From Chara braunii (lineage: Eukaryota > Plantae > Charophyceae), in assembly GCA_003427395.1 (NCBI GenBank), contig BFEA01000034.1:858549-922548 (forward strand): a stretch of DNA of 64,000 nt, in the 5' to 3' direction. The first letter of the stretch is position 1. Every line of letters begins with the position of its first letter. Both the position numbers and the translations under genes were made by a program. Of this stretch, positions 1 through 64,000 are shown one piece after another. The notes below the pieces were generated by a model that was not told the origin of the DNA, made no database searches, and worked only from the letters and a program-made list of their open reading frames with translations.

Positions 1-180
1 TAATTGATGATGATGAAGAGACTATTTTGGTGTTGTCATTTGTGAGCTCTGGTGTTACTCCTATTTGGCATGTATCGGGTTGGGATTCTGCTCTAGGTTC
101 GAGGTCACGACTATCTGTTATCGTATGTATGATGTGCCTTGGTTTCTGGAATTCGCTATCACTAATTTTCCTTGGGCGCA

Positions 181-753
181 CACACACACACACACACACA
201 CATGTTGCCGACCGCGATCAGAATCAATCAATCAATCAATCAACTTGATTGATTCCAATGCCTCAACCCACCGCCCCCAAATTGATTGATTGATTCCGAT
301 GCCTCAACCAATTCAAAGGTCGTCCTACCCTGATTTCGATCCTCCCCACCCTCGATCACGACCCTCCGCGACCTTTTGTAATCAAAAGGTAGTGCCCCCA
401 CCGAGGTATGTATTCTTTCCAAACCCAACCCTGATTGGGATGGTTGATCACGCACTCACTCACTCAATCAATCAATCGACCAATCACCTTGTATTGATTC
501 ATTACTTGATTGGTTGATTGATTCATTGGTTGTCGAAGACGTCGCCTCCCGTGCGCGTGCACACACATACACACACACACAGTTACTGATTGATTGATTG
601 TCGGGGGGTCGCCTCCCGTGCACACACACACGCACAGACACAGTTACTGATTCATTGATTGGTTGTCGGGGGGGTCGCCTCCCATGCGCCTCTCCCCCTT
701 TCACTGATTGATTGATTGATTGATTGATTTATAGATTGAGAGAAAGAGAGAGA

Positions 754-813
<60 letters not shown>

Positions 814-1153
814 NNNNNNNNNNNNNNNNNNNNNNNNNNNNNNNNNNNNNNNNNNNNNNNNNNNNNNNNNNNNNNNNNNNNNNNNNNNNNNNNNNNNNNN
901 NNNNNNNNNNNNNNNNNNNNNNNNNNNNNNNNNNNNNNNNNNNNNNNNNNNNNNNNNNNNNNNNNNNNNNNNNNNNNNNNNNNNNNNNNNNNNNNNNNNN
1001 NNNNNNNNNNNNNNNNNNNNNNNNNNNNNNNNNNNNAGAGGGAGAGAGAGAAAGAGCGAGAAAGAGAGAGAGAGCGATCCCGACTCGATCCCGACTCATC
1101 CCGACTCAATCGCGACTCATCCCGACTCGATCTCGACTAATCCCGACTTAGTT

Positions 1154-1187
<34 letters not shown>

Positions 1188-1257
1188 CCAATCAATCAAT
1201 CAACCAATCAATCAACCAATCAATCAACCAATCAATCAAGTTTGATTGGTTGGTTGG

Positions 1258-1289
<32 letters not shown>

Positions 1290-1290
1290 C
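181..1290. repeat. Microsatellite-rich block: (CA)n, (ATCA/TGAT)n, (GA)n and ~10-bp CCCGACTCGAT-like tandem repeats; related inverted copy at ~22720-22970
   Basis: Read directly. The cccgactcgat repeats next to (GA)n and (ATCA)n at ~1040-1240 mirror agtcgggatcg repeats with (CT)n and (ATCA)n at ~22720-22970. Confidence 0.85.
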
Positions 1291-2800
1291 GGCGCACCAA
1301 ACAACACCCGACAAAAGAAGCCTCTTGGTTCATAAACACTTGGGCCAAAGATGGAAAGTTGGCATCAATCACTCCGGAAAGCAAGCTTAAATTAACCCCC
1401 TGGCTGCTACAAGACAGAAGCGACCTGCAATAAAACCGCATTAGGTTCGATTGGTTACAGGGCCTGTTCTCGAAGGACTAAGACTCTTGTTTTTGGACAG
1501 GAAGTTGGTGGTGTGGAGACCCAAAGAATACGTAAAATGAGAATTGGCGGAGATAGATGACATATTGTATATAATTAATTAAGTTAAAGGGATAGTTCGG
1601 AGTTAGAAAAACAATAGTTATAGAGCTAGGAGAAGGGAAACATAAACTTAGCTAGGAGGTTTTCTTTTGTAGGGAGGAAAGTGGAGCTTGCTAATTTTGA
1701 ATGTGCCGCGTTCCTTGTTCTCGGGTCCCAAGTTGGGTCTCCTAAAAAGTGAAATTGGGTAAGGCTCCCAGACTTGTTACCTTTTTTTCGGGTAGACTGT
1801 GAGGACCCCGGCCTCGGGCAACAATTTTAATCATGAGCCATGGCCAAAGGGTCCATATTGTTTTGACAAAAAAAAAAAACAGTTCTGGGGTGCACCCGTT
1901 GAGCTATGCCACAGTTGGTAGAGCGATCATTTCTTAGGAGCCTAATGTTGCACATTCCAAATTGAACAAACTGGTATTACTACGTGATTGGGACTGCTCT
2001 CTTGATAAGGCTTTTTGGGGAGGGGGGGGTAACGAGGACGCAGTCATGATTTCAATTTTAAACTGCTAGCCTCAGCCTTGCTGAAAAGAAAACTCGTCCC
2101 CTGCGAAAATTTTGGAGGCCCAGTGCTATAGATAAATTGAACCAGCGGCGTGAAGGGTTCTACTAAGACTCTCTGTATTGGGTCGCCTACGAGAACGATA
2201 TTCATTCTATTTTTTTTTTTGCGATAGTAAGGGACTCTTTCCAGTACTCTCTGTATGCACCAGGGACAAAAAATGTGGCAGTGTATCTGTCCATGTTCCA
2301 TTAAGATATTCATTTTTATTTTTCACATTTGATTAGTAGTGGTGCCAGACCCCAAGGCAGTGAGCCTAGCTAACCTCGCTGTTGTAGATATGCACAAAAG
2401 ACAAAACGTATATTGTTGGACTTTTTTTTTCCCTATTTTGGACCATTTCTCTAATTATGCATGCCATCGTATCCTTGCTCAGGGCCATATTACTCCTCTC
2501 TGTATCAGACCATCTTTCAATGCCACGTTCATTTATTTTTTCTTCTTTTTTTAGTAGAATTTAGACCATTTTTCGATCTTTGTGTATCATCCTATCATTT
2601 TTCAATGTCATCCTAATCTTCCCTGTATCTGGCCATCTTCCGCCAACATGTTCATACTTTTTTTTTTTTATTAGCAATGGTAGAGTCAAGCAGCCTCGTC
2701 TCCACAGGAACTAGTTCCGAACTTCAAGCTGTCATCCGTACCTTTCTGAACGACTATTTGTTTTTTCTTTCCGATTTTTTTTTTTTTTTTTTTGCCGTTT

Positions 2801-2836
<36 letters not shown>

Positions 2837-2849
2837 TTCTCGTTTTTTG

Positions 2850-2882
2850 CTGTCTCTTATACACATCTAGATGTGTATAAGA

Positions 2883-2887
<5 letters not shown>
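2850..2887. other. Nextera mate-pair junction adapter (two back-to-back Tn5 mosaic ends); assembly artefact
   Basis: Exact CTGTCTCTTATACACATCT + AGATGTGTATAAGAGACAG, lying between a poly-T run and a (CA)n run. Confidence 0.98.
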
Positions 2888-2937
<50 letters not shown>

Positions 2938-3103
2938 GCATGGGTTTCATCCGCCAAGGTCTATCAAAATTTCTGGAAATAAGGTGAAGTCAGTCCGAAA
3001 TTTTGTGAAAAACGACACGGGGACGATCCCCCGACAGATTGCCCTCGAATAGAGGGCGCACCACCAGCTGAGTAACGATTTCGCCTTTTCGTTTATTTAT
3101 TTT

Positions 3104-3190
3104 TACAACACCGGGACTTCCCAGGAGGTCACCATTCCAGTACTCTACTATTCCGGCCCCAGGGTCTTCCGAGTTCCGGAAAGATGCTGT
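3104..3190 (-). pseudogene. Degenerate 5S rRNA-derived sequence (3' half best preserved)
   Basis: Minus strand reads AGTACTGGAATGGTGACCTCCTGGGAAGTCCCGGTGTTGT, close to the plant-type 5S 3' half (AGTACTAGGATGGGTGACCTCCTGGGAAGTCCTCGTGTTGC). An A-rich tail follows. The 5' part is diverged. Confidence 0.75.
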
Positions 3191-4284
3191 TTTTATCCCT
3201 CGAATAGAAAGCAGGACGCAACCTCACAGCACTGCTTCGCCGTTCCGTCTTACCCCGAATAGAACGAGTGTGCATATGATCCTTTGCTTAGAAACAAAAG
3301 ACAAAAAATAACAAAAGTGAACATTGGCCGAAAGAGGGGGAGAGAGAAGGTCATCGGCCTGTGACGTATGGCACACGTTCTTTTCCCTTTCTTCTCCGCA
3401 GAAAACACATTTTACATAATTATTCTTTTATAGAAATCCTGAATGCCACTTGCGTGCCTACCCAATTGAGCTAGGCCGCAGGCGGTCATGGGGCTCGATC
3501 CGACNNNNNNNNNNNNNNNNNNNNNNNNNNNNNNNNNNNNNNNNNNNNNNNNNNNNNNNNNNNNNNNNNNNNNNNNNNNNNNNNNNNNNNNNNNNNNNNN
3601 NNNNNNNNNNNNNNNNNNNNNNNNNNNNNNNNNNNNNNNNNNNNNNNNNNNNNNNNNNNNNNNNNNNNNNNNNNNNNNNNNNNNNNNNNNNNNNNNNNNN
3701 NNNNNNNNNNNNNNNNNNNNNNNNNNNNNNNNNNNNNNNNNNNNNNNNNNNNNNNNNNNNNNNNNNNNNNNNNNNNNNNNNNNNNNNNNNNNNNNNNNNN
3801 NNNNNNNNNNNNNNNNNNNNNNNNNNNNNNNNNNNNNNNNNNNNNNNNNNNNNNNNNNNNNNNNNNNNNNNNNNNNNNNNNNNNNNNNNNNNNNNNNNNN
3901 NNNNNNNNNNNNNNNNNNNNNNNNNNNNNNNNNNNNNNNNNNNNNNNNNNNNNNNNNNNNNNNNNNNNNNNNNNNNNNNNNNNNNNNNNNNNNNNNNNNN
4001 NNNNNNNNNNNNNNNNNNNNNNNNNNNNNNNNNNNNNNNNNNNNNNNNNNNNNNNNNNNNNNNNNNNNNNNNNNNNNNNNNNNNNNNNNNNNNNNNNNNN
4101 NNNNNNNNNNNNNNNNNNNNNNNNNNNNNNNNNNNNNNNNNNNNNNNNNNNNNNNNNNNNNNNNNNNNNNNNNNNNNNNNNNNNNNNNNNNNNNNNNNNN
4201 NNNNNNNNNNNNNNNNNNNNNNNNNNNNNNNNNNNNNNNNNNNNNNNNNNNNNNNNNNNNNNNNNNNNNNNNNNNNNNNNNNNN

Positions 4285-5965
4285 TCGGGGTTTCGTTACT
4301 GGAAATACACCTCGGGGTTTCGGGATTTTACTTAGTGTCTACAGGGACTAAATCTCGATAGGCTTTCGGGGTTTCGTTATCAAAAATGCACAACGGGGTT
4401 TCGGGATTTTACTTAGTCTCTCTAGGGATTTAATCTCGATAGGCTTTCGGGGTTTCAATAGCGAAAATACACTACGGGGTTTCGGGATTTTACTAAGTCT
4501 GTCTAAGGATTATATCTCGATAGGCTTTCGGGGTTTCGTTACTGAAAATACACTACGGGGTTTCATAATTTTACTTAGTTTTTCTAAAAAGTATATCTCG
4601 ATAGGCTTTCGGGGTTTCGTTACCGGAAATAGACTTCGGGGTTTCAGGATTTTATGTTGTCTCTCTAGTGATTATATCCTGATAGGCTTTCAGGGTTTCG
4701 TTACAGTAAATACATTACGGGGTTTCCGGATTTTACGTAGTCTCTCTAGGGATTATATCTCGATAGGCTTTCGGGGTTTCGTTATCGAAAATGCACTATG
4801 GGGTTTCGGGATTTCACTTAGTCTCTCTAGTGTTTAAATCTCGANNNNNNNNNNNNNNNNNNNNNNNNNNNNNNNNNNNNNNNNNNNNNNNNNNNNNNNN
4901 NNNNNNNNNNNNNNNNNNNNNNNNNNNNNNNNNNNNNNNNNNNNNNNNNTCGGGGTTTCGATAGCGAAAATACACTATAGGGTTTGGGGATTTTACTAAG
5001 TTTGTCTAAGGATTATATCTCGATAGGCTTTCGGGGTTTCGTTACCGAAAATACACTATGGGGTTTTATAATTTTACTTGGTTTTTCTAACGATTATATC
5101 TCGATAGGCTTTCGGGGTTTCGTTACCGAAAATGCACTACGGGGTTTCAGGATTTTACTCTGTCTGTTTACGGATTATATCTCGATAGGCTTTCGGAGTT
5201 TTGTTACCGAAAATACACTACGGAGTTTCGGGATTTTACTCAGTCTCTCTAGGGATTATATCTCGATAGGCTTTCGGGGTTTCGTTACCGAAAATACACT
5301 TCGGGGTTTCGGCATTTAACTCAGTCTGTATAGGGATTATATCTTGATAGGCTTTCGGGGTTTCGTTATCGAAAATACACTACGGGGTTTCGGGATTTTA
5401 CTAAGTCTCTCTAGGGATAAAATCTCGATGGGCTTTCGGGGTTTCGCAACCGAAAATGTACGACGGGGTTTCGGGATTTTACTAAGTCTCTTTAACAATT
5501 ATATCTCGATAGGCTTTTGGGGTTTCGTTACCGAAAATACACTACGGGATTTCGGGATTTTACTTTGTGTCTCTAAGGATTATATCCTGATAGGCTTTCG
5601 GGGTTTCGTTATCGAAAATGCACTACGGGGTTTCAGGATTTTCCTTAGTCTCTCTAGGAATTAAATCTCGATAGGCTTTAAGGGTTTCGATAGCGAAAAT
5701 ATACTACGGAGTTTCGGGATTTTACAAAGTCTCTCTAGGGATTATATCTCGATAGGCTTTCGGGGTTTCGTTACCGAAAATACACTACGGGGTTTTAGAG
5801 TCTTACGTCGTCTCTCTAAGGATTGTATCTTGATAGGCTTTCGGGGTTTGGTTATCGAAAATGCACTACGGGGTTTTGGGATTTTACAAAGTCTCTCTAA
5901 GGATCATATCTCGATAGACTCTTGGGGTCTCGTTAGTGAAAATACACTTAGGGGTTTCGGTATTT
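4285..5965 (+). repeat. Satellite array I, ~81-bp monomer
   Basis: Tandem GGCTTTCGGGGTTTCGTTACCGAAAATACACTACGGGGTTTCGGGATTTTACTTAGTCTCTCTAGGGATTATATCTCGATA; period 81 (4361 to 4442). One internal gap. Confidence 0.95.
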
Positions 5966-6396
5966 TAACATAGAGCCCCAATGTTGACGATACAAAATCT
6001 CAAGTGCCGATGATACTTAATCTACATGTCGTTGAATACCAATCCGAAAATAACCTCTAGAGTCTCTGTTCGGTAACTGGTCCAATATTGATGTCACTGA
6101 CATCTACCACTGATTTCTACCCCTGGTCGTTACCAAAGAATATAGAGGAGTTGAAGAAGGCGAAGAAAAAAAAAAAAAAAAAAAAATAAATAAAAAAAAT
6201 AAAGAGAAAGAAGAGGAAGAAGAAGAAGAAGAGGAATAACCGAAAGGGGCAAAGGAGGAGATGGAGATGGAAGGTTGGAGCGAGGAAGATTGACTCTCTC
6301 GCTCCCTCCTGACCGAGGCCCAGATGTGTAAGGTATCGTCTTGGAGTTCCTGCAGACTGCTAGCATGAAGCTGGAGCTGTGACGTCAACAAGTCAT

Positions 6397-6473
<77 letters not shown>

Positions 6474-7314
6474 CCTCAGTGCTGCATGACACCTAACTTA
6501 GTGCTGGGTTTAGCAGCGCTGCACTGAAGCAAAACTGGCACAACACAAAGTCTCAATGTGTCCTCTGGTACTATTTGGTAAATAGTGCTGGCTTGGCCTG
6601 TTCAGCCTAGGTCCAGTACAAACACTCAGATGTGGACCGTCGGATCGTCGATCCGATCTGCAGTCCAGCACTGGGCCGCCAGGGGAAGTGCCGTATGAAA
6701 GTGAGGTCCTCAAAAGCGACCGTGATGATGTCCTACCTACAACATGGCCTTACCAAAGTTACCACTGTGACTTCACACTCGATATATAGAAGTCTTGTTA
6801 AGCCACATGGTGAGTAGGCACATGTGATGACCTCACACTGCAACATCGCCATATAAGAGTTACCACATGGTCAGACGCTGAGCTCCTCCAAGAAAGGGCC
6901 AGAAGAGAATCCCGAGGAACAATACGATCACTATTTATGCCATCACTGTTGATCACCCTCAGCTGCATCATGGGGCACTTGGTCTTCTACCGCTTTCGTA
7001 TGACGTTGCTCTTGATTCCACTTACGTCTAACAAAACGCAGCAAAAAGGATCCTTCATACTGGCAAACATATCAATAATTTCTTCATTTAGTGACATTCG
7101 AGACAGAAACGAAAGGAGATATACCTGCCAAATTGGCAAACACAACAAAATGACAAAAACAATATCAGGGTGAACATTATGTTATGATGTCTATAAATGT
7201 TACCATCCATTTGTCCGTCTCTTATTTCTTTTTAATATTGCCTAGTGAGCCAAGGATCAGATAATAAATTTACGAGAGCAGAATTCGCATTACATTCGCT
7301 GTTTATTGCAAAAA

Positions 7315-7660
7315 GTGGACCACGGGGTGGGGAGAGAACGACTTGCATTGAGGTGGAGAGAGATGAGAGGAGGGTGGAAAGAGTCCACATGACATTCACA
7401 CCCCAACACGATCACACAAACAGTCTGACATGCACTCAGACAACAGGAAGAAACCAACGAACTAATCACACACAAACTTAGGAACACAGCAACAACAAGC
7501 ATTTTCAACACACACAGATTGGACCCAGCGGGAAGAGAATGACTTGCATAGGGGCGGATAGAGCTGAGAGGATGGTGAAAGAGGCCACACGACATTTACA
7601 CGAGCCCACACAGTCACACACACACACAGTCCAACATGTACTCATACAACATGCAGACAC
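7315..7660 (+). repeat. Diverged ~200-bp tandem duplication
   Basis: ggacc...gagaaygacttgcat...ccaca.gacatt.acac...cagtc..acatg.actca.acaac occurs twice, at ~7315 and ~7520. Confidence 0.6.
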
Positions 7661-7964
7661 AAACAAACACATTCACAGATCCCAGCAGATAGACTGTCTT
7701 TTTTTTTTGTGCATCCGATGGTTTTCAAATTCTGTGTTGTTCTACCAACATATCAAGGACAATACATTATTTCAACCCCATTAAAAATATTGTATTCGAA
7801 TTATTTATGCAAGGAAATGATAGCGAAATCGAAATACATAAATGAGAGTGCATTCACAATGGCAACACGAAATGCTTTAGCAAAGAAAGAGTCATTCATA
7901 TAAATGACAATATAGGTTATATCATTATATGTAAGACAGTCTGTTTCGCAACATTTCTGATCTT

Positions 7965-10900
7965 TAAAAGTAAAGTAAAATCCCGAAATCCCGAAGTGCA
8001 ATTTTGGTGACAAAATCCCGAATCGCACGTGCGGATATGACTTTGAAAAACTGACTAAGTAAAATCATGAAATCCCGAAGTGCGAATTCGGTAATGAAAT
8101 CCCGAAGGCCGTGCGGATATGACTTCCAAAAACGACTTAGTAAAATCCCAAAATCCCGAAGTGCGAATTCGGTGACGAAATCCCGAACGCCATGTTGATA
8201 AGACTTACGAAAAATGACTAAGTAAAATCCTGAAACCCCGAAGTGCGATTTTTGTGACGAAATCCTGAATGCCGTACGGATAAGACTCACGAAAAATGCC
8301 TAAGTAAAATCTCAAAATCCCGAAGTGCGATTTCGGTAACGAAATCCCGAATGTCGTACGGATTAGACTTCGAAGAACGACTAAGCGAAATCCCGAAATC
8401 CGGAAGTGCGATTTCGGTAACGAAATCCCGAACAACGTGTGGATAAGACTCACGAAAAACGACTAAGTAAAATCCAAAAATCCCTAAGTGCGATTTCGGT
8501 GACGAAATCCCGAATGTCGTGCGGATAAGACTCGAAAATGACTAAGCAAGATCTCGAAATCCCGAAGTGCGATTTCGGTAACCAAATCCCAAATGTCGTG
8601 CGGATATGCTTCGAAAAAACGACTAAGTAAAATCCCGGAATCCCGAAGTGCGATTTCGGTGACGAAATCCCAAACGCATATGCGAATATGACTTCGAAAA
8701 CCGACTAAGTAAGATCCCGAAATCCTGAAGTGCGATTTCGGTGACAAAATCCGGAACGCCGTGCGGATATGACTTCCAAAAACGACCTAGTAAAATCCCG
8801 AATCCTGAAGTGCGATTTCGATGACGAAATCCCGAACACCATGCGAATAAGACTCACGAAAAATGACTAAGTAAAATCCTGAAACCTCGAAGAGCGATTT
8901 CGGTGATGAAATCCCGAATGCCGTGCGCATAAGACTCACGAAAAGCGCCCAAGTAAAATCCCGAAATCCCGAAGTACGATTTCGGTGACAAAATCTCGAA
9001 CGCATGTGCAAATATGACTTTGAAAACCGACTAAGTAAAATCCTGAAATCCCGAAGTGCGATCTCAGTAACGAAATCCCAAACGCCGTGCGGATATGACT
9101 TCAAAAAACGACCTCGTAAAATCCCGAAATCGCGAAGTGCGATTTCGGTGACGAAATCCCGAATGTCGTGCAAATACGACTCACGAAAAAACGCCTAAGT
9201 AAAATCTCGAAATCTTGAAGTGCATTTTCGGTAACGAAATCCTGACTGCCATACGGATAAGACTTCGAAGAACGACTAAGAGAAATCCCGAAATCCGGAA
9301 GTCCGATTTCGGTAACCAAATCCCGAACAACGTGCGGATAAGACTCACGAAACACGACTAAGTAAAATCTCAAAATTTCGAAGTCCGATTTCGGTGACCA
9401 AATCCCGAATGTCGTGCGGATAAGACTCGAAAACGACTAAGTAAGATCCCGAAATCCCGAAGTGCGATTTTGGTAACCAAATCCCGAATGTCGTGCGGAT
9501 ATGCTTCGAAAAAACGACCAAGTAAAATCCCGGAATCCCGAAGTGCGATTTCGGTGACGAAATCCCAAACGCATATGCGAATATGACTTTGAAAACCAAC
9601 TAAGTAAAATCCTGAAATCCCGAAGTGCGATTTCAGTAACAAAATCTCGAACGCCGTGTGGATATGACTTCCAAAAACGACCCGGTAAAACCGCAAAATT
9701 CCGAAGTGCGATTTCGGTGACGAGATCCTGAACGCCATGCGGATAAGACTCATGAAAAATGACTAAGTAAAATCCCGAAACCCCGAAGTGCGATTTCAGT
9801 GACGAAATCCCGAATGTTGTGCGAATATGTCTTCGAAAAAACGACTAAGTAAAATTCCCGAAATCTTATAGTGCGATTTCGGTGACGAAATCACGAACGC
9901 ATGTGCGGATATGACTTCGAAAACGGACTTAGTAAAATCCGAAAATCTCGAAGTATGATTTCGGTAACGAAATCCCGAACGCCGTGCAGATATGACTTCC
10001 AAAAACGACCTTGTAAAATCCGAAAATCCCGAACTGCGATTTCGGTGACGAAATCCCAAACGCCATGCGGATAAGACTCACGAAACATGACTAAGTAAAA
10101 TCCCGAAACCCCGAAGTGCGATTTCGGTGACGAAAACCCGAATGTCGTGCGGATAAGACTCACGAAAAATGCCTAAGTAAAATCCCGAAATCCTGAAATG
10201 CAATTTCGGTGACGAAATTCCGAAAGCATGGGTGGATATAACTTTCAAAACCGACTAAGTAAGATCCCGAAATCCCGAAGTGCGATTTCGGTAACGAAAT
10301 CCCGAACGTCGTGCGAATATGACTTCCAAAAACGACCTAGTAAAATCCCGAAATTCCGAGGTGGGATTTCGGTGACGAAATCCCGAACGCCATGCGGATA
10401 AGACTCACGAAAAATGACTAAGTAAAATTTTGAAACCCCGAAGTGCGATTTCGGTGACGAAATTCCGAATGCCGTGCGGATAGGACTCGAAAACGACTAA
10501 GTAAGATCCCGAAATCCCGAAGTGTGATTTCGGTAACCAAATCCTTAATGTCGTGCGGATATGCTTCGAAAAAATGACTAAGGAAAATCCCGGAATCCCG
10601 AAGTGCGATTTCGGTGACGAAATCCCGAACGCATGTGCGGATACGACTTTAGAAACCGACTTAGTAAAATCCCGAAATCCGAAGTGCGATTTCAGTAACG
10701 AAATCTCTAACGCCGTGCGGATATGACTTTCAAAAACGACCTGGTAAAATTCCCAAATGCCGAAGTGCGATTTCGGTGACGAGATCCTGAACGCCATGCG
10801 GATAAGACTCACGAAAAATGACAAAGTAAAATCCCGAAACCCCGAAGTGTGATTTCGGTGACGAAATCCCGAATGTTGTGCGGATAAGACTCGAAAACGA

Positions 10901-13110
10901 CTAAGTAAGATCCCGAAATCCTGAAGTGTGATTTCGGTAACCAAATCCCGAATGTCGTGCGGATATGTCTTCGAAAAAACGACTAAGTAAAATCCCGAAA
11001 TCCCGAAGTGCGATTTCGGTGACGAAATCTCGAACGCATATGGGGATATGACTTCGAAAACCGACTAAGTAAAATCCCGAAATCCCGAAGTGCGATTTCG
11101 GTAACAAGATCCCGAACGCCGTGCGGAGATGATTTCCAAAAACGACCTGGTGAAATCCCGAAATCCCGCAGTGCGATTTCGGTGACGAAATCCCGAACGC
11201 CATGAGGATAATACTCATGAAAAATGACTAAGTAAAATCTCGAAACCCCGAAGTGCGATTTCGGTGACGAAATCACGAATGTCATGCGGATAAGACTCAC
11301 GAAAACGACTAAGTAAGATCCCGAAATCCCGAAGTGCGATTTCGGTAACCAAATCCCGAATGTCGTGCGGATATGCTTCGAAAAAACGACTAAGTAAAAT
11401 CCCGGGATCCCGAAGTGCGATTTCGGTGACGAAATCCCAAACGCATGTGCAGATATGACTTCGAAAACCGACGAAGTAAAATCCGGAAATCCCGAAGTGC
11501 GATTTCAGTAACGAAATCTCGAACGCCGTGCGGATATGACTTCCAAAAACGACCCGGTAAAATCCCGGAATCCCGAAGTGCGATTTCGATGACGAGATCC
11601 TGAACGCCATGCGGATAAGACTCACGAAAAATGACTAAGCAAAATCCCGAAACCCCGAAGTGCGATTTCAGTGACGAAATCCCGAATGTCGTGCGAATAT
11701 GTCTTCGAAAAAATGACTAAGTAAAATTCCGAAATCCTGTAGTGCGATTTCGGTGACAAAATCCCGAACGCATGTGCGGATATGACTTCGAAAACCGACT
11801 AAGTAAAATCTGAAAATCCCGAAGTGCGATTTCGGTAACAAAATCTTGAACGCCGTGCAGATATGACTTCCAAAAACGACCTAGTAAAATCCCGAAATCC
11901 CGAAGTGCGATTTCGGTGACGAAATCCCGAACGCCATGAGGATACGACTCACGAAAAATGACTAAGTAAAATCCCGAAATCCTGAAGTGCGATTTCGGTG
12001 ACGAAATCCCGAATGCCGTTCGTATAAGACTCACGAAAAGCGCCTAAGTAAGATCCTGAAATCCCGAAGTAGGATTTCGGTGACAAAATCCCGAACGCAT
12101 GTACGAATATGACTTTGAAAACCGACTAAGTAAAATCTCCCGAAGTGCGATTTCGGTAACGAAATTCCAAACGCCGTGCGGATACGACTTCCAAAAACGA
12201 CCTAGTAAAATCCCGAAATCCTGAGGCGCGATTTCGGTGACGAAATCCCGAATGCCATACGGATAAGACTCACGAAAAACGCCTAAGTAAAATCTCAAAA
12301 TCCCGAAATGCGATTTCGGTATTGAAATCCCGAATGTCGTACGGATAAGACTTCGAAGAACGACTAAGCGAAATTCCAAAATCCTGAAGTGCGATTTCGG
12401 TAACGAAATCCCGAACAACGTGTGAATAAGACTCACGAAAAACGAATAAGTAAAATCCCGAAGTGCGATTTCGTTGATTAAATCCCGAATGCTGCACGGA
12501 TAAGCCTCGAAAACGACTAAGTAAGATCCTGAAATCCCGAAGTGCGATTTTGGTAACCAAATTCCGAATGTCGTGCGGATATGCTTTGAAAAACCGACTA
12601 AGTAAAATCCCCAAATCCCGAAGTGCGATTTCGGTAATGAAATCCCGAACGCATGTACGAATATGACTTCGAAAACCGACTAAGTAAAATCCCGATATCC
12701 TGAAGTGCGATTTCGGTAACGATATCCCGAACGTCGTGCGGATATGACTTCCAAAAACGACCTGGTAAAATCTCGAAATCCCGAAGTGCGATTTCGGTGA
12801 CGAAATCCGTAACGCCATGCGGATAAGACTCGCAAAAAATGACTAGGTAAAATCCCGAAACCCCGAAGTGCGATTTCAGTGACGAAATCCCGAATGCCGT
12901 GCGGATATGTCTTCGAAAAAACGACTAAGTAAAATTTCGAAATCCCGAAGTGCAATTTCGATAACGAAATCCCGAACCGCACATGCGGATATGACTTTGA
13001 AAAAACGACTAAGTAAAATCCTGAAATCCCGAAGTGCAAATTCAGTAATGAAATCCCGAATACGCGTAACGAAATCCCGAACGACATGCGAAGAAAACGA
13101 CTAAGTAAAA
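7965..13110 (-). repeat. Satellite array II, ~82-bp monomer, same family as array I in opposite orientation, with 4-mer/5-mer higher-order structure
   Basis: Tandem AAATCCCGAAATCCCGAAGTGCGATTTCGGTGACGAAATCCCGAACGCCGTGCGGATATGACTTCCAAAAACGACTAAGTAA. Its reverse complement aligns to the array I monomer. Confidence 0.95.
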
Positions 13111-14551
13111 NCCCGAAGTCCTGATGTACGAGCCGATATCACTTCAAATATCGGTAACTTATGGCTTCAATAAAAACTTTATAGACTTAGTTGTTATCAT
13201 GAAATCACATTTCAGGTTTTAAAAATACGATTTCGGTAACACAAAGGACGAATTCGGGTTTCAAAACCACGAATTCACTATTTTTTCGTTACCAAGTTTC
13301 GCTATCCCTTTCGGCAAAATTTCGGGGCCTTATTGACCACGAGTGCATGACCTGCCGTTTCAACCAATGTGTGTGGCGTCGGCCTCAGAACCGATTACCG
13401 AGGTAAAAACAAATAAATAGATAAATAAATAAATAATAAAACTAAGAATGAACGTCGCGCGTCCCGCTTGCCCGCGACGTCGCGCACAGCCAGGTAGTGT
13501 ATGTTGCCCCTCACCGTCAATACCCCGTGCGCGCCGCTCATCCAGGCGAGGACCCAAGCTTCCTCTCTCGCGGGTGTGGCTGCACTGTCGTAACTTACAG
13601 AAAAAACGCCAAATACCTTTGTAAGGGTATTTGGTACAACATCGTGCCTACCGCAAGCTGCTACCCGAAGTCCCATCTTGAAGATAAACGAGACTCTGGC
13701 CACTGCAGCCTAATGGGCGCCGACCTACTGTGGAAAGCACGTCGTTAGGAAAGTCAAGGTTAATTTCTGGAGGCGGGCATACTGATGGTTTAATTGGATC
13801 GCTCAATTGCATTTCCGATTTTGTCTTTTTTTTTAACTATTCCCAAATAAACCAAACAAGTCACTCACGTGCTCCCTTTCTTCGTTTTTATTTTAGGGGA
13901 ACCACAACTTACCTTTGCTCAAAGCCTGATGTCTGGTCCCATTTATCTATTGAAATTGATGCAGAAAAATTAGAGAAAAAATAAATATCTTTTTTTTTTT
14001 TTTTTTTTTTTACCACAATCCCACGCTAGGAGAGGCGATATGAGCTGCCCTCTTGCCTGGCCCGGTCGCTCCAATCTATGGGCGACTTGAAAACGGGTTC
14101 ACCATTCATGTCTTAACGTTTGAAATTCTGATTTATCTCTCATGTCCATATTGCTAGCCATGCATTTGCTTGCATGTCTTGTTTTGTCGTCATCAACTGA
14201 TATTGTTTAAAGACGTTTTGTATCCACTGTCTACTATGCAACACATTCCAATCAAACCAATAAACCATGCATGCTCTGCCTCCTTCTCGCACATCATGTC
14301 AATAACTTGTTCTCCCAAATCGCGACCAAGGCCTCCTCTTGCAGATTCGTATTGCCCTTCCTCTGCCAGCTTCCCAATAACCCCTTCTCTTCTGTTATCT
14401 GATGTCGTCGTTCTGCCTGACCTTATGACATTGTCCTTTTATCTGCACTGATTATAGATCTGCTCTTGCACCGACACTCCCGAAATTCTTCACGACCATC
14501 CACCGCTCCCTGTTTCTCTTCCATACCATCACAGAATGCCTCAACTCTTCA

Positions 14552-15133
14552 ATGTTGCTTGTCCACATAGACACGGTTCCATCACACGATGGTAGCAATT
14601 CCACCCTGACTTCACTTTGCCCCTATGTGACTTTGCACAACGACGATTGTTTGTCACAAACCCTCATTGATGATTACTCTAACCTTCTCATGTATGCAGT
14701 GCCTTCCGTGGTTGTCCTTGACTGCTTCACATACACCCACAGACTGGTCGTCAAAGACTATCAATATGTTGCCCGCCAACTTCGTCGCTATCTGCACAAG
14801 CGTTCGTTGTCCACACTGACACATTTGTTTATTCCGGTCCACGACCACAACAACCACTGGACGTTAGGTTGCTTAGATTTTATTCACTACCAAGTTTTGT
14901 ATTACAACAATTTATACTTAGATGACAACAAATTATTCCACATGCTTCGCGACTGGCGGGATGAGTAAATTGATACTTTAGCGGCATTCCTTGATGCACC
15001 ATATACCATTATTAACAACCCTATCCAAACCAATGGTTTCGACTGTGGTATGTTCACAATGACCATGATCCGTTGTCGGGTGACCACAAACCAGTCGGCC
15101 ACCCGAAATACAAAGAATTGGACCCTGGATTGA
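14552..15133 (+). pseudogene. Ulp1/SENP-like (peptidase C48) protease relic, probably TE-associated
   Basis: LFIPVHDHNNHWTLGCLDF (catalytic His) and YYNNL (usual YYDSL position). After an in-frame TAA at 14966-14968 the same frame reads PIQTNGFDCGMF (oxyanion Gln, catalytic Cys). Confidence 0.8.
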
Positions 15134-18100
15134 ATGCCTGGCTAGGATTTATCAGACATTCTCATTAGAACGGTCGGGGAAAATTAGGGGACCTCGGAGG
15201 GACTCTTAAATCCCATGCATCAACCGCGAAAACTAACCTTTGAAATTAATAAGATGAACAACCTCCCTTATCGTACCTGACACCTACCTATTTCATCTAT
15301 TTAGAGGGAGTCTCTAAGTCCATCGGTCATGGAGCAAGGGTGCTTTAGTAAACCTTCGGGCGATACTTTCGCGCTGACCAATTAACGGGGGACTGAGGCC
15401 TCGATTTTTATTATAATCTAACAAAGAAATTAAAAATAAGTAAAAGAATTAAAAATGTTAAAGAGGAGAGGGAACGGATGATTATTTTATTATTTGACCA
15501 ATTTTCACCAAATTCTGCTCTTGATGAATTTTTGCATAGAATTATTTATTTATCGTCCCCTCGTCGATTTGAACGGATTTTGTTATTCATAAACCCGTCA
15601 CAAAATTTTACTTGATCTCCCTGATTATTACCCTCGCTATAACCCGGGTATTATGGAGTGAGCGAGACCGGTATCTCTCTGGTCCCACAGACATTGGTAA
15701 CATCGGCGGGTGGATCAGCCGAGCCTGTTTTCATGTTACGGCGCCCAGGTCAAAGTGGTGCGGTCATTGGTCCAACAGAGGTGTGGTACTGGGGCAGTAT
15801 ACTACGGGCTGTTCCTATTTTTCAGATTCGGTCACTGGTTCGGAACTGGGACTGGAATAGATCACTCCAGTTTGGTGCCATTTGTCGAAGGCTCGATACT
15901 ATTGCAACGGCACGGCCACAGGCTCGTCACTAGTGTCGCAGCACGACACTGCTATGTTAGTATGGTCTCGGACTTGGCACAAATACAACTATTTGGTAAG
16001 ATATTTGGTCAGGTCTGGTACTCCTGCAACTCGCTCTAGCTTGACATCATTAATTTGATTCGACATACCGCTGATTCGGCATGACTATTTCGATATAGTT
16101 TTCGATTCGGAACTGCTATGCCTACAGGATCGCAACTGGTCCATATTTTGGCTATGGCTACGGACTAAGGGCTGAACCTATAAAATTGACGCTGATATTT
16201 CGAATTACGGGAATTTACGTGCCTTGGAGGCTCGGTGTGGCTAAGCCCTCGGAACCACTGGGGAACTGTTACTTACGGGCTGTGAATGTTCCTGCTTAGA
16301 AGGCCTGGTATCAAAGGTACCAACGTTCAGCTGCGGGGCTGGCCAAGTGAAAATGGGGACTGGGTGAAGGGGACCTGGGTGGTAAAAGCTATAGCAGCGG
16401 CCCCTGAGGAGAGAACACATTCGGACGGGGGCCAAAACGAAGGGCGTGCCTGGTGTACCCCACCATCTCCAGTACTTCGATCAGGGTTAGAATAGCCTGG
16501 TTGGTGAAGGAGGAGGAGGTAAGCTGCAATTGGGGGATTTGCTCTAGGGGCGCGCACGACGCACACAGGGCGTGTTCACCAGGCTTATGGAGCCGGTTCG
16601 TTCAGACTAGCAGTGCGACGTAGTGCAACACAGGGGAGGGTGTGAGAAGTATACGACACTCGACACACCTCGAATTAGTCAGGGAGGGAAGCGCGTCACG
16701 CATGCGCAGCAAGGAACTGATGCTGAGAGGGACGGAAGAGCGTAACTGGTGTTCCCTGTCATCCCGAGCGCTTCGGATGAGGTTGATGTCCCAGTTGGGG
16801 GCGAAGACAGAGATTGTAGTTCAGGGTGGGATCATTTCAGGGTGTTGGAGGGTGGGCAACAGCGAAGAGCAGAAGGGCGAGTGTACCATGTGTGTCGTGG
16901 GGAGGGAAAGATTGCATAATAGTGATGGGGGGTTGCCGGGAGAAAATTTGAGCCGACAGGGAAGGGGCATGTACGAGTCATACTCGTCAAAGACTGATTC
17001 AACCATAATACTGGTTGTGGTACCAGACACGATCGACAGAACTCGACCAAGGCACTAGTTGCCGGGCAGGACCAACTCATCAAAGGCGGACTCAACCATA
17101 GTACTGGCTGTTGTATCAGACGCTACCGATAGAGGTAGATTCAAGCAGGGCACTGGCTGCAGAACGGGGTATATTGCACACATGTTGCCTTATGAAGTCG
17201 AATTCAATTATAGCGCCGACTGTTGAAATAAATCATTGCGTGAGAGGGACATATTCCTCGATACCCCAGGTCGCAGAACTAATCATCTTGAGTTGTTTAT
17301 ATCCGCTACAAACGGAACTGAGTATTCCATTGTGAACTACTAGTACGACGACGAGCCTGCTGCATTGCGAACGACTAGCCGTGACAGAGGACACCGAACT
17401 GATCATTGCGAACGTAGTCCGCAGTCATATGAATTCCAGCTACCTGTTGAGAAAGAAGGGAAACTCGGACTCTTAATTCCATTTTGACGAAATGGCAGTT
17501 AAAGAAAGCTTGACCGATTAGGTATGTTTTGCTCTTGAATGGCCACGAGCTCATAGACTCAAGCGTTGAAAAAAAAACTTGTGTGTGTGAGTATGTTAGC
17601 GGGAAAGAGGAAGAGCGGACTAGAAGCGAACGAGAGGTACTGAGATAGGGAAAGAGGTTATAGCACAGGGAAAAGGATGTGTCAGTGAGAAAGCAGGGGC
17701 TTGAGAGTGAAACAGGGTTTATCCTAATTAAGACTATGGCTTAATTGTCAAGCACCCGTTTCAAAAATTATTCCAGGTATAGTTCGACAAAGAAAAGAAA
17801 CAGTGAACCGTTTTCTGTAACGGGTTATGAAACAGGAGAACGTAGGGGATTGAGGCTGGGGTGAGTGAGAAGGACAGATTGGCTCACGCGAGCCGCAAGG
17901 AGAGATAGATGGTGGGTGAGAGAGAGAGGAGCAAAAGAGCGTGGGGCAGCGTATATGACCGAGTGGGAGAGAGAGGAAGATAGCACACATAAGTGCGTAT
18001 GTGTATGCGGGCGTGAGGTGTGGAGTGAGGAACTGAGGGAGCAAGGACAAACGCGAGAAAGGGACGAGTGTGAGCTTGAGGGAGTGAGGGAGAGAGGTTG

Positions 18101-20474
18101 CACTGAATTGTTGTGCCCTCACCTACAGCATGTGCTTGAACACACATGGACTAAAAGTTGCCTCTAATGCAGTCTTCATGGACGTGCTTTCTAATAAGGA
18201 AAACGTAGTAGTAGATTATTTTTCCTGAATGTTGCAGGTGGCAGACTTCAATGTACTTGGATTGAAAGTTGTTCCAGATACGGCTCGGGCGACCGAGCGT
18301 TTTGTTTTTAGGAAAGACTATAATAGTAAAAGATATCTGAATTGGACTCGTGTGTATGAGAGAGAGAACGAGAGAGAAATTTGGTTGGTGGCATGGAGGC
18401 GCATCAGCGCTCAGAGGAATGGCTTATGGCCTTGTATCCATCTATATTTCCCCAAAAATTTTGTTTTATTTTTATTAGTAGAGCTTGAGCTCACTGCAGT
18501 GTGTGCGCCTCTGGGAGCCAGGGGATACACATGCCACACAAGGTCCTGCAGATGATTGGGGCGCCGTTATCTACCGCTAAATCACCCCTCGGTTGAGTGG
18601 TAATTATCTTATTCTGGTTAATACTTGCTCCTCTTATTTGTTACTTGGCAACAAATTGTTCTGAAGCAAAGGGACAAGACAGTTCTGATAAGAATAAGTC
18701 AGGAATCGAAACTCACCTAAGAAACAGGGTTGGTTTAATTAGACATAATAATTTGTTATTTTTCTATGATCAAATGATGATATGATGTCGTCCCATGAGT
18801 AAGGAGAGTGATAGGCGGCTCTTGAAAGATCCCCTACTGATCGTCGAGGACCTCGGAAGCGGGCGAAGTGAGTGACAGGCATTGTTGCCCTTGGCTTCAG
18901 AGAATAGTACGCGACCCCTCCCCGGGTTTTCTCACATCGTCACCTACCGCCTCACAATTTCCTCCCTCATCGCTCGCACCTCTCAGAAATTGACATTCAT
19001 TCACAATGAATTACTGGCTCGCCATTTACAGACCATTGTGCCACATCGATCTGTTTGCGTTCCTGTCTGCCCAGCTCTGCTTTGTCAATGGCCCACACTT
19101 TGACCTCTCGATCGGCCCGATCGGCATGCTCTTTTGCTTGGGTTCTTGTGGGCTTTCTGCATCACGCATCGTCATGGTGAACATGATATATATTCTCGTG
19201 TCTTCCTAAGATAAATACTATGTCGATCTTGTCTTCACCCCACATGCCTCATCAACCCTTTGTCTTCCACTTTGCCGCCAACTTGCTTATGCGCATCTCT
19301 GTCCACCTCTAAAACCATTTTCTTTCTTCAACAACACTCTGCATTGCTTGAATCCTATTGTTCATGAAACCTGCAATATGCTTTTACGGCTGCCTCTGCA
19401 CACCCACTCGTTTATGGCCTACTCAGATTATGTCCTAATTGAATTATGTTTTGTCTATTCAACAATCTTTGTCAATGGTCATGTCTTTCGTATGCATTTC
19501 AATTCCTAATCATTATTGATGGCTGGATTCAATACCTTCTCCCTTGCCTTCCTTAAAATGTCCCTCACACAACAATGCAAGTGGTTGCGCCAAAATCTAT
19601 TTCCTGCCCCTGCTCGATATTCGTATGGTCTATGAGCAGCGCAACTATTCGTGTGAGCATAAGTAGGTTGTGCGTGGTATGCCAAGGACTGTCATGCGGA
19701 ATTAAAAGAAAAATATACCTTAATTTTCAGTAAATAAAAGAAAGCATGACCCTTGGCAAGTAAAACTAGTTGCACTGGTTGGTTGCCACGAGCGCAAGAC
19801 TTCCTTTGCACCAGCCAAATAACATTTGGGCAATCATGGGATCTCCCATTCAGAGCATAGTTGGTGCCAACTGTACCTATCACATAAGTTTATGTCTGTG
19901 TGTTTGTTTGCCATGCAACACTGAAAAAGCAAAACCGGAAGAGATGGTGACGGACGAAAAAGAAGGAGACATCGTCGGGGCAGACACACCGGCCGTAAAT
20001 CTTACAGACAAACACTGCCGTGTTAGGCCAATTAGCATTGACATAAACAAGAAACATGTTAATGGTGATATGTACATGTCGAACACAAACATTGCAGACA
20101 CCGTTGGCTCACCCATGTATAGGCAACAAAATTGGTCTTAGAGGATGTTGGTTGTCGCAAAGGAGAGATGTTTCCACCAGTAATCATGGAAAGACTGTAT
20201 CAACCTCCAGCCCCTGCAACCCCCCTTCTCCTGGACTGCCCAGGTTTGGTTATGCTCATCCTTGTGTTCAACGATGATGGATGTGGGGGAAAGAAAATGA
20301 TATGATAAGATGTGAATGTATTTGTCACCCAAAGTCTGTTGATGTTTATAAGGGAGGAGATTTAAGCAGAAGTGGAGGCATGCACCACCAAAACTTGTTG
20401 TTCGACTGTGTGTGTATGTGTGTGTGTGTGTGTGTGTGGTGCGCACGCTACACCCGGACAACATCTCAAACTGC

Positions 20475-20537
<63 letters not shown>

Positions 20538-20961
20538 CCGCTTGCTCGCTCGCTCTGGTCCACACGCTACGCCCAGACAACATCTCAAACTGCCTCACCT
20601 GGCCATCAATCTCACCACACTCCCACGGTCTCACCCACGGGCCGACTGAGGGCTATGGTTGAGTAGCGGGTTGAGGGCTATTAGGTTTTGCCCTTCCTAT
20701 TTTCTTCGAGTGTCCGCCATCTGATTTGCAAATCTATGCGGTGTATGGTCGTGGGAGTATGACGAGGGTGTGACGCGATGTATGTGATGGCAATGTGAGT
20801 GTGAGATGTTGTTTGGGACTTTGGGAGTCACCTGGGCTTTCGTGCACTCGTGGGTGCACAAACAATCAGAGATAGAGAGAGAGAAAGAGAGGCAACCCTG
20901 AGATGTTACCATCGACTGAACGACATAGCGGGATTTGAACTCACGGCATGCCCGCGCGCGC

Positions 20962-21016
<55 letters not shown>

Positions 21017-21017
21017 N

Positions 21018-21080
<63 letters not shown>

Positions 21081-21472
21081 TATGCGTATGTGCGGCCAAG
21101 AGAGAAAAGTCTTGTGTATTCGTGTGTCTGTGCGGGGTGCCTCTCGAGAGAGAGAGACCATCTATTGTGCCTGCATCGAGCCGCCACCTTGGCGCACAGA
21201 AGAAGAAGAGAGTCGCTTTCGTTGCACTCAAAGATAATCGACCAATTTATATGTCGATTGATTGATTGATTGATTGATCATTCACGTTCGCCCAACCTTC
21301 GAGTTCGGCGCGCGTTTCTCTATCTCTCTATGTCTATCAATCAAGCAATCAATCAATCAATCATCGAGTGTGTATATTCGATTAGTTCCGAGCGGTCACA
21401 CCATTTCGAGTCCCAAATGACAAATTTATCTAAATAATTCCGCGCAAAAGTTTTGAAAATTGGAAATAATCC

Positions 21473-22410
21473 GCAACACAAAACGACGATTTATAGCAGA
21501 TTTCATAACAAAATATTGCATAATAATAAACATAATATTTTGAAAACAAACTGCGTGAGCGAAAACGAAAAGAACGTAATTCCAGAAAATGACACTTCGC
21601 CTCAGTTACCCCTGATCACGGTTAGAATGCGGGTTAGGGCTGAATTGGATTGATGAGTGATTAACGCTAACTAGTGCAACCGAAAAACAGCGCTAAAAAA
21701 GAATGTCCTTCAGACAAAAGAAAATTTTCCGAAAATTAACGAAATCCTACTCAATCAGTCAGTCAATCGATCAATCAATCAATCAATAATGTTTTAATGA
21801 TTGATTGACTGATCCGCATCGTACCCGTATCTGCAGAGGATCGACGTGGAGGGTCAACCAATCGATCGAATAATCAATCAATCAATCAATCAATCAATCT
21901 ATCCATCAATCCATAAATCAATAAATCAATCAATCAATCAATCCGTCGATATCGATGGATCAACTCGTTGAAGATCTGTCGATATCGACGGATGGATTCA
22001 TCCGTTCATGTCGACGGATCAACTCGTTCAAGATCCGTCGGTATAGACGGATCTTCAACGATTTGATTCGTCGATATCAATGAATGGATTGCTTGATTGG
22101 TTGATTGAGTTCTTAATTGATTGATATCAACATAAAACGATGATTTATAGCAGATTTCATAACAAAATATTGCATAATAATAAACATAATATTTTGAAAC
22201 AAACTGCGTGAGAGAAAACAAAAAGAACGTAATTCCAGAAAACGACACTTTGCGATTAACCCTAATCACGGTCAGAATGCGGGTTAGGGCTGAAGAGGGT
22301 TAATGAGTCATTAACGCTAATTAGCACAATCACAAATCATCGTTAATCAGCGCTAACTAAAAATGTCCTTCATACAAAAGAAAAATTTTCGGGAATTCAC
22401 GAAACTCAAT
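21473..22410 (+). repeat. ~280-bp direct duplication (~21473-21750 and ~22127-22410) separated by (ATCA)n and GATC-rich repeats
   Basis: caaca.aaaacga.gatttatagcagatttcataacaaaatattgcataataataaacataat...tgcgggttagggctgaa is present twice. Confidence 0.85.
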
Positions 22411-22417
22411 CAGTTAG

Positions 22418-22466
<49 letters not shown>

Positions 22467-23119
22467 TAATCAGTAAAAAGAGCGCGGGGGCAGGGGGCCG
22501 AACTTGCAACGTGGCGGGTAGCCGAAGCTAAGGCGGCTGAGGTGGAGGAGGAAGCGGAAGCGGAACTTTGCGGCGCACTTGCCACGTGGCTATGGTGAGG
22601 GCCCACTTGCCACGTGGCGCACTTGCCACGTGCCGAACTTTGTACGGCCGGAGGGGGGTGCGTTTCTGTCGGGAAGCGGAAGTGGAACTTTGTGGCGCAC
22701 TTACAACGTGCCGAACTTAGTCGGGATCGAGTCGGGATTAGTCGGGATCGAGTCGTGATCGAGTCGGCATCGCTCTCTCTCTCTCTCTCACACTCTCTTT
22801 CTCTCTCTCACTCTCTCACTCTCTCGCTCTTTCTCTCTCTCTCCCTCTCTCTTTCTCTCTCTCTCAATCAATCAATCAATCAATCAATTAGTAAAAGGGG
22901 GGGGGGAGGTGGGGAGGAGGAGGCACCGGAATCAATCAATCTATTAATCAATCAATCAATCAATCAATAAAGTCTGCATTTCGACATTGATCGGGTATGA
23001 TTATTCGTATGGTTGCCTTTCGCGGGGAGGTACGGTCGGGGGGGGGGTGCGTTTCTCTCCCTCCTCATTCAGATCACTCAAGATACCTATGGCGCATGGC
23101 GCCCAACAATCCCTCCCGA

Positions 23120-23180
23120 GCAAGAAGAAGAAGTAAACGAAGAAGCTGAAGATGAAGAAGAAGACCAAGAAGAATACCAA

Positions 23181-23215
<35 letters not shown>

Positions 23216-23357
23216 AGAAGAAGAAGAAGAAGAAGAAGAAGAAGAAAGATGAAAAAGAAGAAGAAGATGAAAAAAAAGAAGAAAAAGAAGACAAAACATC
23301 CACCAAGACGAAGAAGAAGACGAAGAAGTAGTTGTATAAGAAGAAAACGAAGACGAA

Positions 23358-23389
<32 letters not shown>

Positions 23390-23638
23390 AGAAGAAGAAG
23401 AAGAAGAAGAAGAAGAAGAAGAAGAAGAAGAAGAAGAAGAAGAAGAAGAAGAAGAGAAGACGAAGTAGACGAAGAAGAAGAAGAAGAAGAAGAAGAAGAA
23501 GAAGAAGACGAAGAAGAAGAAGAAGAAGAGAAGAAGAAGGAGGAAGAGGAACCTACCAGCAGAAGCCATATCTTCCTCTTCTCTTCTTCTCGTCAAATGC
23601 CGCAAAATTTCTTCTCATCAAATGCCGTCAAATGTCGC

Positions 23639-23691
<53 letters not shown>

Positions 23692-23698
23692 GCTATGG

Positions 23699-23732
<34 letters not shown>

Positions 23733-23845
23733 CCATCTGCGTGCTGAGGTTGCTCAAGCTCAAGCTCCTCAACATGGAACCTTCCCCCTCGTGCACAGTA
23801 TATATGGCGAAGAGAGCGAGTAACGGACCAAGGAGCCGCGCCAGT

Positions 23846-23935
<90 letters not shown>
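23120..23935. repeat. (GAA/GAC)n, (CT)n and (GA)n microsatellite block
   Basis: Read directly. The ORFs here are homopolymeric E/K/R/S translations. Confidence 0.9.
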
Positions 23936-23937
<2 letters not shown>

Positions 23938-24822
23938 ACCTTCAAATACCACCATTGAACTGAATGGCATAACGGTGTCGGACAAAATACCCTTACAAGG
24001 GTATTTTGCCATGCCTCTGCATTCGACACGGTGGCCGCGTCGGCTACCATGACGGAGCCAGTCTGGAATGAAAGGGTGTGCACGCTTGGCGTGACACTGG
24101 AATCAAATTCCTCGGCCACTGAGGCCGGGGCAAAATCGGTGAGAAAATTTCGTTAAGTATGTGCGCGCGTTATTATGATGCGCGCCGTGGTGATTAGGAT
24201 CAGTAGTAATACCCCTCGACAGAAGAGGTCGTGGGGTCAGGTGGGTTAATGAAGTGTCTGGTAGGTCTACGACACGCACTGAGACTTGGTCTAGTGCCTG
24301 TCTATCTTCCGGTACCAGCTGTTTTAAAAATTTCGGTCTTTGTCTTTCCCCTACTCGACCTCCAAGTCAAGTACCGCCGCGTCTACCTCAAGATGGTGAG
24401 GTACCGACCCACCTGCTACTTGAGTGTTGTCCGCCGCTCTTAACGCGTAGCGGACCTCTTTTTCCGCCACTTGAGTGTTTTCTCGTTGCAACCCTCGAAT
24501 GTCGTGGCCATGGCTAAGTACCAGCCTACCCGCCACTTGGGTTTTTCCTGTTGCAACCCTCGAATGTCGCGGCCATAGCCAGGCACCGGCCTGCCCGCCG
24601 CTAGAATGTTTCCCCGCCACGACCCTCAAAGGGGCGCAGCCATAACTAAGTACCATCCTTCAGGCCTACCGTCCCACCAACTGCCCTTGGGGCCGCGCAC
24701 ATACTCAAGCCAACAAGCCTACGGACGGGCGCACTGACTGGCAAGCATGCACAAACACGCAGGCTAAGAAGGTCAGACCAACTACGTCTACTTATAGGGG
24801 AGGCGGCTCTTTACCATATTGT

Positions 24823-24894
24823 GGTAAAAGCTAGCCCAGTAGGTAGAGGAACGGACTGATAAGCAAGGGACACTGGGATCGAATCCGACTTGCC
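24823..24894 (+). ncRNA. tRNA-like (Pol III A/B box) sequence; probably a tRNA-derived SINE head or tRNA pseudogene
   Basis: A-box-like TAGCCCAGTAGGTAGAG, anticodon-loop-like CTGATAA, B-box-like GGGATCGAATCC, partial acceptor pairing GGTAA../..TTGCC, and downstream T-runs. Stems are imperfect. Confidence 0.45.
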
Positions 24895-25984
24895 TTCGGG
24901 CTAGCTTTTTTGCTAGCTACAAAGGGGGCTTGGCCCGTTTTTTTTTTTACCCGCCTTCAGACGGGCGGGACTCGAGCCCACGACCTTACAAGTAGGAGTT
25001 TGTAAGGTTAGTTCATTAGTTAGAGCCGAGTGTCGTAGGGCTCCGACACTTGGCAAAATACGAGGAGATTGCAGGAGGAATCTCGTTAGATTTGTTATTT
25101 CTGTTTTTTTTATTTTAATTTTTAGATTTTTTTTTTTTTTTTTTTTACTTTTTTTTGTTGCCTCAACGGCCTACCTGCCCCGAGGTGCCCAAATGAATCG
25201 CGCCCCGATACTGGGGCAGATTCACCTAGTAGAGAGGCCACCCGATTGCGGCCAATAGAATCCGTCGCAGGGGCAAGGCGATACGAGCACATGGGTACAG
25301 CAGGGGCGCAGACAAAGAAAAGAGACGGGAAGGAGTACGGGCAAGCAATGCGAAGGAGGGCAGCGATCGCAACCGGAGTAGAAAAAAAAAAAAATCGGCT
25401 GGAAAAGAGAAGGTGAGAGGAGGAAGGAAGAAAGGAGGGAGAAGGGAGTGAAGGAAGGAGAAGGGGTCGAGGCCATACTTACCTAGCCGGACGACGAATC
25501 GGAGGCAGGCGACACACAGTAAGGGCGAAGGACTAGCTAGGAGAAGGCGAAAGAAGGAAAAAGGAGGAGTGGAGGAGAGGAGAAAGGAAGGAAGGAGGGA
25601 AGAGGAGAAAGAGAGAAAGAAGAAAGAAGGGAGGTGGAAAAAAAGAAGAAAAAGGAGAGGAGAAGGGAAGCTTACCTAACCGGACGAACGGTAACAACGG
25701 ACAACAACGACGACTGCGGCTCTAATAACGAGAACGGTGACGACAACGGGGAGCGGGAGAAAGAACGGGTGAGTCTCGTTCCTCGAGGTCGAATCCCACC
25801 ACCCCATAGTAATTACAATGAAATTGAATAAATAAACAAATAGATGAATAAATAAAACTAATGAATCTACCACTGAAATGTAGAAAGATTCGCTATGATC
25901 TAACTTATGTGTGCGAAAGAGAGAGATAGAGGGAGAGAGTTCTTCTTCTTCCTCTTCTAAGTCCACCATCGGACTACGAGAGGA

Positions 25985-26601
25985 GAGAGAGAGAGCTTGG
26001 TGACATTTGGATCCAAACTCGACATTGGACTTCAGACATTTTGAAGAGGGAACATTTGGGACTTGTAATGAGACTTGGTGTTGACTACTCTCCCATCTCC
26101 CCTTCCTCTACTTCGTCTGATCCCCTTATCTTCGTCTATGTATGTCTGACCTAGCGCCACCTTCTTGTATATAGCGCCAGGCCCCTCGCTCCATGGAGCG
26201 ATGATGATGTATGACGGGGATGCATTGCAAAATTGATTGTTCGGGTCATTGGTATCTAATGCTACCTTTACGCTTTCTCGAACTTGTGTGGGACGTCGGT
26301 TCTTGTCTGATCGGCGCCCGTACAGTAAGAAGTGGCATGGGGGTATGTGTAAGGGAGAGAGGGGAGAAAGATCGGAGAGGGAAGGACAAAGGAGGAGATG
26401 AGAAGGATCTGGGGGAGGGAGAAAGAGAGAGAGAGAGAGAATCTAAGTCTCCAACCTTGGCCATCAGCCAAGTCTCCCACCCGCGGTTCTCCGCAGGCAG
26501 CTTCGATCGATAGAATGAGCAAATCAAAAAAAGTGGTGGTGCCTGTTGCCACGTTTCAGCGAAAGATTCATCCCGGTTTGCTCATCCTATCGATGGACTG
26601 T

Positions 26602-26641
<40 letters not shown>

Positions 26642-26817
26642 NNNNNNNNNNNNNNNNNNNNNNNNNNNNNNNNNNNNNNNNNNNNNNNNNNNNNNNNNNN
26701 NNNNNNNNNNNNNNNNNNNNNNNNNNNNNNNNNNNNNNNNNNNNNNNNNNNNNNNNNNNNNNNNNNNNNNNNNNNNNNNNNNNNNNNNNNNNNNNNNNNN
26801 NNNNNNNNNNNNNNNNN

Positions 26818-26858
<41 letters not shown>

Positions 26859-27126
26859 TATAAGTCTCAAGCACCTGCGGCTCGCCGCGCAGTACTCGGA
26901 TCGATAGAATGAGTAAATCGAAAAAGTGGCAGTGTATATTTCCTCGTTTCGACGGAAGATTCATTCCGTTTTTGCTCAAATCCTATCGATGAAATGAGTG
27001 TGTGTGTGTGCGTGCGAGTGTGTATACGATGGTGCGTGTGTGTGGGTGCCTAAGGAGAGAAGGATACTTACCTGGTCGCCGCTGCCATTGTCACTACCGT
27101 CGGGCGACTGGCCCAAACGCAATGCA

Positions 27127-27181
<55 letters not shown>

Positions 27182-27790
27182 AATAATGACTACTTACATT
27201 CATCATCTTCGCATTACCACTGTCATTATTATTATTATTATATTTATCGTTTATTTTGTTATTATTTTTGTTATTAACTTATTATGATTATTATAGCAAG
27301 CCATAAGCCATGACACGTACGCGAGCAAAGCAATATGGCATAAGGTACGCACGATCCGTAGATAGGTAGAATAAGCAAATCGAAAGGAGACAGTGTATAG
27401 TTCCACGTTTCAGCGGAAGGTTCATTCCATTTTGTCCATCCTATCGATGGTGTGTGTATGTGTGTGTGTGTGTGTGAGTATGAAAGTTTTATCCTTCCCC
27501 TGTAAGTTCACCATCTCTCTCTCACCTCTCGCTACCTGACTTCGCTGCATCAGCAGACTATGAGAGAGAGAGAGTTTGGTGACATTGGATCCGGAGTCAA
27601 CAGGGGACTTCAGGCATTCTGAAGAGGGAATGTTTGGGACTTGTAACGAGACTTGGTGTTGGCGACTTTCCTATTTTCCCCTTCGGCTTCTTCGTCTTAT
27701 CCCTCCTCTTCGTCTTGGTATGTCTGGACCTGACACCTCCCTCCAGTGTATAGCATCGGGCCCCTTCACACCGTGTGGTGAGAATGGTGT
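25985..27790. repeat. Diverged ~200-bp direct repeat (~25985-26200 and ~27565-27790) bracketing three ~90-nt hairpin units
   Basis: gagagag.ttggtgacatt.ggatcc...gaagagggaa..tttgggacttgtaa.gagacttggtgttg appears twice. Hairpins lie at 26506-26594, 26900-26990 and 27362-27448. Confidence 0.75.
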
Positions 27791-28329
27791 GTGTTTGGTC
27801 TACCTTGCGACATTGATTAGGCTAGTCATCAGTATTCCAGCATTCTGCTTCGCTACCTTGTACTTCGTGAGTGAGGACAGTCCTGGTCGGGCCTGTCTTG
27901 TATCTAAGTCTTCCCTACATTATTCAGCTTCGTTATGCACGTATGAGAATGCACGGTTCTTGTCAAGATTTTGTTCGCGCCCCATTGCATATTCAGTCCT
28001 GTTCATCGCATGCGGATCCTTGGTTTACATCGCCATCCAGTCAGGGAAACAGAAGGGGCAGAGATCGAAGGTGAAGAAGAAGGGGGAAAGGAGAAGGAAA
28101 GGAGGAGGGGAGGAGAAATGGAGAAGGAGAAAGTGAAGAAAGGAGAGAGAAAGGAAAGGAGAGGGAAGATTGAAGGGAAGAAGAAGGAGATGGAGAAAGA
28201 GAAGGAGAGGAAGAAAAGGGGTGAAGTAAGGGAGAGAGAGAGGAGAAGAGAGGAGAGGGGGTGATGATGACAATGGGATGATGGTGGTAACGATGATGAT
28301 GACGAAGGGTGATGATAATGATGATGTGA

Positions 28330-28651
28330 GGGCATTTACTGTGTATTGGCGATGGTCTGCATAGGCAGCATCTTCAAGTCCTTCGGGTTGCCGCTGACGT
28401 CAATAGTAGCACTGTCTTTTGTAGTCTGTAATAGCTGAATAGGAGCAGGCTGGGCGCTGAGCGCCAAGTACGAATATGACTGAACCGGGCTCTTGTGTTG
28501 AGAGGGGAGAGTATGCTCTCCGTTGGCATTGGTTCTCGGGGCTATAAACCTCTGTTTGATGTGTTATTGGTGCAATGCTGTCATATGGACACGGTGAGAT
28601 TATTTGGATGACAATATCTGGGATTGTCATCTCGCTATTGCTTTTCACTGC

Positions 28652-28729
<78 letters not shown>

Positions 28730-29589
28730 TTCTAACGATCAGACCACTCTCTTCCCTACCTCCACGTAGCATCTGTGAGCTGGGAAGGGGATGAGGTGGT
28801 GAAACGAAGAGAGGGAAATGTACCTCGTTAGGAGGAGATCGACATTGGGGTTGACATCGTCACTCGCTGGTAGCCAAATTGTCTGGTTGCTGTCATACTG
28901 TAGTTGAAGTGATAGGCTGTAGAGTAGATAGGGCGCCTGGCGCCATTCAGAAAGTTACATTGGGTTATGATGTTGGTGTTGCCCTGTTGGGCTTGTACAT
29001 TGACTCACGATTCTTCGGTATCATTATCAAATGGATGGTTACTCGGTTCCAATGTGCTACCTGCTTTTTACTTTGACTTCAGTGTGATTTGCAAATTGGG
29101 TTTCTTCGCTACGTCCAATACTCACCTTCCTCACATTACTATTATTATTGTTGTTATTATTATTATTATTATTTTATTATTATCACTATTATTATTATTA
29201 TTGTACTATGATCATTATTATTAGAGTACCCGTGTCTGAACGGGGATACAACAGAAAGGCATTGGCCGAAATCTACTAGTACTTGGGAAGCTGTTGACGT
29301 CGTCCTCAACATTGTAGTCTAGGCTAGACAGGATCTGCCATCTGTAGTCAGGGCGTCGGGGAGCCAGATAGGATATCAAGCTCTGGTTCTTCGTTAATGA
29401 TGATGAGACTACTCCAACATTCTCAATTATGAGCTTTTGCAATGCTCTTCTTTGAATGCAATGTTGTTGTTTGTTCGATGGTCACGACTACCTGATCTGT
29501 GTGTATGATACTGTTTGATTGCTGAAAATTGTTGATTACTCATCTCCCTTGCTTATTTATATTATTATTATTGTTATTATTATTATTGA

Positions 29590-29653
<64 letters not shown>

Positions 29654-30974
29654 CAATCAGACTCGCTTTCATTCACACTTTTCACGCCTGTAAACAACAG
29701 CACAACAAACTCTCGATACGCCCACTCAATACTCATAGGTATGGCTTCCAGATAAGAATTCACTTCCATTGGCTATGGCGATTCAGCGCCTGGCAGCCTC
29801 CCTATTTGCTACTGCGTCCTAACTCTACTGATTGCGCGCACTCGACTCAGATCGCGCGGGATACCCCGCACGCAACTCTATGAACACCCATCGCCTACGG
29901 GTAAGTTTGTATTGTCTTCACTTCAACCACCTCCTTCTTCGGACACTTTTTACAGACCACCTCGCACAAGGCGTTGTGGCCGACATCGGCATGATTCATA
30001 CAACTATGAATGAATGGTTGAATGATGCCCTGATTAATACTTCTGGTCGCCGGGTCCCTGATGCACGCAGCCCCACGTGACACTTGTTGATTGGACAGAG
30101 TAAGGCTAGGAATGGGATACCGTTGACTCAACGAGGATAAATTTCATCGTTTGGCCACTTGCATCCGACCTACTGCAGGCAAGGTTTGAAGGGGCCGCAT
30201 CCGGTTCTTCCGGAAGTAAGTAGAGTTGACCCTTTAAAATTGTAGCAGCTATAACTTGGATCTCTTAGGACTGTAGCAACTACAACCTCGATCCTTCGGA
30301 AGTCCTACGCAGCTACTGACTACGGAACTGACCTACGGTCTAAGGCTTGACAGCAAAGCACAGATAAGCTGATGTGGCAAGACGGAGAATGACAGACCTA
30401 GCGAAGACAAATACGAACTCGTGCAGATAGATACAGGACTCAGACAAATANAGATTCAGAACCACTAATGCGGTCACACAAGTGACACAAACACGGATAC
30501 ACTATGATAGAGACGACAGTCACACGGTAACACAGACTAAGATGCTGTGACACAAACGGAGGTGGCAGTCGCACAATCAGTATGAACACAGACTATGACG
30601 TGCACTAGGACACAGACACCGGGTATGGTGATAAGGGTGATGATGATGTAGGGGGCACTTACCTTGAATTGGCGCTGGTCTGCCTGAGCGACCTCTTCAA
30701 GTACTTCGGGTTGCCGCTGATGTCAAACANTTGCATTATCTTTTGGAATCTGTAATAGCTGTGTAGGAGTTGGCTGGGCCCTGAGCACAAGTAGAAGAAT
30801 GAGGGGGTTGGACTCTTTTGTTGATAAGAAGAAAGTATGACTCTTCTTGACATCGGTTTTCAGTTCCATGAACCTCCATTGGGGTACTATTGGTGCAATG
30901 CTGCTCCCAGGACACAGTGTGACTATCTGACTTTCTATATGATGGTGTGGACTGGAAATGCCATCTCGCTGTTA

Positions 30975-31021
<47 letters not shown>

Positions 31022-31195
31022 TGCTTGATAGCCTCGCGGCATCTGCAAGCAGGTAGAGAGAGAGAATCGGCACTAATGTTGACAACATCGCTCACCAGTC
31101 GTCAAATTGATCGGTTGTTTGCATGCCGTAGTTGTAGAAATGGGCCGTAGTGTAGATAGGGCACCAGTCGCCATTCAAGAGTAAGAGCTACATTG
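28330..31195 (-). mobile_element. Nest of LTR-like modules separated by (ATT)n tracts; includes a full ~1.3-kb unit at 29652-30976
   Basis: The modules are paralogous to each other and to 35435-39065, and each abuts an (AAT)n tract. Confidence 0.55.
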
Positions 31196-31440
31196 AAAAG
31201 AAAAAAGATTCGAGAGAGCATCGCGGAAGCGGATTTGAGAATGCGAAAACGGAACGTACCAGCAAGCAAGAGCACGGATCAAAAGTTTCAGTCCCATCAA
31301 GTCAGCGCGTTCTTTCAAAGCTGAAAGAACGCAATGAGTCCCCCCCTTCGACTCCCGCCCCACGGAGCCGTGCCAGCGGTGCCGAGAACCGTCCGCCCAG
31401 GGCCCCCGAGAAGAGGTCACGGGAAGATCAAATCACAAAG

Positions 31441-32993
31441 GTGCACCGCACCACAAAGAAGAGAATCTCCTACAAAAAGGACACAACGGTGGACATGATC
31501 GATCTGAGAGGGTCGGGCAATATGCACAGCGGAGCCCGAGAGGAAGCAGAGGAGGAACACGACCACCCCTCATCGGAAAAGTCCGACAGGGAGGATGACA
31601 ACGCATCAAGGGACGAGGTCGACGACAGTGAGACCTCCCACGGACATCCTCGCGACACTGACGAGGCTGACGACGACGACGGCGGGAGTGACGACGGCAC
31701 CGCGCACGAAGAGAGTGACGGTGGGTCAGCCCAAGACGACAGAAGCGCATCTAGAAGAGCGAGTTCCCCGTCCCCATCCGGAACACAACACACGAGGGTC
31801 CCCGGGAGGAACACAACGCACGAGGGCAGCGCTCCCGACACGCCTTCCATTGGCAGACAAATAGTGAGGCACGCTAATACTGCTGGAAAAGGTAAACAAA
31901 GTACGCTGAAGTTGCCGCCCTTGCAAAACGATTACATTCGGACTCGCAAAGTTCAGGCACATTGATGAAGCAAGGATTTTACTTTGATGAACATGTGGTT
32001 GAAATGGACTGTCGAATGTCGCTAGTGCTAAAATGTATCTGGACTGCCGAGTTCTAAAATTTTGTTATGTGCGTTGTGATGTCTGTCTCCCAGCAGATGA
32101 CACGAACTCGCAAGCAAAAGTGTGCGCGAATAGTGGAGGACAACGTCAAGAAAATGAAGAGTCCTGCGCATTCAAAAAGAGAATGAGGGGCAGGTTGTTC
32201 CGCTCGGTCGCGAAAGCCTTTGCGTTCTCTGCAGCAAAGGACGCAACTCTCTACCCTACAGAGGATGCATTTTTCACATCGCTGCAAACCACGGCCAAAC
32301 TGGTGGGGGAGATTGCAGAGGAAGGACTGCGCTCACACGTAGCGTCCTGCGGGATTCAAGCAGTCATAGGGGAGTGCAACAGAATGATGACGACCGTGCG
32401 TGGAGAAATAACATGCTAACTGAAATATTGGTTTTGGGCTGAAAAAGGGATCCCGCTTGTGCGGTCGCAGCAAACAGATCATCAGCTCTCCACTCGCAAC
32501 AAGATGCGCCCAGAGATGAAGGAAAATAAAACGTGGAGACGGAGCGGCGATGATCCTTGGGGCGCCCCTGCCTTCAAGACGGCACTCACCAAGGTTTTTT
32601 CAGATGAGGAGGGACGGCGTCAACCTTGGAGTGACACTGCAGCAATTGGCTTTTGCGGAGATGGTTATGCAATGCGAAATGGAGCAGACAACAAAGACCA
32701 CCAAAGCAGCGGAGCAGATTGAAAAATTGGTTTCTATAAAGCAAGACATCGTATCATCTCTTCTTAGCCGCGATACAGTCATGAGTTTTTCGATCTTCAA
32801 GTTGGATCGTGCCGTATCCGTAACTCAGAAGGTTGCTGCGCTGTTTCGAGCTGGTGTGCTGTCTGGACACAGGAGTGGGCCTCCTACCACCACAATAACG
32901 GATGATGATTTCGACCTCGAGTTCATTGCACCTCAGCGTGAGAGAAGCAGAAACGAGGAGAGGGATACAGAAGGTCTGTGCGCCAGACCTTGA
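31441..32993 (+). pseudogene. Decayed gene of unknown function (acidic low-complexity exon plus globular exon); probably a TE accessory gene
   Basis: Acidic ORF 31441-31965 and a plausible intron (GTAAAC at ~31892 to CAG at ~32093). ORFs 32033-32419 and 32459-32722 share a frame across one stop, then shift into 32550-32993. Confidence 0.45.
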
Positions 32994-33114
32994 ACAGCGG
33001 TGGGCGGGTGTCGTAGTAGTGTACATCAGAGGTTGATTTTGGAATCTTTGAATCAGAAGGTTCATTACCCAACATCGCAGTCATTGCATGCTTGTGAGAG
33101 AGAGCAGGATAGTT

Positions 33115-33176
<62 letters not shown>

Positions 33177-33530
33177 GGGAGATGAAGACACTGAACTGTG
33201 TGCTTCGAACAGTCACTTAACAAGACATGGTCTGCTATTTATGACACACAAATGTACAATGCCTTCTAATGGTCATCTTTATGTATTTGGTCCTTGAGCG
33301 ACTATGTTATGAAAAAAAAAGAGCAACCGTGGTTGTCCTCAATGCAAGGTTGGGTTGTGCATGCCACTATCTCTCTCATGCTCACATGTTGCTAGAATTG
33401 TGTCACGCAGTGGTGAACCGTGTTTGTTGCAGGGAAGGTCACGATTTAACTGAGGCTTCCACACGTGTGGCCACATATAGAATGAAGCAACAGCAATCCT
33501 GCGGACTCAAAAGGAAGGTTGGCTACTGCG

Positions 33531-33624
<94 letters not shown>

Positions 33625-33809
33625 TTCAGTCATTGCTTTTGTTGCATGCGAGGTCCGCCAGAAGACCCAACACATGACATTTGCGAAATTGCACAGCGAA
33701 TCGTCCAACAGTAGAAAAGGACGGGAACAAACCACGAAAACCCACGACATGAGCACTGCGAAACGAATTTTCCCCCCCCATACAAAACGCGGACCATACA
33801 GGAAAGGTG

Positions 33810-34161
33810 AAACGTTTTCAGCACGTTTCAACAAGCTTTCAACACAGTTCAATAAGTTTTCAACAAGTTTCAACATGTTTTCAACACGTTTCAACAAGCT
33901 CTCAACAACTCTTCAACAACTTTTCGAAAAGTTTTCAACAATTGTTCAACAGTTGGACCAACATCATTTCAACAGTTGGACCAACAGATGAACACACCAG
34001 TTTCAGTTTTTCCAATATTTGGTCAGCGTTGGTTTCCTTTGCTTTTGGGAGAACACATGACCCCCCCCCGCCAAACAGTTTATAAACACAGTTCCAACGG
34101 TTGAAATATGGTGTCCACATATGTTCATCAAGGCCAAAAATTTGCCACAATTTTTCTGTTG
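33810..34161 (+). mobile_element. Right-hand terminus of a TIR DNA transposon: subterminal TTTCAACA repeats plus a 21-bp terminal motif
   Basis: TTTGCCACAATTTTTCTGTTG (34141-34161) is the exact reverse complement of 63608-63628. Both are backed by TTYCAACA repeat arrays. Confidence 0.6.
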
Positions 34162-34164
34162 AAA

Positions 34165-35380
34165 GTCGTTTCCTTTGATCGTCGGCACATAGCGTAGCTG
34201 CGAGGGTTTAAACTGCATGTCCGTAGGTCTGCTGCCATATGTAGGTCATAGGTAGGCAGTCCGTAGCAGAATCATCGAAAGCAGTTTCGGCACAAATAGC
34301 AGAAGGTTGGTCCTAGTCTTACTTAGCTGAGTCAGTGGTTCATAGTCCTATTGCTTACGTAATCAATTCAATAGTGCCAAGTGGAACTGTCCACACCACG
34401 GGCTTGGGCCTCATACCGGCGAACTAAGTCAAGGCTAAGTGTAATAAAGAAAACGCGAACGGACCTTCATGCATACCTCTGTTGATGTGGTGGTGTTATA
34501 GTAGTGCTTTGGGCAGGGAAGTCTGCATTTTCTCAAACCTGCGAGGGTGTAGGGTGGTCTGGCTTATTAGCTAGTGGTAGGGAGAAGACATCAATCACAG
34601 TACGGACACCGTCTCAGCATAACGTAGACATAATATAGGTACAGACTTCAACACAACTATCTTAGTTCAGGCACAGAGCACAGTCTCAGATCCAGATAGC
34701 ACACAGACTCAGCACAGTTATGCAAACCCACAGACATAGCATGGACTGAGAAGTTTGTGTTACCTGTACCTTTTGTGAATCTGTGTGTGACTGTGTACTC
34801 GGTAGAGACTGTGTATCCGTGCGTGTCTGGGTAGTCCATGTAGTCTGTGTATCTGTGTACGCGTGGGTAGTCCGTGTAGTCTGTGCATCTGCGTGTGCGC
34901 GCGTGGCCTGCCTTGAACCTGCGCCTGGGTCTCAGTACCTACACCCAGGCCCACGAAGTACAGTAGCGCCCTTTATGCTCGGGCTACCGTCCAGATGCAA
35001 ACCCTTTCCGATATCCCATTGGTACGCTTGGCCTTTACTACGTTGATGCCGCTTCCTGATTGGCCATCGTCCAATGTGTGATGTGTCGGCCTCCCTTGGA
35101 CTGTGCCCAGGGCTCAATCAATTGAGGCCCTGGGCTCAACTGCTTCTCGCAGAATTCTGGGTTCCAAGATGCACTCCAACCAACTGGCGTGCTGCAACTG
35201 TCGGAGGCCCACTTTCAAAATGTTGACAGAAAGGCCTGTTTGTAGATATTCTGACCAGCCTTCACTTAGGGCGGTCACATGTCTGGCCCGCCTTTACTTA
35301 GGGCGGACACGAGGCCTGCTGAGGCCTTAGCCCAAAACACATGCAGGGCAGCAAGGCTCCTACGAGGTTTCAACCCTTAC

Positions 35381-35381
<1 letters not shown>
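34165..35381. mobile_element. Possible LTR fragment ending ...CCCTTACA at an (AAT)n tract
   Basis: The end CCCTTACA (TGTAAGGG on the other strand) abuts (TAA)n. Internal ACAGACT/CTGTGT-type repeats resemble those in the neighbouring LTR-like units. No ORF. Confidence 0.35.
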
Positions 35382-35425
<44 letters not shown>

Positions 35426-35434
35426 TAATAATAG

Positions 35435-35843
35435 TGCAAGGAAGATGAGCAATAGCGAACTCCAGCAATCAAACAGCATCATACATATGAGTCCAGATAG
35501 TCTTGACCTCGAACCAACAACAGAAATGCATCACGAGATTCATCAAATAAGAGCACACCAATAGTTCATAATTGAAAGTGCTGAAATTGTCCCATCATCA
35601 TCATCAACGAAGAACCAGAGTTGGTATCCTATTTGGCGCTTGGCGCCCAGACTACAGATGGCTGGTCCTATCTAGCCTATGCTGCAATGCTGAAGATGAT
35701 GACAGCAAGCTTTCCCACAATACGAGCAGGCAGGGGCCATTGCCGCCTGCTTCAGGCACTGGGTAAGTCCCTCGCTCCCCTCACTACCTCGATCCTTTAC
35801 AGACAGATACCACCTGTACTCCACCTACCGTGCAAATAATAAC

Positions 35844-35893
<50 letters not shown>

Positions 35894-37192
35894 TAAAAAT
35901 AATAATAATAATAATAATGAAACGGTATTCACCACTTCGCAGTAGCTGATGCAGATCCCAGGGCTCGATCCCTAGTTCCCTACCTTACCTGTGTACAGTA
36001 ACTGTGTCAACCCGTAGATTTCAACCCGCAACCTGTAGGACTGCCAGTGGTAGGTAGGATTTCGTAGGTCACAGGGCAGAAGGGACTCGAACTGTAGACC
36101 TGTCGGGTAGGAGTTTAGACAGTCCAGAGATCGTAGTTGTAGGCTCTCTGAAGGGTCAAGGTCGTAGCTGCTACTTACCTGAAAAGGCAAAGTCGTAGCT
36201 GCTACAATACCGAAAGGCCAAGATAGAAGTTTCTAGAAGTGGCCTTTCGGAATCAGCCTACGCTAGGCAGAGGCAAGTGGTTAAGCGGTGGCAGTCCACC
36301 TCGTACAGTCAGCAACCCCAGGCCACCCAGTCCGGTGCAGTCAAGCAAGTACCATCTGGGACCGTGTGCACCATGGGCCAGAGGTTACAGAGCAGACCAA
36401 CGCATCACAGAAGCATAAATCAAGAGGTTGCGCCCAACCATTTATTCATTCATGCGGAAGCCATGCGAAAGCGCTGCTTCAGCGTCTTGTGCACGGAGGT
36501 TTGTTGAAGGCCCGAAGACAAAGTGGGCGAGAGCGAAGCAGGGTAGCCATAGCGATAGGTAGCGGCAACCATAGCTCCCATAGCTTAGTATAGGGTGCAG
36601 TGTGTGTGTACTATGTGAGTGTTCAGAGTGATGTGCGTGGGACATCCATGGTGATCCAGAGTGTGAACAGTGAGTTGTTTGGGCGCACAGCCGCCATAGC
36701 CAACTGAAAGAGAACTCTCTTATCTGGTTGCGACATCTCTGAGTACTGTGTGGGCGCATGTCGCCAGTTTGTCTACTACTGTTCACGTGTGAATAAGTTG
36801 AGTCTGATTGCAATAATAATAATAATAATAATAAATATGCAAAGAACATGACTGCGGACGAAGCTTAGAATTTCAAATCGCAAAATCACACTGAAGTTCG
36901 AGCATTCAAAGCATGAGCAGATAGCACAATGGAACCGAGCAACCATCCATTTGAGAATGATACCGCAGGATCGTAAGTCAATGTCAAAGCCCGATCGGGC
37001 AACTCCAACAACATAACCCAATGTAACTCTTACTCTTTAATGACGACTGACGCCCTATCTACACTACGGCCTATTTCTACAACTACGACATGCAAACAAC
37101 CGATCAATTTGACGACTGGTGAGCGATGTTGTCAACATTAGTGCCGATTCTCTCTCTCTACCTGCTTGCAGATGCCACGAGGCTATAAAGCA

Positions 37193-37227
<35 letters not shown>

Positions 37228-38558
37228 TAACAGCGAGATGACATTTCCAGTTCACACCATCACATAGAAAGTCAGATAGTCACACTGTGTCCAGGGAGCA
37301 GCATTGCACCAATAGTACCCCAATGGAGGTTCATGGAACTGAAAATCGATGTCAAAAAGAGTCATACTTTCTTCTTATCAACACAAGAGTCCAGCCCCCT
37401 CATTCTTCTACTTGTGCTCGGGGCCTAGCCTACTCCTACACAGCTACTACAGATTCCAAAAGATAATGCAATTGTTTGACATCAGCGGCAACCCGAAGTA
37501 CTTGAAGAGGTCGCTCAGGCAGACCAGCGCCAATTCAAGGTAAGTGCCCCCTACATCATCATCACCCTTATCACCATACCCGGTGTCTGTGTCCTAGTGC
37601 ACGTCATAGTCTGTGTTCATACTGATTGTGCGACTGCCACCTCCGTTTGTGTCACAGCATCTTAGTCTGTGTTACCGTGTGACTGTCGTCTCTATCATAG
37701 TGTATCCGTGTTTGTGTCACTTGTGTGACCGCATTAGTGGTTCTGAATCTNTATTTGTCTGAGTCCTGTATCTATCTGCACGAGTTCGTATTTGTCTTCG
37801 CTAGGTCTGTCATTCTCCGTCTTGCCACATCAGCTTATCTGTGCTTTGCTGTCAAGCCTTAGACCGTAGGTCAGTTCCGTAGTCAGTAGCTGCGTAGGAC
37901 TTCCGAAGGATCGAGNTTGTAGTTGCTACAGTCCTAAGAGATCCAAGTTATAGCTGCTACAATTTTAAAGGGCCAACTCTACTTACTTCCGGAAGAACCG
38001 GATGCGGCCCCTTCAAACCTTGCCTGCAGTAGGTCGGATGCAAGTGGCCAAACGATGAAATTTATCCTCGTTGAGTCAACGGTATCCCATTCCTAGCCTT
38101 ACTCTGTCCAATCAACAAGTGTCACGTGGGGCTGCGTGCATCAGGGACCCGGCGACCAGAAGTATTAATCAGGGCATCGTTCAGCCATTCATTCATAGCT
38201 GTATGAATCATGCCGATGTCGGCCACAACGCCTTGTGCGAGGTGGTCTGTAAAAAGTGTCCGAAGAAGGAGGTGGCTGAAGTGAAGACAATACAGACTTA
38301 CCCGTAGGCGATGGGGTGTTGATAGAGTTGCGTGCGGGGTATCTCGCGCGATCTGAGTCGAGTGCGCACAATCAGTAGAGTTAGGACGCAGTGGCAAATA
38401 GGGAGGCTGCCAGGCGCTGAATCGCCATAACCAATGAAAGTGAATTCGTATCTGGAAGCCATACCTCTGAGTATTGAGTGGGCGTATCGACAGTTTGTTG
38501 TGCTGTTGTTTACAGGCGTGAAAAGTGTGAATGAAAGCGAGTCTGATTGTATAATAAT

Positions 38559-38598
<40 letters not shown>

Positions 38599-39065
38599 TA
38601 ATAATATCAATAATAATAATAACAATAATAATAATATAAATAAGCAAGGGAGATGAGTAATCAGTAATTTTCAGCAATCAAACAGTATCATACACACAGA
38701 CCAGGTAGTCGTGACGATCGAACCAACAGCAGCATTGCATTCAAAGAAGAGCACTGCAAAAGCTCATAATTGAGAATGCTGGAGTAGTCTCATCATCATC
38801 AACGAAGAACCAGAGCTTGATATCCTATCTGGCTCCCCGGCGCCCAGACTACAGATGGCAGATCCTGTCTAGCCTAGACTACAATGTTGATGACGACGTC
38901 AACAGCTTCCCAAGTACTAGCAGATCCCGGCCAATGCGTTTCTGTTGTAGCCCCGTTCAAACACGGGTACTCTAATAATAATGACCATAGTACAATAATA
39001 ATAATAATAGTGATAATAATAAAATAATAATAATACAACAATTATAACAACAATAATGATAGTAA
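35435..39065 (+). mobile_element. Nest of LTR-like units in (AAT)n: ~35435-36811, partial ~36838-37195, 37226-38551, partial ~38640-38970
   Basis: Units start TGCAAGG/TGCAAAG/TATAACAG, and the long ones end GAGTCTGATTG(C/T)A (TGCAA...TTGCA inverted termini). Internal blocks are shared. Confidence 0.55.
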
Positions 39066-39721
39066 CTAACTAAGTGCCCGCGGTGCGGGCGGTGCGGGCA
39101 ATGCCCGCAAAAAAAAAATAAAAAAAAATGAAAAAAGTTAGGCCCAGACAAAGCTGCAAATTTCATTTTATTTCACCACTATTAACGAATTCAAGAAATG
39201 GAACACGCATAGACAGACAGAGAAAGGGAGAGAGAAAGAGAGAGAGAGGGAGGGACAGAGGAGAGAGAGATAGCGAGATATGGAGACACACAAAGACAGA
39301 AAGAGAGAAATCAATAAAAGAGCAAAGAATAAAAAAAGATCAACATCAGTATAAAAACAGAAGAAGTTTAACATGAACATTATTGACGCATTAAAGTTAG
39401 CAAGCGGCCGCAGTATGATCAAGGCACAATGATTGCGCAATGGAATCGACCTTAACGTAAAAAAATGTAATACTGTCAACTCAAAATTATNNNNNNNNNN
39501 NNNNNNNNNNNNNNNNNNNNNNNNNNNNNNNNNNNNNNNNNNNNNNNNNNNNNNNNNNNNNNNNNCCCTCCCATTTATTTATGTCTCTCTTCCTATCTTT
39601 CTTGCAAGGGTAACTACTCAACCATAACCGAAGCTGATCATAAAAAATATGTTATTAACGTAACGCTTGGATAAACAATGAATCAACAGCTTTCTCTTCC
39701 CTATCTCTGTCATAAGACCAA

Positions 39722-41380
39722 TCAACTTCCTTCACTGGAACGATACTCTTGCAGCACCTCACGAACAGAAACTTCTTTCACCACTTTGCGACGATACTCG
39801 TGAAAAGTTCCGAATCGACTTTGTCTTTGCCGATTGTAATCAAGGTGAATTGAAGTGTCCACACATCTCCAAGTGTTCATGCTCGTATTTAACGACTCTG
39901 CTGCTTCCACAATATCTCGCACCCTGTGAGAACTGTCAAGATAGGACAAGTGTGCAAGTATCTTTTTGGGACCAATAAATTGAAAAGAGTCGTACAAAGC
40001 GATGTCAAAGTCGGAAGAACTTGGTTGTTCCAAGCGTCCTGACATGCAAATCGTTTGTTGATGGCGTATCAGCGGGCAGAACGGAACTCATGGGGGACGG
40101 AGTAGGTCGAGCGGCCGACTAAGCCGAAACAACAACAGAAGGAGTGACAATCGCGGTTGACATATTGGAGGGCGAAGCATAATCCGCAAGACGTTGAAAA
40201 TTTGGAGGAGACGCTGTTTGAAGGGGAACTCTAGGAATCGGAGCAGAATGAGGAGCGGAAGAAGCAACGATGGGAGGAATCTTTTTTAGAAGCTGCTCTA
40301 CACGTGCATATTTGTGAAAGGCTTGCGGAATGGTCCCTTCTGTCGGACAATGCAGCAAAGGAAACGTCATCCTAGCAATCTCCTCATTAAACAGATCGAT
40401 GAACTCATCATTCAAAAGCGATTGCAATATGGAAGAAGCCTCCAAATTCGAAACATTCAACAGGTCTGAAGGAAGAGGAGATCGTCGCTCCAACCGCATA
40501 TTAGTGACTTTGTTTCTTTTCCATTCCACGAAATTTTCCCATATTCGTCCATCTTTTACAACTGTGGCATTTTTGACAAACATCTCAAAAAGAACCTCAG
40601 TCAAGACATTTTGGATGCCAACCTTCTTCGCATCGTCAAACCATCTAGCAAGGTAAGCGCGAGAATTCGGAGTGCAAATTGCGGGTGCATCGTTATTATC
40701 AGGCACCACAACAACGCTGGGACGATTTTGTGTCCGCAAAGTGCCGCAAACATGTCTTTCACGTCCACTATGTTGAGATTGCGAAGACGAATCATTAACA
40801 CGTCCACGTCCAGCAAGCGGTGCACAAAACGCAAGAGATGCAAGTGCTCTTGCAATTTGAGTTGTCGTTTCATTAACAACAGGTTGTCGTGCCACCCGAT
40901 TATCAGCCAACGTAGCTTCGAGCATATCGGGCAAACTCATAACATTAATTTTGGCACCACATCTCTTTCTTCTCTTGAATGTAGAATGAACGCAGTCTTC
41001 TTTTGAATCACTCGTAACATCATCATCATCGTCAGCAGCAAATGTAAGCTTCACAGGCTTACCCGACCGAGCTCCACACGAACCATCCCCATCACCACAA
41101 CAATGATCACTATCCCCGTCCACAACCATTTTTTCAGCACCATCAAGGGTATTCACTCGCAAACATCCACGATCAACATCACTAACAGCACGATGATCAT
41201 CCTGAGCACATTCACTTCCAAGATTCACCGACCTTTCATCATTTTCACTTTTCTTGGATATCTTAGAACGCTGGGCTCCAACTTTTGATCCAACATTCGT
41301 ATCTTGTCCAGTGATATTGCTGGTTGCTATTGCTTTCCTCTTAGCACGAGTGTCATACTTATGCGAAATTCGGGAGTCGC
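39722..41380 (-). CDS. Helitron-internal second ORF(s) of unknown function (40119-41228, open upstream to ~41380; 39722-40045 in another frame)
   Basis: 369-aa ORF with a globular-looking core (YLARWFDDAKKVGIQNVLTEVLFEMF...), lying inside the Helitron boundaries. No family recognised. Confidence 0.5.
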
Positions 41381-41448
41381 CTGCAAAGAAATAATATGAC
41401 AGAAATTATTTTGGAACGTGACGAATCGACAGAAAAAAAAAACATGAC

Positions 41449-44400
41449 TCACCCTAAAAGTTCATGATATACAATATTATTCGTAAAAAAATTCTTATCA
41501 GGCAATGCAACACGGGTGTTGTTGGGATGCCCAACACGAGACAAAGCGACATACAGTTGGCCATGCGCAAAAACCGGTTTGCTTAGCCAAACCCCTGCAC
41601 GCCATACAGTTTGTCCTTGCGACTTGTTAATCGTGACAGCAAAAGCGAGACGGACAGGAAATTGCCTTCTAAACCATTTGAACCCCGTGGTCTCACCATC
41701 ACTTGTCAAATCAATCTTGGGGATCAATATTGTCTTACCCGTGTGCATTATGGTAACTTCCAACAAATCATCATTAACGATCTTTTTCAGAATCAGCCTT
41801 GTACCGTTGCAAAGTCCTTGCTTCGATGACAAATTTCGCAAAAGCATCACAGGTGGACCAATTTTCAAGCGCAACTTGTGAGGCAGAAGGCCAAATTCGT
41901 CGAGAGAGTTTAAGAACTTCTGCTTAACAATGAGTCCCGTATCATCCGAATCAGAAAAATCAATACTAAAAAGGTCACGCACCTCCCTGGGAAAGTCGTC
42001 AAAAACACGGTTGTTAACAGAACCGGCATCATCATTAGGGCATAAAATTAATCGAGGCAAGAAATAATCGGCATCCCCCACATGGTTGGACACATCATCA
42101 AACGTTCATGAAATCAACTCATCAATCAATTTATCCGTACAAATCTCACGTGGCAATCTTCCGCAGTAGGTTCATTAGGAACAACACGAGGATGGTCACA
42201 ATTCCCAATTCGCATAAAAAAGTGGGCATACATTTGTGTCATTTCATCATTCCCCAGGCTTAAGATTCGCATATTTTCAGTCATTGATGAACATCAAAAA
42301 GTTTTCACAAAGGGGACATTTTCATGGATGCATCAATTTGTTGCGCTCGCGATCCATGTTTCACAACAAGCAAAACCTGTCTAAAATCTCCAGCAAGAAG
42401 TAGAACTTTCCCACCAAACGGCTCGTTATTGTCACAAAGGTCCCGAAGCGTAATGTCAAGAGCTTCCAAGTGGAACTTGTTACTCATCGGAGCCTCGTCC
42501 CAAACAATCAAGTCCGCACGGCGGATAAGCTCTGCAAGATCACTTTGTTTCGGAATCAAAAAGAGACCCGTGTTATCAGGTTTCAAAGGTGCGCGAAACC
42601 GTAAGTGAAAAGTTCGACCCTCCGTCAAAAGAGTCGCCTCTATCCCACTGGACGCGACGGCCAATGCAATGCTAGAACGGGACCTAACGCCTGCCAAAAT
42701 TGTTTCAATGCAAAAAGTATTTCCTGTTCCAGCAGGTGCAACCACAAAAGCACGCAACGGTCTTTTCTCTTGCGCAACCCGAACGACTCTTTCTACCAAA
42801 ACTCGTTGACGTGGACGAAGACGTCGAAAATTAGAGTCATATCTGCGTTGCTTTTCAATCGGATTATACGACAACTCGTCATTTAGAATCGACCACACCG
42901 TTCTTCTCTTGTAATGTCTGGTTATGTTCTCAGCAATTGTTTCCCCATCCAGCATCGGATAATGAAGGCAAAAGTGACAGATGCTTTTTCCAGACTCTTG
43001 CAAAATCCGATCAAGATGGAATAACACCGACGATTGCAAAATGTTCGGTTGAACGATTTCACAGCCGTGGCGATACTGAAAATCGTCAGACATCTTATCC
43101 CAATGTCGTTCGAAGAAACGAACCGGATCGTTCACTGGACCAAACGCGAGAAGCATAGCGAATATTTTACGAACTTCTTCAGGCATGTAATGTGCAGCGG
43201 CTGTGTCTATGCATTGATCGTATGCATCATCCGTTTGCAAAAGGCTCAATCGAAGACACACGGATCGGAAAGAATCGTATTCCACTCCGTCCACTGTACG
43301 AATTTCAGCAAAAGAGCGTACCCCACGAGAATGTTCATGGTTCAACAACATGCGCAGATAAAATCGTTCGCCTTCCACGATCCTCACATGATGCAACCGA
43401 TATATATTTTCGAAGGGACCACCGTGAAGATCACGCTTTTTTCGGTTCCACTTCTTATTTTTGTTATCCCACACATGAGTATTAATGATCTTTGCGTATA
43501 GAGGAAGTTCGTCTTTAGGAACATGCTCATTCAAAAAGTTGTGTTTCATCCATGCCGTCAATTTCGTTTTCGGAGGCCCTTGCGAAACAACGTCATCCTC
43601 TGTGTCAGGTTCGAATTGCACTTTTTGCATGTTTTCAAGATGCACGGGCAATCTTTCGACCGCAGGTCATTGTTCCGCAACGTCGAACGTAAACAGACGC
43701 CAGCATGCTTCGCATGCACCTACAACACACATATCTTGGTACAATTTGACCTCGTCGATCGGTGCATTATTATCTTGCTCACAAACCACAACACAATCAC
43801 ACCCTTTGTACATGTACTTATACACGTACTTGCAGGCCTTCACATTAGCACAATATTGAACATTTATGTGGCAATTAAACCTCATTAGCAAGTACGGGTT
43901 ATAAGGAACTACACACCGATTGTCGTAAACGATTCCATTTTGAACAATCGTAAAACCACCGTCACTTGGTTTCCTTCTCCTATACAAAGGGTACGTTTGT
44001 TCTTCTTTGAATGTTGTTGTTGAAATGAAGTCTTTCAGAAACCCTTTTGTGCATTCTCCATCCTCCATACGCGAAGCGTCGCGTTTCTCCGCTCCGCAAA
44101 TCCCGTGCAACATGAACTTCGCCACCCTTTCTCTCAATTCCCCTTCCGGAAGAATCTCCGCACACACCACATTGTCAACAGCATCAGCATCCCGAATTTT
44201 ATCATTCAGATGCAGGACAACCAATATATGTGCGTGTGGTAAACCTTTTTTTTGAAACTCCATCACATATAACATTGCACTCACGCTACGAAAGATCCGT
44301 TTATTCTTTATCTCATCAACCAATTGTACAAGATAACCTTTGAACACTCGCGCTAGAAGATCCGGCCTGTAATTAGAACATTGACCTGGCAACAGAGCTT

Positions 44401-46275
44401 GTTTAATCTCCGGCCAGTTAGTGTTGCACGTCATAGTGATAAAAAGATCCGGTTTTCCGAATCGCCTCACAATCGCCATGCTGTCGTGATATCTTTCACT
44501 AATATATCGGGGTTCCCCAGTGAATGTTGACGGCAAAACCACTTTTATCCCAACACTATCACCACGTCGATTTTGTTGCACGGCGTCTCTTAAATCCTGA
44601 TAATACTCCGAGCGCAATTCTTTCTGGTGGAATCTCGCCCATTTTAAGCGGAGGGATTCAACTTTACCGTATGCCATGCAACAAAAGTCGTGGAAGAGAC
44701 GTGCTGCATAAAGGAGGCAAGGTCTTTCACCATCGCGCTCGTGAAGGTGAAAAGCATAGTACTCCTTTGCACTAAGTCCTGACGACCATCCAGCTTTCGA
44801 GGCACGTCAAACAGACCAACTATCAATTCCCTCCGGGAAAAGTAAAATAAACCTTAAGCAGTCGTGCGCTCGAGAACATTCCGGAACCACAACCGTCTGC
44901 CGCTCATCCGGAATAGGAGCACGCAACCGAATCTCGAGCTCACGAGGAAGAAGTTCATCAGCCATCAGAACACACACCTCATGCAAACCCATAGGACGGT
45001 TATAACGCCTTGGATGTTCCCCATCCGGCACGGTATCCGGATTTATGACCAACTTCTTCCCGTTCAATGCTTCAGGCGGAAGGTTAGCAACTGTCATAAA
45101 GTCCTTCACGTAATTGTTACATCGTTGTAGCAATTCGTGAAACCTTCTTAAGATGCGTTTCGTTCGATCAAGTTCGGCATCCGATGTACCTGCAGGTAAG
45201 TTAAGGAAGTCTACCCTTTGATCAATCGCATCGTCTAAACGTTGAGGATTGTGAAAGTACAACTGTGCAAACTGAGACGTTCCCCTTCCCCTACAGCCAA
45301 TGCACTGACCCGATGAAAGATTGGACCTTGAGCCCGAAGTTGGCCTTGGAATCCTTGAACACCATCGCTCGGTTGCTTCAGTCGCGACGATGCGAGGGCC
45401 AAACTATTATTAATTACCCTCGCATTGTTTCGAAGGAATCGACCGTCCGAAGATTGAGACGTCCAAAGGGAAAGAATCTCATGCTCTAGGGAGCCTTCGC
45501 AAGGTCATTCCCATAAAGGACAATGTTTCGCACCTTTTCTGCAACAGATCTTTGTCCATTTTTTTTCATGACGCCACAATTTAGCACCACAATAGGTACA
45601 CGAATCTTGACTGCCAGGGTCGAACATCTGAACAGTGTTAGCATTCCCAAGAATTGCTACCGTGCTCTCAACCGCAGCATATATTGTCGCCACAGGTGCT
45701 GATGGGAGTGCATTAAGATGAGGACCCTGAATATCACACGAATTGTTCATTTCTTCTTCGTGACTATCCGGCTCATTATCTTCGCAATTGTTCACTGAAT
45801 TTCGATTTCTTATGGACGGATTCTGTGATTGCCTCGCTCGAGATGATAGACTTCGCGACTGCCTTGCCCGGGAAGAACAACTCCGCGATTCTCTCGTAGG
45901 AGAAGATGCTCTCCTCGAATGCGCAGAGGTGTTCGCTCGAATTTCTCGAATGATATTCACAGCAAGCAAACTTCGCCGCACACCCCGTACAAAAGTTGTA
46001 TGAGCACGCACATCTTCTTTCCTCCTATGATTCTTAAGCGCAACTCTCAATGCACGCATACGTTTAACATGAAAGTTCGGTTGTCTACCCTGACTTTTCC
46101 TTCGTTTTGAAATTAAACGCGACGTAGAACACGGTTCATTCACGTTCAATCCATCGACTTGTTGTATTCCTTCACCAACCTCTACCGTACTTTCACCAAC
46201 TATTGCACTTGCATCATAGCCTGACGACACATGATGACGCATCAACGACAATGATCCAAGTTCCAAACGACGCAC
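41449..46275 (-). pseudogene. Helitron RepHel protein (HUH Rep plus Pif1-family SF1 helicase), broken by stops and frameshifts
   Basis: N-terminal CTYCGAKLW...CCRKG. Rep motifs FITMTCN..WPEI, EFQKKGLPHAHILV and YVYKYMYKG. Helicase motifs APAGTGNTF (Walker A K to N), IVWDEAPM, GDFRQVL, QFPVRLAFAVTINKSQGQT and FAHGQLYVALSRV. Confidence 0.95.
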
Positions 46276-47009
46276 GACCTTATTCGCACGGAGCCGTCAA
46301 ATCAATAACATACGCTACCGTCGGTTGCGCCTCGAACGAATCGCTTTCCGCAATAATAATCTTCTTCGTCGATTATGAAATCCAAGAAACTTTCTAATGA
46401 ACGTGTTCGGCGAATTCGGCGGGGTCGTAGCAACAGAAGGTGCATTTGCATGAACATCCCTCAAAGGAGGACAAACATTACTCTCCACAAATGCTTGCGG
46501 GACAGCGACAGTAAATGTGGACGATGAACAATTATGAACATGTGCAGAGTGCGAGGGAAAAGTATCCAATAAAATTGATCTTTCAGCAATCGAAACGGAA
46601 TCTGCATTTATTGCAACATTCGTACGAATTCCAAGTGGACATTCACTTTGCAAGGTCATAGAGAGATTTACAGGACAACCAATGCGATTCGTACTAATAT
46701 TATTATCACGTTGACTCATTCTGTTGAAAAACACGGGGCTCGTGAAATCATTCATGGACGGGATTGATTGTCGAAAAGATAGAGACCTATTGCTACGTTG
46801 TTCTTCATCAGAACAGTCAATACTATAATTTTGACTTACCACCGGTTGTTTATCTCCCTTGCGAGCAGTCGTCTCACCTACGGCACCTACGACACCTACG
46901 ACCTGTAATAAAGACCTTCGGGTTCGACGACTTTGGGAAGGTGATCGTCCACGTTTGCGATGTTCGTGTTGTGATGGCATCGCCGTGTCACTCGTAGAGC
47001 GACAGGGAG

Positions 47010-47263
47010 TATAGGTAGCGGCAACCATAGCTGCCATAGCTTAGTATATGGTGCAGTGTGTGTGTACTGTGTGAGTGTTCAGAGTGATGTGCGTGGGACA
47101 TCCAGGGTGATCCAGAGTGTGAACAGTGAGTTGTTTGGGCGCACAGCCACCATAGCCAATTGAAAGAGAACTCTTATCTGGTTGCGACATCTCTGAGTAC
47201 TGTGTGGGCGCATGTCGCCAGTTTGTCTACTGCTGTTCACGTGTGAATAAGTCGAGTCTGATT

Positions 47264-47303
<40 letters not shown>

Positions 47304-47480
47304 ATATGCAAAGAACATGACTGCGGACGAAGCTCAGAATTCCAAACCGCAAAATCACACTGAAGTACGAGCATTCAAAGCATGAGCAGATAGCACAATG
47401 GAACCGAGTAACCATCCATTTGAGAATGATACCGCAGGATCGTAAGTCAATGTCAAAGCCCAATCGGGCAACTCCAACAG
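47010..47480 (+). repeat. Direct copy of ~36555-37010 (junction of two LTR-like units with the AAT tract between them)
   Basis: ggtagcggcaaccatagct.ccatagcttagtata...gagtctgattg.aataat...tgcaaagaacatgactgcgg...atcgggcaactccaaca is near-identical at both sites. Confidence 0.9.
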
Positions 47481-48597
47481 CATATCAAAGTCAGTTTTGG
47501 ACACGGTGCATGTCGGGCATACGCCAAACTTCACAGTCGCAAGCGCACATCGTTCTGGGTAGTCCTGTATATAGTTGAGGAGGAAAGGGTGGACAGTTAT
47601 GTCCCTGAATCTCGTTGTCGGTATCATTATTCCGTCATGAGATGCCTCCTTCGCAGACTGCAACACCACTGTAAGGGCCTTGTGCAAAATGACGGCCTTT
47701 CACTTTCTGAATGCGGTGGACTATTGACCCCATCCTTTGTCACGTGGACGATGATGAAGCATAGGAAGATAGGCCAGCAGTATGGCTTCGGATGCGTGGT
47801 CGGATAGGGACATCATCAGAGGGTACGCCGTTTGTTTTTGACGACCGTCCGTGTATGTCTTGTCAGAATAGAGCGACAGAGGGATAACATAACGTGGATT
47901 TTCATTCCCGTCCATACCTCTGTCTGCTCGAATGATCGACTGGATGTGATAACTTAGTGCCCCGCTGCGCGGGCTAAACATACTGAGGTCCTCTGACCGC
48001 GGGGACACCTCTAGAGAAGACACCGTCTCGAAATTTCTGTAATGCGATATTAAAAATCGACAGAAATGTGGCTCGCCAATCGCGGTGTCACAAGATGGCA
48101 TGCGCATCTCGTGGCCAGTCGTCGCCACGCAGATCTGACTCCTTCCATCCCGCAGCCTCTGCTAGACTGCCTGCCCATGTCAAACACTCTCGACTATTAC
48201 GGTATGCAATATCTGTCGTGCTGAATCTCGGGTCTTTGAGAAGTGACAAGAGAGCATCTATGTCACTCTGCGACATACCGACGCCAACCCTGGCATAGAA
48301 AATCAATGCCGCAAGCTTGCGAGAGCTGTCAAAAGACTCGGCAGGCGGTGGTTGCTGCTCTGCGAATGACCTGCCCTCCCCGTCTGCGTTCTCGGGGGCT
48401 CCAATGTCCTCGCTCTCATCGCTCACGAGATTCACTGCACCTATGTTTGATGACCCGCAGGCGTCAGCAACGTCCATCTCCTGCCCTTGTGCTCTTTCGT
48501 CCACCACAGCCGGGCATGCCCTCGCACGATGTGAATTCAAAGTTCGTAAGGACATGAAAGGCCTGCCACAGTCGCATACCCGTGGACCGCTGTCCAT
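47480..48597 (-). pseudogene. Plavaka-type (CACTA/EnSpm-related) transposase, N-terminal half, truncated
   Basis: C2H2-like CDCGRPFMSLRTLNSHRARAC, VIPLSLYSDKT...AYPLMMSL...AILLAYLP, LHKALTVVLQSAKEASHDG and HPFLLNYIQDYPERCALATVKFGVCPTC. Two in-frame stops near 47700-47723 and a frame break near 48100. Confidence 0.8.
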
Positions 48598-49168
48598 TTT
48601 CTGTGCATGCAGTCCATTCCAAAGACAAACAGAACGGTGCGGACAGTGCTTTGATTAGCATTTTTTACATTGGTTGAGGTCGTTCGAATTATAAGTTGCA
48701 CAACATATTTTGTTATATTCTGTAAGTGTTGCCCTTCCTCTTCTGTGTGTGAGAGAGAGAACGATGGAGTCTTGAATGTCGTTTTGGGAACTGACTGTCT
48801 TTGTCACTGGTCTCGATTGACAAAGATTAGCAGTCAGACGTGTGACACGATAATGTATATGCCACGACAGGTTCCATGATCCTGTTGGAAAAGGCAACGA
48901 CTTGCACAAGTTACACGATATGTGACATGACATTCATCACCAAGTTTGTGCGGCTGGTTAAGTTTGCAACTATCCATCCATAACGTTTGTGAATGTGGTA
49001 TGTGTTTTCTGCGTCTGCATCAAAATTATTGCACACCGGCACCTTAGCCGACCTCCGCATCCATTGCCAAAACATTTCACAACCTGCAAAATTTGAATTG
49101 ACATCACAAAGAAAGCAAAAAAAAATAAATAATAAAAAACACAACATACACACATTGGTCATCATAGG

Positions 49169-50218
49169 CAGGGTTGTCGAGCCCCGGCCTCGGGGCCCCG
49201 GCGGGGGTCCGGGGGTCCGGGGGTGGGCACCCCCAACCCCGGCTCNNNNNNNNNNNNNNNNNNNNNNNNNNNNNNNNNNNNNNNNNNNNNNNNNNNNNNN
49301 NNNNNNNNNNNNNNNNNNNNNNNNNNNNNNNNNNNNNNNNNNNNNNNNNNNNNNNNNNNNNNNNNNNNNNNNNNNNNNNNNNNNNNNNNNNNNNNNNNNN
49401 NNNNNNNNNNNNNNNNNNNNNNNNNNNNNNNNNNNNNNNNNNNNNNNNNNNNNNNNNNNNNNNNNNNNNNNNNNNNNNNNNNNNNNNNNNNNNNNNNNNN
49501 NNNNNNNNNNNNNNNNNNNNNNNNNNNNNNNNNNNNNNNNNNNNNNNNNNNNNNNNNNNNNNNNNNNNNNNNNNNNNNNNNNNNNNNNNNNNNNNNNNNN
49601 NNNNNNNNNNNNNNNNNNNNNNNNNNNNNNNNNNNNNNNNNNNNNNNNNNNNNNNNNNNNNNNNNNNNNNNNNNNNNNNNNNNNNNNNNNNNNNNNNNNN
49701 NNNNNNNNNNNNNNNNNNNNNNNNNNNNNNNNNNNNNNNNNNNNNNNNNNNNNNNNNNNNNNNNNNNNNNNNNNNNNNNNNNNNNNNNNNNNNNNNNNNN
49801 NNNNNNNNNNNNNNNNNNNNNNNNNNNNNNNNNNNNNNNNNNNNNNNNNNNNNNNNNNNNNNNNNNNNNNNNNNNNNNNNNNNNNNNNNNNNNNNNNNNN
49901 NNNNNNNNNNNNNNNNNNNNNNNNNNNNNNNNNNNNNNNNNNNNNNNNNNNNNNNNNNNNNNNNNNNNNNNNNNNNNNNNNNNNNNNNNNNNNNNNNNNN
50001 NNNNNNNNNNNNNNNNNNNNNNNNNNNNNNNNNNNNNNNNNNNNNNNNNNNNNNNNNNNNNNNNNNNNNNNNNNNNNNNNNNNNNNNNNNNNNNNNNNNN
50101 NNNNNNNNNNNNNNNNNNNNNNNNNNNNNNNNNNNNNNNNNNNNNNNNNNNNNNNNNNNNNNNNNNNNGAAACCCGTACCCCGGCTTGGGCCCCGGGGAT
50201 CCCCGCGTGACAACCCTG
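49169..50218. mobile_element. hAT-superfamily element (interior unsequenced) with TIRs and an 8-bp TSD
   Basis: TIR CAGGGTTGTC...GACAACCCTG. Perfect TSD ATCATAGG at 49161-49168 and 50219-50226. GC-rich CCCCGG subterminal repeats. Confidence 0.92.
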
Positions 50219-50425
50219 ATCATAGGGGGTGTGATGTATCTCACGTGCTACAGAAGGCAACAAATTGTGACATATATTGTAACAATCGTCAAATGATTGA
50301 AATAAAGTTGCACCCAATGTCTTGACGCTGTTATGAACCGCATGTACTTGGAGAGGCAAACAACAGGCAGCATGACACAAAACCTGTAGACGGATGTACA
50401 TGTTCTACTATAGCTACAACCAGAC

Positions 50426-50495
<70 letters not shown>

Positions 50496-50627
50496 TTCAC
50501 TAGTGCGGGCCAGAACGACAACAAACAACACCGGTGGATACTTATATGGCACACAGTAGTGAACCCGACCGTGGTTGAGGGATGTACAAGTTGAGGGTTG
50601 TTTGTACAACTACTCCATTGCTATATG

Positions 50628-52169
50628 CTATGCATGTCTATCATCAGGTTGACTGCGAACTATGGCGTCTCCTGTTGAGAGATGTCGTGGCTGAGCACCA
50701 ACTATGGCGTCTCCTGTTGACAAGCCGGGGTTCAATGTCTCTCCGCAAGCTGTCGCCATTACGCCGTGTATGAGGCAACTGAGGTTGATTCCCCACGCCA
50801 GTAACGTTGCTAGCACAGCCTCTCTGTTCACCAGAACAAACCATCCATTGCCAATACGTGACCACTTTTTCCCCTTGTTGCATGCTTGCATTATAGTGGT
50901 GACTGCGGCATAATGTAGAGCACCGTCAGGTGTTGCCCCTTTCATCACAACACGCAACACATTGTGCGGATCGGGGAAAGCACGTGCCAACCTCAGAACT
51001 GCATGTGTCCAACCTTTTGACATCTGTCCACTCGCCCCCTTCAAATCATAGTAAACATCATCTTCCTCATCTGCCTCGTCGCTGCTGACATCGCTGGCGC
51101 CCACCTCCACGTCAGAAGACGATGCCTCCTCATCCTCTTCTTCATCTTCTTCTATATCTTCATTGTCTGTGTATATTGCAAAACAACTTGCCAAATCGGC
51201 GTCTTCGAATCCAACATCACACTGATCTCTTTCCATAATGTTAGCATTGAAGATATCCGCAAGCAGTACCTCCTCTGTGTCTGCTATCTGCATGGGAGGC
51301 ACATCGACTGCCATACTGCTTATTGATTTTCCTGCTGCTGATGTTTCACCGTTGTCTGAAATGATTGCTAAACTTGTTTCCCTAGCGATCAACTTTCACC
51401 CTTCTTCTCGTTCTCTTTGTCTCTCAACATCGCAACTTGCATGACTGAGCCGGTCCAAAACGCGTGACAATAAGTCCCCCCACAACGAACTGCTGGATAT
51501 GAAGTCGTCTTCTCCTCTCGCTGGCACAAATTCGATCAGATCTTTACGCTGCAGTGCAAACTCTGTCACTTCGTGCAACGCCTCGTGGATGACGTTCCTG
51601 TCCTCATCACTCTTTTTCATGAAATCGCAGAGCTGATCCAGCAGAACATATTCCACACCATCTGCAACAATTACAGGAACATCTTGGAAGTCCTGTGGTG
51701 CTGTTTGTGTGATGTTCTTTATTCTGGACAACACCAAGATCTCTGCAGCACCAGTTTTCAACTCGTCCTTGGACCCATCAACAAGCATGTCGGAGTTCTT
51801 CGCCACAGTGCCCAGCAACTTTTTGAAATCTGCAGGTGCATACGTTCCCCCTTTTTTGTGCATTGTCATGTCCACGTCTCCATCTTCGCACGTCCCTTCG
51901 TTGCACATCCACTGAACCACTCCTTTTAGACTATAAGGACTGTGTTCCACTTCGTTGTCCACACGTATACATGGTGACTCTCTGAAGCGTTGCAAGAGCA
52001 TTCGTGCCTTGACACAGCCCTCGTCATTTGCCATGATTGTGGATCTCATATCCACACTGACTGCGAAGTAACTCGGCACCCTCTCCTTCAGCAAAGAGAA
52101 CTCGATGTCACCGTTGTAGTGGATGCCCTCCGCTGCATACTTCATTACCTCAGCAAGAGCCTTCTCCAC
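50628..52169 (-). pseudogene. ~510-codon reading frame of unknown function with an internal TGA
   Basis: ORFs 51396-52169 and 50628-51392 share a frame and are separated by one stop. Composition is protein-like with a central acidic tract. The frame continues a short way upstream past a TAG. Confidence 0.55.
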
Positions 52170-52253
52170 CTATGCTACCGACATCGACATGATGGTACAG
52201 TTTGTCTTTTGTCCTCTTCTCTCTGCCAGGCGAAACGCACAATGACGTCATCG

Positions 52254-52311
<58 letters not shown>

Positions 52312-52333
52312 ATTGGCGTGTGTGTGTGTGCCC

Positions 52334-52766
52334 AAGTTGGCTACTGCGTGTCATTCCAAGTCGCAACGGTGGTGATTCCTCAGATTCTGGCACGCAGTAG
52401 CCAACTTCATTGCTGCATGCCAGAATGTGTGTTTGTGTGTGTGTGTGTATGTGTCTGTGTGTGTATTAGTATACATGTGCATGTGTGTGTTCCTGTATCA
52501 GTGTATATGTGTATGGACCTGTGTGTGTGTGTATGTGTGTGTATGTGTGTGTGTGTGTGTGTGTGTATGTGTGTGTATTAGTGTACATGTGCATTGATGT
52601 GTGTGTGTGTGTGTATGGTCTGACCTATGTGTCTCCTTCACTATGCCCAAGTTGGCTACTGCGTGCCATTATCTGTCGCAACGGTCGTGATTCCTCAGAT
52701 TCTGGCACGCAGTAGCCAACTTCATTGCTACATGTCAGAATGTGTGTTTGCGTGTGTGTGTGCGTA

Positions 52767-52819
<53 letters not shown>

Positions 52820-52955
52820 NNNNNNNNNNNNNNNNNNNNNNNNNNNNNNNNNNNNNNNNNNNNNNNNNNNNNNNNNNNNNNNNNNNNNNNNNNNNNNNNN
52901 NNNNNNNNNNNNNNNNNNNNNNNNNNNNNNNNNNNNNNNNNNNNNNNNNNNNNNA

Positions 52956-53009
<54 letters not shown>

Positions 53010-53401
53010 CGTGCGTGCGTGTGTGTGCGTGTGTGTGTGCGTGCGTGTGTGTGTGTGTGTGTGTGTGGCAGACAGACAGACAGACATACACACAGACAGA
53101 CGTACAGAGAGACACGCACACACATACATATGGACAGACAGATAGACAGCATGGTTGACAGACAGACACACACACACACCGCACACAGACAGACAGACAA
53201 ACAAACAGACTGACAGACAGACAGACAGACAGACTAACAGACATACACACCCCGAGCCAGACAGACAGACAAACATAAAGACAGACAGACATACATACAG
53301 ACAAACAGACAGACGAAGTTGGCTACTGGGTGCCATTCCCCTCGGAGAGAGATGTCATTCGCAAGTTTTTGGCACGCAGTAGCCGAATTCAAGGTTGCAT
53401 G

Positions 53402-53445
<44 letters not shown>

Positions 53446-53962
53446 TGTGTGAGAGAGAGAAACATCCAGGCAGACAGACAGAGAGATACACAGACAGACA
53501 TACATACACATAGACGGACAGACTGGCAGATAGGGAAACAGACAGACAGACAGACAGACGGACAGACAGACAGACAGACTGACATACACACACATGCACA
53601 GACAGACAGACAAACATACAGACAGACACACAGACAGAAAGACAGGCAGACAGACAAACAGATAGAGCGACAGACTGAGAGACAGACCGACATACAGACA
53701 CACATGTGCACAGACAGACAGACAAACATACAAATAGACAGACAAACAGACAGACACACAGACACACAGACACACAGACAGACAGACAGACACACACATG
53801 CACAGACAGACAGACAAACATGTTGACAGACAGACAGACTGACTGACAGACAGGCAGACAGATAGGCAGACAGACAAACAGACAGACGAAGTTGGCTAGT
53901 GGGTGCCATTCCCCGTCCCAACGGTCATCATTCGTCGGTTTCTGGCACGCAGTAGCCAACTT
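52334..53962. repeat. Four ~74-nt hairpins (20-bp stem AAGTTGGCTACTGCGTGCCA) embedded in (TG)n/(ACAG)n microsatellites
   Basis: Copies at 52334-52407, 52649-52722, ~53316-53389 and 53889-53962. A half-site occurs at ~33518-33536. Confidence 0.9.
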
Positions 53963-53979
53963 AAATGTTGCATGTCAGA

Positions 53980-54032
<53 letters not shown>

Positions 54033-54586
54033 CGTGCGTGCGTGTGTTGCAGACAGACGTACAGACAGACAAACATACATAACATACGGAGCAGACGGAC
54101 CACATAACTTCTTTGTGTTGTCCATGTATATCTATGACCTATGTGTATTTATTCCTGCGATAGAGGTTGGACAATTCAACGTAGTCCCACGTTCAGCCGT
54201 TCGACATTATTATAGGTGTTCGTTGGTTGAATAAGAGGGGAGGAAGCAAAATTTGGAATCACTTTTTTATCTGTCTCTCCCTTAATTTTTATAGATTTCT
54301 CAATTGGATGAAACCAAGCATGTTTATGCATTGAAACCAAGAAAGGAAGAAGACGAAAAAAAAACAACTCATCCTCTCTCTCTCTCTCTCTCATGTTTAT
54401 ACATTCAAACCATACTTGAAGGAAGGAAGAACACAAAATTAAAAACGATAGAGAGTTAAAGAAAGAAAGTAAGAAAGAAAGAAAGGAGAACAAGAAAAAA
54501 ATAAAAAAGAAGAGGCTCACTAGTTGGAGGCAAAATCAGCGACAGTGTCGTCGATCTATACATATATGTCCCCCACTAGTAAACCT

Positions 54587-54664
<78 letters not shown>

Positions 54665-54744
54665 TAAGCCACCGAACACCAGGAAGACTAACCATGACAC
54701 GCAGTCGACGGGAGAACCATTACTCGACACACACAACACAATTC

Positions 54745-55347
54745 TCAAACAACCTTTTTTTTCGCGCCCCCCCCCTTACGAGGCACTGCTCTCCTCTTCT
54801 TCGCGCCTGCTCTGCTGCCATCCGTCTCCTCCTGTCTGGCCTCCATCCGTCGCTGCCTCTCCTCTGCTCTTGCCCTCTCGCCCAACATTCCTTCATATTT
54901 CTCCACCCGGCGAGGCTTCGACAACCTATCCACCAGCCTCATGTCCTTGACCTGGATCGTCACCCTCTTCGAGTGGATCGCGACCTCGTTGGTGTTCTCG
55001 AAATTGGAAACCAGGTACGCCTCGGCAGCCTCCATCAAAGCACTCACCGCCGTCATCTGAAACCTCATGCCTTCACCAGGAGCAATGGTCTCCTCCACAA
55101 CCTCGCGCACGATCCGCAAGAATGGCCTGAAAGCCAAGCAGAGGTCAGTGGATCGTTGCAACTTCCTGATTTCCGCCAGAGTTGCCATCTCGGGGCGTCG
55201 ACGGCGTCTGTGGGGCTGACTGCGTGCATCTGCAGTGTCATCGGTGGCTGGCACGGGCTTCGGGCTCTTCTTCTTTTTGCCTGCAGCCGTCTTCCCACTT
55301 GGCGGTTTCGACGCGCACTTCTTCATCTTCCTCGGGCTCTGGGACAT
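54745..55347 (-). CDS. Divergent histone H3-like protein (200 aa) with extended loop 1 and a C-terminal extension
   Basis: RRPEMATLAEIRKLQRSTDLCLAFRPFLRIVRE...MRFQMTAVSALMEAAEAYLVSNFENTNEVAIHSKRVTIQVKDMRL aligns to H3 alphaN through alpha3. The ORF is uninterrupted and intronless. Confidence 0.88.
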   Translation of the reverse strand: MSQSPRKMKKCASKPPSGKTAAGKKKKSPKPVPATDDTADARSQPHRRRRRPEMATLAEIRKLQRSTDLCLAFRPFLRIVREVVEETIAPGEGMRFQMTAVSALMEAAEAYLVSNFENTNEVAIHSKRVTIQVKDMRLVDRLSKPRRVEKYEGMLGERARAEERQRRMEARQEETDGSRAGAKKRRAVPRKGGGAKKKVV

Positions 55348-55669
55348 CGCAGTGTGACTTGGGCCGGTCGTGTCCCCCTGTGCTACAGAGCACCCTGCGC
55401 TGCCACGAGGACCACCTCAGCAGACAAACGGGAAATTCCGTAGCGCTTCTCTGTCCTCTTGCCCTTCCACGTCAATCCACCTGCCAAGTCGTTCTCCACG
55501 ACATACCGAATGTCTCGCAGGAGTCCATCTGAGTAGGTCAGATGGAAAGGCACACCAAACGGGTCTGTGAATGTCATGGTGACGTCTCCACCATGCTCGT
55601 ATGTCATGGGACATACGACTAGGACCCAGCCAAGAAGTGTCGTGCAACGGTGCCTGCGGCGAATGTGAG

Positions 55670-58600
55670 TCATGTATATGTTCTCACCGTCGCCGTGCTC
55701 TTGCCCAGCGCAACTCTCCTCAACCATGGACCAGATCCCCTGCTCTGCCATGGAGTCCTAACCCGCACACACCATCTGACGGTCCTCCTCCCTGATCTTC
55801 TCCCAACAGCACGATGGGGGCTCGAAAAGGTGGCAGGCGCAGGCGTTGTGTCGTCGGCGGCAGTGACGGGCATCGTGCCCTCGGCGTCCACCGCCGTGCA
55901 TGGAGATGGACAAGTCTCACCAACCGCACCCGACGCCGACGGCCGTGCACTGAGGGAAGGAAGATCGTGCATGTGCCTGGCGGGCGACGCCTGCCCTGCT
56001 CCAACGGCTCCAGGCGTGCCTGCCTCTCCCGCACGGGCAGACCCACAAGCGGCCCTCGCTGCTCGATTCCCTCCCGCGCTCGCATCGTCTGCATCAGTGC
56101 CGCCCAATATGTCGTCTGCATCGTCCACAGGCAGGCTGTGGGATTCTGCCTCTGGTGCGAGCGTGGCGGCAAGGACGCCTGAACAATCATCCGCCGCTCG
56201 TGGCGGGAGCACCCGACCCGCAGGGCTCACAGTCACAGGGGCCGCCCGCTCTAAGAACCCGTCTCCTCGATAAGGCTCCGTCAACCAGGAGACATCATCA
56301 TCAATGACGTCCTCCCCCTGAACCGCCTCACCGCCCTGGTGACGAATCTGGTGGGCCAATGCTGTTGCAGCCCTCGCCAAGCGTCTGCCCCTCGGCTGTC
56401 TCCTGAGGCGGTCGGCCTCCCTCTCGATCTCCGTCGGGTCGTACATCCCAGGATCCATCTCGTCCGGCTCGTAGCGAGCGAAGTCCTCAGCCCTCCTCTC
56501 GACATCGGTCAATCCAACCCCCGAGAAACCAGCCCCGATAAACCCCTCGCGCGCGTGACTGCTCTTGAGAAGCTTGATGTTCCAATGACATAACACAAGC
56601 TTCTCCAACTGCTCAACGCCCAACCTGTTGCGCCTTTTCGTGTGAACGAAGTCGTGCGTCGACCAATTCCTCTCACACGGAGAGGCTGTGGTCCTCGCAC
56701 CCAAGCAGCGCATGGCAATGTCCCACAACACCCGATGACTGGCCCCCTGCACCCTCCACCACTGCACAGGATCGAAGTCGGGCTCCTCCACGCTCGCATC
56801 CCCAATGTCCCCCCCTCATTGAGCAGGTGTGGGATACTTGTCGTGGAAGTCCTATAGAGAACTCCACACGACTGTCATCAGCGGGCCCTGTCGACCACCC
56901 TCAATCTGGCTCCCCATGTACGAAGAGAATGCGCTCCTCTGTCGTCCCACGCATCAAAAGATCGATGCTGCGGTACTTGGGGTGCAACAAGTACGCAGCA
57001 CAATGAATGGGGGTCAAAAGCATATCCGACCTCTCCTTGACTATCTTCTTGATGGGCATGTGACAAGCCTCATCAAGCGACAGTCCGTCGACTGTGGTCC
57101 GCAGGCGCTCCAACAATCCCCACACATCGCCGACTCTCCGCCCGTCAGAATCAACCTGCTGCAGGAGCTCGTAAATTGGCTCCATAATGGTGCAGACAAG
57201 CTCCACCTGCTGCCACCACCGCAGATCGCGAAGAAGGTCGAAGCACCTGCGTGCTTTGTCCCTCAACGCAGGGAGCCACGGGGACGTCGCCCAGGCGACA
57301 CCGCTCACACATGCATCCAAAGGCCGATGCAACGTCACCATGCGTTGCAGCATGATGTAGTTGGTCCCATACCGCGTCTCTCCCGGCCAGATCAATGATA
57401 CAGTGGGGAATTGTCGGCTCAAAAGGTACGCTGCCCGTGCATGGCGTCGAAAAAACAGTGTGATGTCTCATCCCTCTGCAATCACCTGCGCGACCCACGG
57501 CTGTCTGGCGATGTGCGTCAGCATCAGATTGCAGCAGTGAGCTGCACAAGGAATCCATGTGATGCGGCGCAGTCGCTCATCGGGGTCGCCACGGAGCAAA
57601 TGGTAAGCCTCCTTGTTGGCTAACGCGTTGTCCGTGCATATGGCGCCCACATGCTCTGCACCGATCTCGAGGATGAGCTCCCTCCATCTGCGGCACAAAC
57701 CTGCCCCGGTCCTCCCTTGCCAAACATATCCTCCACCCGGTAGAGCGACGCCCCCAACCTCCCTGCGACCAAGTAGTTGCAGAGAGGGCGGTTGGCCTGA
57801 GTCGACCAACCGTCAGTCATGAAAGTGACCCCCCCAGACCACGACTCACGGTGATACCTCAAGCGCTCGTTGAGCTCTGCGTACAACATGGACAACAGAG
57901 TCGTCCTCAGGAACTCGTACTGTGGCTGACGCGGCCTGTAGGGACCCCTAAACTGACTGAGATAGGCGTCATGAAGCGCCACATACAACTCCAATCTGGC
58001 GATGTTGAATGGCACACCACAACCCACAAAGAATCGGATGTAGGCCATATCCAGGTCGTACTGAATGGGGTGTTGAACCCATTCATCCAGGCGAGTCTGA
58101 GTCAGGTGCGGCACTTGGTGACGATCCTGTCTACCCTCCACAGGGGCAATTGCAAGCCCCTCCTCGAGGTCCGAAGGGACCTGAATGCCCTCATCTCTCG
58201 CCCGTTGTAGCATCCTTGACCTCCACCACTGCTGCTCGTCCTGTGGAGCGTGCTATGATCCGTCCGCCTCACGGCATGCCCTCGTCGGCCCGGCAGCACC
58301 GCTGGGATCACACACCCTCTTCCCCATTGGATCAAACTGTCTCGTCAGGGTGCCCTCTGCACCATCTCCCCTGCCCTCGTTGTGCACTCTCGACGAGCCC
58401 TCATCATGAGGGCCCACTCCTTCAGACGGGCCCGCTCCTCTGGAGGAGCCTGCTCCATGTCGTCGTCCCTCTGCTGCCTGACCTGCTCGGTCCGGCCGTT
58501 GTGGCCCCCATCCTCCACGAGCCAAGTCGTGCACGGGGACCAGGGGGGGCTCTCGTGCCGCGACGCCAGGCAATCTCCAGTAAAGGGGATGCTCAAAATT

Positions 58601-58707
58601 GAGCTCGCCATCCCTGTCCGCCACCCTCACGTAGACAGGGAGGGACCCCTTGAGTGCGACGGCCGCAACCAGATTTTTGGAAGTGCTCGTCAAAGCTTGA
58701 AACTTTG
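55670..58707 (-). pseudogene. hAT transposase (DUF659 core plus C-terminal dimerisation domain), frameshifted
   Basis: RFFVGCGVPFNIA, GVTFMTDGWST (D1), AICTDNA (D2), WIPCAAHCCNLML, PGETRYGTNYIML and DPVQWW...ASPCERNWS (E)...HTKRRNRL, spread over four ORFs. Confidence 0.93.
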
Positions 58708-58785
<78 letters not shown>

Positions 58786-59605
58786 NNNNNNNNNNNNNNN
58801 NNNNNNNNNNNNNNNNNNNNNNNNNNNNNNNNNNNNNNNNNNNNNNNNNNNNNNNNNNNNNNNNNNNNNNNNNNNNNNNNNNNNNNNNNNNNNNNNNNNN
58901 NNNNNNNNNNNNNNNNNNNNNNNNNNNNNNNNNNNNNNNNNNNNNNNNNNNNNNNNNNNNNNNNNNNNNNNNNNNNNNNNNNNNNNNNNNNNNNNNNNNN
59001 NNNNNNNNNNNNNNNNNNNNNNNNNNNNNNNNNNNNNNNNNNNNNNNNNNNNNNNNNNNNNNNNNNNNNNNNNNNNNNNNNNNNNNNNNNNNNNNNNNNN
59101 NNNNNNNNNNNNNNNNNNNNNNNNNNNNNNNNNNNNNNNNNNNNNNNNNNNNNNNNNNNNNNNNNNNNNNNNNNNNNNNNNNNNNNNNNNNNNNNNNNNN
59201 NNNNNNNNNNNNNNNNNNNNNNNNNNNNNNNNNNNNNNNNNNNNNNNNNNNNNNNNNNNNNNNNNNNNNNNNNNNNNNNNNNNNNNNNNNNNNNNNNNNN
59301 NNNNNNNNNNNNNNNNNNNNNNNNNNNNNNNNNNNNNNNNNNNNNNNNNNNNNNNNNNNNNNNNNNNNNNNNNNNNNNNNNNNNNNNNNNNNNNNNNNNN
59401 NNNNNNNNNNNNNNNNNNNNNNNNNNNNNNNNNNNNNNNNNNNNNNNNNNNNNNNNNNNNNNNNNNNNNNNNNNNNNNNNNNNNNNNNNNNNNNNNNNNN
59501 NNNNNNNNNNNNNNNNNNNNNNNNNNNNNNNNNNNNNNNNNNNNNNNNNNNNNNNNNNNNNNNNNNNNNNNNNNNNNNNNNNNNNNNNNNNNNNNNNNNN
59601 NNNNN

Positions 59606-60916
59606 ACCGAAATCCCGAAGTGCGTTTCCGGTACTGAAATCCCGAAGTGTGTTTTCGGTACCGAAATCCCGAACGCACGTCGGGATATAATCACCCCCCC
59701 GAAGAAAACGACTAAGTAAAATCTCGAAATCCCGAAGTGCGTTTTCGGTACCGAAATCCTGAACGCACGTCGGGATATAATCACCCCCCCTTAAAAAAAC
59801 GACTAAGTAAAATCCCGAAATCCCGAAGTGCATTTTCAGTACTGAAATCCCGAACACACGTCGGGATATAATCACCCCCCCACAAAAAAAAAACCAACTA
59901 AGTAAAATCCCGAAATCCCGAAGTGCGTTTTCGGTACCGAAATCCCGAACGCACGTCGGGATATAATCACCTCCCCCTTAAAAAAACGACTAAGTAAGAT
60001 CCCGGAATCCCGAAGTGCGTTTTCGGTATCGAAATCCCAAACGCACGTCGGGATACAATCAAACCCCCCCAAAAAAAACGACCGAGTAAAATCCCGAAAT
60101 CCCGAAGTGCGTTTTCAGTACCAAAATGCCGAACGCACGTCAGGATATAATCACCCCCCCCTTAAAAAAACGACTAAGTAAAATCCCAAAATCTCGAAGT
60201 CCGTTTTCGGTACCGAAATCCCGAACGCACGTCGGGATATAATCACCCCCCCGAAGAAAACGACTAAGTAAAATCTCGAAATCCCGAAATGCGTTTTCGA
60301 TACCGAAATGCTAAACGCACGTCGGGATATAATCACCCCCCCTTAAAAAAATGACTAAGTAAAATCTTGAAATCCCGAATTGCATTTTCAGTACTGAAAT
60401 CCCGAACACACGTCGGGATATAATCACCCCCCCACAAAAAAAAAACGACCAAGTAAAATCCCGAAATCCCGAAGTGCATTTTCGGTACTGAAATCTCGAA
60501 CGCACGTCGGGATATAATCACCCCCCCCTTAAAAAAACGACTAAGTAAAATCCCAGAATCCTGAAGTGTGTTTTCGGTACCGAAATCCCAAACGCACGTC
60601 GGGATAAATTCAAACCCCCCCCAAAAAAACGACCGAGTAAAATCCCGAAGTGCGTTTTCAGTACCAAAATGTCGAACGCACGTCAGGATATAATCACCCC
60701 CCCCTTAAAAAAACGACCAAGTAAAATCCCGAAATCTCGAAGTGCGTTTTCGGTACCGAAATCCCGAACGCACGTCGGGATATAATCACCCCCCCAAAAA
60801 AAACGACTAAGTAAAATCCCGAAATCCCAAAGTGCGTTTTCGGTACCGAAATCCCGAACGCACGTCGGGATATAATCACCCCCCCCAAAAAAACGACCAA
60901 GTAAAATCCGAAAATC
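59606..60916 (-). repeat. Satellite array III, ~91-bp monomer, same family as arrays I/II
   Basis: Tandem AAATCCCGAAATCCCGAAGTGCGTTTTCGGTACCGAAATCCCGAACGCACGTCGGGATATAATCACCCCCCCTTAAAAAAACGACTAAGTAA, flanked by gaps on both sides. Confidence 0.95.
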
Positions 60917-61407
60917 NNNNNNNNNNNNNNNNNNNNNNNNNNNNNNNNNNNNNNNNNNNNNNNNNNNNNNNNNNNNNNNNNNNNNNNNNNNNNNNNNNNN
61001 NNNNNNNNNNNNNNNNNNNNNNNNNNNNNNNNNNNNNNNNNNNNNNNNNNNNNNNNNNNNNNNNNNNNNNNNNNNNNNNNNNNNNNNNNNNNNNNNNNNN
61101 NNNNNNNNNNNNNNNNNNNNNNNNNNNNNNNNNNNNNNNNNNNNNNNNNNNNNNNNNNNNNNNNNNNNNNNNNNNNNNNNNNNNNNNNNNNNNNNNNNNN
61201 NNNNNNNNNNNNNNNNNNNNNNNNNNNNNNNNNNNNNNNNNNNNNNNNNNNNNNNNNNNNNNNNNNNNNNNNNNNNNNNNNNNNNNNNNNNNNNNNNNNN
61301 NNNNNNNNNNNNNNNNNNNNNNNNNNNNNNNNNNNNNNNNNNNNNNNNNNNNNNNNNNNNNNNNNNNNNNNNNNNNNNNNNNNNNNNNNNNNNNNNNNNN
61401 NNNNNNN

Positions 61408-62105
61408 CTACTCTTATCACTGGCTAGCCCTCAATAAGGCGGGTGTCCAAGGATCCTTGCTACTCTTATCACTGACTAAGTGTTAGGATGTTTATTGATA
61501 AGGCATGTGTCCTTGAAACCTCGCTACTCTTATATCACACTAGTCACTGATAAGGCAGGATTTCCTTCCTACTCTTATCACTGGCTAGCCCTCAATAAGG
61601 CGGGTGTCCAAGGATCCTTGCTANCTTATATCACACTAGTCACTGATAAGGCAGGATTTCCTTCCTACTCTTATCACTGGCTAGCCCTCAATAAGGCGGG
61701 TGTCCAAGGATCCTTGCTAATCTTACCACTGAATGAATGTTAGGTTGATCAATGATAAGGCAGGTGTCATTGAAACCTCACTACTCTTATATCAGACTAG
61801 TCACTGATAAGGCAGGATTTCCCTGCTACTCTTATCACTGACTAGCCCTCAATGAGGCGGGTGTCCAAAGATCCTTGCTACTCTTACCACTGAAAAGAAT
61901 GTTGGATTGGTTAATGATAAGGCAGGTGTCCTTGAAACCTCACTACTCTTATATCAGACTAGTCACTGATAAGGCAGGATTTTTCTGCTACTCTTATCAC
62001 TGGCTAGCCCTCAATAAGGCGGGTGTCCAAGGATTTTTGCTCTTACTACTGACCAAGCGTAAGGCTCATCGGAGTTAAGGCAGGCTTTCCCTGCTATTCT
62101 TACCT
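61408..62105 (+). repeat. Minisatellite, ~160-bp unit built from three related 45-64 bp subunits
   Basis: Each subunit starts CTACTCTTAT and contains ATAAGGC. The order is A-B-C, with one B skipped near 61620. Confidence 0.85.
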
Positions 62106-62927
62106 TCACACAAGTCTTATCGACGGATCAAGTTATTGTCTTTGATGACATTCGAGCCCTGAATCGTTGTTAGTTTAAGAACTTATGCTGGGGTAGATGC
62201 ATAATGAGAAATGATCGGTGTGATCCATGGCAATTGATTATAGCCAACTCAAATCAAGGGTACCCATCATTGTTTAGATGGAGTATAGAGAAAATGATCG
62301 TGAGAGGTTGATCCCTTGTATCCATGTTTCCAACTTGAATCAATGCCCACACAGCAAGATCGTTGTACCCAGAAGCAATCAGTTTCCACTCAGCCAACCC
62401 TTTCTCTACCCGCAATCCAAGACCTTTGTCCATCCCTTAATCCTCGAAGAGTTATAGATCCTGAATCCCTACCCCTTATGATCATTGTTACGGATGATAG
62501 CCTATATGAAACAACAACTGGGTCGAAGTAACGTACCTCGTCGTTCCCTGCCTCCAGAGTTCCGCCTGAACTCCGGCAGAGCTCCCGCAATCGCCCTGTT
62601 ACTGACCATGTGTGATTTATGCAATCAACTGCTGGTCCTTAAATTAAATTGAGGCCATGATTAATTCATGGGAATCATGTCATCAACCATTAAACCGAGG
62701 AGGCAGGCATCTGAGAGGACCAACAGGGATAAGTACGGCCAAGGATGAAGGAGGTGCGTGCTTATCGCGAAAGGATATCGTCACCTCCCTCTCCAACGCT
62801 CATTGCTCTCTCTTTATCTTTGGCCCCGTATGATGCCTAACTTGAATGATAGCAATAGTAGCGACAATAATCAAGCAATAACAATAATGAAAAAAAACAA
62901 AAAATACCAATAATAATGACATAAGTA

Positions 62928-62992
<65 letters not shown>

Positions 62993-63607
62993 TTTAATAA
63001 TAAAACAATAACAATATTGGTAATAGTGATAACACGTGTGGTCATAGCGATACCATGTCTTCTATTTTGTCGCTACATGGCCTTAGCCTATTCCGATCTA
63101 CTACTATATTCGTGTCTCCTCTGCCCATATACAGTTGAAGATCGAAGATCAAGACGATGATTCTCATGGAGAGTGTCTCCCAATCAGGTACGTATCTCCT
63201 CACTCTCTTTCTCTTACCTCTTCCTTCCTTTTACACTTTTCACTTCTTCCTTTCTCTTCATAATCCTGCCTCTTCCTTACTTCCTCCGTCATTCGGTTCG
63301 CACTATTCCAGGTCACTTCCATTCTTGTCACACATATCTGCCCATAAGTCCGACCAGGTTCAAAGGACTTGAATCCTAACAATATGGAGTATGAGCGAGA
63401 GTGATAAGCAATAATTCAGACAATCACTTCCCGTTGTAACCCTGACAGCCGCATTCTAAGCACAAGGTGACAACTCTTGCAATGGTTTTTACGCTAGTCA
63501 AGCGACTAATGCAGAATCCGGGCTCTGATCCCTAGATCTTACCCACCCGCGTATATAGCGCCCAAGTGTGTTTGCCCGCAATTCGAACCGGTGACTCGCA
63601 CCTTTAA

Positions 63608-63830
63608 CAACAGAAAAATTGTGGCAAAATTTCATCAAGTTTTAAACTTGGGCCCAACACTGGATCAGCATTGGAACTCCATGAAATGATGTGTCCAACC
63701 GTTTAGGAGGGTCGGGTCCATGTTTTCAACCGTTTACCAACATGCGGCCAACATGTTTTCAACATGCATTCAACATTGGTCCAACATGTTTCCAACACAT
63801 TTCCAACAATTGTGTGTTGAAAAAATTGTG
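63608..63830 (+). mobile_element. Left-hand terminus of the same TIR family as 33810-34161
   Basis: CAACAGAAAAATTGTGGCAAA followed by TTYCAACA(TG) subterminal repeats. Confidence 0.6.
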
Positions 63831-64000
63831 CTCTTAAGTTCCCAGCAATGCAGTTCACTACTGAGTGGCAACGGCGGCGCAAATGACGTCATTTCACCTT
63901 TCTTTGACCCGCAGTAGTGAACCAGTATGACGTCGTGACTGCGCGGGTTGCGGCGGCGCACGGCGTTCTTGTAGGGCCACCAAGCGTCCTCATGGTCGGG

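Follow-up and report, generated by a model that had tools for sequence, protein, structure and literature searches.

A histone H3 fold carried by a Plavaka transposon family of Chara braunii, abutted in one copy by a hAT fragment

The H3-like reading frame and the gene that it ends

The 64-kb stretch of Chara braunii DNA analysed here (the window, whose numbering we use unless another locus is named) contains an H3-like open reading frame (ORF) and, upstream of it on the same strand, a fragment of a hAT transposase (Table 1). Much of the initial annotation of this block was borne out. The ORF of 200 aa is intronless, and 322 nt separate its ATG from the stop of the last hAT ORF, close to the 320 bp first given. 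The block is GC-rich and uninterrupted, with 60% GC, no N and no tandem repeat over 54660-58708. The transposase was also correctly described as frameshifted beside an open H3 frame: it consists of four broken ORFs in which Pfam detects both DUF659, split over two of them, and the hAT dimerisation domain.

Table 1. Features of the window, by position, with strand (., none assigned).
Feature	Position	Strand	Remarks
Right arm and right terminal inverted repeat, same Plavaka family	31194-34161	+	opposite orientation to the H3 block
Plavaka transposase, 5' half, broken	47484-48597	-	ends abruptly at 47484
Third, acidic coding block of the Plavaka element	50628-51392	-	order as in the H3 loci
Second gene of the Plavaka element	51396-52169	-	same position in L002, L003, L006-L009
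H3-like ORF, 200 codons	54745-55347	-	open, intronless; 3' end of the ~800-codon first gene of the Plavaka element
Layout of the H3-like ORF			residues 1-54 basic, tail-like; about 55-142 H3 fold; 147-182 charged helix
Bridge, upstream coding remnant of the H3 gene	55348-55808	-	stop and 13-nt deletion; open in L008
Junction of H3 family and hAT	55808-55809	.	0-2 shared letters; related contigs end loosely at 55808, 55809
Last hAT ORF	55670-56791	-	Dimer_Tnp_hAT, E=4e-7; runs out of frame past the join to 55670
DUF659/hAT transposase pseudogene	55809-58654	-	internal fragment, cut at both ends
Left terminal inverted repeat and start of a same-family Plavaka copy	63608-64000	+	runs out of the window

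The ORF carries a predicted H3 fold, alphaN plus three helices. Residues 24-142 match Pfam Histone (E=7e-25), and the best relatives of solved structure are H3 and CENH3 chains (about 1e-24). A structure model, of modest quality (pLDDT 65, pTM 0.29), shows alphaN, alpha1, alpha2 and alpha3 helices with an extra C-terminal helix and matches H3 chains. The closest proteins were three hypothetical proteins of Chara braunii, on scaffolds of GCA_003427395.1, and identity to six full-length paralogues is 68-81% at the amino acid level. Using the coding-like stretch between the transposase and H3 as the query, we retrieved 24 proteins, from Chara in 10/10 checked; in a domain scan of 20 relatives of this bridge, Histone was found in 13, Plavaka transposase in 3, Ulp1 protease in 1 and hAT in none.

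The fold is about 45-49% identical to solved H3 chains. Aligned with H3.1, it keeps the equivalents of R69, R72, R83, F84, T107, H113, R116 and D123, whereas those of R63, K64, Q68, K79, L109, C/A110, R128 and R131 are changed. The canonical tail ARTKQTARKS is absent from the family, and the alignments show no free conserved N-terminal tail with K4, K9, K27 or K36 motifs, the fold being internal to a long frame. Unlike canonical H3, the family protein has about 600 residues before the fold and 57 after it. The replaced Q68, a loop 1 longer by 3 and a divergent tail recall CENH3/CENP-A, but F84 and T107 are kept, so that two of four CENH3 traits (Q68, F84 and T107 replaced; longer loop 1) are present. 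Moreover, CENH3 is a single-copy host gene, whereas the Chara fold is multicopy and lies within a transposon. In a tree with H3 and CENH3, the Chara copies form one clade (100/99) whose sister placement is weakly supported, the outgroup being five non-Chara rows without a labelled Chara H3 or CENH3. By its residues, the fold is not a canonical H3, and it falls short of a full CENH3. In P0031, a protein of 1400 aa, the H3 fold is much more diverged and the match to the upstream region is weak; its gene model also includes a reverse transcriptase and may represent a distant subfamily with an inserted retroelement.

In relatives, the H3 fold closes a single frame of about 800 codons. In L003, for instance, the methionine that opens the H3-like part is codon 598, and the position of the hAT join falls after codon 440. 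Alignment to these copies identifies the ORF of 200 aa as the 3' quarter of such a frame, a remnant and not a stand-alone variant, because the window copy has lost 440 codons and its bridge carries both a stop (55758-55760) and a frameshifting deletion of 13 nt (55415/55416) private to this copy. The ORF that had been called intact is thus open for 200 codons, but it is only the end of a longer, interrupted frame. In L008 the open stretch of 468 codons begins before the join position, includes the bridge in frame and runs through H3, and in L007 about 2.4 kb, containing three stops, keep to one frame with no shift; no fully open copy of ~800 codons was seen among the loci read. As the last 200 codons are open in 3/7 copies (the window, L002 and L008), their openness in the window is not special. 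The methionine that opens them is conserved across copies and may serve as a separate translation start. One tyrosine codon upstream of H3 has become a stop twice, TAG in the window (55758-55760) and TAA in L007 (11222-11224), apparently independently.

The N-terminal region of the long frame has no Pfam match and no Atlas match, and its model has a pLDDT of 32. Within the part lost from the window, L003 8450-9770 apparently contains two repeats of a motif (Y.Y..NWV.G and then beta-strand-like segments); this motif likewise has no Pfam or Atlas match.

A Plavaka element encloses the H3 gene

The initial annotation had proposed a transposon-borne histone belonging to a hAT family. The first part of this proposal holds and the second does not. 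We compared seven other H3 loci (L001-L003, L006-L009) and five hAT loci (L004, L005, L010-L012), each with 10 kb flanks, some of them gapped. hAT sequence was found within 10 kb of H3 at 0/7 H3 loci, and H3 at 0/5 hAT loci, in a census of 12 other loci picked via annotated proteins, which rare hAT-H3 chimeras could escape. Instead, a Plavaka transposase and a common set of downstream genes accompany H3 at 6/7 H3 loci, and the window has their counterpart, in the same order, at 47484-52169. The seventh, L001, has no Plavaka in its fetched, gapped DNA and has Ulp1 and downstream homology.

At the amino acid level, the broken transposase at 47484-48597 and the Plavaka domain of P0020 are 75-79% identical, and the homologous ORFs of L002 and L003 have Pfam Plavaka matches; a single 102-aa piece from the window, scanned alone, had no Pfam match. 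For the second gene of the element, dN/dS against L003 was 0.38. Between copies, identity in the H3 block correlates with identity in the Plavaka block (Spearman 0.92, over 15 non-independent pairs), as expected under joint inheritance.

Two complete elements could be delimited, one in L003 (1232-25724; 24.5 kb, gaps included; duplication TA/TA) and one in L007 (6324-25753; 19.4 kb, gaps included; duplication CA/CA). Both have 24-bp terminal inverted repeats (TIRs) that start with CAACAG (CAGCAG at the left end of L007) and enclose the H3 gene. Each 2-bp match is weak alone; the two elements agree. Plavaka transposons have CA..TG ends and 2-3-bp target duplications (PMC12730594), which these ends and duplications fit, and they were recently shown in streptophyte algae (PMC13519894). 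The H3 fold therefore lies inside Plavaka TIRs, travels with the Plavaka transposase and ends a long frame.

The Chara family shares with known Plavaka elements of the CMC/CMCT clade (PlavakaB, PMC12730594; algal elements, PMC13519894) the transposase domain, 5'-CA..TG-3' ends and a 2-bp duplication, and likewise accessory genes, with an Ulp1 protease domain in relatives. It differs in its ends, CAACA..TGTTG as against CATCA..TGATG or TGT..ACA, and in its cargo, an H3 fold in place of a TET/JBP dioxygenase.

In the window, we did not find both Plavaka ends in proper orientation around the H3 block. The family's ends there, a right one at 34161 and a left one at 63608, are both oppositely oriented to it, and the right arm may or may not belong to the same copy. 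Two inverted copies of 2.07 kb, 95.8% identical, flank this arm (29136-31195 and 37019-39065). A flip between them would align the arm with the H3 block, so that it may come from the same copy, inverted or misassembled. The letters AA follow the right TIR (34162-34163) and precede the left one (63606-63607); this match is probably chance, and would be a matching 2-bp duplication if the ends came from one rearranged copy.

Other repeats lie nearby. A broken Helitron on the minus strand (40119-47037; Helitron_like_N, PIF1, Pif1_2B) adjoins the Plavaka sequence cut at 47484. Within the Plavaka element, 52329-54045 holds four units of ~160 nt among microsatellites, seen also in L002 and L003. Related satellite arrays, of 81-, 82- and 92-bp units, occupy 4285-5967, 7973-13060 and 59636-60913; the 92-bp array matched none of the Plavaka and hAT loci fetched.

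Selection on the fold and its possible role

That the H3-like gene is multicopy and under selection was upheld by the seven other loci and by the substitution pattern. Between subfamilies, dN/dS of the fold was 0.17-0.42 (Fisher p 4e-8 to 0.024); the tail-like part was less constrained than the fold (0.47-0.89, not significant). In two pairs of close copies, values for the fold were 0.75 and 2.15. These ratios indicate purifying selection on the H3 fold between subfamilies, in active lineages, and suggest a gene that is selected while its transposon lineage is active and that decays after insertion.

Several transposons carry anti-silencing or chromatin cargo, among them VANDAL/MuDR elements with VANC, fungal elements with TET/JBP and Harbinger/MuDR elements with SET (PMC12730594), and Chromo and PHD fusions occur in Chara transposons (10.1101/2021.11.30.470311). 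The Chara element resembles these in that it moves by cut and paste and retains, under selection, a gene related to chromatin. It differs in that its cargo is a core-histone fold and no reader, writer or eraser of chromatin. In the literature searched, we found no transposon with core-histone cargo and no report on the Chara Plavaka-H3 family.

Taking VANDAL and TET-bearing elements as analogues (PMC12730594), we favour a model in which active elements make an accessory protein of ~800 aa whose H3 fold pairs with host H4 as a histone mimic. Such a mimic would occupy or loosen the chromatin on the element and, having no lysine motifs that bear silencing marks, might let the element escape silencing or build a transposition complex. 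It is quite conceivable, if still tentative, that the family's fold is an H4-binding mimic of this kind, loosening or occupying element chromatin without sites for silencing marks. That the H3-like domain is a working one, which binds host H4 and enters chromatin at or close to the element as a variant without silencing-mark sites, seems possible, if rather doubtful.

The fold might alternatively steer insertion to particular chromatin, such as centromeric sites or sites bound by H3-H4 chaperones, with no part in anti-silencing. Its two CENH3-like traits (the replaced Q68 and the loop 1 longer by 3) would suit this role, and Chara has many transposons that carry chromatin readers (10.1101/2021.11.30.470311). 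However, the equivalents of F84 and T107 are canonical, and the tree, with weak support and few outgroups, does not group the family with known CENH3; we consider such targeting unlikely. A structural role for the fold in the transposition complex is a further rival to the mimic.

Under the mimic model, if the fold pairs with H4, the family would offer a direct test of whether a genomic parasite rewrites its own nucleosomes. The family matters more than the neighbouring hAT sequence: it is a cut-and-paste transposon that retains a core-histone fold, beside a SUMO-type protease in relatives. It also carries a warning: in Chara braunii, many gene models labelled 'histone H3' are relics of transposons.

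The join to the hAT fragment

Homology to the H3 loci ends at 55808-55810, except that it stops at 55793 in L009, where a few letters are deleted; for the closest hAT copy the limit is 55806-55809. The 30 nt on the hAT side, in register, match hAT copies at 24-28/30 positions, and the 30 nt on the H3 side match H3-family copies at 26-28/30 (17 in L002, which has a 4-nt deletion). Public DNA contigs related to the H3 family part from the window at 55808, where they enter the long gene; a putative RNA contig of the hAT family does so at 55809, where it enters a normal hAT tail. As these alignments place it, the block is a chimera of two transposons with a sharp join at 55808/55809. hAT, bridge and H3 lie in three different frames, so no fusion protein is encoded; an in-frame transposase-histone fusion is ruled out by these frames together with the stop between. 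Nor is there a hAT TIR between transposase and H3, the join sitting inside both coding regions.

The hAT sequence is 77-86% identical in DNA to five copies of DUF659-type Chara hAT transposons. Those copies carry no histone, and the window has an internal piece of them without ends. At the join position, four of the five relatives read on through a C-terminal tail of their own, and the fifth passes into DNA that is unrelated; past it, L010 and L012 have a further 1.55 kb in common, to one 3' end that is absent from the window. At about 58654 the piece is cut again where four relatives run on into upstream coding sequence, and its 5' side runs into a gap at 58786. As no 5' TIR or target-site duplication (TSD) was found in the fetched DNA of the relatives, our claim is limited to the common 3' end. 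hAT TIRs with an 8-bp TSD enclosing both genes, which the idea of a histone-bearing hAT called for, were not found at the window, where the fragment is cut at both ends.

The window very probably holds a dead copy of a Plavaka transposon (CMC clade; ~20 kb when complete) that has lost its left part and is abutted by an internal hAT fragment. The two could have come together through an insertion, nested or adjacent, and a later deletion sealed by end joining. Functionally, the H3 gene and the hAT fragment are unlinked. The initial annotation had suggested that the pair might be no chance neighbourhood; the hAT piece is instead an unrelated fragment, joined apparently by a one-off rearrangement, and the pairing is an ordinary scar of nested, deleted transposons.

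Could the join be an assembly error linking two repeat families? The assembly is rich in gaps and repeats, and among the matches listed no contig spans the join, the nearest contig of 100% identity stopping at 55826; no spanning read was seen. However, the join lies within an N-free contig, and the 0-2 letters shared there would probably be too few for an overlap-based misjoin. We regard such an error as very unlikely, and it would leave unchanged which element owns the H3 gene.

It is more improbable again that the rearrangement turned the 200-aa stretch into a free protein with expression in the host today. Despite the upstream stop and frameshift, the stretch is open, and its methionine is conserved, but the same 200 codons are open in two further copies as well, and over the whole 4 kb only 13 RNA reads were found in 901 million letters, one of them at 99%+ identity. 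This sample was about 6% of one raw run from one tissue, in which few reads do not prove silence; among the matches listed, no putative RNA contig covers H3.

A hAT family with its own H3 variant downstream of the transposase is scarcely credible: the two parts are on the same strand, 322 nt apart and similar in GC (58% and 61%), but the loci compared never pair them (0/5 and 0/7), the hAT relatives run on at the join into their own tail or, once, unrelated DNA, and the join cuts both genes within coding sequence.

Between the hAT fragment and a CT microsatellite, about 50 nt (58655-58707) match none of the fetched loci. One of the hAT copies, L004, departs from the others near its position 15109, about 8 nt past the window's join position; this may reflect coincidence, search bias or a fragile site.
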